Virus record (IMG/VR): IMGVR_UViG_3300050025_000577
Length of the DNA stretch: 64,000 bases
Strand: one strand, 5' to 3'
Source: a virus
Shown piece after piece: positions 1 through 64,000 of the stretch (positions are counted from its first letter, which is position 1; the number at the start of each line of letters is the position of its first letter). The notes below the pieces were generated by a model that was given only the letters and a program-made list of their open reading frames with translations, searched no databases and was not told where the DNA came from. Both the position numbers and the translations under genes were made by a program.

Positions 1-2
1 TA

Positions 3-122
3 GACAAACACATTAGTCAGATTCAGCCGAATTTGTTTCTGCCAAAATATCGCCTGATAAAAGACGCAAACATTGATGCCGTACTTGAAGAAATTGCTTT
101 GATGAATCGACAGCTTTCGTAA
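3..122 (+). CDS. 3' end of an ORF entering from the left (possibly the methyltransferase partner of the EcoRI-like nuclease; unverified)
   Basis: Open frame DKHISQ...LMNRQLS, TAA at 120-122, 25 bp before the nuclease ATG; no diagnostic motif in view. Confidence 0.4.
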   Translation, partial: DKHISQIQPNLFLPKYRLIKDANIDAVLEEIALMNRQLS

Positions 123-147
123 AATTCTTTTGAAAAGGATTATTGCA

Positions 148-951
148 ATGAGCAAAGGACAAACAAAACGACTAACTGAACAGCACATATCATTAGGTGG
201 CGCAAGCGGAATTTTTGGAGAATATGCACAGGTACACGAACATTCTGTTATTAGTGCCAGTGCAAGTGTATTTGAACAACTTAAGCAAGAATATCCAAGA
301 TACCAGTTTAGATTTAGACAAGCGATTCGCAAAAGAGAAATAAATGAAAAGTTAAGCTCAATTGATAATAGATTGGGCAAAACTCTTTTTGTAAAAGAAT
401 CAAAAATCAAACCTGATGGGGGAATTATTGAAGTTCTGGACAAATATAAAAAGTCGAGAGTGATTTTAGTTAGTGAAGCAAAGTTTCAAGGAAAAGATGT
501 TGAAAATATTAAGGCAGGAGCACTTGTCGGAAAGAATAAAGACCAAAATTTAATGGTAGCAGGAAACGCCATTGAAAGAATGTACAAGAACATTAATGAA
601 ATCAGAAATTTTATGCTTGATGAATATCATTTCCCGTATGTAGTCTTCTTGCAAGGCTCGAACTTTGCAACCAAGACCTTTCAAGTATTTAAACCTGATG
701 GTTCTTTCGTTGAAATTAGACATGATTCAGGTGCAATGAATAGAATCGACCGAGTAACCGCGGCGAATTATTGTATGGAAATAAATTGTAATTACTGCAA
801 GAATATTTTTATAGGTCACAAAAACTCATCCATAATGCTCCAAGCGGCTTCTATATATGCCAGATGCGAACCCTGGGATGAAGATGAGATGCAAAAGATT
901 ATGATGGATATTGCAAAAACATCTATAGATATATTGAATCAGTTGGGATAG
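148..951 (+). CDS. ecoRIR: EcoRI-family type II restriction endonuclease
   Basis: Colinear with EcoRI motifs: RLTEQH, IKPDGG, SEAKFQG, LMVAGNAIER, HFPYVVFLQGSNF, RVTAANY, IMLQAASIY; ATG at 148. Confidence 0.92.
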   Translation: MSKGQTKRLTEQHISLGGASGIFGEYAQVHEHSVISASASVFEQLKQEYPRYQFRFRQAIRKREINEKLSSIDNRLGKTLFVKESKIKPDGGIIEVLDKYKKSRVILVSEAKFQGKDVENIKAGALVGKNKDQNLMVAGNAIERMYKNINEIRNFMLDEYHFPYVVFLQGSNFATKTFQVFKPDGSFVEIRHDSGAMNRIDRVTAANYCMEINCNYCKNIFIGHKNSSIMLQAASIYARCEPWDEDEMQKIMMDIAKTSIDILNQLG

Positions 952-1045
952 TAAATAAAGTTGTGGATTTTGCAAAAACCGCCCAACACCTCTTCACAAA
1001 AACACCCTGTATACAAGGATTACTCTTACCAAATTATTGAGTAGA

Positions 1046-1585
1046 TTACTTTCGTAATCCGACCCGAAAAACTGCGGCGGTACTTTTGATTACGCTCATT
1101 ATTGGACGATCAGAACTAAAGACAAATATTCGGTTCATGTTATCCCGCGTCATTCTACCCATAGCCGAAATTTCAAACCATGTCTTAATATCTTTGTAAC
1201 TGGCTGAATAATATGCAGGCACTAAATCAATTTTGGTCTTATCCAATTCTGCTGATACATTCTTTAATAAGCATTGATAAGTTACATATTCGCCGTTCCA
1301 ACCTTCTCTTATTGTCAAAAACAAATAAGTTTCTACATTTCGAGAAATCTGCTCATTCAAAGACTTGATAAAAGACGCACTTAATGATTGTCCAATCTTT
1401 CCGAGAATGGCAGAACCTTTTTGCGAGATAATGTCGCCATGCACTTTAATAGTTTGCCCGTCCTCTGACCTCACACGAATCAGAACATGCTCAGGTAATT
1501 TTTCCTGTGTTGTGTCTTTTGCCTTTTTAGTTCTTGGCGCAACAGGCTTTTTTTCGGCGGTATTACTTTTGTTCATCTTTATCAA
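1046..1585 (-). CDS. Hypothetical protein, possibly PUA/EVE-like nucleic-acid-binding fold
   Basis: 179-aa AT-rich ORF; HGDIISQKGSAILGKIG and LVPAYY...KTWFEI patterns recall PUA-like domains (weak). Confidence 0.5.
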   Translation of the reverse strand: MIKMNKSNTAEKKPVAPRTKKAKDTTQEKLPEHVLIRVRSEDGQTIKVHGDIISQKGSAILGKIGQSLSASFIKSLNEQISRNVETYLFLTIREGWNGEYVTYQCLLKNVSAELDKTKIDLVPAYYSASYKDIKTWFEISAMGRMTRDNMNRIFVFSSDRPIMSVIKSTAAVFRVGLRK

Positions 1586-1757
1586 ACTCCATTTTAGAAA
1601 AAGGTGAGTGTATTTTACCTGAAATTCTTTCGTTCAATTCAAGCAAATAGGCTTGCAGGTCAAAGCCGCCCACCGATCAACAGTGTCAAGGATAGGCAAT
1701 TCTCAAAAGTATGTGTCGCCAAGCCCCTACTAATAGTCTTAGGGACTTTTACTTTTT

Positions 1758-1793
1758 CCCCGCCTCAGCGCAAGTAACGCAAACCATTAGCGC
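1758..1793 (+). repeat. Partial attC-like site (3' half)
   Basis: CCCCGCCTCAGCGCAAGTAACGCAAACCATTAGCGC resembles the 3' arm of the two complete sites but lies in the opposite orientation; 5' half degenerate. Confidence 0.45.
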
Positions 1794-2011
1794 CACTTCC
1801 GACTTTTACCATAGCAACACATCACACGCCTGAGCGTGCAGTTCTTATTCTTTCCTCGCCAATTTTTAAACAGCGCAGGGTATGATCCCTTACATGAATC
1901 TCTCGCTCTTGTTCAGCAAGCCCAGCCTAGCAGCTCTCACCGCGCCGCAAGCTTCAATAGCTCATCCTGGCTGTTCCCTTCGGGGTCGCGGTCGCAGGCA
2001 TTGGATAAAAG

Positions 2012-2138
2012 CCCCAACGGTTTTCTTTACTGGCAGGTGGGCGTGGACAATACCTGGGAGTAGAAAAAAAACTCGAAGCCAGAAAACTGCTTGAAAATGC
2101 CACAGAATCCCCAGCGTCCAGTGTGCGCCGTGTTGGGT
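2012..2138 (-). repeat. attC-like integron cassette recombination site
   Basis: Minus strand: inverse core ACCCAAC 7 bp after the stop of 2145..2816, core GTTGGGG 127 bp later, imperfect inverted arms. Confidence 0.8.
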
Positions 2139-2144
2139 TGCGTT

Positions 2145-2816
2145 TTAAGAAGAAATACGCGCCATGAAATCAAGCACGCCTTGATACATTAACTGAACCT
2201 GTTCTTTTGCGTATTCATTGTATTTTCCATGTGCCGCTTTATTTCTTAAATCCAACCATGCAGTAATATTTTTCTGGTCAAGGTGATTATAAACACTTTC
2301 TTTGACTAAATCTGCGTTGAGAGTATCTGCTTTCTTAGCAATCATTTCGCCAGATGGCTTGGTAATATCAAGAGGGATTGAAGCATTTTGACACAATTGG
2401 CGTAAATGCTCCTCAAGCGTGCTACCTATCATCACAGCAGCAGCATCCTTATAATCTTCTGTGAGTAAATAAAATGCCATTTCCAGAAAATCCGAAAATA
2501 TTTCAGCAGATATAAGAGTCTTTACTGAAATAGACCAGCCTCCCTCCATTTCATTTTTTACTGCTCGCAATACACCTAAGCCAGCTTTAACCCTATCTGG
2601 TTGCTTATCTGCGGCTACTTGGTCGTCGAATTCATTATAATAAGGATGATTTGCGCCAAATGACTTTAATAAAAAGGACAATGACGCCGAACGAAATAAT
2701 CGGTACTGAGATGTCTCAACAGAACTGCCAAATTCTGAAGAACTTGTAGTTTCGAGAGTTTTCTCTCCTATTGCTATTAATTCATCCACACGCTTGATAA
2801 GGTCATGTAATTTCAT
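2145..2816 (-). CDS. HEPN-domain (Abi-like) putative RNase, cassette gene
   Basis: C-terminal RNKAAH (RxxxxH); AAAVMIGSTLEEHLRQLC helix; flanked by attC sites. Confidence 0.8.
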   Translation of the reverse strand: MKLHDLIKRVDELIAIGEKTLETTSSSEFGSSVETSQYRLFRSASLSFLLKSFGANHPYYNEFDDQVAADKQPDRVKAGLGVLRAVKNEMEGGWSISVKTLISAEIFSDFLEMAFYLLTEDYKDAAAVMIGSTLEEHLRQLCQNASIPLDITKPSGEMIAKKADTLNADLVKESVYNHLDQKNITAWLDLRNKAAHGKYNEYAKEQVQLMYQGVLDFMARISS

Positions 2817-2846
2817 ATCGACTCCAATGTTTTCTATAGAAAAGCG

Positions 2847-2979
2847 AACCAACGGCTGGCTTTACCGGCGCGGGGTGGATTTGGCGGGAAAATGCCAACA
2901 GTAGAACCCAGCCAAAGGCGCTGAATCCCTGGCGGGGAGGCGAAGCCCGCTCCGCGTCCATGTGCAAGCAGTGTTAGGC
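2847..2979 (-). repeat. attC-like site
   Basis: Minus strand: GCCTAAC (2979-2973) ... GTTGGTT (2853-2847); arms similar to 2012-2138. Confidence 0.8.
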
Positions 2980-3002
2980 GTTTTATTGTTGCGCAAGACT
3001 CG

Positions 3003-3200
3003 CTACTTGGATAATGCCGATAAAGGACAATCTGCCTTTTCTCTAAATGAACATTGAAAGTTTAAACAACTAGGTTTTTGTGGAAATTCATAAACTTGAC
3101 CACTCTGCCCACTTGGACGTGTTTTTATTACTGTTATTTCGTATTTTTCGTCTTTCCCTGTGATAATACACTTTATAGTAAATATTTTCCTTGTAGCCAT
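3003..3200 (-). CDS. Small Cys-containing cassette protein
   Basis: 65-aa ORF with RBS, ends 24 bp before the attC at 2979. Confidence 0.55.
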   Translation of the reverse strand: MATRKIFTIKCIITGKDEKYEITVIKTRPSGQSGQVYEFPQKPSCLNFQCSFREKADCPLSALSK

Positions 3201-3225
3201 GTTTTTTTCTCCTTATTTGTGGTGT

Positions 3226-3272
3226 GCCATTTAGCATAGTTATATCTTGTATAACATATGCTTTATTAGGCG
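3226..3272 (-). repeat. Short degenerate attC-like hairpin
   Basis: CGCCTAAT overlaps the HNH stop, then GCATATGTTATA-CAAGA-TATAAC(-)TATGC stem with one extrahelical base; core degenerate. Confidence 0.5.
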
Positions 3273-3769
3273 TTTTTGACTTTCTCTAAACTTCGCCTTT
3301 CTGCAACAATTTTTCTTAATTCATCCACTGGAATAGGCTCTTTACCATTGTGGTGTAAAACGCGATGACAATTTGCACAAACAATGCATACATCTTCAAT
3401 TGTAGTTACACGTTCTTCTTTTGCATTAGAAAGTGGTATTAAGTGATGAACTTCAATGTAACCTGCACCCAACTCGCCATAGACTTTCTCAAAATTTAAT
3501 CCACACACATAACAATTGTAGCCATATAGTTCAATCGCTTGAGCACGTAACCTGCTGTCTCGCTTTTGCATTTCTACAATTATTTCTTGAACACCACCTT
3601 CTCTAAACCCTTTTGGCTCCAATGCAGAGTCTATTACAATGCTTTTATCTGGGATTTGAACAAAAACAACTTGCGCCTTTTGTTCATTCGGTATAGATGT
3701 TACGCCGGATCTGGACAGATGAAATAAAGGCAAAACGCTATCAATGTTCTCCACAATCTCAATGTTCAT
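3266..3769 (-). CDS. McrA-like HNH endonuclease
   Basis: CYVC...IEVHHLIPLS...VCANCHRVLH. Confidence 0.85.
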   Translation of the reverse strand: MNIEIVENIDSVLPLFHLSRSGVTSIPNEQKAQVVFVQIPDKSIVIDSALEPKGFREGGVQEIIVEMQKRDSRLRAQAIELYGYNCYVCGLNFEKVYGELGAGYIEVHHLIPLSNAKEERVTTIEDVCIVCANCHRVLHHNGKEPIPVDELRKIVAERRSLEKVKNA

Positions 3770-4640
3770 ATGGATTACCTTTACACTGAGAACAGACTAA
3801 CCGATAATCGCTATCGATTTCTGTTTTTACTAAGACCCAATTCTGTTTAATATTTTCTGATAACTCTTGACAACTCGGATTTGGACATCTGATCATATAT
3901 ACTTCATGGCTTCTCAATATGTCAGAATATCTCATTGTTCTTTCCTTTTTCCATACCCTATCGAAGTTTTTGACAAGATGGGATGTAACCTTTTCAAAAT
4001 AATGATAATCAACATTTTGTATCTTCATCTCAAGTTCGTCTAGGTCTGTGATCTTGTCTATCAGTTGATTTATCATTTCGTTGTATCGAATTATCTTATC
4101 CTTCAAGCGAAAGCAACGTTGTTGGCGATCTGCGTTTTGCGGTACACAAACACTTAAGTCTTTTTTATCAACGCCGAGTTGAAAGTAAATTTCAAAGATA
4201 TATTCATCAGAAATGTTGTGACCGTTGTATTCTCTAATGTAATGTAGTTGGAGCAAGCTAAATGGAATGCTATCTGATGCACTGTCTTCGTTGACTTGCA
4301 AACTTAAGATGTCGCTGAGGAAATCTGAGGGAAAAGAACAGTTTCTTATCAAAAAATTCTTGAAACTGGAAATTATCGCAACAACAACGTCAGTTCTTCC
4401 TGATTTGTAACCATTTTGCCACATGGTGAGGATGTAATCATCTACATCAGCCCTAGTGAAAGTATCAAATGGTTTATCCTTATATTTGTTAAATTTCAGA
4501 AAATTCTCTATTGTTTGATAATAACCTGTGCTCTTATGGTCAGTCTCTCCTTGAAATTTATCAAACCATTTTTTATTGGATCGTTCCATTTCTTTCAGTG
4601 TCAAATGCTTCATGGAGGGTCTTTTTGAGGGGTTTTTCAT
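3759..4640 (-). CDS. Degenerate tyrosine-recombinase-like protein with C-terminal zinc ribbon
   Basis: Integrase SAM-like N-terminus (FTRADVDDYI...ISSFKNFL); TGxR replaced by LGVD and HxLRH by DILRS; CPNPSC...CSQC. Confidence 0.55.
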   Translation of the reverse strand: MKNPSKRPSMKHLTLKEMERSNKKWFDKFQGETDHKSTGYYQTIENFLKFNKYKDKPFDTFTRADVDDYILTMWQNGYKSGRTDVVVAIISSFKNFLIRNCSFPSDFLSDILSLQVNEDSASDSIPFSLLQLHYIREYNGHNISDEYIFEIYFQLGVDKKDLSVCVPQNADRQQRCFRLKDKIIRYNEMINQLIDKITDLDELEMKIQNVDYHYFEKVTSHLVKNFDRVWKKERTMRYSDILRSHEVYMIRCPNPSCQELSENIKQNWVLVKTEIDSDYRLVCSQCKGNPYEH

Positions 4641-4685
4641 AAATTTTCCTGACCAAATTTACTGGCATGCGGTTGAAAAAGAAAC

Positions 4686-4692
4686 GCCTAAC
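4686..4692 (-). repeat. Cassette core site GTTAGGC at the array/phage junction
   Basis: Complementary to the cassette's own inverse core CGCCTAA at 3272-3266; no upstream inverse core visible. Confidence 0.55.
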
Positions 4693-4889
4693 TGCTTATA
4701 GACCGCCAAAGATTAGAAAGAATTAATGTAGATTATAGCTCATTTGAGATGTGACCGCAGTGCGCGCGGGTCGAAGATACCGAGTGCTCTTCTCGGTGCG
4801 CACTCCATCTGGCGGCAGGGAGAATTAAAACCGCTATTTGCCTGCGAATTTACGTCTCCAGCCTCTATCTGAAGGTTGGAGACGTTTCA

Positions 4890-6116
4890 TTATTCGAGGA
4901 TCTCCACAAAGCGGGCGTGCCAGGCCATGTTGCCCTCTGTAAAGCCCTGAGAGCGAACCTTGACCTTCAGTCGGCCTTGAGCGGTGAAGCGGCGCTTGAT
5001 CTCTTGCTTATCGTCACGAGTGAAGCCGGTTCCTACGGCGCCCAGCGAGCTGCCATCCAGGCTTGAAATCACCATTGCGCCGAACGCATGACCTTGCGCG
5101 GTTGTAGGCGTCAATGAAGTCACCAAGGCGTCGAACTCGGTGAGATACTTCGTGCGAACATAGCCATCGTCCGTCTTCTTGCCGGCATACAAAGGCAAGT
5201 CGCGCCTGAACCACACTTCCCCTTCCCTACCCTTCTGATGCTGCTCGTCGCAGAGCGCCTGTTTCTCTTCCTTGCTTCGCGCTGTCGTTAGCGGCACAAA
5301 AGAACGGCCTTTCAGCACCAGCAGAGTGGCAATTTCGCGACCCTTGGCAACACGCGCACTTTGGTCCAGCATTTCGTGCCCAGAATGCCACAGACTCGAG
5401 AATATGAAATACGCCTGGTACGGTTCTTTCTCCGGCTCTCCATGTTCCGCATTGTACGTGGCGGCCTGCGATCCCGTGCGATGCTCGCCGCCGTTGCAGT
5501 CCAGATAGGTCAGCTCACCTTCCAGAATAAAGCTGCCGATCTCTTGCGCCAGCTCACGAAGAGCAATGTTCATCTCATCATTCGGAGCGCCGTTGAGCTT
5601 CATTTGGCGGGATTGATAGTAGACCCGGTCCTTGGATGCGAATACGATCAACTTGTTCCCGTCGATCTTGCGCTGGCCCCAGTAATTGGAGTTGTTGATG
5701 TACTTCTCGCGGGGAGAACTGGCATCCACCGGTTGCATGGGAGCGAACGCTCCCGGCTGCATGGTATTGGGGAATTCCATGATGAACTGCGGTTCAGCCG
5801 GCTTCGCCGGTGCGCTGCGCGCAGGCGCTGACGCAATGTTTCCGTTGTCGGAAATCTCGATCCCTTCAAGCTGAGCGGCCTTCTTGTAAAAGCCGGCTGC
5901 CATCTCAGGATGGCCCTGGTTGAGCGCCTGCTGGGCCAGCAGCAGACACTTCGGCGCAGCGATCCCCTTGCCGTAATCGCGCAGGTAGGCTTGCGCACCC
6001 CTCTCGCCTTGCTTCTCAAGGCCGCGGGCGACAATGCGCGTCTGCCAACGTGTAATGATGTCTGCCGGCACCCTTCTTTGTGGCGGCTTGCTGTTGATAT
6101 AGTCTTGCAGGTTCAT
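4890..6116 (-). CDS. ATP-dependent DNA ligase
   Basis: KIDG (motif I), LEGEL, EGEVWF, C-terminal OB fold with VGTGF. Confidence 0.9.
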   Translation of the reverse strand: MNLQDYINSKPPQRRVPADIITRWQTRIVARGLEKQGERGAQAYLRDYGKGIAAPKCLLLAQQALNQGHPEMAAGFYKKAAQLEGIEISDNGNIASAPARSAPAKPAEPQFIMEFPNTMQPGAFAPMQPVDASSPREKYINNSNYWGQRKIDGNKLIVFASKDRVYYQSRQMKLNGAPNDEMNIALRELAQEIGSFILEGELTYLDCNGGEHRTGSQAATYNAEHGEPEKEPYQAYFIFSSLWHSGHEMLDQSARVAKGREIATLLVLKGRSFVPLTTARSKEEKQALCDEQHQKGREGEVWFRRDLPLYAGKKTDDGYVRTKYLTEFDALVTSLTPTTAQGHAFGAMVISSLDGSSLGAVGTGFTRDDKQEIKRRFTAQGRLKVKVRSQGFTEGNMAWHARFVEILE

Positions 6117-6136
6117 AACGCCTCCATAGGTTTATA

Positions 6137-6174
6137 AAAGCTTGAGCCGCCAGGCATCCGGCGGCTCAAGCTTT
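6137..6174 (-). terminator. Perfect 15-bp hairpin upstream of the ligase gene
   Basis: AAAGCTTGAGCCGCC-8 nt-GGCGGCTCAAGCTTT; ends in a T run on the minus strand. Confidence 0.6.
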
Positions 6175-6472
6175 AGTCAGCACGATCCATCTCCCTTTTG
6201 ACCAGTTCAGGCGTCACCAGGGAGATGGCGATCCTGACCATCGTTTTGTATTTCTCGCTTCTGGTATTCTGGTGAATTCCATTCTCGAAACCGTTGCCTT
6301 TCAGCATGTTGTCCACCAAATCCCTAAAGGCTGAGCGAACGTTGTAGATTTCCCCGAAATCATAGTCAGGGTTATTGGGATCCATTTTCGGGAAAGCCTT
6401 GCGTAAGCTGGGCAGGACTTCGTTGTAGGCATCCTTGAAAATCAGGTTGGGAGAAAACCTCGACCGCCTCAT
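6173..6472 (-). CDS. Hypothetical phage protein
   Basis: Packed in the leftward operon with RBS. Confidence 0.6.
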   Translation of the reverse strand: MRRSRFSPNLIFKDAYNEVLPSLRKAFPKMDPNNPDYDFGEIYNVRSAFRDLVDNMLKGNGFENGIHQNTRSEKYKTMVRIAISLVTPELVKREMDRAD

Positions 6473-6474
6473 CT

Positions 6475-6864
6475 CTACCTCTCTCCAGGCAGCATCATGA
6501 TATAGCCGCCTTCCTCGGCATCAACGTAGCCCACTTCCACATAGATCTTTATTTCCGACAACGGAAAGTCCGTGAATGGAATGCTCTGCTCGGCCAATTT
6601 CCGACCATCGCCATCGTCCGCCACGAGGATCGCGGTGTTGTCGGGGCTCACCTTGAGCCTCCAGACCTGGAATTCTTCTCTTTGCAAAGCCAGTTTGGTT
6701 TTGATGTGCGAGAAAATGGCGTCGAGCAGCCATGCAGCGCCGTTGTCGGCAACGAACTTCATGCCGTCGGTGTAAAAGAACCGGCGATCCAACCAATGGC
6801 GATACCAGGTATTCGTACCGTTGTTGAATTGAGCGAGGTTATGAGCGAATTCATCAGGTTTCAT
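6475..6864 (-). CDS. DUF6876-like phage protein
   Basis: YTDGMKFVAD..AAWLLDAI..EEFQVWRLKV..DDGDG..QSIPFTDFPL..MMLPGE pattern. Confidence 0.75.
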   Translation of the reverse strand: MKPDEFAHNLAQFNNGTNTWYRHWLDRRFFYTDGMKFVADNGAAWLLDAIFSHIKTKLALQREEFQVWRLKVSPDNTAILVADDGDGRKLAEQSIPFTDFPLSEIKIYVEVGYVDAEEGGYIMMLPGER

Positions 6865-7226
6865 GGCGATACCCGTTCGACTTGATGGAGAGCTTTGGAA
6901 ATCTGCTCGCGCAATTTCTGATCGAACGCGCCGGAGTTACTGTCCATGACCAGGGTTTGATGAAGGAGATCCCAGACTTCATTAGGCACGATCAGCATGA
7001 CCGTGTCTTTCGTGGCGATTTTCCGGCACTTGAGCCACTCCGCTGCAATGCGATCCATGTCTTCTGGGGTGACGCGAATTCCACCACGAAGTTCCTTGCC
7101 AGACTTTCCGATACCGGAAATTCCAGCCATTCCGCCGCGTATGAATATGACTGCTTCCCGGATTTCCGGCATTCCGTTACGGTTCTCCATCCAGGAACCG
7201 TCTGTAACCTTGATTTGTAGGTCCAT
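6861..7226 (-). CDS. Hypothetical phage protein
   Basis: Start and stop codons overlap both neighbours. Confidence 0.6.
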   Translation of the reverse strand: MDLQIKVTDGSWMENRNGMPEIREAVIFIRGGMAGISGIGKSGKELRGGIRVTPEDMDRIAAEWLKCRKIATKDTVMLIVPNEVWDLLHQTLVMDSNSGAFDQKLREQISKALHQVERVSP

Positions 7227-7660
7227 TATTCCTCGCATTCCGCGAAAAGCTTTTCAAGCTTCTGGATATTAATAAGGCCGCTATCCAAAACTCCGTACCT
7301 CTCGCTATCGCACATGAAAGACAAGTCGCCATCCGGCCACACCTGAACACGAAAGCCGGATAATTGGTATCCTTCACCAAGCTTCCTGAGTGTGTTGGGG
7401 TGAATGGAGGAACCAGCAATAACTTCGCCGTTGCTCTCAACGAGACTGGCTATTTCTGAGTTGTAGCCAATCCACTGGCTCAAGTGTTCAAAATTTAAGC
7501 TGGAGAATGACGGCCAGTTCTTTTTCATTTGGTTTGCGAGTTTAACAATGCCACCCAGGCCAATAAGACTTCCGTCTTTTATTTCAACAACACACATTTC
7601 TGGCACTGAGCCGTCTTCACATCCATTGTTGACGTCAAGTATTAACCATGCTTTTTTCAT
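7226..7660 (-). CDS. Hypothetical phage protein
   Basis: GGAGG RBS, coupled to neighbours. Confidence 0.6.
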   Translation of the reverse strand: MKKAWLILDVNNGCEDGSVPEMCVVEIKDGSLIGLGGIVKLANQMKKNWPSFSSLNFEHLSQWIGYNSEIASLVESNGEVIAGSSIHPNTLRKLGEGYQLSGFRVQVWPDGDLSFMCDSERYGVLDSGLINIQKLEKLFAECEE

Positions 7661-8007
7661 CGTGCCTCCTCCATAGTTGCTGCGTGCGCCAGGATCCAAT
7701 CATCTTGACGCTTTTCTGTCATCGGAAACTCAAGCTGCACTGCACCAGAACGCACTACCCAATCAGGGAGTTTGGCCGGATAGAAACAAACAATGCAGGG
7801 CCAGTCAGGGTCTGCTGGAAAATCAGGGAATACGATGACCCACATCTCGCCGGCCTTTTCCAGCGTGCCCTTGGATCCCATCGGGACCAATCCCGCCGAC
7901 TTGCCCTTTGCACCCTTGTACTTCGCCACTCCAGGCCAAATCTGATCGCGGGTAATCATCACCTGGTCGCCGATCTTCAAGTTGGTTTCGTTTTCAACGG
8001 TTTTCAT
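7657..8007 (-). CDS. Hypothetical phage protein
   Basis: ATGA overlaps on both sides. Confidence 0.6.
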   Translation of the reverse strand: MKTVENETNLKIGDQVMITRDQIWPGVAKYKGAKGKSAGLVPMGSKGTLEKAGEMWVIVFPDFPADPDWPCIVCFYPAKLPDWVVRSGAVQLEFPMTEKRQDDWILAHAATMEEAR

Positions 8008-8327
8008 TCCTCTCCGACAAGAACGAATTTGCGTTCCACCAACTCCAGTGTGTCGTGATCGTAGTCCCAAGGGAACTTGTGTTTGACCACATATTTCAGC
8101 CAGGGATGGATAAACTTGTCCAACTGTTCCGGGTTGCATTCTTCGATATTGAAGTCGGAGACCGCCAGAACTCCCTGCACTTCGCCGGCCAGGTTCAAAT
8201 TGCGGATGTCTTCCGCATCATGCGGAAGAACAATGAACACGCCGATATGAGGTTGCTCAAGCCCGTCATCATTGGGATACCATGTTCCAATCCAAATGGT
8301 AGGTTCTTTTATCATGGGATTGTCCAA
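8004..8327 (-). CDS. Hypothetical phage protein
   Basis: Operon packing. Confidence 0.55.
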   Translation of the reverse strand: MDNPMIKEPTIWIGTWYPNDDGLEQPHIGVFIVLPHDAEDIRNLNLAGEVQGVLAVSDFNIEECNPEQLDKFIHPWLKYVVKHKFPWDYDHDTLELVERKFVLVGEE

Positions 8328-8653
8328 TCCTTTCCGTCTCTATGCGCCCAGAGCGAGGTGATTGGCTCATCGTTTTCTTTGTTGAGTTCATACACATCCA
8401 CGTTCGCGCCGGTTCCTCCATCGCCTTGAATATGAAGGCTCAGATCTCCAACGGTGATCCAGCATTCCTGGCCGGCCAGCGTGTAATCGAGGTCGCCGTC
8501 CTGCTGCAAGGGATGACACTCCCAGCAGCAATGATCGCAAACGATGTTGTCGCAATCACATCCTTCGTGATTTGTGCAATCCGGGTCATGCGGAGAGTGC
8601 GCGTCCTCTTCGTCGATGGGTTCATGGCATGCCTGGCATTCACGTTTAGCCAT
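8312..8653 (-). CDS. Cys/His-rich putative zinc-binding phage protein
   Basis: CQAC...CTNHEGCDCDNIVCDHCCWECHP. Confidence 0.6.
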   Translation of the reverse strand: MAKRECQACHEPIDEEDAHSPHDPDCTNHEGCDCDNIVCDHCCWECHPLQQDGDLDYTLAGQECWITVGDLSLHIQGDGGTGANVDVYELNKENDEPITSLWAHRDGKDWTIP

Positions 8654-9086
8654 AATTCGTCCATCCCTTCTCTTCGGGAGCCAGGTTCAGCCTTTGAAGT
8701 TCGCCCATGAGAGGCGTTGAAACAAAGAGATCGTTGTGACCGAAGATGAAATACACCTTTCCGTCTTCAAGCTGGTCGTATACGTCTCCCAGGTTGCTGC
8801 TGTAACGAAATATGTCCACGGAAACAACCTCGCTCCATTCACCCACCGTGCAGGTGATCTGCTGGTCAAGCCGTTCAGCGAGAGAGGCAAGAATATCCAA
8901 GCACCAGTCTGTCTCGCGTTCAATCATGCGGCGCGCTTCCTTGATTGCGCCTTCGTTTTCATCGGCGAGATATTCCGCAATTTGTTCGTCGCTAATATGA
9001 CAATGCAGTTTTAGAAAGTTTTCGTGCGTGGCTTCGAGAACCCAGCCCCAATTGGGTGCGCTTCCTGAACTCATGATTTGCCTCAC
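8646..9086 (-). CDS. Hypothetical phage protein
   Basis: Operon packing. Confidence 0.6.
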   Translation of the reverse strand: MRQIMSSGSAPNWGWVLEATHENFLKLHCHISDEQIAEYLADENEGAIKEARRMIERETDWCLDILASLAERLDQQITCTVGEWSEVVSVDIFRYSSNLGDVYDQLEDGKVYFIFGHNDLFVSTPLMGELQRLNLAPEEKGWTNYG

Positions 9087-9349
9087 TTTCCGACGACGGA
9101 ATGTTTTCGCTTGGCTTTCTTTGTGACTTTGTCCTGACCCATGTCAGAGCCAAAGATCCGCATGGCGGCGCCGTTCCCGTCCGCGGTCAACTTGCAAGCT
9201 GCGGCGTCCCCCTCCACCCAGCTTCGCGCCCGAAACGCAGCGAACACTCCGCTGGGAACGAAGGAATTCAATCCTTTGTTTGTGTTCCGAACCAAATGTG
9301 CAAGCCACAATTTTTGCTGACTGTCGATGTTGTCGATGAGTAGTTCCAT
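9083..9349 (-). CDS. Hypothetical phage protein
   Basis: RBS GGAG, ATG at 9349. Confidence 0.5.
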   Translation of the reverse strand: MELLIDNIDSQQKLWLAHLVRNTNKGLNSFVPSGVFAAFRARSWVEGDAAACKLTADGNGAAMRIFGSDMGQDKVTKKAKRKHSVVGK

Positions 9350-9365
9350 GCACTCTCCAGCGCAT

Positions 9366-10553
9366 CTAGTCCTTGAAGGGATCCTCCACATCTGCCGGAG
9401 CCATCAGCACTGCCATGGGCTCCAGAGTATGGAGGATGCGGATGGTCTCGCCCTGTGCTTTCAGGACGTTATCCAGCGGGCGATATACCTGCGGGGCTTC
9501 ATCTGTGTCGCCGCCATACAGGATCACTTTCTTCGCCAGCAGCATGTCATTCATCATTTCGCGGGAGATCTGACCTTTTCCCGTGCGAACCATTTTCCCG
9601 CCGACCCATTTCTTCTTGCCAGCAGCCTGGGTGCGGGACATGAGGCGCCCTGCTCCGTGAACCGTGGAATACAGCGCAGTTCTGGAAGCCTCCGTGTCAA
9701 CGCCTTCCACAATTGCGGAGATGTCGCCCATGGACCCGCCGATAAATCCTCGCTGTCCAGGGAAAGCCGGCGTGGCGCCCTTGCGGATGACCCAGAAGTC
9801 CCGGCCTTCGTGTCTCTCCTTCCAGGCGAAGTTGTGATGATTGTGAACGCGCTCTATGGCTTGAGCGCCCATGATCTCCAAAACACGCTCCACCACCCAG
9901 GTGCGCCCGGCCATGGCATATAAGCCCGCCAATTGCATGGCGGTAATATATTCCTTGCCGAGTTCCGAATTGACATCCAAGAGCGTGGGAGCCTGCATGA
10001 TCCCGTCTTTCCCACCGCCGGCCTTGATGTAGTGCTGGGCAATGTGATGTCCAAAACCGCGCGAACCGAAGTGAACACCCACCCATAGCCAGTCGTGTTC
10101 GTCCTTCAGGATGTCAACGAAGTGATTGCCGGCGCCGACGGTTCCAAGCTGGCCTTGAGCGATGGGAAGCAGTTCCTTGACCGCAGGAATATTCCAGGCA
10201 TCGTGGCTGTATACCATTGCGCTTTCGACAATTTCCTTGTTGACCTGTCCAATACCAAACGAAATGGTGCGGGCAATCTCGTATACCAGGTCGCTCCAAT
10301 AACCCACATTGTTGGTTTTGAAGGTGGTACGAACTGCGAGATTTCCGCAACCGATGTCATATCCCACGCCCGACGGCGAAACCACACCCATGTAGGCGGC
10401 CACTCCGCCGATCGGCATCGAATATCCCAAGTGTCCGTCAGCAGCCAGGACCGCGCGATATACGCGCTCATCACTGGCGATCATGTTGATCTGTTCGATG
10501 GTTTGGTCATCATGTTCCCCAAACTGAAAAATCTTATCGGCGATCTGTTTCAT
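9366..10553 (-). CDS. rtcB: RtcB family RNA ligase (3'-phosphate/5'-OH)
   Basis: DGHLGYSMPIGGV, GYDIGCG, GTVGAGNHF, HFGSRG, HNHHNFA, RKGAT, GSMG, STVHGAGR, DEAPQVYR. Confidence 0.95.
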   Translation of the reverse strand: MKQIADKIFQFGEHDDQTIEQINMIASDERVYRAVLAADGHLGYSMPIGGVAAYMGVVSPSGVGYDIGCGNLAVRTTFKTNNVGYWSDLVYEIARTISFGIGQVNKEIVESAMVYSHDAWNIPAVKELLPIAQGQLGTVGAGNHFVDILKDEHDWLWVGVHFGSRGFGHHIAQHYIKAGGGKDGIMQAPTLLDVNSELGKEYITAMQLAGLYAMAGRTWVVERVLEIMGAQAIERVHNHHNFAWKERHEGRDFWVIRKGATPAFPGQRGFIGGSMGDISAIVEGVDTEASRTALYSTVHGAGRLMSRTQAAGKKKWVGGKMVRTGKGQISREMMNDMLLAKKVILYGGDTDEAPQVYRPLDNVLKAQGETIRILHTLEPMAVLMAPADVEDPFKD

Positions 10554-10572
10554 GCTACCTCCATAATGGAAA

Positions 10573-10788
10573 TTAATTACAACGGCGAGCACGCCGCGCC
10601 GACCGCTCCAGGGACCGGACCCGCCGGATGTGCGGCAATCTGCGCCGCATGTTCAACAGGCGAATGACCTTGATCTGATGCGGGATGTCCGGGAAGCCCA
10701 ACGCCTGGAGCTTGATGGCTGCCACCCAATCCCTGCCATTTGCCACGTCAATGCTCAGGTTGTCGTACAGTTGCTTCATGGCCGACAT
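10573..10788 (-). CDS. Hypothetical phage protein
   Basis: Operon packing. Confidence 0.45.
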   Translation of the reverse strand: MSAMKQLYDNLSIDVANGRDWVAAIKLQALGFPDIPHQIKVIRLLNMRRRLPHIRRVRSLERSARRARRCN

Positions 10789-11071
10789 GTGATCCTTCCG
10801 TTATCGGAAACTTGTGCCACTCCACCTCGAAGGAGGCGGTTTCCTTGTTGAATGTCAGAGTGGTCTTGTCGTAAAGCTTGGCGTTCGCCAGTTCGGGAAA
10901 CGCCCGCCAGAGACGGGACCAAATCATATTGATGATGATCTCCGACAAAGCATGCCGGAGCACGTGGATCCGTTTGCTCTGCCTGCTCCACAGCATCACC
11001 GGCCCACCCATCAGATCGGTGATCCCCAAGCTCACCACTACACGGTCACGGTACTGTCTAATCGTTCCCAT
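10748..11071 (-). CDS. Hypothetical phage protein
   Basis: Operon packing. Confidence 0.5.
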   Translation of the reverse strand: MGTIRQYRDRVVVSLGITDLMGGPVMLWSRQSKRIHVLRHALSEIIINMIWSRLWRAFPELANAKLYDKTTLTFNKETASFEVEWHKFPITEGSHVGHEATVRQPEH

Positions 11072-11406
11072 TCAATCCCTGCTCCATAATCTACAAGTAA
11101 ACGCCAAAATTCCTGCATGGCTCTGGCTTCTTTCCGCGAGAGATGCACATCGTATTCGTTGAGGGCCGGCTCGCCGTTGTCCAAAGTTCGACCTTTGAAA
11201 AAGCCCGGGAAGCTCATACCGGCCATGTCGAAATTGAAATAGCTGAACTCGTCATCATCGATGGTGGAGATTTCCCAGGCCAGCCCATGGTGAGCCGCGA
11301 TCACCTTGCAACCGTCGATGAATTTGTCAAGCTCATTCATGGACAGTATGGGCAGACTCCAGGATAAGCGGCTGGGTAACATCAAATCCTTGATGGTAGG
11401 TCTCAT
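11038..11406 (-). CDS. Hypothetical phage protein
   Basis: ATGA overlap with 11403..12146. Confidence 0.55.
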   Translation of the reverse strand: MRPTIKDLMLPSRLSWSLPILSMNELDKFIDGCKVIAAHHGLAWEISTIDDDEFSYFNFDMAGMSFPGFFKGRTLDNGEPALNEYDVHLSRKEARAMQEFWRLLVDYGAGIEWERLDSTVTV

Positions 11407-12146
11407 TCTTCCTCCTCATCCAGGATGTCTTGAAGATCATCCTCGGATAATTGATCAAACTCGTTTTCTTCCTCATCCACGATGTATTGAATGTGGGGAT
11501 CGTAGGGAACTTCGGTGATGAAGTAGCCCATGCGGTTCGCAAAATGCCAGCCTTCGTTGATGCGAGAGCCGTCTTCATCGATCATCGTCCAGATTGTGTG
11601 AGGATCTTTGCTGCGAGCTTTGGCGACTGCTTCGTATTCGGGTCCAGAGGTCTCGAACATATAGCCATCAACAGAAGCGTTTTGATCGATGAAATTCTTT
11701 ATAGGCTTGAACATGCGGACCCATTGTTCCCAGCCCAATCTCAGAACACCATCCTTTGGCAGCGGCTCACACTCCGGACACCAAGTAATGTCTTCCGCAT
11801 CTTCCCTGGCGGCAACAGGATTGTGCGCATGCCAACCGCAGTGCTGGCAGAGCGTGGTGTGTCCCGCCGTTCCCATGCCCGCTTGACCGCATTTGGGACA
11901 ATGCGTTCCGCTATCCCTGACCTCGCGCCATTCGGTCGCCCATTCCGGCTCCCACTCGAACTCGATCATTCCGACAGCGGAAACATCCGGATGTTCTCCC
12001 CGGTATTGATCTTCAGCGGCTTCAGCGATCTCGCCTTGCGTGTGGCCGTCACAGCCTTCATCATCCAACTCAAGATCCAGCGTATATGGCCGCCAGGTGT
12101 GATCAGGCAGGCACACCGCCAAACGAACTCGATAACCTATCAGCAT
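11403..12146 (-). CDS. Multidomain phage protein with zinc ribbon
   Basis: CPKC...CQHC; C-terminal FKPIKN..MFET.G..IWT..GWHFANRMGYFITEVP; GGAGG RBS. Confidence 0.7.
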   Translation of the reverse strand: MLIGYRVRLAVCLPDHTWRPYTLDLELDDEGCDGHTQGEIAEAAEDQYRGEHPDVSAVGMIEFEWEPEWATEWREVRDSGTHCPKCGQAGMGTAGHTTLCQHCGWHAHNPVAAREDAEDITWCPECEPLPKDGVLRLGWEQWVRMFKPIKNFIDQNASVDGYMFETSGPEYEAVAKARSKDPHTIWTMIDEDGSRINEGWHFANRMGYFITEVPYDPHIQYIVDEEENEFDQLSEDDLQDILDEEEE

Positions 12147-12237
12147 TTCTGCCTCCGTAATATTTGGACTCCAAATGGTGCGCTTAGTGAACATTCGTTT
12201 CAGGAACATCTGTGCTATACTGCGCGTGGAGGTTCGT

Positions 12238-13155
12238 ATGGATCTGACTTTGAGAACAGCTCTTCAAAACTATCATCGGAATTTGATCGCCGAGAACAAG
12301 ACACCCAAAACCATCGAGGGCTACATGGATGGTCTGAAAGTCTGGGTCCAGGATATTGGGCCTGAGCGACAGGTGTCTTCATTGAACATTGCAGATGTCC
12401 AGGAACACATCATTTCCCTGCGAACCAAACCCGGGATCACCACAGGCTCCCTGATGTCCTCCCATTCCATCGCCAAGCGGTACGCCGTGATCCGGACCTT
12501 CGTTCGCTGGCTGCACGTGCACGGCTGGCTGCCTTCATTAATACTGGACGGTTATCAGGCGCCCAAGATCTCGAACGAGCTGCCCAGTCCGCTCAGCCCC
12601 GATGAAGTGGCGCGCCTGTTCGTCCTGCTGCGCAACCATTCCTTCCGCGACAAGGTGATCATCGAGTTCTTTCTCGACACCGGCGTTCGCCTGGAAGAGC
12701 TGGCCGGCCTGACCATGAACCGGCTCGATCTCGATGACGGCTGGGCCACCGTCATCGGCAAGGGACGCAAGACCCGTCGCGTTCCGCTGGGCCCCATCCT
12801 GGTGCGCGATCTGTTCGAGTATGTCTCCGTGCACCGGAAGCCGAAGCACAAGGATGAAGCGATCGTCTTCCTGAGCGAGCACGGAGAAACTCATGGCTGC
12901 GCCTTCAAGTATGAAGGCGTGCGTCAGATGGTGGACCGCCTGCTGACCGAGATCCGCGTCACCGGGAAGCATGGCGCACACACCCTGCGCCATACCTTTG
13001 CCACCATGTACCTTCGGAACGGCGGCTCCCTGGAAGGGCTGCGCATCATCCTGGGGCACACTGATATCAAGGTTACCCAGCGATATATTCACCTTCTGGG
13101 ATCGGATGTTCAGAACGAGCATCTGCGGGTGTCTCCGCTGGAAAGCCTGAGGTGA
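12238..13155 (+). CDS. Tyrosine recombinase, XerC/XerD-like
   Basis: Complete catalytic set: DTGVRLEE, GKGRK, HTLRHTFAT, LGHTDIKVTQRY; no IntI-specific insertion. Confidence 0.93.
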   Translation: MDLTLRTALQNYHRNLIAENKTPKTIEGYMDGLKVWVQDIGPERQVSSLNIADVQEHIISLRTKPGITTGSLMSSHSIAKRYAVIRTFVRWLHVHGWLPSLILDGYQAPKISNELPSPLSPDEVARLFVLLRNHSFRDKVIIEFFLDTGVRLEELAGLTMNRLDLDDGWATVIGKGRKTRRVPLGPILVRDLFEYVSVHRKPKHKDEAIVFLSEHGETHGCAFKYEGVRQMVDRLLTEIRVTGKHGAHTLRHTFATMYLRNGGSLEGLRIILGHTDIKVTQRYIHLLGSDVQNEHLRVSPLESLR

Positions 13156-13417
13156 CGTGAGATATAAGAAGCGAAAGACCCTGATCTGTACTTTGTTCAC
13201 TTTGCTCCGCCTGTTGAATAAGCAGGCGGAGTTTCTTTCTCTGTTCCTCGATGAAATCCAGGGACTTCTGGAGCAATAAGCGTGCATTGACGAATTCGTA
13301 TGGAGCACTGTTGTATTCGCCAGAGTCCATGGCCTGCCTGGCTTTCTCGACAAAGTCCTGAGCCGTACCCAGATCATCGCGAATATCGGTCAGGGTTGCG
13401 CTTATCTTATGATCCAT
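13073..13417 (-). CDS. Hypothetical coiled-coil protein
   Basis: Last gene of the leftward primase operon, converging on the recombinase. Confidence 0.5.
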   Translation of the reverse strand: MDHKISATLTDIRDDLGTAQDFVEKARQAMDSGEYNSAPYEFVNARLLLQKSLDFIEEQRKKLRLLIQQAEQSEQSTDQGLSLLISHVTSGFPAETPADARSEHPIPEGEYIAG

Positions 13418-13779
13418 TTCGCTCCTGCTGAAATCACCAGGTTGTACATGTAGTTCTCGCCGAACAACCTGGTGTTGTAGTAGAGGAAGTTTTTCCAGAA
13501 CCCGTTCTCGGTAACAGGCACTTCGACCCCTTCGCGTTTGCGGTAGTACGCCTGCGAAGACCGCCATACGAAACTCGTGAATAACCGGGCGAGGTCATTG
13601 GGGATCGCTTCCATGGTGAGCGAGGTGTGAAGTTTGAATCCATGCAGGTTTCTGTCGTCGGAAACCACGTAGATGACCGGGCAGTCCGAGTTGCACCATT
13701 CCGGCGCCGCCCGCTTCAGGGTGATGATGTGATGACCGCGATGGTCGTCATAGCAAAACTGATTGATCATTTCAACCAT
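13402..13779 (-). CDS. Hypothetical phage protein
   Basis: Overlaps the primase stop. Confidence 0.6.
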   Translation of the reverse strand: MVEMINQFCYDDHRGHHIITLKRAAPEWCNSDCPVIYVVSDDRNLHGFKLHTSLTMEAIPNDLARLFTSFVWRSSQAYYRKREGVEVPVTENGFWKNFLYYNTRLFGENYMYNLVISAGAKWIIR

Positions 13780-14717
13780 CCTTCAACGGCAGCCAGAGCC
13801 AGCTTGGGCTCCGCAAGCAAAAAGTCGTCAATATCTTTGTACTGTTCCGGGGGACGCTTGATCTCGGCCCGCAGCATCTCAGCGCGCTTCACCGCATACT
13901 CGTCCATCATCCGGCGCACTTTTGGATCCGGATCGTTGTCGGCCACCAGGATCCTACGGCTTGACCAGATCATGTGTGGAAGAAGCTCCGCGCAGGCTGT
14001 GCTTTCTCCGGCGGTCGGAGCGCATACCAGGAAACCATACTGGTCCAGAAGCATGGCGGCGATCTCGCCTTTTACGATCAGGATCGGGTCTGGGCTGTAA
14101 TAGATCCCGTTCAGGTTGAACAGTCCGTTGATGGAGCCTTCCATCGACGCATACCGGTCGCGGACATGCACTGCATGCACATTGCGCATCTTGATGCCTT
14201 GCAGTCTTCCGAAGTGAAAGGCCGGCATAGTCATCCACGTCTTGCCGAACATACCCGATTGGCCGACCATGAATTTCTTGAGGGTCTCCGGTTTCAAGCC
14301 GCGCATCTTTGCATATTCCAGCACCTCCGCTCCAGGCGGAACGAACGTTTCCCAAATGTCATTGGGCAGCGCCGGCGTTCTGGGAGCCCTGGCTGGCGGG
14401 GAGATTTTGTATCCGGCGCTCAGGATCTCCAGTGCCCGCCTGACATGCTCCCCATTCAAGCTGTCGTAGTTGGAAATTTGAAGATATCCGATCAAATCGA
14501 TCACGTCGCCGGATGCTCCGCATGCTCCGAAGCAATGGAAGTGCTGATGCCCATCCTTCATGGAGATGCTGAAGGAGGGCGTGTTGTTGTGATGCGGATG
14601 CTGCGGCAGCGGACATACGATCAGTTTTTTGTTGGTGGGGATTCCAAGAATGCTGTAGATGTCATATAGCTGCCTGGCTTCGTACACCCGGGAATGCCGC
14701 AAACCTTTTCTCACCAT
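13767..14717 (-). CDS. DNA primase-like protein (CHC2 zinc finger + TOPRIM)
   Basis: CPLPQH..TPSFSI..FHCFGACGASGDVIDL; IVKGEIAAM; VADND; YKDIDDFL. Confidence 0.85.
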   Translation of the reverse strand: MVRKGLRHSRVYEARQLYDIYSILGIPTNKKLIVCPLPQHPHHNNTPSFSISMKDGHQHFHCFGACGASGDVIDLIGYLQISNYDSLNGEHVRRALEILSAGYKISPPARAPRTPALPNDIWETFVPPGAEVLEYAKMRGLKPETLKKFMVGQSGMFGKTWMTMPAFHFGRLQGIKMRNVHAVHVRDRYASMEGSINGLFNLNGIYYSPDPILIVKGEIAAMLLDQYGFLVCAPTAGESTACAELLPHMIWSSRRILVADNDPDPKVRRMMDEYAVKRAEMLRAEIKRPPEQYKDIDDFLLAEPKLALAAVEGWLK

Positions 14718-14962
14718 AGCGTCGCCTGCGTGAGCTTGATTTCATTAGGCCTGGCAGGGCGGATCGCTTCCAGCGCCCGAAAGACCCAGTCAATAAATTT
14801 ATATCGGTCTGCATGGATGACCGTCCACTCTTCGCGAACATAGTCATACGATCGATCTTCGGGAGCGATGGCAGTCTTGAAGCGGGCAAGATCATCTTGA
14901 AAACGAGGCCGCTTGATCTGTACTCTCAAGGTCGTGGAATTGATCGCGTGAACAGATAACAT
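14711..14962 (-). CDS. Small HARP-like protein
   Basis: FKTAIAPEDRSYDYVREEWTV resembles the HARP 'R.yD...k.W' motif; GGAGG RBS. Confidence 0.5.
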   Translation of the reverse strand: MLSVHAINSTTLRVQIKRPRFQDDLARFKTAIAPEDRSYDYVREEWTVIHADRYKFIDWVFRALEAIRPARPNEIKLTQATLW

Positions 14963-15008
14963 GGTGACCTCCAAATCACCAAAGCGCCGTTAGGCGCCTG
15001 GTGATGGA

Positions 15009-15671
15009 TTACAAGGAGAATGTTTGGAGCCAGTAATTGGGGATGTTGTGGACCAACCGGTGTGGCTTGGCAACGCCTTGAGCGATCTCGCGGACGGTGT
15101 TTCCTATATGACCAGCGGCAATTGCTGCTGTGAAGAACGTGGCCTTCTCGGTGCAAGGAGCATCCGGGACACTATCATCCGTTATGCTCATGAGATGATG
15201 ACTATACGCATCGGCGTTTTCAACCTTATTGGGAACCAGGAAATGTTGATATTCCATAGCTCCCATTCGCGCATCAAGGTAAAAAGACCAGCGGCTATTG
15301 GGGTTGCATAGCGCAATCCAGATTTGCTGGCGAGCGAGGATGCTGTCGACCGCGGAGATGACCAGCGTGGAACGCAGTTCGCTATCGGGACCGATCCGTT
15401 CTTCGTGCCCGAACGGGAACACATCATCGGAATATTCCATCAGGGTCGCGCCAAGCGCCATCACCTTTGGCTTTCCGATATCGGATACTTTATGCAATTG
15501 CGTTGCGATGTTCTCTTCGCTGACCGTGTCGTCGTCGTACATGGCAATTGCTCGAACGCCCATCTTCGCCAGCATGAGCGCGGTGATCGCGCCGATCCCT
15601 CCGGCGCCGATGACCGTGGCGCTAAAGCCCGTAGGGATGTTGTAGATATTCTGGTGTCTTACATGGTTCAT
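15009..15671 (-). CDS. E1-like ThiF/MoeB-family adenylyltransferase
   Basis: GAGGIG, YDDDTVSEENIATQ, GKPKV, AVDSILAR, LDARMG; candidate catalytic Cys in DAPCTEKAT; no CxxC pairs. Confidence 0.9.
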   Translation of the reverse strand: MNHVRHQNIYNIPTGFSATVIGAGGIGAITALMLAKMGVRAIAMYDDDTVSEENIATQLHKVSDIGKPKVMALGATLMEYSDDVFPFGHEERIGPDSELRSTLVISAVDSILARQQIWIALCNPNSRWSFYLDARMGAMEYQHFLVPNKVENADAYSHHLMSITDDSVPDAPCTEKATFFTAAIAAGHIGNTVREIAQGVAKPHRLVHNIPNYWLQTFSL

Positions 15672-16354
15672 CGTTTGCCTCCATGGAACCTGTTGAGCAT
15701 GCCGCCGAGAAACGAGGTTTGAACGACGTCTTCCTCGTCCTCGTCATCCCAGCTTCCTTCTTCTTCCTCGTCGAGATCGTCATCTCCGTCCAGGCCGAGA
15801 TATGCGTCAGGATCATCGTCCCAGTCGTTTTCCATTTCGGACAGACCACCGCGGCGATTGGAATGCTCGGAAATCAGCTCGAAGATATTCCGCGAGGCCT
15901 CGAGTGCGAAGGACGGTTCAACGTTCAAATGCGCTGTGGCTCCATTTGGGCCATACGTGTCATAACGACCCACCCACCCCAGTGGAGTGCGGACAATGGA
16001 AATGGACCAGCCGACCAGTTCAGGCATGGAATTTCCAAGAGGCTCCCTGCGGCAGGTGTTGTCGTCCGTGCCGGACCAGTTGTGCATCCCGGGAATCCCG
16101 TTTCCCATTGGATGCCGATGGAACCATAACTTCATCTTGCGGGCATCCGGACGCTGTATGACCTCCAGGATCTTCCTGGATGGGATCTCGGTCCATGTAT
16201 AGGTGCCCACGTCCAGGATGACCACGTCATATACATGGAAGATCTGATGCTCACGGTCGAGATCCACGAAGCCGAAGCCGGAGAATTCATTGCGGGTCTG
16301 GCTGGCATAGGTCTCCAGCTTCAGCATGACCAGCGGGTCAAGGACGATCTTCAT
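15668..16354 (-). CDS. JAB/MPN+ metalloprotease (deubiquitinase-like) with acidic tail
   Basis: E23 (NEFSG), H79-x-H81 (WFHRHP), S94-x-x-D97 (WSGTD); D/E-rich C-terminus. Confidence 0.85.
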   Translation of the reverse strand: MKIVLDPLVMLKLETYASQTRNEFSGFGFVDLDREHQIFHVYDVVILDVGTYTWTEIPSRKILEVIQRPDARKMKLWFHRHPMGNGIPGMHNWSGTDDNTCRREPLGNSMPELVGWSISIVRTPLGWVGRYDTYGPNGATAHLNVEPSFALEASRNIFELISEHSNRRGGLSEMENDWDDDPDAYLGLDGDDDLDEEEEGSWDDEDEEDVVQTSFLGGMLNRFHGGKR

Positions 16355-17031
16355 GCTTCCTCCGTTGTGGGAAAATCGAGGTTGCGAATGAACGACAACA
16401 CAGAGCCTGCGTCATACCGGCTGACATACATCTGCAAAAGCCGGAAGAGTTCCGGGATGTCCGGAATATCCAGCAGTACGCGAATGGCCGGACCAAAACC
16501 GCCCCAGCACGTCGAAGCATGCTTGTCCAGGGGGTGCATGCCTTGCGGGTTGTTCTTTACAACATGGTGCGGATGGCGCAAGTTGGATTGCGGGAACTTG
16601 GTGGGGATGAAATGGAACGATCCGCTGTTCTGCGCGTCAAACGCATCCGCAGGAACATAGATCGCATACGGGCCCAGGAAATAGGTTTTCCCGTTGTCTT
16701 TGATCACAACCGGCTTGGTAACGCCGACCAGGTATTTCTTTAATTTGCCGTCGGCGCCTTTGTGCGCGACGGTCATGAACTTTTCGTAAGGAAGCACGCG
16801 CAGCCGGGTGAGTTCATACTCCGCGCCGACGCGTCCTTGAGAGTGACCGACTGTGGTGATAGCCAGGATGCGGGCATGAGCCGGTGCGCGTTTCTTGATG
16901 TATTCTTTGGCGCCGGCGGGATACTCGGCTGCACGTTCCTTCTCCCTCATCATGAACGCCCTGTAGATGTTCAGGACGCATTCCATGAATTTGGGATCCA
17001 CCGCCGCACGCTGGATGATTTTGATTGCCAT
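16351..17031 (-). CDS. Prokaryotic E2 (UBC-like) conjugating enzyme
   Basis: HPH (153-155) followed by TCWG (C175) and a helical end, the prokaryotic E2 signature; context between Ubl and JAB. Confidence 0.72.
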   Translation of the reverse strand: MAIKIIQRAAVDPKFMECVLNIYRAFMMREKERAAEYPAGAKEYIKKRAPAHARILAITTVGHSQGRVGAEYELTRLRVLPYEKFMTVAHKGADGKLKKYLVGVTKPVVIKDNGKTYFLGPYAIYVPADAFDAQNSGSFHFIPTKFPQSNLRHPHHVVKNNPQGMHPLDKHASTCWGGFGPAIRVLLDIPDIPELFRLLQMYVSRYDAGSVLSFIRNLDFPTTEEA

Positions 17032-17050
17032 GAGAGCCTCCGGGGAACGA

Positions 17051-17077
17051 AAACCCAGGCGTTAGCTGCCTGGGTTT
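17051..17077 (-). terminator. Terminator-like hairpin between Ubl and E2
   Basis: AAACCCAGGC-7 nt-GCCTGGGTTT followed by TCGTT on the minus strand. Confidence 0.6.
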
Positions 17078-17108
17078 CTGGCATCGGAAACGTAGTCAAG
17101 GGATTGCC

Positions 17109-17474
17109 CTAGGCTACGCTGCCTCCTTTGACGTTGCCGATCAACGTGACGGTCTGCCCGCCAGACACCAACGTCTCGAAGGAGATCGAATTACCGTCCA
17201 CATACGCATCCACCTGGCCGCTGTAGGTCAGGTTGGCGCGGACAACCAAATCGCGCAACGCGGCGGGTTCGTTCACCGGGATGTACCGCGGTTCCGCCCC
17301 GCTGGTCAGGATGGTGACGATGGTTGCGGGATCGATGTGATTGTCTTCGAGGAAATTCTCATCCCCGGTGTCTTCCGGCATCTCCGGCTCGGACGTATTC
17401 ATATCGTTCCCAGGCACGGGAGCCGCGGTGTCGCTGGTTTCATCGCCGAGAGTTGGATCAAACTGGTCTGTCAT
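17109..17474 (-). CDS. Ubiquitin-like (beta-grasp) protein ending VKGG-SVA
   Basis: Acidic ~45-aa leader, then a beta-grasp-sized domain (VTIL..LRDLV..YVDG..LVSGGQTVTLIGNVKGG); GGAGG RBS. Confidence 0.8.
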   Translation of the reverse strand: MTDQFDPTLGDETSDTAAPVPGNDMNTSEPEMPEDTGDENFLEDNHIDPATIVTILTSGAEPRYIPVNEPAALRDLVVRANLTYSGQVDAYVDGNSISFETLVSGGQTVTLIGNVKGGSVA

Positions 17475-17499
17475 TAGAGCCTCCAATTGGAATATCCGC

Positions 17500-17528
17500 A
17501 GTATACGCGGGTTTGGAATAGTTGTCAA
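17500..17528 (-). promoter_or_regulatory. Sigma70-type promoter of the Ubl operon with operator
   Basis: TTGACA (17528-23), 17 bp, TATACT (17505-00); TTGGAATAGT at 17513-22 in the spacer. Confidence 0.75.
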
Positions 17529-17600
17529 GCATATGATGTACAATTATTCCGTTTTGAATTACAATGAAACCAGCGCCGAAAGGCATCTGGAAGGAATTCA

Positions 17601-18203
17601 ATGACCGATACCCCCGCTGTACGACACATCAATCTCACCATCGCGGAACGAGCCGACCTGGCGAAGCAGCAAAAGATCGAGCAGGCGGTCGCCCTGTTCC
17701 TTGACTTGCAGCACGACCATACCTGGAAGGAGATCGCCGACGCTCTGGAGATGAGCCTGGCTTCGCTCAAGCGGCTGACGCAGACCACGGAGTTCAATTC
17801 GGTTTATCAGAACGCGCTTTCCACGGTGGGACATGATCCCCGCCTGGCCGCTATTACATCCAACCTGGGAGACCTGCTCCCCATGGCATACCGCAGACTG
17901 AGGACCATTTTGTCCAATCCGCAAAGCGATGACCGTGTCGCCATGCGCGCCATCGAGAAGCTGTTTGATTGGACCAGGCTCACGGAAAACGATGGGAACG
18001 ATGATCCGGCCACGCTGACCAGTTTCCTTCAGCGTAACGGCGTTAGAGTGGAAGGCAATCTCAACCTTATTCAGATCAATGTGCCGCAGGAATTCCGGGA
18101 AGCCTTCAGCAAGTTCCTCTCTCCAGGCACACCCATCCATGATGGCGAGGTGATCGAAGTCGCTCCGGCGACACCGGAAGAACCCACTGGGCAGGCCGAT
18201 TGA
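17601..18203 (+). CDS. HTH protein; terminase small subunit-like or regulator
   Basis: TWKEIADALEMSLASLKRL HTH, helical middle, NLNLIQINV C-terminus. Confidence 0.6.
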   Translation: MTDTPAVRHINLTIAERADLAKQQKIEQAVALFLDLQHDHTWKEIADALEMSLASLKRLTQTTEFNSVYQNALSTVGHDPRLAAITSNLGDLLPMAYRRLRTILSNPQSDDRVAMRAIEKLFDWTRLTENDGNDDPATLTSFLQRNGVRVEGNLNLIQINVPQEFREAFSKFLSPGTPIHDGEVIEVAPATPEEPTGQAD

Positions 18204-18215
18204 CCTGCCCAGTCG

Positions 18216-18623
18216 TTATGGAAGCTCGCCGTTGAGATTTGCTTCCAGCAGTTGAAGGCTTTCTTTCCATAACCTGCGATAAGTAAATGGATACATAAAG
18301 TCTTTGGCCGCTTCTTCGATCTCTTTGCGAAGCTCTTCGAGCGTGGCGGACACAATGGGACGCCCGTCACGGTAAATGATCAGCGTGTCATCTTCCACGA
18401 TTTCCCCAATGAACGCCTCGTCGCAGAGATAGAAGTACCTGCCTGGAGCCTCGGCGGGTTTCCCGGTTTGCATGGGCTTGAGCCTGAACAATGCCCCGGA
18501 AAGAATGGTCACCGCCAGGATCGCCAGCAGGATACCCATCCAGATATAAGTGGTGAAGATAATCAGGGACGCACCTGCCGTCCCTAGAATCAATACCAGG
18601 ATCGCATTTCGTTTTGTGTGCAT
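18216..18623 (-). CDS. Membrane-anchored hypothetical protein
   Basis: Two N-terminal hydrophobic segments. Confidence 0.6.
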   Translation of the reverse strand: MHTKRNAILVLILGTAGASLIIFTTYIWMGILLAILAVTILSGALFRLKPMQTGKPAEAPGRYFYLCDEAFIGEIVEDDTLIIYRDGRPIVSATLEELRKEIEEAAKDFMYPFTYRRLWKESLQLLEANLNGELP

Positions 18624-18624
18624 A

Positions 18625-19227
18625 CTAATCCCACCAGAAGCGGAACGAAAACTTGCCGGCGTCGTCCGTGACGACTCCGTGTTCGTCGGCTTTATATAGC
18701 TTTGCGATTTGGTCTAGCTGCTTCGCCAGCACGCTACTCAGGTTGTTCCAATTGACGATGTAGTTCTTATATACATTCACATAGAGAACGCGGCTGAGTT
18801 CCATGCCGACTTCATAGACATGATGCTGCCGGCCATTGTTCAGGCAGCGCGGCCCAAAGTATGCCGGCGGAATGAGAGCATCGATGTCCCGAACGAGGGC
18901 TCGCTGCAAGGGCAGTGCGCTGCCTTCAGCGAATTCCAGCATTTCACTGGGAGATAACGCCGCTCGCCAGGTAATCTGACTGCCGCGCAGTCTTTCGAGG
19001 GAAAGCAGGGTTTGGACAAAACTCGTCGGGGCGTGTTGATCGTTGACGCCGACCAGTTTCCACACTTCCACGAAAGTCCGCCCGCATTTTCCGCATTGGA
19101 CATACGAATTGGGCAATTGATGCTCCTCATAGTGGATATTTTTATTTCCACAATATGGGCAGTGGTGCGGGTCGATCAGATAGGCAAGCAGTTGGTCCAG
19201 AGGAATGAGATCGTTGGTGACGTTCAT
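18625..19227 (-). CDS. Zinc-ribbon hypothetical protein
   Basis: CPYCG...CGKCG; GGAGG RBS. Confidence 0.65.
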   Translation of the reverse strand: MNVTNDLIPLDQLLAYLIDPHHCPYCGNKNIHYEEHQLPNSYVQCGKCGRTFVEVWKLVGVNDQHAPTSFVQTLLSLERLRGSQITWRAALSPSEMLEFAEGSALPLQRALVRDIDALIPPAYFGPRCLNNGRQHHVYEVGMELSRVLYVNVYKNYIVNWNNLSSVLAKQLDQIAKLYKADEHGVVTDDAGKFSFRFWWD

Positions 19228-19314
19228 GTTGCCTCCACTACGTGGTGAGCAGGAGCCTGCCGGTCTCGCCACTTTGCCAGGCGACGGACGCAAAGCGCGG
19301 TTACGATCCGCGGA

Positions 19315-20214
19315 TTATTTGGTGATCGTTTGAACCGGCTGAGCCACACCGTTGACGGTTACGATATAACCCACCGTGACGGAAGAAATGGATACACTGA
19401 CATCAGGTGCCGCTGGCGGTTGCGGTAGAGGTAGTGTCGGAGCCGGCACAGGTACTGGAGCCGAACGCGCCGCAAGCACAGCCATATATCCATCGCTTGC
19501 AGTGTTGAGATCATTCAAGAACCATCCTTGAGAACGCCCGTCGTCTGCATATTGCCAGAGATCGGATGCTCCTGCGCCAGGGAAGTTATAGACCGTTGGA
19601 ATGGTTGGATAGTTGTCCACGTACATGGACTTGAGATACCCGGCAGACCAGTGACGATAGTCATTCAGCCAGGCCGGCAGGTTGCCTTGAGCGTTGGCAA
19701 TAAATGATAGGAAGTGCACCGAGGAATAGATCATCGGCTTTAATCCGGTGACGCCTTCCACGACGTTGAGCCAGAACTTGACCTGATACGCAACCGGATC
19801 GCCGGTGGGATACAGGTTGTTGTATTTGGATTGGGACATCCCAAAGGGCTTGACCGGAGGCTCGTACTCAAGGTCCAGGATCGGCTCCATTTCAGGCAGC
19901 CATGTCCCTTTGATGATCGCTCCGGTTCCATCGCGGGTCAGATTGACCAGTTCGCCAATGCTCGCCATCTGTTCCAGATAATTCTGGACCTGCGGCGTGA
20001 CATCGTTCAACTCGAAGAAGTGATAGGCTCCGCGGAAGATGCCCAACTGTTTGGCAATCGCCAGGAGCGAGATCGAACGATCTTTATCGCACTTCCCCTG
20101 GCTGGCCTTTGCGACCACGAAGCCCGGCTTGGGATCCGCCTTCGTCAGATCGATCGGCATTTCCTCGGAATAAAAGTCGTACCCAATATTTTTCTTCAAC
20201 TGATAAGCTGGCAT
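19315..20214 (-). CDS. Endolysin, GH25 muramidase
   Basis: VAKASQG, GAYHFF, ILDLE, PMIYSS, LWQY; Pro-rich C-terminal linker. Confidence 0.88.
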   Translation of the reverse strand: MPAYQLKKNIGYDFYSEEMPIDLTKADPKPGFVVAKASQGKCDKDRSISLLAIAKQLGIFRGAYHFFELNDVTPQVQNYLEQMASIGELVNLTRDGTGAIIKGTWLPEMEPILDLEYEPPVKPFGMSQSKYNNLYPTGDPVAYQVKFWLNVVEGVTGLKPMIYSSVHFLSFIANAQGNLPAWLNDYRHWSAGYLKSMYVDNYPTIPTVYNFPGAGASDLWQYADDGRSQGWFLNDLNTASDGYMAVLAARSAPVPVPAPTLPLPQPPAAPDVSVSISSVTVGYIVTVNGVAQPVQTITK

Positions 20215-20368
20215 GGTTCTCCTGATAAAGATGGAACTCAGATAGATCCAGTGGAAATTTCACCTACCATCCTGACTATTCGACGCGGTAAGTCTACTTG
20301 GCACGGGTCCAAGCTGGAGCCGTTCTTCGCGGCCCGTTTAGCAGGGCAGGCGTCTAAGCCGCCCTGTC

Positions 20369-20587
20369 TCAATCTGGTCTGTTTTTCAAGAACTCATTAC
20401 AGAGATTTTGTCCTAGCTTTATTGTTTCCTCCCTGGACATCCCGAACACACCGTATCGGCGCAGAATATTGTTTAGAAGATAGTGCGCACCGCTTGCACC
20501 AGCGCCGTCCAATCTTTCTTTAGCTTCATCCACTGCGTTTTGAAGTTCGATGTATTGATCGTAGGTTTGAATTTTAGATTGCGCCAT
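20369..20587 (-). CDS. Hypothetical phage protein
   Basis: ATG at 20587 (MAQSKIQ). Confidence 0.5.
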   Translation of the reverse strand: MAQSKIQTYDQYIELQNAVDEAKERLDGAGASGAHYLLNNILRRYGVFGMSREETIKLGQNLCNEFLKNRPD

Positions 20588-20803
20588 AATAAGCTCCTCT
20601 GCATTTTCCAAAATCCACTTTCCAGCCCAAAGCACGTTCCGACGAATAACTCTGATCGTCGATCGGCAATGGGCGTATGTATTCGCATAGCTTCGAGCTC
20701 TTCTGCATAGAGACGGCGAAGCAATCGGATCTTGATGAGTGCGTGAGTGTGTCTCATGGCGTCTCCATTGTACTGCATGATAGGCTGTGCTTCAACCAGT
20801 GGC

Positions 20804-21043
20804 TCAATGAAGTCTGCCTGGCAGCCTTGCCAGCCTTCGCATGGCCTTCGCCATTTTCTCCGCCTTCATCGCGATCACTCTCAAGGCATGCAGGTTGGTG
20901 GAGATCTTGTCGGAGGCCAGTCCTTCCGCGATGGCTTTCCTTTCCGTTTCCGTGAACAGCATCTTTTCCATCTCGCCATCCCCAATGGTCAACGTGATGA
21001 CCGTGGCAAGATGTTCTTCATCGCGCGCTTTGGTCAGATCCAT
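20804..21043 (-). CDS. Hypothetical phage protein
   Basis: RBS GAAAGG; first clear gene downstream of the structured region. Confidence 0.55.
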   Translation of the reverse strand: MDLTKARDEEHLATVITLTIGDGEMEKMLFTETERKAIAEGLASDKISTNLHALRVIAMKAEKMAKAMRRLARLPGRLH

Positions 21044-21044
21044 A

Positions 21045-21547
21045 ATGCCTTTCCGTTGTCAGAAACTTTGATGGGAGCCATTTGCGGCTCCCATCGCGAG
21101 CAGAGCGTCGCACAAGGGGTAGGGTCTCGAATGAGAGGCGACTTTTCACGTACTCTGCTTGATTTGCGTATTCGGCACTGAAGGCGTCCCTCCAGTGCCC
21201 GGCGATATATCGCCGTCCACGTCCACACGCATGCGTCATCTTATGTCACTCGGTCACAATTAGTACAGGAATGCGTGCGCGTTGCTACAGGTCGTGCCAC
21301 GTACTTATCAACTTAAGTTTGATACCTAATCCGGACGGAGTCCTCCAGGTGGTCGCCCACCTGGAGTTCCGTGTGGCGCACCCACTGCGCCTGACCCACT
21401 GCAACCCGACATCACAGCGGATCGAGCAGCCCGCAGGCTGCATCAGAAAGGAGAAGAAATGTCTGCCCTCGGCAGAGACATGGATTGAAATTGCTTTCAA
21501 TCCATGTCTCTACTATTGGTCGTCGGTTGTTAAGGTTCAAGTGTTAC
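21045..21547 (-). ncRNA. Candidate large structured non-coding RNA or leader
   Basis: Promoter at 21554-21582; at least 8 hairpins, incl. 17 bp/GCAA (21474-511) and 10 bp/GCGA (21343-66); no convincing ORF. Confidence 0.5.
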
Positions 21548-21553
21548 ATTACA

Positions 21554-21582
21554 AATGTAACTTAACTATTCCAGTTTGTCAA
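21554..21582 (-). promoter_or_regulatory. Sigma70-type promoter with operator
   Basis: TTGACA, 17 bp, TACATT; CTGGAATAGT at 21574-65. Confidence 0.7.
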
Positions 21583-21593
21583 GGTGACGCCAG

Positions 21594-22016
21594 TCATCTG
21601 GTCTTCCGGACAATGATCGCTTCCGGTAATTCCGTTTCGATCATGCGCAACACTTCGTTCCAGTCGCCGCCCGCCAATCCCGAGCTCATGCCAAAGGGAA
21701 GATACACAGGTTTCTTGCCGGCATAGCGGCTGACTTCCTGAAGGCATGCTCTCAAGGCTTCGTAATCGGTGTACTGCCTATCCCGGCCAAAGCCATCCTG
21801 AGCGTACAAGTCAGCGATGGTTAGGTTCTCATCGACCTGGTGATATCCGACTTGCCCAAGTTTGGGCGAACGCCTTTGAAACTCTGCGTACCACTGCGGC
21901 CATCTGCGCCTGATCTGGAGCGCCACACCTGCCCCGGCCACTTTGCGGCAATTGACTTGGTGGCAGATAACGCCGCGCTCGACGCCAATGAGATCTGAAT
22001 TGATGATATGGGTCAT
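21594..22016 (-). CDS. Macrodomain ADP-ribosylhydrolase (Poa1p/DarG-like)
   Basis: ICHQVNC..GAGVALQI..WP; TDYEAL; YLPFGMSSGLAGGDW. Confidence 0.85.
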   Translation of the reverse strand: MTHIINSDLIGVERGVICHQVNCRKVAGAGVALQIRRRWPQWYAEFQRRSPKLGQVGYHQVDENLTIADLYAQDGFGRDRQYTDYEALRACLQEVSRYAGKKPVYLPFGMSSGLAGGDWNEVLRMIETELPEAIIVRKTR

Positions 22017-22018
22017 AT

Positions 22019-22186
22019 TTACCAGACGGAAAGATAGAAGTGCGCACAGCCGAGGAGACTGATCCCGATCAGGATGAACTCGTCACTTCTCACTGTGCCA
22101 AGCATGAACGAAAATGCTGTGAATATCCCCTCCATCAACTTGAACCCCAACTCCAAACGGATGTGAAAGAGCGTCACGTCAAGCAT
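22019..22186 (-). CDS. Small hydrophobic protein
   Basis: GGAG RBS, 55 aa, between 22179..22490 and the macrodomain gene. Confidence 0.45.
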   Translation of the reverse strand: MLDVTLFHIRLELGFKLMEGIFTAFSFMLGTVRSDEFILIGISLLGCAHFYLSVW

Positions 22187-22490
22187 ATGGTCTCCGGTAG
22201 TACCAGTGTGTGCCGGCTTTCGTTCTGCGATGCTGTTCCCATACATTGGTATCCAGCGGTGGACGCAGCAGCGATTGCGCCGGCATGACTCGAATGTGAT
22301 CCCATAACGCGGCTTCAAATTCCGCCGAGATCATGAAGCGCGGTTGCTTTTGAATCACGCTGTTCCGCAATTGAAACCTGCCCACCTGGTCCAGGATCTT
22401 GCCCTTCACGATTTCTCCGACTACCGGAAACTTTTCCAAGGGCTGGATGATGACGGCGTCGAAGGTGTTTCCGATGTCAGGAAGTGTCAT
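22179..22490 (-). CDS. Hypothetical phage protein
   Basis: First gene after the promoter at 22530-22558. Confidence 0.55.
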   Translation of the reverse strand: MTLPDIGNTFDAVIIQPLEKFPVVGEIVKGKILDQVGRFQLRNSVIQKQPRFMISAEFEAALWDHIRVMPAQSLLRPPLDTNVWEQHRRTKAGTHWYYRRPYA

Positions 22491-22529
22491 TGAGACTTAT
22501 CCTTTGTGATTATGGTGTTATAATTTCCA

Positions 22530-22558
22530 AATGTAACGCAACTATTCCAGCCTGTCAA
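22530..22558 (-). promoter_or_regulatory. Sigma70-type promoter with operator
   Basis: TTGACA, 17 bp, TACATT; CTGGAATAGT at 22550-41. Confidence 0.7.
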
Positions 22559-23452
22559 TAGAGTTGGGGGTTCAAATATTGTCCAACAGCGCGCCGTCGG
22601 CAAACACGGTGGGCGGTCGAAAATTGGCCGAATAGCGCCGAATGGCACCTGCACGATGCGCAAAATATAAAGTATCGTGTAATTGACGTATGGCCCATTT
22701 TTTGTATAGCATGGGGAGTAAAATAGATGGCATGGAGAAAAGAATATTCCAATCCTATTTGGTGATTGTGGTGGGAAGTTTATTAATAGGGATTCTCGCA
22801 ACCATCATAGCAACTCTTGGGGGATACATGAATATTGTTCATTGCCCTCCTCAATTCGCAATTTGTTCTATCGTTAATATGATATTGATAGCATTTGTTT
22901 TCACAATTCCTTTAATTGGTTTTGGTAGCGTCGCAATTAGACTGTGGTCAAAAAATCTCATTTCTAAAATCAGGGTGGAGGAAATTCTTGATGGTGATAT
23001 TAGACATAATTCAGGATGTATCAGTTTAAGGATAACAAACAAGTCTGACAATGATTATTTAGAAAATCTGATCATTCAACCGATAAGAATTACTGCTATT
23101 GGGCCAGTATATCTAAAAGATTTGCCAACAGAGGAGCGCCCATTTTTGAGCGAGATAACAAGAATTCCTCCAAACAAGGATATAGATATTTTGTTAGCAA
23201 GCTATGCTGGCATGGACGGTTTTATAGGACATATTACAAAATTCTATATTGCAACAGGACTTTACAGCAGAGAGTTTTTTCCTTATGACGAAACTTCTAC
23301 AAAAGGCATTGGCGACTTCGATATATGGAAAGCCGATTACGAATTGATTATTGGTGTTTCTGGGACAATTTCTGGCAACGATATATCTAAATATGGTAAC
23401 TATATACTTGACGCATGGGCTAATTTTTTTGTGTAGAAATGGGCTGTCATTT

Positions 23453-24208
23453 TTATCCTTCATATATTATATGATAAGGAAATCGTTGCATAAAAACTCT
23501 ACCTAAAAAATCTCTCGCGGATATTGTTATTTCAAAGTCATATTCTCCACGCTGAAAAGAAATTTCTTCTAAATTTGGAAAAAGTTCATCGTTTCGAAAT
23601 CTTTTTGGCATTCCTGAATCTCTATATAAACAAAATATTTCTTTGTCTGGATCAATTTCAAATAGATGTAATCTCCCAAAGGTATTTTTCTTAATTTTTA
23701 TCGAATCATAATCAAACCATGACGACTGCTTCCCGGTTGCTCCAATCATTGCATCAGAAATCATTTTGTTAATCAAGTCAGATTTTGTTTTAATTTCATG
23801 ATCTTCTCTTTTCGACTTCAGATATTTAACTGAATAACTGCAAACAGCATATAAAAATGATTTTTGAGGGCAACTAATTTTCATATAAATAATATTTCCA
23901 TCTCGATAAATATATGGGGAAAAATCCACCTCTTTTTTTCTTTGAAATGAATATTTAAATTTTGAAAATTGTTTAGCAATCTTCGACATTAACTTCCAGA
24001 TTATATAAGCCAAAACACCGGCAACAAGTAATATTATTATAAATACGATTACTTGAACAACTCGACAAAGAACTATGCTACTCCCACAGTAGCCAGAAGG
24101 AGATAAAAGCATATCGTTTACCAACTCCCCCAATAACACAAGACAAAAAGCAATAATGCCCTGCCAAAAAAGAGTCCATGTAAACTTAAGTTTTCCCATA
24201 GACCCCAT
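23453..24208 (-). CDS. Membrane protein, passenger gene
   Basis: Two N-terminal TM segments, beta-rich C-terminus. Confidence 0.7.
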   Translation of the reverse strand: MGSMGKLKFTWTLFWQGIIAFCLVLLGELVNDMLLSPSGYCGSSIVLCRVVQVIVFIIILLVAGVLAYIIWKLMSKIAKQFSKFKYSFQRKKEVDFSPYIYRDGNIIYMKISCPQKSFLYAVCSYSVKYLKSKREDHEIKTKSDLINKMISDAMIGATGKQSSWFDYDSIKIKKNTFGRLHLFEIDPDKEIFCLYRDSGMPKRFRNDELFPNLEEISFQRGEYDFEITISARDFLGRVFMQRFPYHIIYEG

Positions 24209-24301
24209 TTTACCTTGTTATTTAATTGTTGAATCATATTTCCTTTTCCTTTTATGGTTTTTAAACTATAATGATTAGAATAATTCAAGAGGAGAATCAA
24301 A

Positions 24302-24811
24302 ATGAAGACTTTCCTTGTTAAACTCTTCGGGATAATAGTTATCATTCTTATGTCGGGGTGTTCACCAATACAGCCAACCCCATCTCAAATAGAATTTTTA
24401 CAAACCGCCCAGCAACAAATTAATGAACTGGCAACTGCCAATCCCGATTCCGGATTGCACGAATGGATGCAAAAAGAGGGTGTAACCTTAACCGCCAAAG
24501 AAGTTCAGTATAATATGCCAAACAATCTTTACAAAAAATTTGCATTGACTGGTACAGGCGAATTATGCAATTACTACAATTGGGGATATGACGCTAGTAT
24601 AGAACCAAAATATTTCTGTGTAACAATAACACCTAGCGGAGGATATTTGGAAAGGTGGTATATTTATTTCACAAGAGAGGATTTTTCCGAACTCTATCAA
24701 GGCTTATTAAACAAGAACTGTTACATAAAAGTAATCGCAATAATAGAAAGATATGAAAATAATCAAGACAACATGGCAACCGCAAATACTGCGGAATGGA
24801 CTTGCTATTAA
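24302..24811 (+). CDS. Lipoprotein, passenger gene
   Basis: Lipobox-like LMSGC after a hydrophobic signal. Confidence 0.75.
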   Translation: MKTFLVKLFGIIVIILMSGCSPIQPTPSQIEFLQTAQQQINELATANPDSGLHEWMQKEGVTLTAKEVQYNMPNNLYKKFALTGTGELCNYYNWGYDASIEPKYFCVTITPSGGYLERWYIYFTREDFSELYQGLLNKNCYIKVIAIIERYENNQDNMATANTAEWTCY

Positions 24812-24984
24812 ATCGTTATTAACTTTCTTGTTAAAATAAAATCGGAAAGATGAGAGGAATGGACTTAATGGGATAGACTGAGCATCTGTTGAGGGTGAAA
24901 AACCTTCAATGGTTCAAATCGGGCTTTCATCGGCATACTTGTAAGATAAGTCTTATTCTATTATTAGATGATACTCGCTTAATA

Positions 24985-25122
24985 TTATCTTGCTAGTGCA
25001 TTTACTATACAAACAAACAATAATAAGAGCGAAATCATAACAACAATCAATACCATACAATTATCGTTTTTGACGCTGGCTTTTGCCACATTTCTCGCAA
25101 CTCCTCTACCAATTCTTTTCAT
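24985..25122 (-). CDS. Small membrane peptide
   Basis: 45 aa, MKRIGRG...LLLFVCIVNALAR. Confidence 0.4.
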   Translation of the reverse strand: MKRIGRGVARNVAKASVKNDNCMVLIVVMISLLLLFVCIVNALAR

Positions 25123-25126
25123 AGAT

Positions 25127-25294
25127 TTATTCCTTGTTTTTATCCTTGATCTCTCCGCTTGGAATAGGGGGCGATTTCAATAACTCTTTCAAAACATCTT
25201 TTTCATCCATGCCATAAAGAGAAATCTTTTTATTGTATTTGCTACTTCTTTTCTTGACAACCTTCTTTTTTACTTTCTTCTTTGTTTCTGCCAT
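25127..25294 (-). CDS. Small basic protein of the kind I associate with IS1595 transposase 3' regions
   Basis: 55 aa, KISLYGMDEKDVLKELLKSPP. Confidence 0.55.
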   Translation of the reverse strand: MAETKKKVKKKVVKKRSSKYNKKISLYGMDEKDVLKELLKSPPIPSGEIKDKNKE

Positions 25295-25324
25295 AATTTT
25301 ATCCTAGTGCTAGAATATGAGTGT

Positions 25325-25396
25325 GCCGCAGTAGCTCAAGGGAGGAGCGGAAACCTACTAAGTTTATGGATGTGAGTTCAAATCTCATCTGCGGCA
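25325..25396 (+). tRNA. tRNA-like gene, anticodon ACT, class-I body, no CCA
   Basis: Cloverleaf: GCCGCAG/CTGCGGC, GCTC/GAGC, AAAC/GTTT with loop CTACTAA, 5-nt variable loop, GTGAG-TTCAAAT-CTCAT. Confidence 0.7.
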
Positions 25397-25423
25397 CACT
25401 TCTTTTAATGCTACTTTCCGATG

Positions 25424-25564
25424 CTATCCGGCAATCAATTCCTTATATTGCAATCTTTTACCATTCGATTTCTTGATTGCTTCTATCATTCTTATTCCGT
25501 CTTTCTCGCCACGAGTATTATAACGATAATCAAATTCTGCAAGATAGCGGTCAAGATGTTGAGA
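25424..25564 (-). pseudogene. IS1595 transposase C-terminal fragment
   Basis: SQHLDRYLAEFDYRYNTR...GKRLQYKELI. Confidence 0.85.
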
Positions 25565-25657
25565 AGTAAGAAGGCTATTCATAAATCCCCCAACAATTAT
25601 TGGCATAGCAACATTGGCAACTAGAAAACCCGTGAGTTTTAATTTCATCTCCCAATT

Positions 25658-26452
25658 TTAACTTATCAATTTTCCGTTTTTCCATCTGCGAAAACTTGTA
25701 GCGTTTGGTGTGGCATCTCGTGCTTTTTTGAAAGAAACTCCAGAAGTTTTACCTTGCAACAATAAATAGTTGAAATAAGTTTGACAGAATTGAGATGCTA
25801 TTGATCCATGTATACTTTGAAAAGGAGCTATCAATGACTCGCAAACAGGAAGTTGAGAAAACATCTTGCCAAAGTTAGCGATCCCAGTTTCACAGCACAA
25901 AGATATAAATTGTTTTGGAAACACTCCATCCAAATTCAAAATATCATTGATCTCTTTAGATAATTTCCATGTATCTCCAAATTTTATCGAATTAGATTTT
26001 CCGTGACCAACAAGTATGACATGAGTTATAGCATTATGATTATTTTGCGTCTTCCAAAATCGGCTTAGTTCATCTAAACTTCTAACATCCCAATATAAGA
26101 CTTCTCCCTCTGAGAGCAATAAACTAAAATAATGGCGTAAAGATTCCCTTAGAGGATTAAGAAGACTATCTTCACTCTCAAAATCACCGATTTTCAAAAC
26201 CAATATCCCCAGCCGTTTTACTAATGCAGATGTTGGTATAAAACTAGAAACATCTTCAAGAAGCTTGATCTTAGCAGAACGATTTCTGATTTCAACAATC
26301 TCAGACCTATATAATGCTGATGGAGCATTTATATCAAGTCTCGCCCTCGATCTTGATACATAAACAATATCTCCAACCCGAAATTTATTTGTCATGTGCA
26401 ATATTGTATCAATAAATTCATTGATTAAATTACACAAATTATTTTTAGCCAT
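25658..26452 (-). CDS. CHAT/caspase-like protease with SH3/KOW-like N-terminus, passenger gene
   Basis: HVILVGHG ... FISLCCETG His-Cys dyad pattern; FRVGDIVYV N-terminus. Confidence 0.65.
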   Translation of the reverse strand: MAKNNLCNLINEFIDTILHMTNKFRVGDIVYVSRSRARLDINAPSALYRSEIVEIRNRSAKIKLLEDVSSFIPTSALVKRLGILVLKIGDFESEDSLLNPLRESLRHYFSLLLSEGEVLYWDVRSLDELSRFWKTQNNHNAITHVILVGHGKSNSIKFGDTWKLSKEINDILNLDGVFPKQFISLCCETGIANFGKMFSQLPVCESLIAPFQSIHGSIASQFCQTYFNYLLLQGKTSGVSFKKARDATPNATSFRRWKNGKLIS

Positions 26453-26856
26453 AATGACGTTTTCAAGGCACAGATTTTTACATGTCATTTTACCCCCCCG
26501 CTATGCGAAGAAATTGCTTTCATGCGTCAGGTATATAGTTACCCTAAATATTATTGTGGTGAGTTTGTACATCTTTTATTCAAAGCAAACAAAGATATTA
26601 TAAAATCTAAGCACCCCATTGCAGGATTAAGAGTTGAAGACTTTGAATCAACTCTTGAATGGAAAAAACTGGAGAATTACACTATGAAAGAAGAAAATAA
26701 AAGACGCAAGAAGATCAAACATCCCGCGGTCTACAAACCAGAAGATTTGATATAGTAAGAATTTATAGTTACCAAAAATAGTGCCGTCAGGCATGTGGCG
26801 TTCCTTGAGGCACACAAAAAAAAGGAGTAAGTGCTTGCGCACCTACTCCTTTTGTA

Positions 26857-28530
26857 TTACAGGACTGCCAGGAATTCTTTGGCTTGCGGAATGTTCGCCA
26901 GAACCGCCTTGAGCCTGGTCTTGGTCTCTTCGGTCAAGGCCAACTCGTTGTTCTTTGCCTTGCGTGTGGCGACCCACCAGTCAATGCGGCGTTCCTTCTC
27001 GACCAGCACCAAACCCATCTTATCCCCACGAATGGCTTTGATGTGTTCCTGCGGACGAGGAACGCACAACGGAGCCTTCTGCCAGAATGCGCGCATGGCT
27101 TGCTTGCGATCATTCGTGCGCAGATATTCCTTGTTGTAAGCATCCGCTGCTTCCGAAGACATTGCGAAGCGCCAGGCTGCCCATGCGCTCTCATCGGCTT
27201 CCTGGAATGTCGCGCCGTTCGCCAGCGCCTGCAAATACGCCATATTCCACGAGCGCGTCTGCATTGGGTTGACGTGATACTCCGGCATTTTCTCCGCCAG
27301 CATCCGAAGCGTTACTTGATCGTAACGCTCAATGTCGCTTTCCGTTGTCGGAAACACGCCGTTCGGACTGGAGTCGTTGATCAGCTCGACCAGGTCATCC
27401 TGCCAGGCTTCGATGTACTGGATCAGCCCTGGGCGGAAATCAGATGCGATCAAACCGTACCCATCCTGCGCGATCACATCTTCACCGGTTTCTTCCAATG
27501 ATCCTGTGGTCGCGACCAGGAGCGCCACGGCTGCCGCCGTTGTGATGTCCACCGCTTCCAGGCGCTCGATTTCATTCAGCAAATCCGTGTATTCATCGCT
27601 GGCAGTCAGCGCAATACGGAATTCCTTGTACCAGTTCTGCTGGTTGATTTTCAGGATCTTCATGCGCTCGAAGATTTCACTGCGACGCTTGTTGAAGGCT
27701 GCCACTAGTTTCATGGCTTGATAGTACGCTGGCCGATCAATGACCAGTTCGCGCTCTTGCAAGGTTGCGGGAACGAAGCCGCGGTCTTCTCCCGGCTCTT
27801 CTTCATCTTCGCCGCCAATGAACTGCCGGTTGGCCGCCAGGAAAGCCTTGACGGTATTGTCATCCCAGCCGAGATGTTCACGGCATTGTTCAGCCTGCCG
27901 CTCCAGTTCCGTGCCTGGAGTGGAAATGATCGGGGCGACGCCGTCAAATCCATCTCCATCATCCTTTCCAGGCATGAAGATGATTTGCAGGAGCTTCAAC
28001 TCGCCTTCGTCACGGCTATTGATCGGATGGCGCTCTGGTAGACTGGCAATCAATTGCTCGAAGGTCAATTCGGTCTCGCCAGTGTATGCGTCTATGTAAT
28101 CGGCGGTTTCGAGATCGCCGTCCCCCAATGTCTGTTCCAGATACAGCTCTCTGAGCGTCTCGGTTGCCAGGAGCGAGCTGGACACTTTCAATCCGGCTGC
28201 TGCGCGCAAAGCCGCCGAATATTTGCGATACAGATCCGCCGGCTTGGTCGCTTTGGTATTCCCCTTCTTGCGCTCTGCTGCCGCCTGATCCATCTCCAGG
28301 CTGGCCGCATTGACCAGAGCGAGGACTGCCTTGCCGAGCAACTGACGGGCCGTGGAAGCCCATACCGTCTTTGTGACACCGGCATCAGTCAACGTCTTGG
28401 TAATCACACTGAAATACACCAACGGATCGTTTCCACACTTGAGGAAATTGTTGGCTTGAAGAATGGCGATTGGAGTTTCGCCAATGTGGACATCATCCAC
28501 CAAACTGCCTGTGACTTGCATCGGGTACAT
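26857..28530 (-). CDS. Large hypothetical phage protein (557 aa)
   Basis: Long ORF with RBS; no motif recognised. Confidence 0.75.
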   Translation of the reverse strand: MYPMQVTGSLVDDVHIGETPIAILQANNFLKCGNDPLVYFSVITKTLTDAGVTKTVWASTARQLLGKAVLALVNAASLEMDQAAAERKKGNTKATKPADLYRKYSAALRAAAGLKVSSSLLATETLRELYLEQTLGDGDLETADYIDAYTGETELTFEQLIASLPERHPINSRDEGELKLLQIIFMPGKDDGDGFDGVAPIISTPGTELERQAEQCREHLGWDDNTVKAFLAANRQFIGGEDEEEPGEDRGFVPATLQERELVIDRPAYYQAMKLVAAFNKRRSEIFERMKILKINQQNWYKEFRIALTASDEYTDLLNEIERLEAVDITTAAAVALLVATTGSLEETGEDVIAQDGYGLIASDFRPGLIQYIEAWQDDLVELINDSSPNGVFPTTESDIERYDQVTLRMLAEKMPEYHVNPMQTRSWNMAYLQALANGATFQEADESAWAAWRFAMSSEAADAYNKEYLRTNDRKQAMRAFWQKAPLCVPRPQEHIKAIRGDKMGLVLVEKERRIDWWVATRKAKNNELALTEETKTRLKAVLANIPQAKEFLAVL

Positions 28531-28599
28531 CGGGTTCTCCTTTCAAACGAAAAAGCCCCGTGAGGTCATCACAGGGCTTGGGTTCGAGCTATTCGATTG

Positions 28600-29073
28600 T
28601 TAGATTACGGTTTCAGCGACCGGCTGCTCTTCCAGCGGGATGTCAGCCTGAGCATCGCCGACATCATTGGTTCCGTCGTCCTTGCCGTTTTCCAGCAAGC
28701 GCAGGGACGTGGTGTGGCTGGTCTTGATGCTCTCGTAAGCATCGCCGTTTTCCGGCTGATAGCGTTCGGCCAACAGGTCAGCCAGGCTGAAGGTGACTTC
28801 GACCACTGCGCCCTTGCGGATGTTCATGGTGCGCACTTTGTCGGCTTGCGGACCCCACACCGCGAACTCGATGATGTTGCCTTTGCGCTCCCAGACCTTC
28901 TGTCCATTATCGTCGATCACTTCCTGGCCGTTCTGTTTCTTGGTCCACGAGCGATCGAAAGCGACACGCACGTTGACAACATTGGTGCCTTCCTTTTTGG
29001 TCGAGCGCGGCGCACGGGTTACGTGACCTTTGGCCGACACCATCGCGTCTTCGTTGGAAAGTTTGATTTGCAT
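28600..29073 (-). CDS. ssb: Single-stranded DNA-binding protein
   Basis: OB fold: GHVTRAP..VVNVRVA..EFAVWGPQAD..KGAVVEV; acidic tail. Confidence 0.8.
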   Translation of the reverse strand: MQIKLSNEDAMVSAKGHVTRAPRSTKKEGTNVVNVRVAFDRSWTKKQNGQEVIDDNGQKVWERKGNIIEFAVWGPQADKVRTMNIRKGAVVEVTFSLADLLAERYQPENGDAYESIKTSHTTSLRLLENGKDDGTNDVGDAQADIPLEEQPVAETVI

Positions 29074-29099
29074 TGTATACTCCTGTTGAGAATGATTTT

Positions 29100-29142
29100 G
29101 AGCTTGCGCTCAATGAACCAAACGCCGTAAGGCATCTGGTTC
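29100..29142 (-). repeat. 43-nt two-hairpin leader motif, copy 1
   Basis: GAACCAGATGCC-TTAC-GGCGTTTGGTTC-ATT-GAGC-GCAA-GCTC. Confidence 0.8.
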
Positions 29143-29175
29143 TTTTGGTTTATTCAGTTAGCTTACAAGTGGCTT

Positions 29176-29204
29176 ATTATTATTCCAACCCCCTGTTTTG
29201 TCAA
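29176..29204 (-). promoter_or_regulatory. Sigma70-type promoter upstream of ssb
   Basis: TTGACA, 17 bp, AATAAT; TTGGAATAA overlaps the spacer/-10. Confidence 0.6.
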
Positions 29205-29230
29205 TCGGCACATATACGGCACGAACGAGC

Positions 29231-29659
29231 CTAATGGCCTAGTCGTGCCAGTAGCACTTCACGTGGTTCCTGAACGATCCTGACATTGTTCAGGCCAGCC
29301 AGAAGATTTCTTGCATTCAGGATCGGCTCGCGCAGATGAGGCGCTTTGATCTTGTAATTCTGCGTAAGCCACCCCACGACATCTTCGCAATCTGTATGCA
29401 GCACGACCTGCTCTTTATTGCCGCGCGCCTGCAATTCAGCAATGTACAAGAGAGCATAAAAGGCGCTCATGATCTCGGCCATCGGGCTGGTCTGATGCTC
29501 AAAGTCTTTCAAGTCAGGATGGAATACCGCCATTTCCCGATCCTGAAAGTGGAAGGAATGCGGCTTATCGTTCACATCCACAGCGACTGAGCCATACATT
29601 TCCGCATCGGGACGGCCATTATTTTTGCACCCGCCGTCGGAAAATACATCGATTTTCAT
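29231..29659 (-). CDS. RNase HI-like protein
   Basis: VFSDGG..NG, AEIMSA, LHTDCEDV, terminal LGH. Confidence 0.8.
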   Translation of the reverse strand: MKIDVFSDGGCKNNGRPDAEMYGSVAVDVNDKPHSFHFQDREMAVFHPDLKDFEHQTSPMAEIMSAFYALLYIAELQARGNKEQVVLHTDCEDVVGWLTQNYKIKAPHLREPILNARNLLAGLNNVRIVQEPREVLLARLGH

Positions 29660-29774
29660 TGGATCTCCTTTGAGCCTTTTTGAGGTGAATTCGAGCCAGA
29701 ATTTGGGACTTTTGAGAGTAATGAGAGAGAAAGAAGGGCGAACGATATAGACCCGTCTCTCTCTTCACGCAGAT

Positions 29775-30128
29775 TTAGAACGGGCAATTGCCATCGAGCA
29801 TGCCCTCGACATACGAAATCCCACTTTTCCGATGCAGCCACTCAAACGCTGCCCGAATGTCGGCTTCGGTGTAGAGCGTCATCGACAAAGTATCCAACGT
29901 CGGAACGTTGCATCGCTCCCCCTTTTCCATCATGACGATGGACAAGTAACCTTGAGGGGTAAACGCCAGGTGCAGGACGCGCTTGCGACGATACTTCCTG
30001 CAAGCATTCAACGCTTCCAGCATGATCGCGGTTGTATCGGCGCTGTACTGCCCACGCTCAGAAGCAAAGATGCACGCTTCGGTGTGCGGGGAAACAGGAT
30101 CAACATCAGTAAACGATTTCAGTTTCAT
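29775..30128 (-). CDS. Hypothetical phage protein
   Basis: GGAGG RBS, ATG at 30128. Confidence 0.6.
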   Translation of the reverse strand: MKLKSFTDVDPVSPHTEACIFASERGQYSADTTAIMLEALNACRKYRRKRVLHLAFTPQGYLSIVMMEKGERCNVPTLDTLSMTLYTEADIRAAFEWLHRKSGISYVEGMLDGNCPF

Positions 30129-30153
30129 ACGAAACCTCCATAGGTTGAAATGC

Positions 30154-30196
30154 GAGCCGCAGCTCAACGAAACAAACGCCGTGAGGCATCTGTTTC
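30154..30196 (-). repeat. 43-nt two-hairpin leader motif, copy 2
   Basis: GAAACAGATGCC-TCAC-GGCGTTTGTTTC-GTT-GAGC-TGCG-GCTC; compensatory C-G to A-T change relative to copy 1. Confidence 0.8.
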
Positions 30197-30204
30197 GTCG
30201 CAAT

Positions 30205-30516
30205 TCACAATGGACATCCGGCTGCAAACCAGTCAACGATCACATCCCCATGACAGGCTTCCGGCTTGCAGAAGCAAACCAACCGCTTATCTTTAAGTTC
30301 ACGCACACGCCGCAGATACTCAGCATCTTCGTGAATGCGTTTCCAGAACATGCGCTTGAATGCTGCAATACAGCCAGCACGATCGTGATGTACTTTGCAT
30401 ATCGAGCACCACCCAATAGGATGCGGGTTACCAAAGTACCCGTCTTCCCCATGCCCTTTGCGCCCGATATACACATCGCCAGATTTGCGATCTCGGATGT
30501 TGATGACTTTGCACAT
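30205..30516 (-). CDS. DUF4326-like protein
   Basis: DVYIGR..GYFGNPH..LVCFCKPEACHGDV. Confidence 0.8.
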   Translation of the reverse strand: MCKVINIRDRKSGDVYIGRKGHGEDGYFGNPHPIGWCSICKVHHDRAGCIAAFKRMFWKRIHEDAEYLRRVRELKDKRLVCFCKPEACHGDVIVDWFAAGCPL

Positions 30517-30519
30517 GTG

Positions 30520-30642
30520 CTATCCACCGAACGCCTTGAGCGTGTCGAAGCCGGCTGCCAGCATAACGAACACTGGATGCAGAATGATGGAAACAGCGAC
30601 GAGAGCAAGCACAAGCACAATTACAGGAATTAAGTTACGCAT
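30520..30642 (-). CDS. Small membrane peptide
   Basis: 40 aa, hydrophobic, RBS GGAG. Confidence 0.45.
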   Translation of the reverse strand: MRNLIPVIVLVLALVAVSIILHPVFVMLAAGFDTLKAFGG

Positions 30643-30666
30643 TGGATCTTCTCCAGAGTAGGATAT

Positions 30667-30709
30667 GAGCAGACGCTCAACGAACGAAACGCCGTTAGGC
30701 ATCTGGTTC
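30667..30709 (-). repeat. 43-nt two-hairpin leader motif, copy 3
   Basis: GAACCAGATGCC-TAAC-GGCGTTTCGTTC-GTT-GAGC-GTCT-GCTC. Confidence 0.8.
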
Positions 30710-30720
30710 GCCTGGAGAAG

Positions 30721-31068
30721 TCACACTTCATCCCAGCACATATCGTCACGTTCTCGGATGCTCGGGATTGCGTACACACTGTCGCTTTGAGTAGCCATTT
30801 CGAGAGCGCGAGCCGGATCAATTCCCAGATGATCCATCTGCGCACGAATACGCTCCTCGTTGTACTCATCACAGCACTCTTCGCAGTAGCCGCCGAAGCA
30901 ACGGGTCCAACCATGGACTTTGCAATAGCCTTCGAGATAGCACTCATGACCAGATGAACGCGAGAGCTCATCAGCCATGAATTGAGCTTCTTCAAACAAC
31001 GTACCTTCATCAACGACGTGAACCTCAGGAACAAAACTGGCTTCTACAATGCGGTATTCGGTGGACAT
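30721..31068 (-). CDS. Cys-containing hypothetical phage protein
   Basis: CKVHG..CFGGYCEECC. Confidence 0.55.
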   Translation of the reverse strand: MSTEYRIVEASFVPEVHVVDEGTLFEEAQFMADELSRSSGHECYLEGYCKVHGWTRCFGGYCEECCDEYNEERIRAQMDHLGIDPARALEMATQSDSVYAIPSIRERDDMCWDEV

Positions 31069-31334
31069 GGCAAATGCCTTTCAGTTGGAATGGGATACAG
31101 GTTTCCCTGTTCACAAAAACTGCGCCGTAGGCATCTTGCGTGCTGGGTGAACAAGAGTTCATGGTGTGCAGTGCCAAAGCCCGCGGCAGCGGGCCGGGAA
31201 GACACCATGGTGAACACGGACGGTGGGGCGTTCACTGGCGAACGACAAAAAATAAGAGATAAATACCCCTGTACCGCAACAGTCCAAAAGTCGACTTGAA
31301 AAAATCGAAAGGGTCAAAAAGTCGAACCAGGCTT

Positions 31335-31841
31335 TTACCTGGCTCCATGTATTTGATGCAGCCGATATCCGAAGTCAAGATCTTCCCGCTGTTCTTTCAA
31401 AGACATGAATTCTTCCGGAACGGGAACGAGTTGGCCGAGGAACCCTTTCCGGAAGAGGATCCGAAATCCATACCCAAATTCAACAACGCTTTGCACGGTG
31501 TCTGCCGTGAACCCGTGCTCGTGCATGGCTCGGACGATATCGTATAGGTTGAAATGCGCGCATTGGAGAGCAGCTTCCAGCGGAATGTGCATGACGAGTT
31601 TTCCGTCCTCTGCGATGACCGCCAGGAGCTTTTCGATAGCCTCGCCTGGAAGGGGGTAGGGATAGTTGAGCGTGACTTTGATCTTGTCATAATGTTCGCC
31701 CGGAAAATCCCAGGGCGCCTGGAGAGAGATGCGGGGAGCTTCGGCGACCATCGCGCCTGCGTCATCTTCCGTGCTCCGTGAATATTCCATCGCCCCGTGA
31801 TTGTCCATTTCAAACGTGCGTACCCTCAAAACGTTAAGCAT
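31335..31841 (-). CDS. Hypothetical phage protein, first leftward gene
   Basis: Adjacent to the divergent control region. Confidence 0.6.
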   Translation of the reverse strand: MLNVLRVRTFEMDNHGAMEYSRSTEDDAGAMVAEAPRISLQAPWDFPGEHYDKIKVTLNYPYPLPGEAIEKLLAVIAEDGKLVMHIPLEAALQCAHFNLYDIVRAMHEHGFTADTVQSVVEFGYGFRILFRKGFLGQLVPVPEEFMSLKEQREDLDFGYRLHQIHGAR

Positions 31842-31980
31842 AAGCCTCCGAAAGTTTCCGACAACAGAAACAATCTAACAGAACATTTGTTCTATTGACT
31901 GGAAGAGATGAGTTCCAGTTGGGGATTATAAACACATTTGATATTTTTGGAAAGATTGATTTCCAAATGGTGCGCAACCC

Positions 31981-32009
31981 TTGACAGACTGGAACAGTGC
32001 CGCTACAAT
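31981..32009 (+). promoter_or_regulatory. Sigma70-type promoter of the late operon, in an AT-rich divergent control region (31842-32121)
   Basis: TTGACA, 17 bp, TACAAT; CTGGAACAGT in the spacer; ACTGGAA-N8-TTCCAGT at 31898-919. Confidence 0.75.
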
Positions 32010-32121
32010 CCGAATGCAAACGAAGCGGCGAGGAATTAAATTACATAGATACTCGATAAAACAACTTTATTAAGTATTCACGTAATTTAATCGTCCGCCC
32101 AAAATTGAAAAGGAGTTTTTT

Positions 32122-32505
32122 GTGAACCCAACGAGCGACATTCTCTCCACCCTGCTCCAGGCCCTGCTGCCCTTGCTGCTGACCGCCCTGGTGGGTATCG
32201 GATCGTATTATCTGCATCAGTTCAACGCATACATGTCCACCAAGGCCGGCGCTGACCACTGGAATTTCCTCAAGTCGCTGGCTGCGACCGTTGTGGCTGC
32301 CCTGGAACAAAGCCCGGCCTATCGTGACTGGGACGGCTCCAAGAAGAAAGAAGCGGCCATGATGCAACTGATCCAACTGGCCGCCAAATACGGCATCACG
32401 ATCGGCTCTGAACAACTGAGCAACCTGATCGAGGAAGCCGTCCAGTTGATGAAGGTGGATCTCGGCGATATCGCTCCATCTCCCCTGTCCATCCCAGCCC
32501 AATAA
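32122..32505 (+). CDS. Holin, LL-H-like family
   Basis: N-terminal TM; TVVAALEQ..GSKKKEAAM..QLSNLIEEAV. Confidence 0.75.
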   Translation: MNPTSDILSTLLQALLPLLLTALVGIGSYYLHQFNAYMSTKAGADHWNFLKSLAATVVAALEQSPAYRDWDGSKKKEAAMMQLIQLAAKYGITIGSEQLSNLIEEAVQLMKVDLGDIAPSPLSIPAQ

Positions 32506-33038
32506 TGGACCTGAGTGGCTCCTGGAAGATGTTGGCAGCCATTGCACAGGAGAGACTGAAGCACAACAAGACGTCGCATCACGTTTCCGAGTACGGAACG
32601 GACATTGAACTGATCGGGGCTGCCGGCGAACTGGCAGCCCGCCGGTTCCTGAACCTGGAGGAAACCCTGCATATCCGTTTTGACAACGGGGTGGATATGC
32701 GAGTCGGTGGCTACACCATCGATGTCAAAGCCACCATGCTTACAAGGAACGTCCGCTATCGTTACTTGCAGTGGCCTTATTGGAAACCGGTCCGGTCCAG
32801 CATCATTCTGCTGACCGCGGTATCCATACCCAATCAGAAAGCCATCGTCATTGGGTACGCTTTCAAACACGAGATCGAGAGAGCTCCCATCAACCTCTTG
32901 AGAGACTTTCCCTGTCACGAGATCCCGGTTGCCCGTCTGCATCCGGCAAGCGAGTTGTTGACCTTACAACATGCCTTCCTGCCCAAAGCCCCGGCGCGTC
33001 GTCGCGCCAAACATCACTCGCCTGGCCCGGCAGCGTGA
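32505..33038 (+). CDS. PD-(D/E)XK-like nuclease
   Basis: GAAGELA..GVDM..IDVKAT. Confidence 0.6.
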   Translation: MDLSGSWKMLAAIAQERLKHNKTSHHVSEYGTDIELIGAAGELAARRFLNLEETLHIRFDNGVDMRVGGYTIDVKATMLTRNVRYRYLQWPYWKPVRSSIILLTAVSIPNQKAIVIGYAFKHEIERAPINLLRDFPCHEIPVARLHPASELLTLQHAFLPKAPARRRAKHHSPGPAA

Positions 33039-33279
33039 CGGCTATTGTTTGTATGGTCTGTGGCACAAGGATGGCTGCTCGAACGATCTGGACGGTCATC
33101 ACATTATTCCGATCGGCGTGGGAGGGCCGGATATTCTGGAAAATGTAATCAGCCTGTGTCGGAAACACCACACATTGGCTGAAGCAAGAAGGATCGAGCC
33201 GGATGAGCTCAGAAGGCTCATGGGTGTTTATCACGGCTACCAGTACGAAGAAAATGGTTTTCCAATTTTGGAGGCGTAA
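32971..33279 (+). CDS. HNH endonuclease, packaging-associated
   Basis: RDGYC..HHIIPIGVGG..ENVISLCRKHH. Confidence 0.85.
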   Translation: MPSCPKPRRVVAPNITRLARQRDGYCLYGLWHKDGCSNDLDGHHIIPIGVGGPDILENVISLCRKHHTLAEARRIEPDELRRLMGVYHGYQYEENGFPILEA

Positions 33280-34262
33280 TGGAAGAGAACGGAGTTGTAG
33301 ACCTGCAAAAGCTGGACGAAGCGGAAATGCAGGCGATCGCACGATTTGAGCGCCGGTTTATATTCACCAACCCGAAACCGGTCGCGCCAAAGGCTTTCTC
33401 GATCCGGGATCTTGGGATTGAGTTTCCTTTGACGATCATCACCGGCATCGCGGCCATCGTCCAGGCGGCCATGCGAACCGGCTACAAGTTCTTTGAATTG
33501 GCGTCGCGCAACGGCATGGGCATTGGAAGTTGGGTGGACGGCGCATCCGCCATGATTGGCGTGGAAGGCTTTATCGCCATGATCGGCTTCACCCGCGCCC
33601 GCGCTCAAGGCCGGGAATTGATCAACGATGGTAAGTTGAAGATCAGCGCCACCAAGGAGTGGATCGGATTGATCATCGCCCTGGCGATCTCCGTCACCAC
33701 CGGTCTGGCGCAAAGCATAACGGGCACCACGATCCCGATGGCATTCCAGGGATTCGTAGATTGGCTGGTCGTGGTCTTCCTGGGCGTGGGTGCTTCCATC
33801 CTGGCGTATTTTGCCGGCGAGATCTCCGGCGTGATGGCTGTGCGGGCCGAGATGATCTATCTTTCCGGCCTCGGAAAGTTCGAGATGGAACTGAAAGTCT
33901 GGAACGACACCCTCAAGGCAGCCTGGGAGAAGTCGGACGAGAAAGCGTATCTGCACGTGGATCTCAAAGGATTGACCACGATTGCCCGCGGCAGGTACCG
34001 GTCTACGGGCGTTCGCCCGTTCGTTCGCTCCGCCGAACGAACGAACGGCCCAAGCGAAGTGGAGACCAGGATACTGGCTTACTTGGAAAAGAATTCCACG
34101 CTTGAGTTTATTCCTGGTCCGTCCCAGATAGCTCGCGATGAAGGCGTTTCCAAAAGCTACGCGTCCGAGATCATCAAGAAGTACCGTGCCTCTCACCCGC
34201 TCCAGGCAGGTGAACCCACGGACTCGCACACACAGGAGTTGGATGTCGTTGCTGTCCAATAA
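33279..34262 (+). CDS. Multi-TM membrane protein with C-terminal HTH
   Basis: About four hydrophobic segments; GPSQIARDEGVSKSYASEII. Confidence 0.7.
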   Translation: MEENGVVDLQKLDEAEMQAIARFERRFIFTNPKPVAPKAFSIRDLGIEFPLTIITGIAAIVQAAMRTGYKFFELASRNGMGIGSWVDGASAMIGVEGFIAMIGFTRARAQGRELINDGKLKISATKEWIGLIIALAISVTTGLAQSITGTTIPMAFQGFVDWLVVVFLGVGASILAYFAGEISGVMAVRAEMIYLSGLGKFEMELKVWNDTLKAAWEKSDEKAYLHVDLKGLTTIARGRYRSTGVRPFVRSAERTNGPSEVETRILAYLEKNSTLEFIPGPSQIARDEGVSKSYASEIIKKYRASHPLQAGEPTDSHTQELDVVAVQ

Positions 34263-35739
34263 CGACCAGGTCATATTGCAAGCCGCCCTTCGCGAGAAAG
34301 GCGGCTTTCACCTGGCTACCCAGTGGTTCTTTGGTTGGGAACCGCTGTCGTATCAGTATGTCTGGCATCATATCCCTGTCCTGAATACCACATTTCTTGG
34401 CGGGATTGGCTCAGGAAAAACTGCCGGAACATCGGCTTCTTATGCGACCGATTGTTTGTCCATTCCTCATTTTAGGGCGCTCAATGCTTCTGTCACCGCC
34501 AAGCAAGCCGAGCTGGCTTACGACATGGTGGATGCCTGGTCGGAAAACAATCCACGTTTCAAGCGGTTGATCGTGGAACGCACGCTGCGCCCTTATCCCA
34601 TTTTGAAATTCTACAATGGTTCCGTTTACGAATTCCGCACCGCCGGCCAGGGAGCGAAGTTCATCCGCGGCCATGAGTATGACCGGATCAACTATGACGA
34701 AGGCGAGTTGGATGAAGACGGCGAAGCGGTCAAGGTTTTGCGCGGTCGTCTGCGTGGAACACGCCCTGATGGAACGACCCGCATGGCGCGCCTGGATGTC
34801 ACGGGTACGCCTGCGCCGGTCGAATGGTTCAGGACGCGCTTCGAGATCGGCCTTCCGGGCCACGAACGAGCCACGCTGGAAACGCTGAAGCATTACTTCT
34901 CCATGCGCGTGCGCACCCGGGACAATACTCGTCTGACCAACGAGCAGATCGAGCTGATGGAAGCGGAGTTCCCGGCGGAATACGCGAAGATCGAGCTGGA
35001 CGCCGAATTTCCGGATTACGGGATGAGCACCTTCCCGCATAATCACATTCGCGCCTGCACGGATCCCAGCTTGAATGACGAAATGACGGAAGCTGTCTCA
35101 GAAGCGACGCATCCCAAAGCGGGATATAACATCGAAGAATGGCCTCGAGTGGGGACAGTCTTGATGGAGTTTCCTGTGGAGCTTGGTCACGTGTACGTGC
35201 AAGCCGGCGATCCTGGCACCGAAAATCCCCCCAAACGAAATGCGGCCTGCGTGATGGTATTCGACGTGACAAAGGTCCCATCGCAGATGGTGTATTTCCA
35301 CTGGGTATCCGGGAAAGGTTCTTACACTCCATTCCTGAATTCCTTCAAGTACGCCATGGAGAAATATGTCCCTGAGGCCAAGGGCATGGATGTCACCGGA
35401 ACTCAAAAGGCGCTGGACGAACTCGGCTTCGAGGCGTTCGGGTTGACCATCGATCCCTTGTATTTCGGCGGCCTCAAAGACACCCTGATCAATTCCCTGT
35501 CTTTGGCGCTGGCCGGCCACACACTGCGCTACCCAAGAATTGAAGGATTGAACAAGCAACTTATGGCTTACCACCGCGAAGATGACAAGAATGAGGAACA
35601 GGACCTGGTGATGACCCTGGCAATGATCGCTTACCTGAAACGATTTGTGAATCCAGAAACTGCTAAGGAAAAGCGCGGTTCGGTTCCACCTCCCCGCAAC
35701 CGCCATCACAGAACTGTTCGTAATGGAGTACGACGATAA
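34243..35739 (+). CDS. terL: Terminase large subunit
   Basis: Walker A GGIGSGKT, Walker B INYDE, nuclease AGDPG and QDLVMTLA. Confidence 0.9.
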   Translation: MSLLSNNDQVILQAALREKGGFHLATQWFFGWEPLSYQYVWHHIPVLNTTFLGGIGSGKTAGTSASYATDCLSIPHFRALNASVTAKQAELAYDMVDAWSENNPRFKRLIVERTLRPYPILKFYNGSVYEFRTAGQGAKFIRGHEYDRINYDEGELDEDGEAVKVLRGRLRGTRPDGTTRMARLDVTGTPAPVEWFRTRFEIGLPGHERATLETLKHYFSMRVRTRDNTRLTNEQIELMEAEFPAEYAKIELDAEFPDYGMSTFPHNHIRACTDPSLNDEMTEAVSEATHPKAGYNIEEWPRVGTVLMEFPVELGHVYVQAGDPGTENPPKRNAACVMVFDVTKVPSQMVYFHWVSGKGSYTPFLNSFKYAMEKYVPEAKGMDVTGTQKALDELGFEAFGLTIDPLYFGGLKDTLINSLSLALAGHTLRYPRIEGLNKQLMAYHREDDKNEEQDLVMTLAMIAYLKRFVNPETAKEKRGSVPPPRNRHHRTVRNGVRR

Positions 35740-36470
35740 TGCCAGACGGCAAAACCCATACCGCCGCTACGATCCGCGGCACGTTGGCGGCTGTTCCTGT
35801 CCTTCTCCTTCAAGGCCAGCCGGCCAACCTGGTTCTGTATATGGCGCTGGGATCTTTATCGAATATTCTGTTGAGTCCGGATCTGGATCTCGATGAGGGT
35901 TACATTGGGATCCACATGATCCGCACGTATTTTGGCGACCTTCCGGCCTGGATATGGCAGATGATCTGGAAACCCTATGCCAGACTCATGCCGCACCGCT
36001 CCGTTCGTTCGCATTTCCCGGTGATCAGCACCGCGATCCGGCTGGGGTACATCTACTTTATTTATCAGGCGGTTTTTCAGACGATCAATGTGTTCTTGTT
36101 CTTTGTGGCGCGCGGCAACAGCCTCCCTGTTTACCAAATTCCAATGCAAGAGATCTGGTCTGCGATCGTCCATCCTTTCGGGGTGTGGACGGTTCGGAGT
36201 GTAAATGCCTTTTCGTATTTCTGCGGCTTGTGTTTTGCGGATACATTGCACGCATTAATGGATGTCGTATCCACAAATTTTAAACACTTTAGGAGGAACA
36301 TTGGCAGTCTATCGTTTCCGTTGTCGGAAATGCGGCCAGGTCATCGAGGTGGAGCACGGGATGACGGAGCCGCACCCAAAACGGCACAGCAAAGAATGCA
36401 AAGGGAAGTTGGTACAGGTGTACAGTTCGCCACAGGTGACCTACCGAGGGGCAGGTTTTTATACTACTGA
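35739..36470 (+). CDS. DUF2227-like metal-binding membrane protein
   Basis: MPDGKTH..LSPDLD..WKPY..HRS.RSH. Confidence 0.7.
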   Translation: MPDGKTHTAATIRGTLAAVPVLLLQGQPANLVLYMALGSLSNILLSPDLDLDEGYIGIHMIRTYFGDLPAWIWQMIWKPYARLMPHRSVRSHFPVISTAIRLGYIYFIYQAVFQTINVFLFFVARGNSLPVYQIPMQEIWSAIVHPFGVWTVRSVNAFSYFCGLCFADTLHALMDVVSTNFKHFRRNIGSLSFPLSEMRPGHRGGARDDGAAPKTAQQRMQREVGTGVQFATGDLPRGRFLYY

Positions 36471-36510
36471 CAAAAGATTGGACCAAAGAGACCCCGATGA
36501 CATGCCCTAG
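36301..36510 (+). CDS. FmdB-like zinc-ribbon protein
   Basis: YRFRCRKCG..FYTTD; TTG start after GGAGG. Confidence 0.75.
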   Translation: MAVYRFRCRKCGQVIEVEHGMTEPHPKRHSKECKGKLVQVYSSPQVTYRGAGFYTTDKRLDQRDPDDMP

Positions 36511-36847
36511 CCCTACTAAACAGTTAAGTTCCAAACGGAATACACTTGACGCAATTGGCAAACCCGTGTTAAAATATCTACATCTACGGCCTGATGAAAT
36601 TCGCGTCCTGGATGTGGCGCGTCAAGTCGGATTTGGCGAGCTTCACAATATCGAGCTTTTGGACTGCGACGCCTCCGAAGAGAGGCAAGTCAGCCCCAAT
36701 CAACAGAAATTCATCCACCTGGTTCGCTCGGACGGGATTTCGTTCATCTCCAAGATCGTCGTTCATAATGGAGAGCCCGCCGTGATCGAGATCGGCGGCA
36801 GCAGCCAGGGAATCAAGTACACACGAAAATTGAAAGTGGCAGATTAG
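36497..36847 (+). CDS. Hypothetical phage protein
   Basis: Between FmdB-like gene and portal. Confidence 0.55.
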   Translation: MTCPSPTKQLSSKRNTLDAIGKPVLKYLHLRPDEIRVLDVARQVGFGELHNIELLDCDASEERQVSPNQQKFIHLVRSDGISFISKIVVHNGEPAVIEIGGSSQGIKYTRKLKVAD

Positions 36848-36870
36848 CCGCCGCCTGACCAAACTTTTGG

Positions 36871-36900
36871 AAGGCTCTGGGATTTCCCAGAGCCTTTTTG
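36871..36900 (+). terminator. Intrinsic terminator-like hairpin before the portal gene
   Basis: AAGGCTCTGGG-ATTT-CCCAGAGCCTT-TTTG. Confidence 0.7.
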
Positions 36901-36915
36901 TTTTCCGGAGATGTG

Positions 36916-38466
36916 ATGGACCCCTTTGCGCTGGTACTTCGGCCCAATGAACTCGGCGATCTGGCGGACGTCAGTCCGTTCGTTCGCAATACCTGGGAAA
37001 GCCTTCGCATTCTGCGCTGGAAGGCGGTCCGTTATTACAGCGGCCAGATTTTCATGGAACCTGTCGCGCAAGAGGTCGGCGAAGCTGGCGGACCCCTGCT
37101 CTACCCGGTCGGGATCAATCTGATCAAGATGATCGTGCAGGCCATGACGGACGCGACATTCGGAGAATGGGATGACGCCCGCTCTGTACTGATGTGGAAA
37201 ACTCAATCTTCCAAACCGATCACCGCGGTGGAAACCGCGGCAGTGGAATATGTGACGCGGCTCATGGAAGACAGCAATGCCGCTTCCATGTTCTGGGAAC
37301 TGGAGTTCGACCGCAACCTTCAAGGCGCCGGCGTTTTGCGCGTCGTTCCCGATCTATCACGCCGCTCCCATTTGCGCTGGATCAAGATCCCACTGGATGG
37401 GTTCTACCCGATCTTCGATCCCAGTGATCCGGACACGATCCTGGAATGCTGGCAGGTGACGAACATCCTCCCCGAACAGGCGCGCGCCTTATACGGAATC
37501 GAGACCGCCGACCGCGGCACTCCGCTTTTGAAGTGCGAACACTGGACCGCCAAGGAATACACCACGACCATCGATGGGAAAAGGGTCGACATCTACAGCG
37601 GCATAAATCCTTGGGGAGTGATCCCCTACGTGTACATCCCGCGCATCCGCACCATTGATTGGTGGGGCGAAGCTCTTACGGATGATTTGTATTCCGTGCA
37701 GGATGAACTCAACATGCGCATTGCCGACACCGGCGAGGCGTTGAACTATCACTCTCATCCCGTGTATTGGGGACGAAATCTTCCCTCTACATTCAACACC
37801 ACGAATTTCCCCCTGGATCCTTCGGCCCTTTGGGACCTGGGCCGCACGCACGGAGCCAATGGAGAAACTCCCGAAGTCGGGATGCTCAAGAACGAAACTC
37901 CGGTCCCCGAGCAGATGTTCAAGTACATCGATTTTCTCTATGACTGGAGCCGCGTTTCTTCCTCTGCGCCTCCGATTGCATTCGGGGAAGACGACGGCGG
38001 CGGACAGCGGTCCGGTGTCACGCTGGAGATCCGCATGTGGCCTCTGCTCAAGGCGGTCCGGCGTTCGCGCGGCTACCTGAATACCGGATTGATGCAGGCG
38101 CTCACCATCACGGGCCGCATTCTGGCGCAGAAAAAATTCTCCGATGTGACGCCTGGCGTGGCCGATCAACTGATCACCCGCTGCGTGCTGCCGGTCTTCA
38201 ACCAGGTGATGCCGCGTGATGAGGTGGCGTTGGTGGATGAAGTTGTGAAGCTGCTTTCCACCAATCCGCCGGCCATCAGTTTGGAAACGGCTGAAGCAAA
38301 GCTCGGTCACGGCATTGCGGAGGTCGAGAAGATCGTGAAGATGATGAGCATGATCGAGGACTGGGCGCCCATTGAAAAGGCGATGAAGGCCATTCGCTCG
38401 GCGTCCGTTCCTCAGCCGAAGGCTGACAAACCCGAACCATCATCGCCGGAGGCCGATGGATCTTAG
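36916..38466 (+). CDS. Portal protein (SPP1 gp6-like)
   Basis: ~516 aa after terL; PWGVIPYVYIP, QDELN..IAD, SGVTLEIRMWPL. Confidence 0.85.
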   Translation: MDPFALVLRPNELGDLADVSPFVRNTWESLRILRWKAVRYYSGQIFMEPVAQEVGEAGGPLLYPVGINLIKMIVQAMTDATFGEWDDARSVLMWKTQSSKPITAVETAAVEYVTRLMEDSNAASMFWELEFDRNLQGAGVLRVVPDLSRRSHLRWIKIPLDGFYPIFDPSDPDTILECWQVTNILPEQARALYGIETADRGTPLLKCEHWTAKEYTTTIDGKRVDIYSGINPWGVIPYVYIPRIRTIDWWGEALTDDLYSVQDELNMRIADTGEALNYHSHPVYWGRNLPSTFNTTNFPLDPSALWDLGRTHGANGETPEVGMLKNETPVPEQMFKYIDFLYDWSRVSSSAPPIAFGEDDGGGQRSGVTLEIRMWPLLKAVRRSRGYLNTGLMQALTITGRILAQKKFSDVTPGVADQLITRCVLPVFNQVMPRDEVALVDEVVKLLSTNPPAISLETAEAKLGHGIAEVEKIVKMMSMIEDWAPIEKAMKAIRSASVPQPKADKPEPSSPEADGS

Positions 38467-39214
38467 GGTTGCATTCCCCACCGACGAGCACTTCCCATTT
38501 CAGGATGAAAACGCTCGTTCGGTTGCCTTGCAGATCATCCGGGATTTCGACCCAGATGTCCGGGTCACCTTATCAGACGGATTGGACTTTTACAGCATTT
38601 CAAGTTTTGACAAAGACCCGACGGTTCTGAAAGCCGGAGGATTGCAGAAAGAGATCGACGCCTGGATCGCAGGCCAGAAGGAATGGCTGGACGCTTCGCC
38701 TCATGCACGAGTCTATGCCATTCTTGGAAATCACGAAGACCGCTTGAGAAAGTATCTCTGGAAACATCCGGAGTTGAGCGATCTGGAAGTTTTGAAACTG
38801 GAGAACCTGCTGCACTTTGAAAGACTCAACATTCGAGGCGAGGTGCAGTTGGAGGTGGAGATCGGCGACGTCCACAAACTGGTGGTCAAGCACGGAAAGA
38901 GGATCCGCCAGCAGTCTGCGTATTCGGCACGCGCCGAGCTCGAAAAGGAGTTTTATGCGGCCAGTGTTCTCACCGGACACACCCACCGCGGAGGAACACA
39001 TTATGCGCAAACGCGTAGAGGAGTGGTTACGGCATTGGAGTGCTACTGCCTTTGCCGGCTGGACCCGGCCTACGATCCATCTCCAAACTGGCAGCAAGGC
39101 ATCGTTTTATCCACTATCAGCGAAAGCGGCATTGGCTTTGAGCCGATACTGTTCACTCGACATCTGGGGAAGGTAGTTGCCCAGTGGCGAGGCAAGGAAT
39201 ACCGCCAGGAATAG
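38456..39214 (+). CDS. Calcineurin-like metallophosphoesterase
   Basis: DEH, DGLD, GNHE, KHG, GHTHR. Confidence 0.85.
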   Translation: MDLRVAFPTDEHFPFQDENARSVALQIIRDFDPDVRVTLSDGLDFYSISSFDKDPTVLKAGGLQKEIDAWIAGQKEWLDASPHARVYAILGNHEDRLRKYLWKHPELSDLEVLKLENLLHFERLNIRGEVQLEVEIGDVHKLVVKHGKRIRQQSAYSARAELEKEFYAASVLTGHTHRGGTHYAQTRRGVVTALECYCLCRLDPAYDPSPNWQQGIVLSTISESGIGFEPILFTRHLGKVVAQWRGKEYRQE

Positions 39215-39249
39215 TTTCCGGCGACAGAAACATTTGAGGAGACGTAATC

Positions 39250-39936
39250 ATGACTGAAGATTTGACCACCGCGACCCCTGAAAGTTCCGCTGGTAACACG
39301 ACAGCAAACGTTCAGCAGACCAAAGGTGGATCGCAGACGACCCCTGCGATACCCGAAGGGTATGTACCGATCGAACGTCTGAACGGCGCCCTTCAAAAGA
39401 TCGAACAGCTCACCCTGTCCAAGAAGACCGTCGAAGATTTACTCGCAGTCGCGAACACTCGCATTGGCGAGCTTCAGGCTCACGGGAAATCCATCGAAAC
39501 TGAATGGTCAGGCAAGGTCGGTGATGCAGCCAACGCATTGAAGGGCGCTACGGATGAACGCGACGCCCTGAAGAAGGAGAATGCCTCGCTCAAGGCCGAA
39601 CAACTGAAAGTGAAACTGATCGGCGATCTTGGGCACTACAACCTCCTGGCAATTGCAGATCAAATCCCTGTTCTTGACGATCCCGCAAAACAGAAGGAAG
39701 CGATCGAGCGTATGGCGGCTTTTGCAAATTCCATCGCACAATCCCGCGAGCAGGAACTGACGGCTGGCACGACAAAAGTGACAACGCAGACAGTTCCGCA
39801 GAACGCCAGCGACCCGACCACTTCAGCGGCCTGGTCGAAATACATCGAGAGCTTCCCGTTTGGCACCCCGGAACGCGAAGCGGCCTTCAATCGATGGGGC
39901 GAATGGGCTGCAAAGCAAAAGCCACAGAGAGCATAG
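39250..39936 (+). CDS. Capsid scaffolding protein
   Basis: Coiled-coil, VP.ERL motif, directly before the capsid gene. Confidence 0.7.
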   Translation: MTEDLTTATPESSAGNTTANVQQTKGGSQTTPAIPEGYVPIERLNGALQKIEQLTLSKKTVEDLLAVANTRIGELQAHGKSIETEWSGKVGDAANALKGATDERDALKKENASLKAEQLKVKLIGDLGHYNLLAIADQIPVLDDPAKQKEAIERMAAFANSIAQSREQELTAGTTKVTTQTVPQNASDPTTSAAWSKYIESFPFGTPEREAAFNRWGEWAAKQKPQRA

Positions 39937-39973
39937 CGTTCTGACATCTTATTAATTTTATTGGAGATAAAGA

Positions 39974-41257
39974 ATGGCTGACGAACTTGAAACCGGTCTA
40001 TTGACCGCCTCTTCTCTTCCCGCCGGGCAGCGTGCCTACTACGAGGCGCGGTTGCTGGAAAACCTGCGCACGAAGTCCGTGCTGGTTCCTTTTACCGTTA
40101 TGAAAGAGGACTTCGCCCGGCGCGACACCGGCTCGGTGATCTATTCCGAAGTGTTGGACACCGAACCGAACTGGAACCCGTTCACCGAGAACGTGGTCTG
40201 GCTCAAGGGTGCGTCCCTTGACAGTCGCTCGGTCACCATCGACCTGGAAATCCATGGCGATGTGATCAAAATTTCTGACTACAACGAATTGGTCAACTAC
40301 TGGAACAACGGCGATCTGCGTGGTTTGGTGGATGGCAAGTTGGGCCAGAATATGATCGCCCATCTCGATATTCTTGCCCGCAACGCGTTCCTCTCGCACC
40401 CCACTCCGATCTTTGCGGGTGACCGTGCGGATCGCGCCAGTTTGACTTCTTCCGATCTCTTCGTTCCCGACATCGTGGAAACCGTGCGCGTTCACCTGGA
40501 AGAGAACGAGGTCCCGGGCCTCAATGCAGTCGGCGATGGCGAAAGCCGTGACATGGTCTGTGCGACCACGCCGCGCGTCATCAAGGACATCCGCACCGCT
40601 GCCGGCAGCGACTGGATCGATGTCGTGAAGTATGCCCAGCCGATGAAGAAATTCAATTCGGAAGTCGGCATGTGGGGCGGCGTGAGGTTCATCAAGACGA
40701 ACCGTAACCGCCTGCTGAACCATGGCGCAGTGGTTGCGCAGACTAACTTGGATGGCGCAACCGTTCCCGGTCAGGGCGCGGCCTCCACCGTTGACAAGGT
40801 GTATAACGTCGGCCAATCGATCTCCACGCGCTACATCCAGGTGCATGCCGTGACCGGTTTTGTGGTGGGTCAGTACATCACCGTTTCCAGCCAGAGCTCC
40901 TCCACTGCTGGCGCTCCCATCACCGAAGCAGATGGCACGCAGGAAACCCGTCGCATCGTGAGCATTGACACGGTCAACAAGCGCATTTCCCTGCACAAGC
41001 CGTTGCTGAAGCCGCATGCAGATGGCGACTTCGTAACCACCGGTCTGCATGTCCACGCTTCCATCTTCATGGGTGGCCCAGGCGTGGTTTATGGAGTGGG
41101 CGAGCGTCCTCATCCCGTGTTGCTGCCTGTGATCGACGATCTGGGCATGATCCGCAGGTTGGCGTGGCGCGGTTTCCTGAAGATGCAGTTGTTCCGCCCC
41201 GAGATGTTCTCGATTGTTGAAAGCGCCGGCTCCCTCGATGGTATTGGTGGTCTGTAG
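39974..41257 (+). CDS. Major capsid protein, N4-gp56-like, with insertion domain
   Basis: HGDVIKISD, DILARNAF, EVGMWGGVRFI, IDDLGMIRRLAWRG. Confidence 0.85.
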   Translation: MADELETGLLTASSLPAGQRAYYEARLLENLRTKSVLVPFTVMKEDFARRDTGSVIYSEVLDTEPNWNPFTENVVWLKGASLDSRSVTIDLEIHGDVIKISDYNELVNYWNNGDLRGLVDGKLGQNMIAHLDILARNAFLSHPTPIFAGDRADRASLTSSDLFVPDIVETVRVHLEENEVPGLNAVGDGESRDMVCATTPRVIKDIRTAAGSDWIDVVKYAQPMKKFNSEVGMWGGVRFIKTNRNRLLNHGAVVAQTNLDGATVPGQGAASTVDKVYNVGQSISTRYIQVHAVTGFVVGQYITVSSQSSSTAGAPITEADGTQETRRIVSIDTVNKRISLHKPLLKPHADGDFVTTGLHVHASIFMGGPGVVYGVGERPHPVLLPVIDDLGMIRRLAWRGFLKMQLFRPEMFSIVESAGSLDGIGGL

Positions 41258-41265
41258 GCGTTGAT

Positions 41266-41991
41266 ATGAACTGGGGCGATCTTGTTTCTTCTGTACAGAT
41301 AGACCTGGGCGACCTTCAAGGCACGAAGTACACCGCTGCGCGCCTGGTTGGAGCGTTCCGCTCGGCTATCAACGATGTGTCCATGTATTACCCGTTGCGC
41401 TATGACCGCGTAGCTTTAGAGGTATTTGTGGATCCGGACACCCAACAGGCAACGGACCCGAGGAAGTTCGTACTTCCTGACAACTTTATCAAAGAGATCA
41501 CGGTCGAGTGCCCGGCGGACACATTTCTGTCACTGAGACGGGATCGCCCCGGTTTCCGTCGCACGCCGCCACAGCGTCCCATGCAGTATTACACCGACAG
41601 CTCCTATCTCTATCTGGATGCCGACCCCGCGGGCGCTGTGGTCCTGGATGATACGCAGAACGCCCAAGTGCTTCTGACCTATTACGGCATACACAATATG
41701 CCGGCTGACGAAAACGACAACAGTTTTGAACTGACCGTTTCAGCACGCGACCTGGAGCTGGTCATGCTCTATATGAAAGCAGAGATGCTGGAGAGTGAAC
41801 GTTCCAAGCAATCCATTCTGGACCGCTTCAAGATGGGTAGCGGCGAACGTACCGACAACCCGGTTCGCCCGGAAGTGATCGATTACTGGGCGGAATATCG
41901 CTTGAAGATTGCGGAACGATCCGGAAAGACCATCCTGCTGGAGCGACCTCGCAGGTACCGCGGTTCCAGAGACTTTGAAGGATTGCGATGA
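41266..41991 (+). CDS. Head-tail adaptor (by position)
   Basis: Synteny after the capsid gene. Confidence 0.6.
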   Translation: MNWGDLVSSVQIDLGDLQGTKYTAARLVGAFRSAINDVSMYYPLRYDRVALEVFVDPDTQQATDPRKFVLPDNFIKEITVECPADTFLSLRRDRPGFRRTPPQRPMQYYTDSSYLYLDADPAGAVVLDDTQNAQVLLTYYGIHNMPADENDNSFELTVSARDLELVMLYMKAEMLESERSKQSILDRFKMGSGERTDNPVRPEVIDYWAEYRLKIAERSGKTILLERPRRYRGSRDFEGLR

Positions 41992-42569
41992 CAGGTATCC
42001 ACGATCTCATTCTTGCGAGAATAGAGGACGCGCTGCAAGCCGCTTTGATCGATGAGCCGACCGCGGCCCTGGCTCTAATCAAGATGACCGATCCGACGGC
42101 GACCGATCCGGCAATTGCCGGCCTGGTCCAAATTGGTCCCATCCAGGGCGATCCAACACCGGATGTCGCGCGTATCTCGGCAACCATTCACGAAAATGAT
42201 CCGGATGCCATGATGGGCGGCGCAGTGACTGGCCTAAAAAGCGATTGGGCGGATGAAATTTTCGAGGTGGAGATCGGAAGTGCGGTCACGCATTATCGAC
42301 GCTTCTCGGTCAAGATCCGCTGCCTGCTTGTGACTCATCAGGAGCCTCTACCGGAGGCGCGCACGATCGCTTCCACGGTAAGAGAACGTGCGGAGCAGGC
42401 GCTTCTGCATATGGAAGTTTCCGGCATCGGAAACGACAAGGAGTACGTTTCGCGTGGCGTTATCTCGGACGAGTTTGAAGGTGAAATGCTTCAGGCTGGC
42501 GGACCGACGGCATACGACTATCACATCAAGTTACGGTTTTCTTTATTGAGTACACGGTTAGGAGCATAA
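41988..42569 (+). CDS. Tail terminator or head completion protein (by position)
   Basis: Synteny; beta-rich. Confidence 0.55.
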   Translation: MTGIHDLILARIEDALQAALIDEPTAALALIKMTDPTATDPAIAGLVQIGPIQGDPTPDVARISATIHENDPDAMMGGAVTGLKSDWADEIFEVEIGSAVTHYRRFSVKIRCLLVTHQEPLPEARTIASTVRERAEQALLHMEVSGIGNDKEYVSRGVISDEFEGEMLQAGGPTAYDYHIKLRFSLLSTRLGA

Positions 42570-43613
42570 ATGACCGCTTCAGAAAAAACTCTTATCGGTA
42601 TTGCGGAACAAACTGCCTTTGGTACTCCCATTACGACCGACAATTCCTTTGACTACCTGCTGTTCACGCAGGGCGGTCTGTCGGTCGCGCCGGTCAACGT
42701 TCCCCTGGACATGGAAGTAGGCGGCGGCGCCGTCCTGCGGGATGTCATCAAGGGCGGCGTGGTGACCGGCGGGCAGTTGCAAGTCATCCCCCGCCCGAAC
42801 ACTCTGGGCTGGGTGATCAAAGGCATGACCGGGAATGTGGTCAGCGTGGATGGTCTCGACGGCAGTTACACGCATACCTTCACGCTCGGCGCTGATCCGT
42901 TTGCCGCTCCCTATTTCACCGCGCGCATCGCACCAGGCAATTTGTGGGGCGAACAGTATCAGGATATGCGCTTCACCAGCCTTGCGTTGCAGTGGCGCGG
43001 CGGGCGGTTCCTGACTGGCGCTTATGGATTGATCGGCGGATTGCCCGCCAAAGTTGCCAGTATGTCTTCCTGGAATGCCGCTGCCAAGATCGATGGCGGC
43101 CCGCAGTTCCTTGCTCCTCTGGGCGATATTGAACTGCCTTCCGGGACCAAGTTGAACATTCTATCCGGCTCGTTCGCGGCCCAGGCATCCATCCCACTGG
43201 ATGAACAGTGGATCGTGGGCCAGTACACGCCGCAGAATTTCGACATCACCCAGCGGGCCTACATGCTCCAGATGGCTGTCAAGATCGTGGATGACAGTCT
43301 GCAAAAGAAGATCATGTACGACCCGGCGGGCGGCTCGGCCTGGCTTGCGACCATGTTGAAAGATGGCACGGTGAAAGTCAAGTTCAGCGCCGCGGCCAAT
43401 GCCGGCACAACCCCGACCCCGTATTCGCTCGAGATCGATGCGAATGGCGTGGCCCAGGGTTCTCTGGCGAACGTTGCCTGGTCTGCCTCTCCAATCAACT
43501 TCCAGGCGGGTCGGGTGGTCGTCATGAACATCGTCGGCACGTTCCTGGCCGATCCTGCCGGTGCATCACCGATCACGATCAAACTGGTCAACACCAGGCA
43601 GTCCTACGCATAA
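42570..43613 (+). CDS. Major tail tube protein
   Basis: IGIAEQTAFGT N-terminus, YTHTF; precedes the chaperone. Confidence 0.75.
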   Translation: MTASEKTLIGIAEQTAFGTPITTDNSFDYLLFTQGGLSVAPVNVPLDMEVGGGAVLRDVIKGGVVTGGQLQVIPRPNTLGWVIKGMTGNVVSVDGLDGSYTHTFTLGADPFAAPYFTARIAPGNLWGEQYQDMRFTSLALQWRGGRFLTGAYGLIGGLPAKVASMSSWNAAAKIDGGPQFLAPLGDIELPSGTKLNILSGSFAAQASIPLDEQWIVGQYTPQNFDITQRAYMLQMAVKIVDDSLQKKIMYDPAGGSAWLATMLKDGTVKVKFSAAANAGTTPTPYSLEIDANGVAQGSLANVAWSASPINFQAGRVVVMNIVGTFLADPAGASPITIKLVNTRQSYA

Positions 43614-43664
43614 TGTTTCCGGCCCTGTGGAAACAGGGCCGCAGATTTCAAACTGGAGGTTCTC

Positions 43665-44054
43665 ATGAAGTTCGGACAATACGCTATTTTGCAGCCCGTC
43701 GAACATCGCTTCGAGCGCGAGCCTGACTGGTATTGGAAGATCAAGCCGGTCACCACGGGCGATGAGGTGGCTCTGTCGCAATTCCTGTCCGCGGAGCGGA
43801 CGGCCATCCTGCCCGATGGTTCCCGGACCGTGAAGCGCATCGCCAACATCGAAATTGCTCTCCGCGAAATCGCGCTGACGTTTGCCGGCACGAACATTAC
43901 GGATGAAAGCGGCAAGCTGATCCTTGAACAAGGCGCCACCATCGAGCAGATCGAAGCCGCGCTTCGCACGATGCCGAACGAGATGGTCAATGAGTTGTGG
44001 ACGGCGGTCGGCGATGCCATCCCAACCTGGGGGCCGGTCAAACCAAAAAACTAG
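43665..44054 (+). CDS. Tail assembly chaperone (gpG-like)
   Basis: Position; ends CCA AAA AAC TAG. Confidence 0.75.
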   Translation: MKFGQYAILQPVEHRFEREPDWYWKIKPVTTGDEVALSQFLSAERTAILPDGSRTVKRIANIEIALREIALTFAGTNITDESGKLILEQGATIEQIEAALRTMPNEMVNELWTAVGDAIPTWGPVKPKN

Positions 44055-44338
44055 AGATCGAGGCGAGCTATCACGAGCGCCTCGAGCAGATGGAAGACAC
44101 CGTCAAAGAGGCGGTGATGAATGGTACGGAAGATGTGGTGTTGAGTTTGATGATCGAGACCGCCATCAGTTCGTTCCAAACGGGTCAACCGGTCTTCTCA
44201 ACACTTTCCGAGGAGCCCTTGTTTTTCCGCCGCTACTTTAAACGTTGGGTACGAGAGGCAATGGCTGACATTGCGGCGCTGAAGAAGGCAGAACAATATG
44301 GAGCGGACGAGTTGGCGCGCACACTCCAGGCTTCATAG
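44045..44338 (+). CDS. gpGT-like extension produced by -1 frameshift
   Basis: A-AAA-AAC at 44045-51; -1 frame open to 44338. Confidence 0.7.
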   Translation, partial: KKLEIEASYHERLEQMEDTVKEAVMNGTEDVVLSLMIETAISSFQTGQPVFSTLSEEPLFFRRYFKRWVREAMADIAALKKAEQYGADELARTLQAS

Positions 44339-44393
44339 AAAGGATGGGAGCAGCGAGGCTACGCCTCCGGTCTCGCTGCTCCCGACCAGGATC

Positions 44394-47300
44394 ATGGCAA
44401 AGAGACGAGCGCATCGCGACGACAATTATCAATCGACATTCTTTGATGAACTCAAGGCTTCATCCACCAATGTCCCTTTTCCGCTTCAACAGAAGACAGC
44501 GGAGTTTATTGCGTCCGCCTATCACGCGCGTCCTGATGCAGCAGATCTTCCATTACCATCAAGTTTGGCAAAAGAGTTGTCTGCCTTTGGTCCGGTGGGG
44601 ACCATTGGCGATGCGCAAAATTTAATCCTGTCATCTCATTATGGAACCATGGGCGAGTTCGCTCAAGGCGTGATCAACAACCCTGGCTCCAGGTTGTCCA
44701 TCGGGGATGTATTCAGCACACTGACCGAGGCCGGTCTCAACGCGTTTCGCGGTTACGACCCGACCCAATCGGCATTCAGCACTCATTTGGTTCATTCCAT
44801 GCGCGACGCCCTGGTGGATGCGCGCCGTTCCATGCTTCCCAGCGGCAGTGAAGCCGGGTTGGATAGCATTGCTGTTCCTTTTGAAGATCCAACCGATGAA
44901 ACATCGGCCTGGAGCGGAACGACAGCGCCTTATGGGACTCCCGATGGTGAAGAAGCTCCCGTCAAGACGTGGGTTCAAAGTCTTTACGAAAACATTGCGG
45001 GAAATGTTCAATCCGGGCCGGTCACGGCCTATGGAGTGAATGGGGAGGGCTTTGTCCCATCCGTTGTTCCTCTTCCTCATCCGGATGGGAAGACTCTTCC
45101 CACCGGGTTCTATGCTCCTGATGGACAAGGATTGATGCTGGGAGGGCAGCTCAACCCCAATCTTTCCACGCGTCCCATCAAGGGCTGGAAACAGGTATGG
45201 GTGGGAGCCGATGATATTCGTGAATACTCAGAGGCTCTTGAAAGCGGTGTTCCTCTAAGTTCCAAACCCGGTCTTGCAGACCGCGTCGCCACTTCTCTGC
45301 GAAGTCTGGCAAATGGCTTGCTGGGCAACGATACCGTTGGAGGAAATCCGATCGGTTTCAACGTGCAGCAACTGGATGCCGAATTCATGGGCCAGCCGTA
45401 TGGGATGCAGGAAGTACGAGGAGATCCCATCCTGGGAGTGCGCTCTCGCACTCTCGAGGCCATGGAAGCCCTGGACACGGAAGGACACGATTTCTTCGAT
45501 GCTTCAGGCCAGCTCAGGGCATTGGTCGTTTCTCCTTCTCAAAGAATTCCCATGCTGATGGCAAGGGATTTACGCGTAAGCGGCAGAATTCAATATGGCC
45601 TGGATGCCAGTGGCAACAAGGTTGCTCGTGCGGTCTCCAGTGTACGAAACAACGAGGCCTTTGGCGACCAACTCGATAAAGAAAATCGAGCCGGCTATCA
45701 GGCTGCCAACCGCGTCAACCCCGTCGAACTTGAAGACTGGGAAACCAAATACGGTGATGTGACCAGCGGCCCCAATGGTGTTCCGGAAGAATTCGCTGAT
45801 CAATATCGTGCCTTTCTTCTTGATCGCGGGTCTGCGGTTCCGACCCCTAAACATGCGGTTCCGCAACCGCAGGATCCGCCCATGCCAGGAAATTGGAGCG
45901 CAGTCCGTCCGGTGGTTGGCGGCGCACAACCTCCTGAACCTCCTCGACCTCCTGTGGATCTTGCCACTCCCGAACCTTCCGATGACGGAAACTCCGGCTG
46001 GCAGACATCCAATGAAGCGATGGATTATCTGGTCAATGCCTTCCCGGAGTATGCACAAAAATTCCTGGGTACCGGGCCAGAGACTAAGCCGGCATTCGAT
46101 GCCTGGCGAGCTTCGCTTTCCCCTGAACAACGAAAGAAGTTCGACAGCGCCCACGCGTTTGTAACGAAAGAAAAACAAGATCCCATGGTCGTTAAGATGA
46201 ACGCTGGCTCAGCCACGCCCATGGGACAAGCCATGGCGCAAGCGCGCAAAGAGAGAGCGATCGCAAAGCGTGCGGTTCAACCTGCCATGGCTCCTGCCAA
46301 ATCGGCAGAGCCGGCTTCCACAACTTTCAACGCGAAGAGCCTTGAGGAACATGGAGTTTCTGCTGACCATGGAGCCTCCAATCCTCCGACCGCACCTCAA
46401 GGCGCGCCTGAACCTCCGCCCAACTTCCCTGAAGATGAAGAACATGTTTCTTCGTCTCAAGCAACCTCATCTGAGAACAGCGCCTTTTCCGGACCCTGGC
46501 GACAGGCTGCAAACAATCCATCCTTGGGTGTGTTTGGAGCAGGTCGTGGTCCTTCCGGTTCTGGTACGCCTTCATCATTGCGTGTCACGTCGGCGCTTCT
46601 ATCGGACTGGAAAGTTCGCGCCGCGGATCTTTCTGCGCAAGATGCAATCGGGTTCAGAGATGAAGCCCTGGGAGCACTCGAACCATTATCTCGGAATGGA
46701 AACCCCGCCAGTCCCAATTATGGGATGGTTGAAAGCGGTCATCTCGTAAAAGACGGACAAGAGACTCTATCGGCTGCCAATGTGGATCTGGCAGTTACCT
46801 GGGCACAGCAAGCTACCGGACAGGCCTTGAACTCCGGCGCGGTTACCGAGGGAATGAATGCGAATTCCGCTTCTGCCACCATGACGCAGAAGGTCTGGAA
46901 AGCCCTCGATCAGATCGCCAATAAATACGTTGATGCGTTGGGCCAGGAAGATCCCGAGCTTCAACTGGCAGCCAAGCGCCAGGCGGTAGCCATCAAGACA
47001 GTCGCCGGGCAAATTGCCGGGTCGGTCACGCATGACATGCGTGAGGATCTGGAACAACGCGGAGACGATGGCCGTCATCGCGCCATTCGCCTTGGCAACA
47101 ATGCCGGGCTCGCTCAAGCTGCCATACAATCCAATCCTGAATTTGCGGATTGGGTTGAAAGCCAGCCGGGAGGGCTGAACGCTGTTTTGCGCGGGCCGGA
47201 ACGCACGATCAACACTGGCACAGATGTATTAAATGTGGGCAGTGGTGGTTACAACTCTGGGCGCGGACGTGATGGCGGCGGCTTCGGCGGCAACGAAGGT

Positions 47301-49889
47301 GGACGATCCATCTATCAAACGCCGGCTGGCCGCTTCATGATGGAAATGATGATGGTCGGCTACGGCTGGAAGGATACAGCCGGCCAGGTACTTCAATCCG
47401 CCGAACAGTATGGCATGTCGCAAGCCAGCATGCTGCCGTTGGTTGCCTATGGAAACAATGGACCTATTACGGGTGCTGCGGCCTATGCAAGCCAGCGTGC
47501 CCTTGCTCAGGAAGAACAGGGACGCCTTGCCTATGAAGCCTATGGTGGCTTCACCAATCTTGGATACGCGATTGGCGGCGGACCGATAGGCAATGCCGTA
47601 TTCCAGATGGGCGATGCTGCCAAAGTCGCGACGGGTGCAGGGATCGTGACCGGCGGCGCAGCCTACGCAACCAGCTTCCTGGGGATGGGAACTGCCCTAT
47701 CTTCCGTAGCGGCTCCCATTGGATTAGGCGCGGCTGCATTGGTTGGTACGCCATTGATGGGAATGGCGGCTTTCAATGCCTTCACTGGTAAATCACCAGA
47801 CGAAGGTCTTTCTCCAATGAATATGGTCAGGGCCGGGGTGGTAGGCAGCGCCGAGTTTATGGCTGGAGATTGGAAAAATGGCCTGCTCAACACGATTGAT
47901 CCAATCGGCGCCCAAGGGAGTTTCCTTGACGAGCAAATGTCGAAGGACTTTGGCAGCAAAAGCCCGATCGATGTTTACAAGATGGGTCTTGGCCTGTACG
48001 GTAAATGGCTTCCTCAAGCTGCCTCATGGCTGGCCGGTGAAACACCACAACAAAAGGAAATCCGAACTTTAGCGAATACCATTTCGCAGAATACTGCTTT
48101 GCAGGTTTCCGACGTCGAAAACCAGTTACAGCCGATCCAAACCATGCTGGGCGGGTTGTCGTCACCGGCTCAATCGAAAACAGCGACCCAGTTGATCGAG
48201 CTGGCCCAATCCACTGGACTCAATCAAGCCGGCATCATCGGAAGTATTGCTGGCTCACGTGGTTTGGTGCGCGGTTCGGTTGATGAACAAAATCTCGTGC
48301 AGCAATACCTCGCTCTGCCGACGGAGGAAGCTCGTAATCAATTCGTGCTTCAGTCGCAAAGCGACGCGCAAGCTTTCTCTCAATACGCTCCGTATCTTCA
48401 GGGAACAACGGCGGCGGCAAGCCGCATGTTCTACGCCTCCGGGATGACCCTGCCGCAGGCGCAGCAGTTCGCCCCCATCATCGCCGGCGCGGCCATGTCC
48501 CAGGGCAGTCAGTTGACCCCTGACCAGGCTCTGCCGTTGATGCGGGAAAGCTTGAGCTTGGGCAAGTACGCCACAACGATCGGTTCGATGGCCGGCCAGC
48601 TCGACATGATGGGCGTCAGTAATTACGCCCAGGATTTCACACAGCTCTTCGATATCGTTGGGCCTGGCAAGCAAGATATCCTGAAGATGCAGGAGATATT
48701 CTCCGGCAACCGCTATGCGTGGTCCGATTACGGACGCCAGGCTGGCCTCGGCGTCTACCAGACCATGCAACCCAACGGGCTCCAGGCCGGCACGACCGAC
48801 ATGAGCGGCTTGCTGATGTTCGCCCGGCAGAACCAACTCGGCCAGACCGGACTCAGCGATCCACAGACCCTGAGTGCTTTGGGTGTCACGAACCCGAACA
48901 TTCAAAATGCCTTGTTGTCCGGCGGGATGTGGGCTGCTCAAACCCAGCAGGAGCAACAGCAGCAATCCTATCAAATGCAGGGCTATGGCATCCAACAAGC
49001 CCAGCTCTCAAGCAATCTGGCTTATACGAACCAGATGTATGGTTACCAGCAACAAGAGACTGCGGTCAACTGGGGCGCCACACAATACGGCTTCCAGGCA
49101 TCACAGGCCTCGCTGGACTTGAGCAATCAGGCATTCGCACAGAACCTGGCTCTCTCCAAGCAGCAGAACGCCACAAGTTACGCCTATCAGATGTCTTCTG
49201 CCGCCTTCCAGCAAGGCACAGTCCTGGAACAAGAGCAGTTCTCCAGGCAGGACTACAACTTCGGTGTCCAGATGAACCAGCTTCAGTATGGCTGGAACCT
49301 CTCCGACATAAATCTCGCGATCTCCAGATCAACCGGCTTCGATCGAGCGCAGCTTGTCAAGCAGCGTGACCGTATGGTGGAAAGCAACACCCTGAACGTC
49401 AACCATGCCGCGCAGGACGAAGCCAATCAGGAAGATCTCTGGAAGCGCCAGCAGGACCAGTACGAAAAGCAGGTTCAGTACAACCAGAAGATGCAGGAAC
49501 TGGACTTGCAGGCTTTCAAGAACCAGGAAAGCCAGCACAAGGCCCTTGCCGATCTGGATGAGAAAAATCTGCAAGAACAGATCAAGGTCCAAACCGAGCT
49601 TCACGACTTGCAATTACAGATGCAAAAGGAGACTCACGCACACGATCTTGAGAGTCTTGAGTTCTCCCAACAGCAGCTTGACTTGCAGATCGCTGTAAAC
49701 ACTACGGCCTTCCAATATCAGCAGGCCATGGAAGCCATACAACGTTCGCAGGCTTTACAGACTGCCAGCTTCCAGCAGATCGTAGGATACGCACCGGCAT
49801 TCAAAGATGCCCTGACTTCCTTCCTGACGTTCATGCAGAATGTCATCAACAACAATCAATCTCTCGGTAACAACGGATTAGGCCAATAA
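44394..49889 (+). CDS. Tape-measure-like giant virion protein (~1830 aa)
   Basis: Follows G/GT; Gly/Ala-rich hydrophobic middle, Gln-rich coiled-coil end; Pro-rich and sigma-r2-like N-terminal part. Confidence 0.8.
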   Translation: MAKRRAHRDDNYQSTFFDELKASSTNVPFPLQQKTAEFIASAYHARPDAADLPLPSSLAKELSAFGPVGTIGDAQNLILSSHYGTMGEFAQGVINNPGSRLSIGDVFSTLTEAGLNAFRGYDPTQSAFSTHLVHSMRDALVDARRSMLPSGSEAGLDSIAVPFEDPTDETSAWSGTTAPYGTPDGEEAPVKTWVQSLYENIAGNVQSGPVTAYGVNGEGFVPSVVPLPHPDGKTLPTGFYAPDGQGLMLGGQLNPNLSTRPIKGWKQVWVGADDIREYSEALESGVPLSSKPGLADRVATSLRSLANGLLGNDTVGGNPIGFNVQQLDAEFMGQPYGMQEVRGDPILGVRSRTLEAMEALDTEGHDFFDASGQLRALVVSPSQRIPMLMARDLRVSGRIQYGLDASGNKVARAVSSVRNNEAFGDQLDKENRAGYQAANRVNPVELEDWETKYGDVTSGPNGVPEEFADQYRAFLLDRGSAVPTPKHAVPQPQDPPMPGNWSAVRPVVGGAQPPEPPRPPVDLATPEPSDDGNSGWQTSNEAMDYLVNAFPEYAQKFLGTGPETKPAFDAWRASLSPEQRKKFDSAHAFVTKEKQDPMVVKMNAGSATPMGQAMAQARKERAIAKRAVQPAMAPAKSAEPASTTFNAKSLEEHGVSADHGASNPPTAPQGAPEPPPNFPEDEEHVSSSQATSSENSAFSGPWRQAANNPSLGVFGAGRGPSGSGTPSSLRVTSALLSDWKVRAADLSAQDAIGFRDEALGALEPLSRNGNPASPNYGMVESGHLVKDGQETLSAANVDLAVTWAQQATGQALNSGAVTEGMNANSASATMTQKVWKALDQIANKYVDALGQEDPELQLAAKRQAVAIKTVAGQIAGSVTHDMREDLEQRGDDGRHRAIRLGNNAGLAQAAIQSNPEFADWVESQPGGLNAVLRGPERTINTGTDVLNVGSGGYNSGRGRDGGGFGGNEGGRSIYQTPAGRFMMEMMMVGYGWKDTAGQVLQSAEQYGMSQASMLPLVAYGNNGPITGAAAYASQRALAQEEQGRLAYEAYGGFTNLGYAIGGGPIGNAVFQMGDAAKVATGAGIVTGGAAYATSFLGMGTALSSVAAPIGLGAAALVGTPLMGMAAFNAFTGKSPDEGLSPMNMVRAGVVGSAEFMAGDWKNGLLNTIDPIGAQGSFLDEQMSKDFGSKSPIDVYKMGLGLYGKWLPQAASWLAGETPQQKEIRTLANTISQNTALQVSDVENQLQPIQTMLGGLSSPAQSKTATQLIELAQSTGLNQAGIIGSIAGSRGLVRGSVDEQNLVQQYLALPTEEARNQFVLQSQSDAQAFSQYAPYLQGTTAAASRMFYASGMTLPQAQQFAPIIAGAAMSQGSQLTPDQALPLMRESLSLGKYATTIGSMAGQLDMMGVSNYAQDFTQLFDIVGPGKQDILKMQEIFSGNRYAWSDYGRQAGLGVYQTMQPNGLQAGTTDMSGLLMFARQNQLGQTGLSDPQTLSALGVTNPNIQNALLSGGMWAAQTQQEQQQQSYQMQGYGIQQAQLSSNLAYTNQMYGYQQQETAVNWGATQYGFQASQASLDLSNQAFAQNLALSKQQNATSYAYQMSSAAFQQGTVLEQEQFSRQDYNFGVQMNQLQYGWNLSDINLAISRSTGFDRAQLVKQRDRMVESNTLNVNHAAQDEANQEDLWKRQQDQYEKQVQYNQKMQELDLQAFKNQESQHKALADLDEKNLQEQIKVQTELHDLQLQMQKETHAHDLESLEFSQQQLDLQIAVNTTAFQYQQAMEAIQRSQALQTASFQQIVGYAPAFKDALTSFLTFMQNVINNNQSLGNNGLGQ

Positions 49890-50260
49890 TGAACGCTTAC
49901 ATCACACTCGATGGCTTCAAATACGCAACCATTCATAAACAGTGGGCACCCACAAAAGAGCGCCCGGTGGTCATCAAGAAGCTGCTATCCGGCGGACGCA
50001 ACGTGACCTTTGGCCCATCCATGACCAATCAGTGGGCGGGCGTGATTACGGTTCCCGTGACGCCGGCTACTGGATACGGCGCCATTTCCGACTTGCGGGC
50101 CACGTATGCCAAGCTGACCACCCTGACGTTCGTCGATCATTACGGAGTGACCTATTCCGTAGTGATCGACCGTCACGTCGGCGAAGCATCGCTCACCCCG
50201 GTGTGGGATGCCGGCACAAACATGTTCCAAGTCAACATCACGCTGGTGCAAATCTCATGA
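49889..50260 (+). CDS. Distal tail protein-like
   Basis: Position after tape measure; beta-rich. Confidence 0.6.
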   Translation: MNAYITLDGFKYATIHKQWAPTKERPVVIKKLLSGGRNVTFGPSMTNQWAGVITVPVTPATGYGAISDLRATYAKLTTLTFVDHYGVTYSVVIDRHVGEASLTPVWDAGTNMFQVNITLVQIS

Positions 50261-53200
50261 AACCAGGAATGTCATCCCTTCTCTCACTCATTCCCAACCC
50301 GAAGACCGCAGGCGCCCGGGTGACTTTCCGCGTCAAGAGACCGTTGTTCTCAAATGCCGCCCTGACAGACAGTCTTGGGATTACTGACCCCACTTTGATC
50401 GACAGTGCCACTTCCATTTCAGGAGCAAGTCTTTTTCGTGTGGTGAACGATCCCGCTACCCATCATTTATTTACTCAATCCATTGGAACCATTGTTTCCA
50501 CGTGGCCGACATGGAACGATAGCTCCATTGTTCTCGCCACAGGTTCAAAGCCTGGCATAGAGGGTGGGTATGTGTGGTATCAAAAACCAGACAACAGCAT
50601 CAACTATCGCACCTTCAACGGAAGTACGTTTGGCTCTGAAGTATCTGCCGGCGTAAGCATCGCTTACCCCGTTACACTGGCTCCGGTTGCATCCGGTTGT
50701 TATGTCTTTTATTACTCCACGCGTTGGCAAATTGCCTACCTTTCTGGAGGTACATCCACGACCTGGAGTGGTGGTGTCTATGGAACTTCGTCTACCACCA
50801 ATCAATTCGATGCGATCACCATAACCGATCAATTCGGGAACGCCATTGATTATGTGTATTATCAGGATTTGGATGCAGGTCGCGTGATCGAGCTTTCTCA
50901 CCGGGCATCCACGAATACCTGGGGGCAACCCCGATCCATTATCGCCATCGATGCGATCAACGCTCTGTATGGATTGAAGCTTTATGGCGCAAGTGTGATC
51001 AACGGAATGGCGGTGGTCACCGGGCGTCTCACCCGTACCAGCGACGGCGACCCTGTCTCCATGGATGTTTATCTCATGGGCCCGGAAGTCTACACGCTCG
51101 GGCGCGATATGTTCATTTCTGCTTCGCAAATTGGCGGCAAACTGCTTTTGATTGGCGGGAACCAGCTCGTGTCTTCTGGCTGTGCCGGATACGCCGTCGC
51201 AACAGCAACCAATTTGTTTGGAGTTGACACTTCCAGCCTGAAGTTGGTCACATCTGACATCGTGAACTTGACTCTTACCGAAGGCGAGAACCGCAGTTCC
51301 ACGCTTCAGCTCACCATGTCACCGGCCATCTTTCCACACGCAGCCCTGGTCAAAGGGGCGGAAGTGATCCTCGAAGTTTCCTACAACGGAAACTATGGAA
51401 CTGCTCTCACCGGCGAGATCGACAGGATCCTCTCAACAAAAGGTGAAGGACAGGACCTATCGATCTCGGTTGTGTCAACTTCCACCAAGCGCCTGGCCGG
51501 CTGGCAGCCCGATCAAGGCATTTACATACCCTCTCAGACAACCGCCGTTGGCGCCGCTTCTGACCTCACGCAATTCGTGGAGGATGACGGCGGAACGATC
51601 GTGTTCGGGAGCGGGTTCAAAACAGGCGGCGGAACAATATACAACGACACGGATCCGGGATGGATGTATAGCGGCTCGTGGGGCGTGGACGCCTCGCAGG
51701 GATGGAACCCCATTACCGGAGTGTATGGGGCGTCCATTCATTACGACAATTCCAGTGATCCCAACGGATACGCCACCTTTACATTTACCGGGGTCGGTTT
51801 CATCTTCTACTATACGCGCAACGTAGATCGCGGCTTGCACAATATTTCCGTTGACGGAACATTGGTCGCCACGGTCAATGCCAATAATCCCACACGCGTC
51901 CAGGGATCGTATGTCAGTTCCGTGCTGCCCTCGGGCAGTCATACCGTGAAGATCTCCCATGGAACGCCGGTGGCAAATTACATCGACGTGGACGCGATCG
52001 AGATTTTCACCGTTCCAACGAACGCAGCCACTCCAGGCAATTTCAATCAGTGGAACGTAATGTACACCGCCTGCAATTCATCGCGTGGCGGGGTCATGCG
52101 CGCCCGTTTCTACAACGAAGCGACCACGGATCTTTCCACCCGCAACCCGCGTTTTGGCGTCGGTCTCAATTACTATCGCGAGAACGCGGCTGACGCCGCC
52201 GTTCGCCTTGGCGTGAATTACGACGCGGTTGGCCCAAACCAACTTCAGTACAACGGCCTCGTGGCGGTCTATAGCCGCAATGAAGCTGGTGGCTCTGAGG
52301 GTGTTGCTTTGTACGACTGGAAAGCCAATGTCATGACCTCGCTTGCGACTCAAGCTTTTACCGCCGCGAAGAACGCCATGATCTGGTTCCAGATCTACTT
52401 TGTGGAAGGCATGATCAAAGTGGATTACCAGGTGGACGGAGCAACCACCTGGACCAACTTGATTTCCTATTCATACGGCAAAGCCAACGCCTGGGTCAAT
52501 CAAAACCTGGGACATGGCTTCATCGTGATGCAGAAACAGCTAACGACCTCCATCTCGTCTTACGAGTTTTCAGACACGGACACAGTGATTGGCCTGGGTA
52601 GTCTGACCGGCTTTCCGGCCTCCGGCTCGATCCTGGTGGATCAGGAAATCCTGTCGTACAGCTCGAAAACGAGCTTTACCAACGGATCTCTTGCTGGCAA
52701 CACCTATCCGATTATCTTTTGGCCGGCTGTTCGTCTGGATGGCGCATATACCGGAGCCGCATGGATACCGATTGCAGGACCAAAGTCATCCCCGTTCAAC
52801 GCCATCAACTATGCTCAAAACGCGGTCATTGTGTTTGTGGGACTCAATCGTTCGCTGCTATGCACATATTCCGATCCTAACGCTGACGCCACACGCCGCG
52901 GTGATCTTTGGATCCCCACCAGCGGTACGTATTATCCCGGTTGGAAGATGGATATCGGCAATACGGCTAAAGGAAGCTGGGTCGCTTCCGGTATTCCATC
53001 GATGTATTATTTTGGCGCGGACCCAACGGTGTTCGTACCCAGCGACGGCGTAACGGATCCCACGGGTTATGCCCTGAATAATTACTACCTGTCTCACAAC
53101 GCCCGCATCGCACCAGGATTGAACCTTAGCGGGCGAGGGCTGCTTGGCACAACGGCAATTCCACACAACAACAGCATCGCATACGTGTACGCACCCATCA

Positions 53201-54324
53201 CCTTGTTCTGCGACCAGATCGAGTATTTCACGCAGGACGAGGATGTCACCCTGGGCGATGCTCTTCAGCACGTGATCGGACAGACCGGCGGAGATGTGGA
53301 ACAGAACGATCTTGTCGATCAAGACCAGGTTGGAGCCGCCAGTACATGGACCAACGTCCAGGTTCCTGAGAACAGCTTGATCAATTTCATTGCTGAAATT
53401 TCTGTTCCTCCGTCTCTGGCGAACAACGTTGCCGTAGGCATGGCGTTTCGGTCTCCCACCGCCATCCCGGTGGGCGCCCATCCAGTCAATGGCTATTGGT
53501 TGAATTTTACATACAACGGAACAGCCTGCTTCCTGTCCCTTTACTCTTACGTGTCAAACGTTCAAACCCTGCTGAAACAATATACAGTGGCGTCGATTGC
53601 GCAATCCGGCAGGTTGAAGATCTCCGTCCATGTCAACATGATCTCCGTTTGGCTGGATCACAAATTCCTGTTCTCGTTCCGTGATGATACGTTCACGAGT
53701 GGAACCTACAAAGCTTTCACGATCTACAACCCTGTAGCATCTCCGACGCCGGCATTCCATTTTCTTTATTCGGAAGTGAACGACCTGCTGGCAGACATCA
53801 CGGTTGGAACTCGTGGGAATGGCATGCAATGCTTGGATGACCTGACCCGTAATCGCCGCGTGTACTTCCGCTCGAATGCCGATGGAAGCATGTTCTTCTG
53901 GAAGATGCCCATCTCCGGCGGGACGCTTCCCGACATTGTGATCACCGCCCAGCACGAATACGACGACTCTCGGGTTACCCGTATGCGCCTGGAAGGGTTG
54001 CAGGTGGTCGAGGTGGCCGACTTCAATGGACTTTCCGCCGTCGGAAACATCTTCGAGGATGAGAGTTCGTATTATTCCAACACAACGTTGGATGAAACCG
54101 GCGAAGCCCAGTATTACCTCAACTCCTCAAGGCAGCGGTCAGAGATCTGGACTCTGGACACTGTATTTCACCCGGCTCTTCAGCCTGGCGATCTCGTGAA
54201 TGTTCCCATCGCCGGCGAAGCCGGGTCTCCAGTCAGCATCGGCATCATGAGCACCCAACTCAACCTGGGTTTTACCGGTGACACATTCGACATTTCGTCT
54301 GTTGTTCAAGGATTTGCCGCATGA
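50257..54324 (+). CDS. Large tail tip/hub protein with carbohydrate-binding-like beta domains
   Basis: 1355 aa; WMYSGSW..ATFTFTGVG..HNISVDG..HTVKI module. Confidence 0.75.
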   Translation: MKPGMSSLLSLIPNPKTAGARVTFRVKRPLFSNAALTDSLGITDPTLIDSATSISGASLFRVVNDPATHHLFTQSIGTIVSTWPTWNDSSIVLATGSKPGIEGGYVWYQKPDNSINYRTFNGSTFGSEVSAGVSIAYPVTLAPVASGCYVFYYSTRWQIAYLSGGTSTTWSGGVYGTSSTTNQFDAITITDQFGNAIDYVYYQDLDAGRVIELSHRASTNTWGQPRSIIAIDAINALYGLKLYGASVINGMAVVTGRLTRTSDGDPVSMDVYLMGPEVYTLGRDMFISASQIGGKLLLIGGNQLVSSGCAGYAVATATNLFGVDTSSLKLVTSDIVNLTLTEGENRSSTLQLTMSPAIFPHAALVKGAEVILEVSYNGNYGTALTGEIDRILSTKGEGQDLSISVVSTSTKRLAGWQPDQGIYIPSQTTAVGAASDLTQFVEDDGGTIVFGSGFKTGGGTIYNDTDPGWMYSGSWGVDASQGWNPITGVYGASIHYDNSSDPNGYATFTFTGVGFIFYYTRNVDRGLHNISVDGTLVATVNANNPTRVQGSYVSSVLPSGSHTVKISHGTPVANYIDVDAIEIFTVPTNAATPGNFNQWNVMYTACNSSRGGVMRARFYNEATTDLSTRNPRFGVGLNYYRENAADAAVRLGVNYDAVGPNQLQYNGLVAVYSRNEAGGSEGVALYDWKANVMTSLATQAFTAAKNAMIWFQIYFVEGMIKVDYQVDGATTWTNLISYSYGKANAWVNQNLGHGFIVMQKQLTTSISSYEFSDTDTVIGLGSLTGFPASGSILVDQEILSYSSKTSFTNGSLAGNTYPIIFWPAVRLDGAYTGAAWIPIAGPKSSPFNAINYAQNAVIVFVGLNRSLLCTYSDPNADATRRGDLWIPTSGTYYPGWKMDIGNTAKGSWVASGIPSMYYFGADPTVFVPSDGVTDPTGYALNNYYLSHNARIAPGLNLSGRGLLGTTAIPHNNSIAYVYAPITLFCDQIEYFTQDEDVTLGDALQHVIGQTGGDVEQNDLVDQDQVGAASTWTNVQVPENSLINFIAEISVPPSLANNVAVGMAFRSPTAIPVGAHPVNGYWLNFTYNGTACFLSLYSYVSNVQTLLKQYTVASIAQSGRLKISVHVNMISVWLDHKFLFSFRDDTFTSGTYKAFTIYNPVASPTPAFHFLYSEVNDLLADITVGTRGNGMQCLDDLTRNRRVYFRSNADGSMFFWKMPISGGTLPDIVITAQHEYDDSRVTRMRLEGLQVVEVADFNGLSAVGNIFEDESSYYSNTTLDETGEAQYYLNSSRQRSEIWTLDTVFHPALQPGDLVNVPIAGEAGSPVSIGIMSTQLNLGFTGDTFDISSVVQGFAA

Positions 54325-54761
54325 AGGATACCTATTCAAAGCTAAAGAAGTTCGCAGATCTTCAAGACAAGAACCGCCCTACCAAAGGCACGGTCTTCTC
54401 CATCGACGGTTCGTTTATTGATGTGTACGTCAAGGCGCATTCGTTCGTCATGCGTCACGTGCAGACCATTGGAACCGCGACCTATATCGGCCAGCCCGTG
54501 ACCATTACCTGGGATAACGGCATCCCCACCGCGCATATCGTTGACAGCGCCGCGGCTTCATCTCCAGTGGTCGCCAATAATGAACTTGCCAATCCCACGG
54601 GCGCTCCCACCACAGGCAATGTGGACCTGGGCAATTTCCGGATCATCAATCTTGCTGCTCCCGTCAATCCGACGGACGCAGTCAACAAGCAATATGCAGA
54701 CAATTATGCCACTGGCATTCAACCCGCCATCAAGTGGATTATGGCTCAAACCTACGTTTAA
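54321..54761 (+). CDS. Minor tail protein
   Basis: IINLAAPVNPTDAVNKQYAD stalk motif. Confidence 0.65.
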   Translation: MKDTYSKLKKFADLQDKNRPTKGTVFSIDGSFIDVYVKAHSFVMRHVQTIGTATYIGQPVTITWDNGIPTAHIVDSAAASSPVVANNELANPTGAPTTGNVDLGNFRIINLAAPVNPTDAVNKQYADNYATGIQPAIKWIMAQTYV

Positions 54762-54770
54762 GGAAAAACT

Positions 54771-55166
54771 ATGGCCCCTAACATTACTCCTGTTTTCGTT
54801 CTAATGCCTGCTTTGAATATCGGGACGTTCAATACGGCAAATTCCAATCGTGATGGTACGGGCACTATTCAATCCATGGTAACTGGAGCGACAAACGGCA
54901 CCCGCGTCAAAAAGATCACCATCCGGGCGCTGACCACCACAACTGCCGGCATGATCCGCTTCTTTGCCAACGATGGAAGTGGATGGCGTTTATGGATGGA
55001 GGTTCCAGTCATGGCTGTGACAGTTTCCGCCACTGTGGCCGGCTGGGGTTACCAGCTTTTATTGCAGGGAGAGAATGCTTTGGTTCTGCCTGCTGGATAT
55101 TCTTTGGGCGTAGCAACGCAAAATGGCACTGCGTTTAGTTATGTCGTAGAAAGCGGAACGTATTAA
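54771..55166 (+). CDS. Minor tail protein
   Basis: TANSNRDGTG..GTRVKKITI..GMIRFF. Confidence 0.65.
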   Translation: MAPNITPVFVLMPALNIGTFNTANSNRDGTGTIQSMVTGATNGTRVKKITIRALTTTTAGMIRFFANDGSGWRLWMEVPVMAVTVSATVAGWGYQLLLQGENALVLPAGYSLGVATQNGTAFSYVVESGTY

Positions 55167-56404
55167 TGAACACCGGGTTTCCATTTGCCTTCGGCCAAAA
55201 CCAGGGCGCCTGGTACGGTACAGGCGACCCAATGGACGCCGTGAACACGCAAGCTTCCGGCGTCGGAATGTGCAACCCGGGAATTGTCACGAATTCTTCC
55301 GGGATGATTTACAACAACTTCAATTTCCAAAATGGTCTCCAGACCATGGGGATCGATAACATCACATCGACTTTTTTGCTTGGATCGGACATCAGCAAAC
55401 CGGCCACCACGTCACTCTTGGTTACGGGTTCTTCGCTGATTTATAACGGAGAAACTTTAGCGGGCGGAGATGTGTTGTTTGGAGACAACACAATCGGCAA
55501 GGCTAATATGCACTGGAACTCCGTGGCTGGAATGCTGGAGTTTAGGGGAGGCACGACTGTACAAGCATATGTCGACACAGACGGATCGATTGTTGCTGGA
55601 GCCGGTGCGCTGAAACTGAATAGTAGTGGCATTTTGTTCACGAGTGGTCTGAACCCGGGTCCAAATGCAGTTACATGGTTTGATACCGGGTATGCCAATT
55701 ACATTGGTTATATCTGGGGATCAGCCGCTTCGATACCTCTCCTTGGCTACGTGGCATCTGTAAATATTACAGCTCCAATGGCGAACAGTGGACAAAAAGC
55801 ATCTCAAATCTACCTCGCTGCCGATGGACTTTATGGAATATCGTCGTTGACGATAACTGCCACTAATTCGCCTGCTACCTACACAGCAGAATTCAATGGA
55901 AGCCTTACAGTTGACAACGCCTTAAGTGTGGCTGGAAATGCGACTGTGGCTGGCTCTCTGCAAGTTGGAAGTGGGTCTGGTTCAGCATCAGAAGTTATTA
56001 ACGGATCAGCGGGATCAGCCAGGGCAATCTTTTTCGACACAAACGGATCGGTGCGCAACGCTATCGTTGGCGCAAATGGCACAGCAGAGAATGGAGCGAA
56101 TGTTGGCTCCAATATGTCGATCAATAACTACGATGATAGCGGCGTTTTTCTGCGAAGCGTGCTCGTCATCTACCGATCGTCTGGAGTGATTTATACGCCA
56201 ACTGCCATTGCAATTGGATCTGGCTCAAACGTTGCCCCGGGCTCTGTAGGATCGCTGGTTATCCCATACATAACATCCCAAACGACCGCAACCGACGCGC
56301 TGGCAGGAAACACACCGGCTTGCCTTGTAGCAATTAATAACGGCACAACATATAAGCTCGGCGTCCGCATGGGCGGAACGTGGCGATACGTGGCCGTAGC
56401 ATAG
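55166..56404 (+). CDS. Tail fibre or receptor-binding protein
   Basis: G/S/T/N-rich beta repeats, terminal GGTWRYV. Confidence 0.7.
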   Translation: MNTGFPFAFGQNQGAWYGTGDPMDAVNTQASGVGMCNPGIVTNSSGMIYNNFNFQNGLQTMGIDNITSTFLLGSDISKPATTSLLVTGSSLIYNGETLAGGDVLFGDNTIGKANMHWNSVAGMLEFRGGTTVQAYVDTDGSIVAGAGALKLNSSGILFTSGLNPGPNAVTWFDTGYANYIGYIWGSAASIPLLGYVASVNITAPMANSGQKASQIYLAADGLYGISSLTITATNSPATYTAEFNGSLTVDNALSVAGNATVAGSLQVGSGSGSASEVINGSAGSARAIFFDTNGSVRNAIVGANGTAENGANVGSNMSINNYDDSGVFLRSVLVIYRSSGVIYTPTAIAIGSGSNVAPGSVGSLVIPYITSQTTATDALAGNTPACLVAINNGTTYKLGVRMGGTWRYVAVA

Positions 56405-56415
56405 AAAGGATACTC

Positions 56416-56898
56416 ATGAAAAAGGTTTTTCTCTTGGCGATTTTGGTCGTATGTATTTTGTTCCCGGCTCCCGTGCCGGCGAGGGCGTATGAAACCAAAC
56501 CATCAACATGCACGCTGTTCACCAAATTCTCGCCGGTATACCATGACGACCCAACCATCGTGCGTGATCGTTACGCAACCATTAACACTAAAGCACCTTC
56601 CTGCGATCTTGTCAACATTAACCTATTTCCTGATGTTGGCTTTGTAGGCAAGATTGTAAAACGAGCTGCATTCACGTGCGGGCCAACTCTTTCCATCGCA
56701 AGTGGATTGTGGAAACACGGATATTTCATGGTGTTCGTCTTAACGGCTACTCCGCCTATCCCGTTTTGCATACAGCCCGATATACGAATGGATCCCTTGC
56801 AAGTGTGGAGCGACGGTCGCGAAAAGTATGTTGCTGTTTCCGCGATTGAAAACATGTTTTATATAAACAATGTGGTCAAGATCGAGGAACTGAAATAA
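56416..56898 (+). CDS. Secreted hypothetical protein
   Basis: Signal peptide MKKVFLLAILVVCILF...ARA. Confidence 0.6.
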   Translation: MKKVFLLAILVVCILFPAPVPARAYETKPSTCTLFTKFSPVYHDDPTIVRDRYATINTKAPSCDLVNINLFPDVGFVGKIVKRAAFTCGPTLSIASGLWKHGYFMVFVLTATPPIPFCIQPDIRMDPLQVWSDGREKYVAVSAIENMFYINNVVKIEELK

Positions 56899-56949
56899 AT
56901 TCGGTTATCGTGATAACGAAAACTGAATAACATTACAACAGGAGACAAC

Positions 56950-57264
56950 GTGAAAAAAAATCTAAACCAACCCATTTTAAATCTGGACGACAAGCCAGTT
57001 GTTAATACCGAAATCGAAGGCCAGCCTCCTTTGACACTGGCGTATGTCTGCGAAAACGCCCTGCTTTCAAGAAGGCGTGATGACAACCTTTCTGGTGAAG
57101 AACAAGTTAAACGCATGGGCCTCGCATTACGCATCAAAGCCGCAGAAAAAGGCAATGTTCCGATTGATCTTACAAGCGAGGAAGTTGTGTTGCTCAAAAA
57201 TCAGATCGTTCTCACTTACAACACATTGATCACTGGTCGGTCCTTGGTTATGTTGGAAGAATAA
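56950..57264 (+). CDS. Tail fibre assembly chaperone-like protein
   Basis: ILNLDDKP..LTLAYVC..LTSEEVVLLK..LITGR. Confidence 0.6.
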   Translation: MKKNLNQPILNLDDKPVVNTEIEGQPPLTLAYVCENALLSRRRDDNLSGEEQVKRMGLALRIKAAEKGNVPIDLTSEEVVLLKNQIVLTYNTLITGRSLVMLEE

Positions 57265-57290
57265 TAAATCTTACTGTTGCAGGAGTTTCT

Positions 57291-57743
57291 ATGAAAGAAC
57301 TGGAAGGAGATCCCCAGGGGAACGTTTTAGCTCAAATCCTGACCGCGCTAGGCGGCTTCAATGCCCGCCTCATCGACATTAACGAGCATGTTCAGGATAG
57401 TCATCGCGCCTTGAGAGGGTACGATGCAGAGCCCGGCTTGGTGGCGATCACCGAAGAACTGCGGAAGCAAGTCGAGGAGCTCAGCAAGAACACTGGCACC
57501 GATCATGACGCCATCGCATCGTTGATACACCGCATCGAAGCTCTGGAGAAGTACAACATCGACTACCCGCCACTAGCGTGGCTGGTGCGTCATCGGCTCA
57601 AGGCAGTGGCTTTGTGGGCCGCCGCGGGACTGGCACTCATGACCATTCTGCTCTCCCCCGTTCTCAACAAGGACTTTGTCTCGATGATCCTGCATCTGCT
57701 CAAGATCCCGCAGGAAGTGATCGATTTCTACGTTGGGAAGTAA
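57291..57743 (+). CDS. Holin-like coiled-coil membrane protein
   Basis: Coiled coil plus C-terminal TM; last late gene. Confidence 0.55.
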   Translation: MKELEGDPQGNVLAQILTALGGFNARLIDINEHVQDSHRALRGYDAEPGLVAITEELRKQVEELSKNTGTDHDAIASLIHRIEALEKYNIDYPPLAWLVRHRLKAVALWAAAGLALMTILLSPVLNKDFVSMILHLLKIPQEVIDFYVGK

Positions 57744-57768
57744 AGCCAACAAATTCAACGCGAAACAG

Positions 57769-57806
57769 GACAACTCCTTCTTCAGGAGGGGTTGTCTTCT
57801 TTATTT
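57769..57806 (+). terminator. Terminator of the late operon
   Basis: GACAACTCCTTC-TTCA-GGAGGGGTTGTC-TTCTTTATTT. Confidence 0.75.
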
Positions 57807-58684
57807 GCTTCTTTTCCTTTTTTATTCCGCTCATTTTGATCTTCATATATTTTTTTCCAACGATTAACTGTATTTTCAAACTCTTGCCGATTTTTAATTG
57901 GAAGAACTCCAGTTGAAGAATCAAGTCGAATTCTGCCTTCGCCTTTGTCTACAAACTGTGCCGTCGTAACGTATGCAAACACCGGTTTTATTGACCATCC
58001 ATCAACTATCCCCCCAATACGAATTAACAAATGCCATTCTCCAGCAGTTTTTGATTCACAAACTTGACTATCATCACATCCTTTTAATATCATATAACCA
58101 CTCTTTTTTTGCTCAACAACCCTAACTAATGTTCCAGAATTCTCCCTCTCAATAGTTCTCTTACATTCTTTAGTTTGTAAATCACTCTCTACCCAGCCCA
58201 ATCTACCACTAAATCCAACTTCATTACCTCCCATAATCTGATTATCCTTAAACTGAAACCAAACCGCCCTTTCTAAATCGGCAAAGCATTCCGAAATATC
58301 TATTCCTCCGGTGTTCTTTATTGCAATGCAATGATATTTTCCACCATCTAGAGATTGAACTGTGCGAGTGGAAGGCAATATTTCTATCTTATCATTCCAG
58401 TTTGTCAATATATTATCAACAACATCCCAAAGCAACAGGCCAAGAATAATCACAAAAATCAAAGTCAACGGAATCAAAATCGGATGAGTGACATAAAGAA
58501 CAAAAATATAAACCCAAAAAATATTCGGCACTTTATTTGCCATGCCTAACAGAAAATTCCTTACCACAGTATCGCCATCCGTTAGAAACCACAAAATAGA
58601 GAAAATAATCATACCTATAGCAACAGGTATTCGACGGCGATTTATTATTTGGGAAACTAAACGCTGGAAAATTTCTTTGGTCAT
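57782..58684 (-). CDS. AT-rich membrane protein (accessory)
   Basis: Two or three N-terminal TM segments, beta-rich C-terminus. Confidence 0.7.
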   Translation of the reverse strand: MTKEIFQRLVSQIINRRRIPVAIGMIIFSILWFLTDGDTVVRNFLLGMANKVPNIFWVYIFVLYVTHPILIPLTLIFVIILGLLLWDVVDNILTNWNDKIEILPSTRTVQSLDGGKYHCIAIKNTGGIDISECFADLERAVWFQFKDNQIMGGNEVGFSGRLGWVESDLQTKECKRTIERENSGTLVRVVEQKKSGYMILKGCDDSQVCESKTAGEWHLLIRIGGIVDGWSIKPVFAYVTTAQFVDKGEGRIRLDSSTGVLPIKNRQEFENTVNRWKKIYEDQNERNKKGKEANKEDNPS

Positions 58685-58732
58685 TCCTCCATTTTACCCC
58701 TTCGCTTGACGCTAATGGATACACGCCAACTA

Positions 58733-58763
58733 AAAACAGGCGACTGGAACAGTCGCCTGTTTT
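58733..58763. terminator. Bidirectional terminator-like hairpin
   Basis: AAAACAGGCGACTG-GAA-CAGTCGCCTGTTTT. Confidence 0.65.
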
Positions 58764-58843
58764 ATTTCCTACATCGGAAAGTTATTCGCCAACTTCCTCA
58801 AGTAGATATGCTAGGTGTGATAATCTATGGTAATGCACTAATA

Positions 58844-59050
58844 TTAAATTGAGTGTTTAAAGCCCAGCCTAACCGCTGGGCTTTTTCCTCTTGTTTCATT
58901 TTTCTTATTTAGGCGCTTATTCTTCTGCTTGCGCTCTTTTTTATCCTCCTCAACAATTTCGCTTTTGGGAACGGATACTAAATTAGTTACCAATTCCTTG
59001 AAGCGATCAAATTGAGATATTTGAATTTCTGATTTTTGGTCCGCGTTCAT
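58844..59050 (-). CDS. Small basic protein of the kind I associate with IS1595 3' regions
   Basis: FDRFKELVTNLVSVPKSEI. Confidence 0.55.
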   Translation of the reverse strand: MNADQKSEIQISQFDRFKELVTNLVSVPKSEIVEEDKKERKQKNKRLNKKNETRGKSPAVRLGFKHSI

Positions 59051-59056
59051 ATCATC

Positions 59057-59590
59057 CTACCTATCATGATTCCAATTGGTCTTAAAATCCAGTGCTTTTG
59101 TAAATGCGTAGACAGTGCACGATATAACTCCAAAACTACTGCAAACATCGGGCAGTTTGCGATTTGCTCTTTGCTTTTTGGGTTTGGATACTTCTGTGGT
59201 TACAACGCATCGTTCTCTTGGATTAATGAGAGCATAAGCTACCAAGAAGGGATCGCGCCCTATCTCTTCTAATTCATCATCAGTTAGGTCGGGTGCGTAG
59301 CCCTCATTTGTTACGCGCGATACAAGAGATTCGTTTACATCCTCTTTGAGCAACAGAGCGTCGCTAACACTGGATTCTTTTGCCCACCTTGTAAGCAAGT
59401 CTATCCTGCCGGTCTCCTTATCCGGTTTGACATGTCCATCTCTAATTTCCTCATATATTTCGATAGGTATTTTGACAAGCCCCCTTGTTCCTGCGTCTAC
59501 AAGCCATTCCCAAAATTCTGGGACGCGATCAATAGGATAATAATCACGATTTGCATCTATCAGAGCGTTGGCATCAAGCAAATAAATCAA
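59057..59590 (-). CDS. DUF4411-family PIN-like protein
   Basis: YLLDANALI..YYP..FWEWL..DPFLVAYAL..VVTTE..KLPDVC. Confidence 0.85.
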   Translation of the reverse strand: MIYLLDANALIDANRDYYPIDRVPEFWEWLVDAGTRGLVKIPIEIYEEIRDGHVKPDKETGRIDLLTRWAKESSVSDALLLKEDVNESLVSRVTNEGYAPDLTDDELEEIGRDPFLVAYALINPRERCVVTTEVSKPKKQRANRKLPDVCSSFGVISCTVYAFTKALDFKTNWNHDR

Positions 59591-59599
59591 AATACCCTC

Positions 59600-60787
59600 C
59601 TAGTCCGAACGCGCCGTTTCAATTAGGTATCCTACATTTTTTGCCTTGACCCCCAAGACCTTACCTGCCTTTGACGTGCTGAGAGAACCATCAAGCATCA
59701 TTCGATCAACGAGTTGAATCAAGGCTTTTCCAATTCGTTGTTTTCGAATCACGTAGTAATCTGGCCCTCCTTCTGATTTAGGCGCCTCGCGATGCTTGAC
59801 TCGGTTTTGACGCCACATATCCCGAAATGCTTTACTCAGATTATTCCAAGTTGCTTCCTGTATCGCGCCCGCGCGATACAGTTTATAAGCAACCATTGAA
59901 CTACTAAGATTTCGCTCGGTGGCAAATTCAGTTATCTCTTCTAAAGCCTCATCAAATGGAGTATCGTCGTTCACGGTTAGGGAGGCAAGTTTATCTGCGG
60001 ATAAGAGAAACTCTCCTGCGACATCGTTGCAAAATTTCTCAATTGGATTAGTTATTATTGAGTTACTTACCCCAGTTTGACCAAGCCATAGGTGAGTAAG
60101 TTCATGGAGGAGCGTGAATGACCACGCAGAATGACTATCCTGGTCGTTTATAATAATGAATGGTGCTATCGAATCTACTAAAGCGAAGCCCCGAAATATT
60201 TCAGTATCAATTTTGGTATGCCAGCTTCCGAGGTCTCCAATTAGTAAAACAAAAACTCCTTTTGCCTCAGCGGACTCGCGCAACAAAGCAAAAGCATCAT
60301 CCGGACTAGACTGAGCATAAAACTCACCTTGATTTATTTGGAGCGTCTTTCTGATAGATGCTAAAACAGCCGCTACCCCATCGGACATCTTGGATGATCC
60401 AATGAATTGAAGCGGCTCAACCTCTTCGTCCTCCTCCAACGCCGAGTGAACTATACTCTGTCGCGCTACTACATTACGAATGAGAACATCGAGGAAAGCA
60501 TTTTCTGACGCTGAATAATCTTTGGGAAGTGTACGGAAGTCTTGACCCCGATTTCCCTTTCGAGGAGGCGCGGCCATATAGAATGTCAAGAGCGGCCTTC
60601 GGTAAGCCTTTGACATCTTTACCAACAAGGAACGACTCAATATCCCCGTTGTCTCAAATTCTGCAAGACGGTCAACCGCGGATGAGTTTTGCGTATCCAG
60701 AATGGATAACTTCTTCGCGGCTTCATCCAGGGTGAGACTTGCCGTTTTGCGAGCCCAAATGAGTATCTCTGGATTAATTTTTGGCAC
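59600..60787 (-). CDS. XRE-HTH + ImmA/IrrE metallopeptidase
   Basis: LIWARKTASLTLDEAAKKL HTH; FTLLHELTHLWLG (HExxH); IEKFCNDVAGEFL. Confidence 0.88.
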   Translation of the reverse strand: MPKINPEILIWARKTASLTLDEAAKKLSILDTQNSSAVDRLAEFETTGILSRSLLVKMSKAYRRPLLTFYMAAPPRKGNRGQDFRTLPKDYSASENAFLDVLIRNVVARQSIVHSALEEDEEVEPLQFIGSSKMSDGVAAVLASIRKTLQINQGEFYAQSSPDDAFALLRESAEAKGVFVLLIGDLGSWHTKIDTEIFRGFALVDSIAPFIIINDQDSHSAWSFTLLHELTHLWLGQTGVSNSIITNPIEKFCNDVAGEFLLSADKLASLTVNDDTPFDEALEEITEFATERNLSSSMVAYKLYRAGAIQEATWNNLSKAFRDMWRQNRVKHREAPKSEGGPDYYVIRKQRIGKALIQLVDRMMLDGSLSTSKAGKVLGVKAKNVGYLIETARSD

Positions 60788-60814
60788 TTTTTCTACCTCT
60801 AATTTCGGGGCGTC

Positions 60815-61297
60815 TTATACCGCGACGCTCCCCAATGAAACCGAGCTAGAATTCTTTCCAGTCAACTTGTTATAGGTCTCATCAACTTCTACCTGTACAG
60901 AAAGGTTGGAAAAAGAACCAATCTGCATAGCTAATCGAATTCGATGAAGCATAAACCAAGCAGATTTTTGAGTGACACCCAAGGAACGGGCAATCTCATA
61001 AGACGAAACGCCATTCTTGGCATTGGCAATCATCCAAATTGCGGCAAGCCATTTATTCAACTTGACGGGGGAGTCCTCGAAGATAGTACCAACTTTGACA
61101 GAGAATTGTTTTCCACATTTCTTGCACTTCCACACCTTGCGAGTCTCCAAAAAGTATTGTTCTTTACCTTCACAATTCGGGCATGTGACTCCCTTGGGCC
61201 AGCGCAAACTAGCGACAAAATCAATGGCTTCTTTCTGATTGGAGAAGTATATTATCGCGCCTTGCAAGGTACTGGGCAAGCCACTGTTGGTTTTCAT
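60815..61297 (-). pseudogene. IS1595 transposase, N-terminal part only
   Basis: LRWP..CPNC..WKCKKC..FSVKVGTIFEDS..TQKSAWFMLHRIR..EVDETY, then unrelated sequence and stop. Confidence 0.88.
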
Positions 61298-61324
61298 ACC
61301 AACATTCTAGCACAAACGCTCTGG

Positions 61325-61345
61325 TGCGTCAAGTATATTATTTGT
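61325..61345 (-). repeat. IS1595-type terminal inverted repeat
   Basis: Shares ATATACTTGACGCA with the 23395 TIR; its TTGACG, 17 bp, TAGAAT forms a promoter for the transposase. Confidence 0.7.
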
Positions 61346-61354
61346 ATCGAAAAG

Positions 61355-61774
61355 CTATATTGCTTCCAGATCCAGCCACTTGGTAAACTTTACCGATGCG
61401 TCTCGCTCGACTTCATAAAGAGCCATTCCGACCCACACCGGACGATCCCTGAACACCTCCGGGCTGCTCTCTGCCCGCCCCACCAACATTTGCAGATCGT
61501 TCCTGAACAGCATATCGGCGCCAACGGTGGTCATCAGGAACTCCACATCGCCGGCAGTGATGCCGTCCGCTTCGAGCCCAAGGGCATCGAAGCGGAGGAA
61601 GTGGCCGCCTCCATCAAAACGCACAAGCCCGGTATCGTAAACGGTGCGAACCGGCAGACGTGGGAACCAACAATATCTTGGCGGAGGCTTCAAAAAGACG
61701 TTGATCATCTTGCCGCGCACAACCGTCCCTGGCTTGACGGTCTCGATCTCTATTCTCACAATGTTATGCTTCAT
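61355..61774 (-). CDS. Hypothetical phage protein
   Basis: ATGA overlap with the upstream gene. Confidence 0.6.
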   Translation of the reverse strand: MKHNIVRIEIETVKPGTVVRGKMINVFLKPPPRYCWFPRLPVRTVYDTGLVRFDGGGHFLRFDALGLEADGITAGDVEFLMTTVGADMLFRNDLQMLVGRAESSPEVFRDRPVWVGMALYEVERDASVKFTKWLDLEAI

Positions 61775-62208
61775 TGCTCTCCTTCACCCTTGGGGTGAAT
61801 AGTTTTGTAAACACTCTGCTGTATTCCAGCCAGGAACGTGCGGATTTTATATCCAAACGTCATTGCTTCTTCGACCAGGCACAGGCAGATCAGCGCATAG
61901 GAAGCCAGATCCATCAATGTATCCTGAATGCTCTCGCCAACCAGGTCGTTATTCGGGTTGGTGATCAGATTTCCTGCGCGGACAAACTTGTCGCTCATCC
62001 GGATCAGGACGCCGACCTCTGCCGGTATGTGGAAGACTTCCGCGACGCGAAAGTTCGCAAAAGCATCGGAGCTATCTGCGCCGGCGTATCCAGCCGATTT
62101 CCTGATATGCAGCTCTTTGATTTCATCCAGCAATCGCGGGATGCGGTCAGATGTCTTTAGCTCTTCAAGAAGAGCAAGAAAACGTGGATTAGCGGCCATG
62201 CCTGACAA
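61771..62208 (-). CDS. DUF1599-like (nucleotide-modification-associated) protein
   Basis: RKSAGY..FANF..LIRMSDKFVR..ESIQDTLMDLASYAL. Confidence 0.7.
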   Translation of the reverse strand: MSGMAANPRFLALLEELKTSDRIPRLLDEIKELHIRKSAGYAGADSSDAFANFRVAEVFHIPAEVGVLIRMSDKFVRAGNLITNPNNDLVGESIQDTLMDLASYALICLCLVEEAMTFGYKIRTFLAGIQQSVYKTIHPKGEGEQ

Positions 62209-62419
62209 TCCATTCCTGTACAGTGGCAGCCGCCAGGTTTTTCGCCATCTTATTCCATTCGTTCATCGCAGCGTCATCGCCTGCGTCTTGGTCCACAGCG
62301 ACGGATCTCATTCCACAGCCGGCGCACTCCACGGCAATGCCGTGCACGTATTCCATCGTTGTGGTTTCAATCAAGTAAACATTGGCATTTGTCTTGCAAT
62401 GGGGACAAGGGGTAATCAT
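62189..62419 (-). CDS. Lar-like (restriction alleviation family) zinc-ribbon protein
   Basis: PCPHC..VECAGCG..AMNEWN. Confidence 0.65.
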   Translation of the reverse strand: MITPCPHCKTNANVYLIETTTMEYVHGIAVECAGCGMRSVAVDQDAGDDAAMNEWNKMAKNLAAATVQEWIVRHGR

Positions 62420-62491
62420 GGTGTCTCCTACGATCTGAGGTAATACCTGACCCAGGCAGTCATCAAAACGACTGCAACCAGCAGTATGGGA

Positions 62492-62713
62492 TCATTCTCG
62501 GAACTTCTCCTGTGCATCGGTGAGATCAATGATATGGGTGGGTTCGCCTTGAGCGATATCGGCCCACACATACATCGTGATCTTGCCGTCCATGGTTTCG
62601 ATCCAGATAATCGGCTGAGTGCCAGGGACATCCTTCACGCCGCATCCTTCAACGACGATCTCGGCGCGCTGTCTGCCATCGACGGTTCTTTGGTTCATGC
62701 CAAACATATTCAT
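62492..62713 (-). CDS. Hypothetical phage protein
   Basis: GGAG RBS; VWADIAQGEPTHIIDL. Confidence 0.55.
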   Translation of the reverse strand: MNMFGMNQRTVDGRQRAEIVVEGCGVKDVPGTQPIIWIETMDGKITMYVWADIAQGEPTHIIDLTDAQEKFRE

Positions 62714-62826
62714 TGTGTTCTCCAAATTAAATAGGATTGGACAATTGCGGATATGGAAACAGGTTCCACCGCGCCAGGTCGTCCAGGAGGCCAATCGAGG
62801 CAATGCCTGGCGCGGTGGTCCTTTCC

Positions 62827-63798
62827 TTACTTAGCGAAGTCGGGCACCTCTTCTTCGACCGGCTTCTGGAACGCCATGCCGATCGCGGTCATCGCCGCAG
62901 TCGCCATGTCGGGCGTGTACGTGGTGAATTTTGCAGCCCTCAGAGCGGCGCGAACTTGCTCTTCGGTCACGTTGTACTTCTTCTGCGCAGCCGTGAGTAA
63001 GTCCGCAAACGACATGTCGTAGGACTTGGTCTCCGCGGCGGCCATGCTCATGCCAATGGGAGCCTTCTGGCTGGGACGCTCCGTTGCCGGCGCGCCGCCG
63101 TTCAGCCAGTCCGCCAGTTCCTTGAAGAACTTGACATCCGGCTTGACCATCTGGCGGTCGGCCAGTTCCTTCATACGCGACTTGGAGACGATCAGGCGGT
63201 GATCCACATCAATGTCGGCCACCATGGTGAACTCGTACTCCATGCCAGCCCGCTGGATGGGCGCCATGCCAACCTTCACGACCTGTTTCTTGCCGCCTTC
63301 CTCCCTTTGCTCGTATTCCATCTTGGAGCGCATGGTGCAGACGATATGAGCGGGGGATTGAAGCATGGCATCCACCAGCTTGTTGTGCAGCGGCGTCACC
63401 TTCCTCCAGGCAACATACGAGTTGCCGGATCTGGAAGCGGCCACGGCCTGGTCGACCAATGACAACGCGCCGCCTTCGCCTTCCCAGGCATGGGACAGGC
63501 TGTCGATCACGATGACGTTGTAGCCGGCTTCCTCTGCCGCATGCAGCGCCTCAACGTACACTTCCGGGTTGAACATGCGATGATCCATCGGCAGCTCGAG
63601 CACGTCGAACTTGAAGAAATCCGCGTATAACCGGGCAGACCCTCGTTCGGTGTCGATCACGGCGATCCTGCCGTTCGGGCCAGCCAATGCCGTGGCGCAG
63701 GTCAAACTGGTCCAGGTCTTGCCCGAACCAGACGGGCCGTCAATCGCCACACGGGCCTTCAGTTGTTCGCGAACCGCAGTCTGGAATGAAAAGCTCAT
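62827..63798 (-). CDS. AAA_24/Sak4-like ssDNA-annealing ATPase
   Basis: GPSGSGKT, IDTERGS, IDSLSHAWEGEGG, YEF. Confidence 0.88.
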   Translation of the reverse strand: MSFSFQTAVREQLKARVAIDGPSGSGKTWTSLTCATALAGPNGRIAVIDTERGSARLYADFFKFDVLELPMDHRMFNPEVYVEALHAAEEAGYNVIVIDSLSHAWEGEGGALSLVDQAVAASRSGNSYVAWRKVTPLHNKLVDAMLQSPAHIVCTMRSKMEYEQREEGGKKQVVKVGMAPIQRAGMEYEFTMVADIDVDHRLIVSKSRMKELADRQMVKPDVKFFKELADWLNGGAPATERPSQKAPIGMSMAAAETKSYDMSFADLLTAAQKKYNVTEEQVRAALRAAKFTTYTPDMATAAMTAIGMAFQKPVEEEVPDFAK

Positions 63799-63842
63799 TT
63801 GATTTTCTCCATAAATTAGATTTGGTTTCTGTTGTCGGAATG

Positions 63843-63998
63843 TTAGATCGTACAAATTTCAACGAACGGGCAATACTCGCACAGGAAGCTGGGCTCCGTG
63901 TCGGGCATTTCGCCCGTCTCAAGAGCTTTGAGCAGTTTGTTTCTCCTTTCTTCAATGAGTTGTTGGATCTCCGCAGGATCTCTCAGCGGGATCTCGAT
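63843..63998 (-). CDS. 3' end of a Cas4/RecB-like exonuclease entering from the right
   Basis: ...PSFLCEYCPFVEICTI, C-x2-C-x5-C, directly upstream of sak4. Confidence 0.7.
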   Translation of the reverse strand: MEIPLRDPAEIQQLIEERRNKLLKALETGEMPDTEPSFLCEYCPFVEICTI

Positions 63999-64000
63999 CA

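Follow-up and report, generated by a model that had tools for sequence, protein, structure and literature searches.

The described systems that this locus would work most like are terminator/antiterminator leaders and the late leader of lambdoid phages (pR', 6S RNA, tR'). It shares with them a strong promoter, a hairpin and U-rich tract within about 100 nt, and a downstream cassette that includes a muramidase, and, in the manner of RAT and antiterminator hairpins, its upstream hairpin extends into the 5' arm of the terminator. It differs from the lambdoid leader in that no Q-like or BglG-like antiterminator gene was recognized among the 10 neighbors scanned against Pfam and PHROG, the upstream gene being of macro-domain type. 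Compared with attenuators, the hairpin in the antiterminator position (H1) is far more stable than the terminator rather than weaker, the whole module is absent from one of three lineages, and about 400 nt of further conserved structure follows.

A second parallel is with PeSLs, the composite promoter-terminator cassettes of T4-type phages (PMC2839356, PMC4122927). PeSLs repeat an early-type promoter motif and a stem-loop in a plastic accessory region, with indels and reshuffling at the repeats, and the locus is like them in this: its repeated promoter is tied to indels by the two copies P1 and P2, by loss of the macro gene in the lineage L101, and by a variant joint. The resemblance is only partial because each phage has only two promoter copies. 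PeSLs are also short (tens of nucleotides) and lack a 155-nt structured domain, and the phage here is unrelated and temperate. The ornate RNAs of Rfam (GOLLD, ROOL, HEARO, OLE, raiA) share a length of several hundred nucleotides, many hairpins, a phage or prophage setting, and an unknown function with the region, which in contrast is modular and lineage variable, does not conserve its tetraloops, and has a tiny distribution. We class it as a structured phage leader/attenuator, a candidate and not a new RNA class. Soil phage genomes have long noncoding stretches that annotation skips, and this leader is one example, located where accessory genes meet at a recombination-prone junction. Should it govern downstream read-through or translation, it would show how phages of this kind time or insulate swappable cassettes.

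The window, by which we mean the whole 64,000-nt stretch of DNA that was analyzed, is a peat/permafrost metagenome contig that reads as a prophage from about 4.9 kb to at least 58 kb. Genes of the left arm lie on the minus strand and those of the right arm on the plus strand, and we take the long open reading frames (ORFs) of the right arm (up to 1,863 aa) to be structural genes. The left arm also encodes SSB, a 557-aa protein, a ubiquitin-like operon, a primase, and an integrase-sized ORF; an RNase H-like ORF was noted there, judged by eye only. The region under study is a 550-nt gap between two minus-strand genes. Upstream is a macro-domain-like protein of 140 aa (21594..22016; phrog_335, E 1.8e-30), an assignment supported by the JGI name of a 97% identical protein (P0005). 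The first gene downstream (20804..21043) encodes a 79-aa protein of no known family, with no match in Pfam and PHROG scans and with homologs P0001-P0004 and P0027, and is followed by a GH25 muramidase gene. A Lar-like match among the neighbors was weak and below threshold. Because both flanking genes are on the minus strand, the candidate RNA was taken to be a minus-strand product, and all features of the region reported below are on that strand.

Homologs were sought via the flanking proteins, and two divergent syntenic lineages were recovered, L043 and L101, both from peat metagenomes. Near-identical copies of the window are found in L050 (97%) and in L048/L049 (96%, error-prone), the latter treated as low quality because the contig has two inverted, indel-ridden copies. 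L043, a 93-kb JGI contig classed as a provirus by IMG/VR and identical in L044, L045, L051, L053, and L099, has the order macro-like gene, 489-nt gap, 75-aa gene (62% identity), GH25. L101 is a 17.7-kb ENA contig, brought in by its protein P0027 (E 7e-11) when a profile of the 79-aa protein was searched exhaustively. Upstream of its promoter are SSB, a 566-aa gene, a 100-aa gene, and a 36-aa remnant of the macro gene; the promoter is followed by a 340-nt leader, a 74-aa Acb2/Tad1-like gene, an 85-aa homolog of the 79-aa protein, and GH25. The primary sequence of the region is barely detected in L101 by nhmmer.

Other searches widened this set no further. A blastn search of the region against 50,697 phage records (INPHARED) gave no match, and relatives of the macro protein (42 IMG/VR loci and the protein collection) were not syntenic, lacked similar DNA, and gave no covariance-model match. 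Searched singly or as an alignment, the 79-aa protein found only L043 among viral contigs, no new match in JGI metagenomes, and no homolog in GTDB genomes. The 557-aa neighbor found none in GTDB genomes and only the same contig among viral contigs, and the GH25 protein found only a 98% identical copy. Matches to a DNA block pattern in viral contigs (L054-L076, L078-L089, L102) lay in coding DNA and were discarded as chance. The region is confined to three lineages of rare temperate peat phages.

As RNA, the leader (21547-21044) has a minimum free energy of -217 kcal/mol, compared with -167 +/- 6 in dinucleotide shuffles (z -8.4). The sense strand scores better than the antisense strand both in the window (z -8.4 versus -5.4) and in L043 (-5.7 versus -4.7), and when 638 overlapping 200-nt segments of the minus strand were scanned over the 64 kb, three of the seven most structured fell within 21001-21600. 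Base pairs predicted from the window sequence alone were checked in L043 through a structure-blind MAFFT alignment. L043 has standard pairs at 108 of the 145 predicted positions, compared with 63 to 67 when the 3' partner was slid by 1 to 3 columns, and 21 both-sided compensatory pairs, compared with 7 to 11 in the slid controls; RNAalifold counted 22 compensatory pairs in five sequences. The original prediction had called for homologs and for covariation testing with R-scape: the compensatory changes exceed the slid controls, as conservation that rests on three lineages, too few for formal covariation statistics such as R-scape. The hairpins H1, H3, H6, H7, and H9 are all kept in L043, and H7 and H9 are kept in L101 too, with stem sequences almost wholly different. 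G-U pairs in H1, H3, H7, H9, and the helix Hc would be A-C mismatches on the opposite strand, which, together with the stronger sense z-scores in the window and L043, indicates selection on the sense RNA.

Trained solely on the window lineage (window and L050) and L043, a covariance model (R1) finds the 3' domain of L101 at full length and in the syntenic place (21.3 bits, rough E 0.003), with no other match over 279 kb that included the rest of the window. The Rfam 15 covariance models, which were also suggested at the outset as a check, gave the leader no family match at gathering scores or at E values up to 5, whether to GOLLD, ROOL, HEARO, OLE, tmRNA, RNase P, group I/II introns, or riboswitches. 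The only match in the window at gathering scores is a tRNA at 25325, sub-threshold matches were miRNA-like hairpins only (26 bits or fewer, where the gathering score is 76), and the L043 region gave none. A structured RNA is the best reading because stems are kept by compensatory changes, with G-U pairs and better z-scores in the sense orientation. On sequence evidence, the region is a real, conserved, and unclassified structured RNA region.

This leader is three modules, not one ornate RNA. The original prediction spoke of a possibly new large noncoding RNA or a switchable leader, and the structured leader is the part that stands; a single large RNA of GOLLD or ROOL type does not, given three modules, no Rfam match, and a 155-nt 3' domain as the only part common to three lineages. 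All of the stems that had been listed are present in their places in the window, but half of them are lineage specific. CACGTACT does occur twice in the window but is not kept in L043 and was dropped, along with a TATCAA/TTGATA stem and a GCAGCC/GGCTGC stem (21441-21426, present in the window) that L043 also does not keep. GNRA loops had been read as the mark of a tertiary fold, but they are not conserved: H1 is capped by GCAA in the window but by AUCG in L043, and the hairpin with a GCGA loop belongs to a 56-nt insertion specific to one lineage. The leader showed no pseudoknots or tertiary motifs.

The TTGACA-17-TACATT promoter that had been proposed is present and conserved in L043 and L101. 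This sigma-70-type promoter, P1 (21554..21582), consists of TTGACA (21582-21577), a 17-nt spacer, and TACATT (21559-21554), with a predicted start at about 21547-21544. Its spacer contains CTGGAATAG, with CTGGAA(T/A)AG conserved, and a dyad, GTTACA-N7-TGTAAC, covers the -10 element and the start. Across the window, L043 (TTGACA-17-TACAGT), and L101, the consensus is TTGACA-17-TACA(T/G)T. The same 31-nt motif occurs a second time as P2 (22558-22528; 0 expected by chance), 976 nt upstream of P1 and before a 103-aa gene, and L101 likewise has both copies. Only P1 of the two has the stem-loop. In a variant contig, P2 is joined directly to the macro gene's end.

The promoter-proximal module begins about 35 nt after the predicted start with H1 (21474..21511), a perfect 17-bp hairpin with a GCAA loop. 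The base of H1, GUAGAGA/UCUCUGC, is invariant, and the upper stem covaries, with four both-sided changes in L043 (GC>AU, UA>CG, UA>AU, AU>CG); L050 and L048 carry a 2x2 internal mismatch. The overlap between this hairpin and a small TCTGCC/GGCAGA hairpin, pointed out at the outset, is real. The small hairpin (TCTGCC-GAG-GGCAGA, 21476-21462) is terminator-like and called a terminator by a scan, its 5' arm overlaps the H1 3' arm by 3 to 7 nt, and a pyrimidine tract, TTTCTTCTCCTTTCT (21459-21445), directly follows. L043 has TCTGCTG-GTGAG-CAGCAGA in its place (7-bp stem, 5-nt loop), then TTTCTTTTCTTCTCC, and the 12-mer TTTCTTCTCCTT after the GC hairpin is identical in three lineages. The GC hairpin and U-rich tract of an intrinsic terminator are found in both the window (tract CATTTCTTCT) and L043 (tract UUUCUUUUCUU), with the tract interrupted by C. 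Forcing the terminator-like hairpin costs 6.7 kcal/mol in the window and 4.8 kcal/mol in L050, H1 excluding the small hairpin; in L043 the cost is about 0, and a shifted register lets the two coexist, with alternatives within 0.4 kcal/mol. The promoter and the pyrimidine tract are present in L101, where H1 and the GC hairpin are absent, so this module is not essential to the conserved part. A long-range pairing between the pyrimidine tract and the ribosome site, suggested by RNAalifold, amounted to 8 bp (window) or 6 bp (L043), had no L101 counterpart, and was dropped.

The middle of the leader is variable. H3 (21393..21423), a 13-bp hairpin rich in G-U pairs with the loop GUCGG, is kept in L043 (loop AUCGG) through AU>CG, CG>UA, and GC>UG changes, and on the opposite strand its five G-U pairs would turn into A-C mismatches. 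A lineage-specific insertion (21332..21391) adds two hairpins, both perfect: GGCGCA/TGCGCC (21391-21375) and ACGGA..CTCCAGGTGG-GCGA-CCACCTGGAG..TCCGT (21372-21335), the second containing the 10-bp stem with a GCGA loop (21366-21343). This insertion is single copy in the window, is present in L050 and L048, and corresponds to a 56-nt gap in L043. RNAalifold pairs the invariant block ACGACCTGTAGCA (21283..21295), as 3' strand, with 21434-21424 in a predicted long-range helix that would close the variable middle; the helix is kept in L043 by four one-sided changes only, and the block has no recognizable counterpart in L101. L101 instead has a tRNA-like element in its middle (3761-3832), which scores 34.8 bits with the Rfam tRNA model (gathering score 29) and on which ARAGORN is silent. 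H6 (21200..21215), CGGCGA-UAUA-UCGCCG, reads CGGUGA-GUAC-UCGCCG in L043, a one-sided CG>UG change.

The 3' domain (21199-21044) consists of H7, an A-rich linker (21173-21160), Hc, and H9, followed by the ribosome site, and the same order from H7 to H9 appears in the minimum-energy fold of each lineage by itself. H7 (21174..21199) is an 11-bp hairpin with arms GGCACUGGAGG/CCUUCAGUGCC in the window, GGUGCUGGGAG/CUCUCAGCACC in L043 (four both-sided changes), and GGCAGCCGGA/UCCGACUGCC in L101. Helix Hc pairs AGCAGAGU (21159-21152) with GCUCUGCU (21106-21099), encloses a variable 31 to 46 nt, and has the invariant block GCGAC (21111-21107) inside it. Hc and GCGAC are identical in the three lineages and show no covariation, the window having U-G where L043 has U-A; for Hc and the single-stranded blocks, invariance without covariation would fit DNA sites just as well. 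H9 (21070..21095), a GC-rich 10-bp hairpin 26 nt before the start codon, is always paired, with arms GAUGGGAGCC/GGCUCCCAUC in the window, GACGGGGCUGC/GUAGCCCCGUC in L043, and GACCCCGCCUGCC/GCCAGGCGGGGUC in L101. In all three lineages about 25 nt separate the domain's end from the following start codon, which belongs to the 79-aa gene in the window and L043 and to the Acb2/Tad1-like gene in L101. Being the only part common to three lineages makes this domain, rather than the full 500 nt, the one that merits probing.

Our preferred reading, to which we give an even chance, is that 21547-21044 serves as a cis-acting untranslated structured leader/attenuator of a phage accessory-gene transcript. 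Transcription from P1 would run into the 79-aa gene and the GH25 muramidase cluster. The base of H1 (AGAGA/UCUCU) would compete with GCAGA for the UCUCUGC of the short GC hairpin: with H1 fully closed the terminator-like hairpin would be blocked, and with the H1 base open it could form. Such a gate may set the read-through of polymerases from P1 and from upstream genes, and its predicted behavior differs by lineage, H1 winning by 5 to 7 kcal/mol in the window and both hairpins coexisting in L043. Beyond the gate, the middle module would gain or lose hairpins, holding a tRNA-like element in one lineage, and the 3' domain may act in cis on the stability, processing, or translation of the downstream message, with a putative DNA operator palindrome placed on the ribosome site of the 79-aa gene. 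Transcription itself, termination, antitermination, and the cis role are what we infer.

Logan contigs from four RNA libraries give thin, patchy, and even cover of 19000-23500, with no excess over the leader, and the contigs carry no strand or ends. One of them stops at 21460, next to the terminator-like hairpin, and another continues across it; we draw nothing from either. Among sequencing runs that contain this phage are peat and wetland metatranscriptomes (X15-X20), and DNA runs X9-X14 contain variant copies, sharing 52-94% of words.

Possible, though in our judgment unlikely, is that the locus instead makes one or more independent stable noncoding RNAs acting in trans, for example an RNA of about 100 nt from P1 to the terminator-like hairpin or a processed 155-nt domain, perhaps as a decoy or regulator in a counter-defense neighborhood. 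P1, H1, and a hairpin with a U/C tract have the layout of a small RNA gene, the terminator of L043 forms freely, and the neighbors look like accessory or counter-defense genes (the macro-domain gene, the Acb2/Tad1-like gene of L101, and the below-threshold Lar-like match). In L101 the tRNA-like element lies between P1 and the 3' domain, a placement from which RNase P processing would free the domain, and the domain keeps its place even though the ORF that follows differs. However, the small-RNA module is absent from L101, and loops are not conserved, which leaves no obvious trans-pairing seed or tertiary contacts. The RNA-library contigs, with no excess over the flanks and one contig bridging domain and ORF, count weakly in the same direction. 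A leader is favored over a separate RNA gene because the domain adjoins the next ORF in three of three lineages and because no terminator lies 3' of H9, L101 being without any hairpin and U-run there.

Some features of the locus are also those expected if it were mostly debris of modular recombination, a pile of promoter cassettes, terminators, insulating hairpins, and RNase sites without collective function, which we regard as improbable. The locus is a mosaic: the two-hairpin, 56-nt insertion is found in the window lineage only; there is a 12-nt indel; H1 and the terminator are replaced in L101, where the macro gene is a 36-aa remnant; the promoter is duplicated as P1 and P2, with the variant joint between the macro gene end and P2; and in a further locus, L103, a foreign N-terminus is fused to the tail of the 79-aa gene. 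Between the window and L043, the leader region diverges slightly faster (about 40%) than the flanking genes (32 to 33%). Debris, however, would not maintain pairing in H7, H9, H1, and H3 across many both-sided changes or retain invariant blocks of 12 to 20 nt, nor would a structure model then be expected to find L101 where nhmmer barely detects the primary sequence.

A more ambitious form of the leader reading, for which we see only a slim chance, makes the 3' domain a new sensor RNA for a ligand or protein. It would gate an accessory or counter-defense cassette, namely the 79-aa gene or, in L101, the Acb2/Tad1-like sponge, and the pair of hairpins near the promoter would add a second gate, one that is lineage specific.

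Replication origins can be activated or primed by transcription, as in the T7 primary origin and ColE1 RNA II, and an origin fired in this way by P1 would account for a strong promoter reading into 500 nt of noncoding DNA in an early arm with SSB, primase, and the RNase H-like ORF judged by eye, and for the invariant inverted repeats AGCAGAG/CTCTGCT. We consider this very improbable. The region, which the original prediction conceded might act as a DNA origin instead, has neither an AT-rich unwinding region (GC 0.54) nor iterons, and the cumulative GC skew does not turn there, while the G-U pairs and stronger sense z-scores indicate selection on RNA. RNA over the conserved tract would be pyrimidine rich, and pyrimidine-rich RNA makes a poor persistent hybrid.

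The stretch of about 505 nt behind P1 is noncoding, because it lacks codon periodicity and its indels are not multiples of three. Against L043, substitutions are flat over codon positions in both ORFs that had been singled out as possible conserved frames (29/24/26 in 21018..21239 and 25/23/26 in 21285..21500), whereas the flanking genes show a coding pattern (24/15/36 in the 79-aa gene and 43/22/70). Gap indels between the window and L043 measure 12, 56, 2, 4, 3, 2, 2, and 1 nt, and L050 has a 2-nt deletion within 21285..21500. Neither ORF shows a coding pattern, and the early judgment that the promoter faces no credible gene is borne out. It is hardly credible, then, that small proteins are the product, whether from minus-strand ORFs of 73 or 71 aa or from a plus-strand mini-ORF behind AAGGAGAAGAAATG: the window and L043 have same-frame ORFs of 73 and 82 aa, and the pyrimidine tract, read in complement, gives a perfect Shine-Dalgarno sequence in three of three lineages, with an ATG following in two, but codon periodicity is lacking, indels break the frame, there is no protein family match, and the plus-strand peptides (9 and 12 aa) are unrelated, with no start codon at the right spacing in L043. 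The antisense AAGGAG-ATG mini-ORF on the plus strand was dropped as not conserved.

One element at the end of the region is of a different kind. The 16-bp palindrome TTTCTGACAACGGAAA (21050..21065) overlaps GGAAAGG, the ribosome site of the 79-aa gene. Its reading as an RNA hairpin was rejected given its dispersed copies and a C-A mismatch in L043 and L101, and because of that mismatch TTTCTGACAACGGAAA is more likely a DNA site. The palindrome (TTTCTGACAACGGAAA, TTTCCGACAACGGAAA) is probably a DNA operator, a putative site for a phage regulator; the prophage encodes HTH proteins, such as the 200-aa product of 17601-18203, that are candidates for binding it. Operator/stoperator networks are described in temperate phages, cluster A mycobacteriophages (PMC9283540, PMC6550527). 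The likeness lies in some 25 sites over the prophage, many just before gene starts, and it covers only the last 16 nt of the region; stoperators are asymmetric and orientation dependent, whereas the palindrome here is a dyad. That dyad, TTTCCG-N4-CGGAAA, is matched 31 times (about 25 sites) in the window, where 0.29 would be expected, with 8 more in L101 and 11 in L099, and its copies have unrelated flanks.

A 16-bp dyad, TTTCCG-N4-CGGAAA, recurs throughout the prophage. Allowing up to two mismatches, the window holds 31 matches where 0.29 would be expected, and about 25 sites are spread over the entire prophage between 5839 and 63841, examples lying at 5839, 6552, 21050, 27339, 31855, and 36315. 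No copy falls in the low-GC cassette region at 1-5800 or in the insert at 22.5-26.8 kb. Many copies sit immediately upstream of gene starts, others lie within genes, and the dyad is enriched to an equal degree in two related phages, L101 (a third lineage, on a 17.7-kb ENA contig) and L099. The dyad is probably the site for a single phage DNA-binding regulator, forming an operator- or stoperator-like network.

Around the leader, the structured noncoding stretch at 21547-21044 on the minus strand, gene content looks like a swappable counter-defense or accessory cassette. In L101, the order is leader, a gene for a 74-aa protein (4060-4284) matching Pfam Acb2_Tad1_hairpin, and then the homologue of the 79-aa gene; Acb2_Tad1_hairpin is an anti-CBASS/anti-Thoeris sponge family. 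The L101 leader also contains, with a pyrimidine tract on one side and the conserved 3' domain on the other, a tRNA-like element at 3761-3832 (Rfam tRNA, 34.8 bits, E = 1.3e-5), in which the anticodon arm is irregular and ARAGORN called no tRNA.

The promoter ahead of the leader belongs to a 31-nt motif, TTGACA-NN-CTGGAANAG-..-GTTACANTTG, whose two copies (22528-22558 and 21552-21582) flank the block running from the 103-aa gene to the macro-like gene; L101 also has two copies, at 3182-3208 and 3684-3710. A contig from the RNA-library run X17 links the macro gene end (21592) to the second promoter copy (22558) through 12 other letters. This joint suggests a phage variant in which the genes are ordered differently through recombination at the promoter repeat. 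Between that upstream copy and the 557-aa gene lies about 4.3 kb of low-GC DNA (0.32 to 0.38; about 22560-26850) carrying a tRNA at 25325, whereas the corresponding interval in the divergent syntenic homologue L043 spans just ~600 nt.

L103, a 536-nt ENA contig, is another mosaic joint, at the 79-aa gene locus: the last 25 residues of its 142-aa open reading frame, with the DNA downstream, share 99% identity with the tail of the 79-aa gene, and the first 117 residues are unrelated. On a 4,365-nt JGI contig (L048/L049), the leader occurs together with the beginning of the 79-aa gene as two inverted copies with scattered 1-nt indels; this contig probably reflects chimeric or low-quality assembly, not a true inverted duplication.

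In the 64-kb scan, z-scores for folding between -4.5 and -7.3 were also reached by further 200-nt minus-strand windows, at 6101-6300, 26701-26900, 29001-29300, 30101-30300, 31801-32100, 51401-51600, and 58701-58900. Several of these adjoin copies of the dispersed dyad.

Follow-up and report, generated by a model that had tools for sequence, protein, structure and literature searches.

A reiterated RNA motif, built on a hairpin with a UNAC tetraloop, stands in the leaders of early genes of the window, the 64,000-nucleotide stretch of viral DNA analysed here (IMG/VR record IMGVR_UViG_3300050025_000577). The motif is an RNA-level structure, far beyond chance, and its family is wider than the three copies first noticed and is shared by a small group of uncultured soil phages. 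The phage is a temperate one of peat-soil bacteria, which probably belong to the Chloroflexota. Direct reading of the window gave three 43-nt copies, all on the minus (sense) strand, and confirmed the positions of the initial annotation (29100-142, 30154-196, and 30667-709). The plan of the module is hairpin 1 (12 bp, UNAC tetraloop), an RUU linker, and GAGC-N4-GCUC, placed 40-42 nt ahead of a start codon:

29142..29100, minus strand: copy 1, GAACCAGATGCC-TTAC-GGCGTTTGGTTC-ATT-GAGC-GCAA-GCTC
29115..29142, minus strand: hairpin 1 of copy 1, 12 bp, UUAC loop; 68.7 bits
29100..29114, minus strand: linker and hairpin 2 of copy 1, AUU, then GAGC-GCAA-GCUC, extendable to UUGAGC/GCUCAA
29071..29099, minus strand: downstream part of copy 1, tract AAAAUCAUUCUCAAC, SD AGGAG, ATG 29073
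30196..30154, minus strand: copy 2, GAAACAGATGCC-TCAC-GGCGTTTGTTTC-GTT-GAGC-TGCG-GCTC
30169..30196, minus strand: hairpin 1 of copy 2, 12 bp, UCAC loop; 72.7 bits
30154..30168, minus strand: linker and hairpin 2 of copy 2, GUU, then GAGC-UGCG-GCUC
30126..30153, minus strand: downstream part of copy 2, tract GCAUUUCAAC, SD GGAGG, ATG 30128
30709..30667, minus strand: copy 3, GAACCAGATGCC-TAAC-GGCGTTTCGTTC-GTT-GAGC-GTCT-GCTC
30682..30709, minus strand: hairpin 1 of copy 3, 11 bp plus a C·C mismatch, UAAC loop; 72.3 bits with model R1
30667..30681, minus strand: linker and hairpin 2 of copy 3, GUU, then GAGC-GUCU-GCUC
30640..30666, minus strand: downstream part of copy 3, G-poor tract AUAUCCUACUC, SD GGAG, ATG 30642

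Hairpin 1 of copies 1 and 2 forms 12 of 12 pairs, G·U and U·G among them. The 12-bp stem first described for all three copies does not hold for copy 3, where a C·C mismatch at the fifth pair, missed earlier, leaves 11 pairs; here, a linker U also pairs with an A located 3' of GCUC. The compensatory C-G to A-T change reported for copy 2 is real, and hairpin 1 indeed ends 42, 41, and 40 nt ahead of the ATGs at 29073, 30128, and 30642. The loop of hairpin 2 drifts as freely as had been noted, reading GCAA, UGCG, GUCU, CUAG, or 6-8 nt across the window and its relatives.

A search of the window with the 17-nt core, allowing at most three mismatches, returned five matches where 0.75 were expected, every one of them on the minus strand, and none of 100 shuffles reached five. 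On the sense strand, copies 1, 2, and 3 fold with -24.4, -22.5, and -17.0 kcal/mol (z -6.3, -4.8, and -3.2); the corresponding antisense values are -17.0, -14.5, and -13.4 kcal/mol, the sense fold being the more stable by 4-8 kcal/mol. The covariance model likewise scored 68-73 bits on the sense strand versus 12-17 bits on the antisense, and G·U pairs, found at both invariant and covarying positions, exist on the sense strand only, where the opposite strand would give A·C. Among nine full copies, 96.5% of the cells pair, with double changes at six pairs; among 15 copies of hairpin 1, the figure is 93.3%, with double changes at seven pairs, and slid controls of the latter set pair in 29-46%. 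The score of neither set was matched in 500 shuffles.

The five base pairs at the base of hairpin 1 covary and are free in sequence, while the apex, AGAUGCC-UNAC-GGCGUUU, is almost invariant. Its seven base pairs (A-U, G·U, R-Y, U·G, G-C, C-G, and C-G) are held in sequence together with U-N-A-C, and are invariant or nearly so across the window, the relative G001, and the prophage G003, whereas identity between the neighbouring SSB proteins is as low as about 35%. Loops of four bases read UNAC in 26 of 27 cases from four lineages, and each of the four bases occurs as N. Such a free base under a near-invariant apex looks typical of a protein-bound hairpin. The initial proposal of a structured cis-acting RNA element in leaders is thus strongly supported by covariation, strand asymmetry, and syntenic conservation; of the three functions first put forward for it (translational control, RNase processing, and RNA-mediated antitermination), none was confirmed.

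This element does not fall into a known RNA class. Rfam 15 found only a tRNA in the window, and no match touched the motif between 28950 and 31250 even at E<=10; the Rfam match that, by the initial annotation, would have removed its novelty thus did not appear. No self-cleaving ribozyme (hammerhead etc.) was matched in Rfam, and the CUGANGA/GAAA core is absent from the alignment as judged by eye. Arrayed copies, as would be expected of a CRISPR-repeat mimic, were not found with models or core pattern in the 5.2-Mb MAG that bears a related prophage, a MAG which may be incomplete. An analogy with integron attC sites (GTTGAGC fits GTTRRRY) was rejected because core and inverse core occur in the reversed order.

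The initial annotation placed the motif in three gene leaders, which proved too low: the window holds at least five leader copies, in addition to derivatives of terminator type. The recurrence of the apex GCC-TNAC-GGC at 14995..14986 (TAAC) and 26792..26783 (TGAC) was confirmed, and both sites belong to such further members:

14975..15005, minus strand: copy 4, hairpin 1 alone, AUCACCAGGCGCC-UAAC-GGCGCUUUGGUGAU; 33.9 bits with model R2
31089..31144, minus strand: degenerate copy, AGAUGCC-UAC-GGCG with bulges, ACAGG-GAAA-CCUGU, tract AUCCCAUUCCAAC; only 8.8 bits
26772..26800, minus strand: terminator-type relative, CAUGCC-UGAC-GGCAC, then UAUUUUUGG
6138..6173, minus strand: terminator-type chimera, arms AAGCUUGAGCCGCC/GGCGGCUCAAGCUU, loop GGAUGCCU, then a U-run
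17051..17077, minus strand: terminator-like relative, AAACCCAGGC-AGCUAAC-GCCUGGGUUU, then UCGUU

Copy 4 has one bulged U and two compensatory changes (U·G to C-G and A-U to G-C); it begins 4 nt past the stop of the E1 gene, ends 3 nt ahead of the SD of the next gene (start 14962), and has syntenic counterparts in G001, G003, and the more distant L044. The degenerate copy precedes gene B (ATG 31068), and L044 shares its class of hairpin 2 and its tract. The relative at 26772..26800 sits directly past the strong terminator of a gene for a 557-aa protein; its counterpart in G001 is GAGAUGCC-UGAC-GGCAUUC-UUUUUAUUU. In the chimera, located upstream of the ligase gene, the arms hold the arm sequences of hairpin 2 and the loop is the core of hairpin 1, and the member at 17051..17077 precedes a gene starting at 17031.

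Peat-metagenome relatives and a prophage (G003) of a Chloroflexia MAG carry four to seven copies each, at syntenic positions. In L044, the sub-apical pairs have undergone compensated changes (AGGUGCC/GGCACUU, AGCUGCC/GGCAGCU, and GUC/GAC) with loop and C-G closure unchanged; the sub-apical variants of the family include AGAU, AUUU, AGGU, and AGCU. In three members, the core is found inside another hairpin of greater stability, as part of its loop or its 3' arm (6138-6173, L042, and L044 at about 4150), and further U-tailed relatives are the terminal copy of G001, one in L042, and L044 at 4045. Within roughly 12 kb, the G003 prophage has seven occurrences of the core TGCCTNACGGCR; the remaining 5.2 Mb of the MAG have ten, versus four for a control pattern; covariance models revealed no convincing copy of the motif in the host part of this MAG. 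Searches of IMG/VR for further relatives, with SSB and the 557-aa protein as queries, returned only G001, while homologues of the 557-aa protein are encoded on 110 contigs; no similarity at the DNA level was detected to 50,697 deposited phages, and the motif was not found in the SSB leader on L043. Two candidates from a loosened core pattern, L035 and L036, were judged to be chance matches (AT-rich, unrelated, lower stem unpaired, hairpin 2 loop of 2 nt).

The motif always runs in gene direction and is restricted to the early/replication arm. Across the window and its relatives, hairpin 1 begins 3-17 nt past the preceding stop codon and, in the full module, ends 39-50 nt ahead of the start; the form with hairpin 1 alone ends 3-4 nt ahead of the SD. 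Copies 2, 3, and 4 are intercistronic, with onset 4-12 nt past a stop codon. Copy 3 starts 12 nt past the stop of the 115-aa gene B; the ATG at 30642 that follows belongs to a 40-aa membrane peptide, the DUF4326 gene (30205-30516) comes next, and copy 2 starts 9 nt past its stop codon. The ATG at 30128 after copy 2 begins a 117-aa protein whose gene is preceded by a UNAC hairpin in four of four lineages. Copy 1 leads the SSB gene (28600-29073), which is followed by a terminator-like hairpin (28579-28553) and then the 557-aa gene. Gene content differs at several motif boundaries among the window, G001, and G003, with no breakpoint mapped inside the motif: DUF4326 and gene B are absent from G003, extra small genes lie between its copies, and the RNase H-like gene is preceded by the motif in G003 but by a polypurine hairpin in the window and G001. 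Ahead of copy 1 we also identified a promoter:

29176..29204, minus strand: sigma-70-type promoter, TTGACA-17-AATAAT, 34-62 nt upstream of hairpin 1 of copy 1

This promoter is conserved in G001, and L044 has TTGACA-17-TACAAT in the same place; hairpin 1 is therefore close to where the SSB transcript begins. The promoter lies outside the motif, and such an arrangement occurs at copy 1 only. No -35/-10 pair was found inside any copy, and a motif-internal promoter with TTGAGC as -35 was rejected, as no copy has a correctly spaced -10.

In-silico removal of the module, of hairpin 1, or of its 5' arm left the predicted SD accessibility unchanged, so the motif is not a simple SD-sequestering switch. 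An alternative pairing of the linker plus hairpin 2 arm with a distal CUCAAC/ACUCAG box exists in no more than about half of the copies, and is unsupported. Complementarity of tract or hairpin to host 16S rRNA is limited to chance-level stretches of 6-8 nt.

Tentatively, and at somewhat less than an even chance, we read the motif as a recognition hairpin: a dedicated factor, specific for its sequence, would bind it and so control how early cistrons are translated or processed, or how stable they are. The module is transcribed along with the early/replication genes and presents, on their mRNAs, an autonomous 12-bp UNAC hairpin, RUU(G), the small hairpin 2, a G-poor tract, the ribosome-binding site, and the start codon in this order. 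As the base only has to pair while the apex is kept in sequence, the apex may be where one trans-acting factor, specific for both sequence and shape, docks. This factor, whose existence, nature, and regulatory outcome we infer, would most likely be a protein that serves as a regulator or as a dedicated endonuclease. On this reading, each copy would act as an operator or punctuation mark at which the factor sets the fate of the cistrons on both sides co-ordinately, by controlling how the downstream gene is translated and/or by having the flanking messages cut and protected at 3'/5'. The position 39-50 nt upstream of a start is at or past the edge of the 30S footprint, which makes direct steric repression by the full module not obvious.

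Two observations sit less easily with an operator. The re-sited core in other hairpins and the U-tailed relatives would be accounted for no less well by a generic hairpin lineage, and uniformity within a genome could also stem from duplication or gene conversion.

The early proteins common to all lineages are SSB, the RNase H-like protein, the 557-aa protein, and the 117-aa protein with its CRKYRRKR patch, and no RNA-binding domain is recognisable in them. Pfam and PHROGs searches with 50 window proteins gave no RNA-binding protein, RNA polymerase, Cas6-like, or N-like protein. For the 117-aa protein, a word-indexed homologue search returned only one near-identical sequence, the ESM Atlas returned nothing, and the predicted structure (pLDDT 53) was too poor for a structure search.

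The alternative that survives best, though we consider it rather unlikely, is a generic terminator-derived cassette without a dedicated factor, in which one ancestor was copied to many gene boundaries and the copies serve as leaky attenuators, 3'/5' stabilisers, cistron insulators, or PeSL-like crossover points. Common descent and gene conversion would then explain the uniform sequence. True U-tails at operon ends or between genes (26772-26800, 6138-6173, 17051-17077, G001, L042, and L044) are consistent with such a cassette, as are the onset of hairpin 1 close behind stop codons, the different gene content of relatives at motif boundaries, and the chimeric rearrangements of hairpins 1 and 2. 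However, the U-runs belong to the derived members of the window; in the full copies, the stem is followed by AUUGAGC or GUUGAGC with no U-rich tract, and with just two U past the stem they are poor intrinsic terminators. Any stable loop should do for a cassette, yet UNAC is kept in nearly every four-base loop while the loops of hairpin 2 drift, and an invariant apex with compensated turnover of the base is the opposite of what conversion of whole repeats predicts. The lack of a promoter within the motif, that of copy 1 being separate and upstream, also argues against it.

A more specific form of the favoured recognition hairpin, which we regard as unlikely, is that the UNAC hairpins would be cut-and-hold sites of a sequence-specific RNA-binding nuclease or regulator encoded by the phage clade, splitting the early operon into individually controlled messages, with the same factor switching the terminator-type copies. 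The only conserved unknowns bearing on it are the 117-aa protein and the 557-aa protein, which always follows SSB. Sites of this kind would be a natural counterpart to engineered Csy4/hairpin insulators.

Processing by host RNase III, as in the early region of T7, is improbable. The T7 early region has intercistronic RNase III sites (R0.3-R1.3) that are reiterated and similar in sequence, and the motif mirrors them in its sequence-related hairpins between early cistrons; a cut at each hairpin would free the ribosome site of the downstream message and could leave the upstream one with a 3' hairpin that protects it. In a minimal substrate study, E. coli RNase III required 11 bp or more from cut to loop, and the sequence of the tetraloop was irrelevant (PMC1540722). 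A T7-type signal has about two helical turns of dsRNA (or stacked helices), or else this minimum together with helix beyond the cut. Hairpin 1 offers 12 bp below its tetraloop, and its G·U, U·U, and bulges, 4-7 bp below the loop, are helix imperfections at a fixed distance, as in the T7 sites, and resemble strand-restricting internal loops (PMC1540722). However, a helix of 12 bp (11 in copy 3) is at the lowest limit, with no lower stem past the putative cut, and the proximal-box region would fall in the freely varying stem base. The strict UNAC is left unexplained by an enzyme to which tetraloop sequence is irrelevant (PMC1540722), and such a loop constraint is no known feature of bacterial RNase III sites. 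RNA-library contigs run unbroken over copies 1, 2, and 3, which counts only weakly against cutting since these are assembled contigs, short and of low depth, in which strand, ends, and level are invisible and DNA carry-over is possible.

A transcription antitermination signal, nut-like (read by a phage N-like protein) or put-like (with the RNA itself binding polymerase), is quite improbable. UNAC loops are reported to mimic the GNRA fold, and N peptides recognise the GNRA-like boxB loop; hairpin 1 resembles lambda nut as a hairpin with a GNRA-like loop in nascent early RNA. HK022 put consists of two stem-loops (about 65-70 nt) just downstream of PL/PR and acts on RNA polymerase free of protein; the motif shares the two-hairpin layout with a short linker, but is 43-50 nt long and reiterated. 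The location of copy 1 between a promoter and the terminator-like hairpin after SSB would suit such a role, the order of hairpin and then linear box resembles rrn boxB-boxA, and the boxA-like GAUCAUUGAAAAC in the host rrn leader is loosely like the tract AAUCAUUCUCAAC. However, three to seven copies per operon lie at gene boundaries with constrained spacing to the start codon and a promoter ahead of copy 1 only, instead of one nut site per early promoter, and the earliest terminator-like site (31345-31324) comes before the first full copies. The motif departs from nut and put in its number of copies, its presence at every gene boundary, and the sizes of stem and loop: a 12-bp stem with a UNAC tetraloop stands against the roughly 5-bp stem and GNRA-like pentaloop of lambda-type boxB. 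The boxA consensus CGCUCUUA is absent as such, the tract having at most its loose likeness to boxA; an N-like gene is lacking, and no gene for a small arginine-rich protein was found adjoining the motif. Several good sigma-70-type promoters of its own split the minus-strand region, where terminator-like sites are no commoner than in shuffles. The argument from intra-operon terminators that would need read-through, made initially, is weakened as well, those at 6137 and 17051 being rearranged relatives of the motif and that at 36871 lying in the plus-strand late operon.

That the element acts as DNA, either as an operator palindrome or as a hairpin that ssDNA extrudes for recombination, nicking, or an N4-like promoter, is very improbable: the core is an imperfect palindrome conserved as sequence, and some relatives keep it despite a changed pairing partner, but covariation of the flanking stem is unexpected in a duplex operator, G·U ties the hairpin to the sense strand whereas it is the template strand that N4-type promoters use, the orientation is strictly that of the genes, and searches of the window revealed neither a phage RNA polymerase nor an HUH nuclease or an integron integrase.

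Reiterated, lineage-specific hairpins at the boundaries of phage early genes recur (SAS/ESAS, PeSL, and the T4 UUCG hairpins), and a mechanism has been demonstrated for almost none of them. The UNAC family is clean for experiment: its structure is proven by covariation, its recognition surface amounts to seven base pairs plus UNAC, and the identity of its loop is under selection while that of the neighbouring hairpin is not. The natural variants (full module, hairpin 1 only, and U-tailed) are built-in controls. Once found, the reader of the UNAC signal would tell how replication genes are co-ordinated post-transcription in a temperate phage from a phylum that has been little studied, and signal and reader could give a compact, orthogonal RNA-protein pair.

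Among known systems, the intercistronic C(UUCG)G hairpins of T4, reportedly described by Tuerk et al. in 1988, are, like the motif, short conserved stem-loops at early-gene boundaries with terminator and non-terminator members; the loop of the motif is UNAC and not the hyperstable UUCG. The same likeness holds for PeSL of T4-type phages, composite terminator/promoter stem-loops that mediate indels (PMC4122927, PMC2839356), and gene content varies between relatives at both kinds of cassette. PeSL unites stem-loop and early sigma-70 promoter in one unit, whereas the motif is without promoter; unlike both T4 systems, its apex is constrained in sequence above a covarying base, and for the motif a role in recombination is only suggested.

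The SAS/ESAS of Cluster K mycobacteriophages is a reiterated start-associated element with extended inverted repeats, present in 11-19 copies per genome (PMC3203893). Like it, the motif is clade-specific, in one orientation, directly upstream of the starts of some non-structural genes, attached to the same gene families in different relatives, and all but missing from the host genome; in both, an imperfect inverted repeat whose spacer varies precedes the ribosome site, and both are suspected of working through a trans-acting factor. The two share no sequence similarity: SAS is a 13-nt box overlapping the SD, whereas the motif is a hairpin apex with UNAC, has demonstrated RNA-level covariation, and occurs in four to seven instead of 11-19 copies per genome.

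Finally, iron-responsive elements and phage operators of the coat-protein and gp43 types differ from the motif in that its binding protein is hypothetical and no homology connects them. As a functional analogy, they too combine a fixed loop and upper stem with a covarying lower stem, and stand in one or several copies in untranslated regions, where they control translation or stability.

The window belongs to a divergent tailed phage, and a DNA similarity search against deposited phages gave no match to it. The motif under study lies within the following arrangement:

From 32122, plus strand: late operon with holin (PF09682), HNH, large terminase (34138-35739), portal and major head protein
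Leftward from promoter TTTCCA-17-TATAAT (31953..31925), minus strand: early/replication arm
Early arm, 1-4: gene A (168 aa), terminator-like hairpin (31345-31324), degenerate motif copy, gene B (115 aa)
Early arm, 5-8: copy 3, 40-aa membrane peptide with DUF4326, copy 2, 117-aa protein
Early arm, 9-12: polypurine hairpin, RNase H-like protein, promoter TTGACA-17-AATAAT (29204..29176), copy 1
Early arm, 13-16: single-stranded DNA-binding protein (SSB), terminator-like hairpin, 557-aa protein, strong terminator
12175-13155, plus strand: tyrosine integrase (PF00589), mid-way in the minus-strand replication arm
32122-32505 (holin), 32505-33038, 32971-33279 (HNH) and 33279-34262, plus strand: genes opposite shadow ORFs

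A divergent control region (31842-32121) separates the early arm from the holin/HNH/terminase operon and carries back-to-back promoters, TTTCCA-17-TATAAT on the minus strand (31953..31925) and TTGACA-17-TACAAT on the plus strand (31981..32009). The long minus-strand ORFs at 32041-34274 were rejected as genes and regarded as shadows, the plus-strand genes being conserved in G001, an IMG/VR relative, and G003, a prophage in a Chloroflexia MAG. In the latter's host, the rrn leader (L041) places a pair of sigma-70-type promoters and a boxA-like GAUCAUUGAAAAC ahead of the 16S gene, which supports applying the promoter consensus of E. coli type there. The integrase is kept in G001 (76%) and G003 (52%); together with an ImmA-like protease, it indicates a temperate lifestyle.

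Reading the minus strand of 29000-30800 recovered three two-hairpin copies, exactly as the initial annotation had described them:

29142..29100, minus strand: copy 1, GAACCAGAUGCC-UUAC-GGCGUUUGGUUC-AUU-GAGC-GCAA-GCUC
30196..30154, minus strand: copy 2, GAAACAGAUGCC-UCAC-GGCGUUUGUUUC-GUU-GAGC-UGCG-GCUC
30709..30667, minus strand: copy 3, GAACCAGAUGCC-UAAC-GGCGUUUCGUUC-GUU-GAGC-GUCU-GCUC

The spacing was also as first proposed, hairpin 1 of copies 1, 2 and 3 ending 42, 41 and 40 nt upstream of the ATG codons at 29073, 30128 and 30642, while the 12-bp stem holds for copies 1 and 2 (12 pairs each, a G·U and a U·G among them) and is broken by a C·C mismatch in copy 3. The 17-nt core of hairpin 1 occurs exactly three times in the window and five times at ≤3 mismatches, all on the minus strand, versus 0.75 expected. 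Folding z-scores of the 43-mers were -6.3, -4.8 and -3.2 (copies 1, 2 and 3) with the predicted fold identical to the drawn one, and the predicted fold of the opposite strand is weaker by 4-8 kcal/mol because G·U turns into A·C. RNA-library contigs, which carry no end or strand information, span and join all three copies; they differ from the window by an AT insertion after 29744 and 1-nt changes near 29795-29800, small indels that probably reflect strain differences within the sampled peat.

Relatives were found by exact-core scans of sequence collections, which identified the core in IMG/VR contig 3300014839_001411 (G001; terminase 83% identical), in several peat metagenome contigs, and in a 198-kb contig of an "uncultured Chloroflexia bacterium" MAG (G003; binning as deposited). 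A scan with the full-module covariance model (R1) revealed three strong copies, one hairpin-1-only and one degenerate copy in the window, three strong and one hairpin-1-only in G001, and five strong copies inside 2.4 kb plus one hairpin-1-only in G003, every one oriented with the genes. Among nine distinct full copies, pairing was retained in 96.5% of cells with double changes at six pairs; none of 500 shuffles matched the covariation score, and pairing was only 33-48% once the partner had been displaced by 1-3 columns. For fifteen hairpin-1 copies, 93.3% of cells were paired, seven pairs were double-changed, and again 0/500 shuffles equalled the score. Three core near-matches inside 17 kb on another contig of the MAG (C2, about 40.8-57.5 kb) may represent a second related prophage.

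The motif is a sense-strand RNA hairpin module, confined to gene boundaries of the early/replication arm. It starts 3-17 nt past a stop codon or, in the SSB case, 17-30 nt past the promoter start site; hairpin 1 ends 39-50 nt before the start codon in full modules (40-42 nt in the window copies) and 3-4 nt before the Shine-Dalgarno (SD) sequence in the hairpin-1-only form. The strand asymmetry contradicts a DNA-level role, which is very improbable. An in-silico test ruled out an SD-masking switch, no meaningful complementarity to host 16S rRNA was found, and a promoter in the motif was rejected for want of a -10 element at the correct spacing. A host repeat was likewise dismissed: the core occurs 7 times in the about 12 kb prophage vs 10 times in the other 5.2 Mb (control pattern, 4), and the covariance models had no good match in host sequence. 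Rfam returned no family at gathering score or E ≤ 10, which sets the motif apart from the known ribozymes, riboswitches and phage RNAs; the Rfam match that, by the initial annotation, would have removed its novelty is absent. No description of the motif was found in the literature, nor any phage RNA polymerase or Cas6-like gene in the window.

Variation in hairpin 1 lies chiefly in five basal pairs (G-C/A-U/G·U, A-U/G-C, C-G/A-U/G·U, C-G/U-A), while the apical pairs A-U, G·U, A-U, U·G, G-C, C-G, C-G are near-invariant, with few compensated exceptions (A-U to G-C three times; U·G to U-A or C-G). This near-fixed apex persists despite about 35% identity of the adjacent SSB proteins and 51-67% of the 557-aa proteins. 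In hairpin 2 the stem is kept or swapped for another stem and the loop is unconstrained. The apex and loop of hairpin 1 are under sequence selection, and its base under pairing selection only. This pattern is typical of hairpins that a specific protein recognises, as with coat-protein operators, boxB and IREs, which is why we tentatively chose a dedicated factor, at somewhat less than even confidence; it would recognise the apex and set translation and/or processing of the cistrons on either side.

Two conserved proteins of the phage clade have no assigned role:

29775-30128, minus strand: 117-aa protein with a basic CRKYRRKR patch and conserved ALN(A/C)CRKY(R/K)
26857-28530, minus strand: 557-aa protein, outside the Pfam and PHROG families

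The former is present in all four lineages, always with a UNAC hairpin upstream, and its AF2 model (pLDDT 53) was too poor for classification. The 557-aa gene lies directly downstream of SSB in the window, G001, G003, the relatives' contigs L042, L043 and L044, and five further contigs, and looks like a conserved replication-module protein without an assigned role; in G003 it is divided over two ORFs.

The 557-aa protein has 110 homologues in a 1.84-billion representative library, and through these, two more distant contigs were reached. In one, L044, the homologue is 35-39% identical, and gene order is as in the window (RNase H-like, SSB, 557-aa homologue, ubiquitin-like operon with E1 last). 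L044 contains seven UNAC hairpins, all in intergenic gaps of the early/replication arm, with sub-apical variants AUUUGCC (with U·U pairs), AGGUGCC/GGCACUU and AGCUGCC/GGCAGCU, and GUC/GAC even substituting for GCC/GGC, while loops UCAC, UGAC, UAAC and the C-G closure are unchanged. Hairpin-2 classes ACNGG-GNRA-CCNGU and GUUUCYGA-YG-UCRGARAC and the tract AUC(C/U)CAUU...CAA are common to L044 and the window lineage, so the whole leader cassette is old. Family-wide, 26/27 counted four-base loops are U-N-A-C with N any of four bases; the one deviating loop is the UACC of G001, and a metagenomic variant of that site reads UAAC there. In both L044 (9339-12192) and the window (15009-17543), the ubiquitin-like/E2/JAB/E1 operon closes with a UNAC hairpin of the hairpin-1-only form, ahead of the following gene. 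The leader of the RNase H-like gene differs:

29660-29774, minus strand: leader in which a long polypurine/polypyrimidine hairpin (GAAGAGAGAGA.../...UCUUUCUCUCUC) replaces hairpin 1

It retains the tract GGCUCG-AAUUCACCUCAA, with the same arrangement in G001 and a UNAC hairpin at this position in G003 and L044.

Real terminators and rearranged forms also occur in the family. In L042, CCAGAUGCCUGACGGC sits inside a GC-rich hairpin of 9 bp that has a U6 tail and precedes GUU, hairpin 2, tract, SD and ATG, and an apex-plus-U-run copy terminates the SSB/557-aa unit in G001 and the window. Two further cases are:

6138-6173: chimera, a 14-bp terminator with hairpin-2 arms within its arms and loop GGAUGCCU
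17051-17077: relative with loop AGCUAAC and a U-run

Such U-tailed and chimeric members, and the varying gene content at cassette borders, favour the strongest rival, in which the cassettes derive from a terminator and, like PeSLs (PMC2839356, PMC4122927), need no reader of their own; however, the loop of a generic stabiliser or terminator should drift as that of hairpin 2 does, and we consider this reading unlikely. Host RNase III processing agrees with where the motif is placed, but the helix lies at the lower limit of 11 bp and loop sequence is irrelevant to the E. coli enzyme (PMC1540722), making it improbable. Slightly less probable still is an antitermination signal: the order at copy 1 (promoter, motif, SSB, terminator, next gene) agrees with it, while copy number and boundary placement do not, and it would be superfluous in a region that is served by promoters of its own and is not enriched in terminators. 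The three terminators earlier thought to need read-through gave way, two (6137, 17051) being motif-family members and that at 36871 an unrelated late-operon terminator.

As a type, a clade-specific hairpin cassette repeated before early phage genes, the motif family is not new. The intercistronic UUCG hairpins of T4 are comparable reiterated hairpins. PeSLs are comparable published cassettes before early phage genes, and Cluster K SAS/ESAS is a further comparable published case (PMC3203893).
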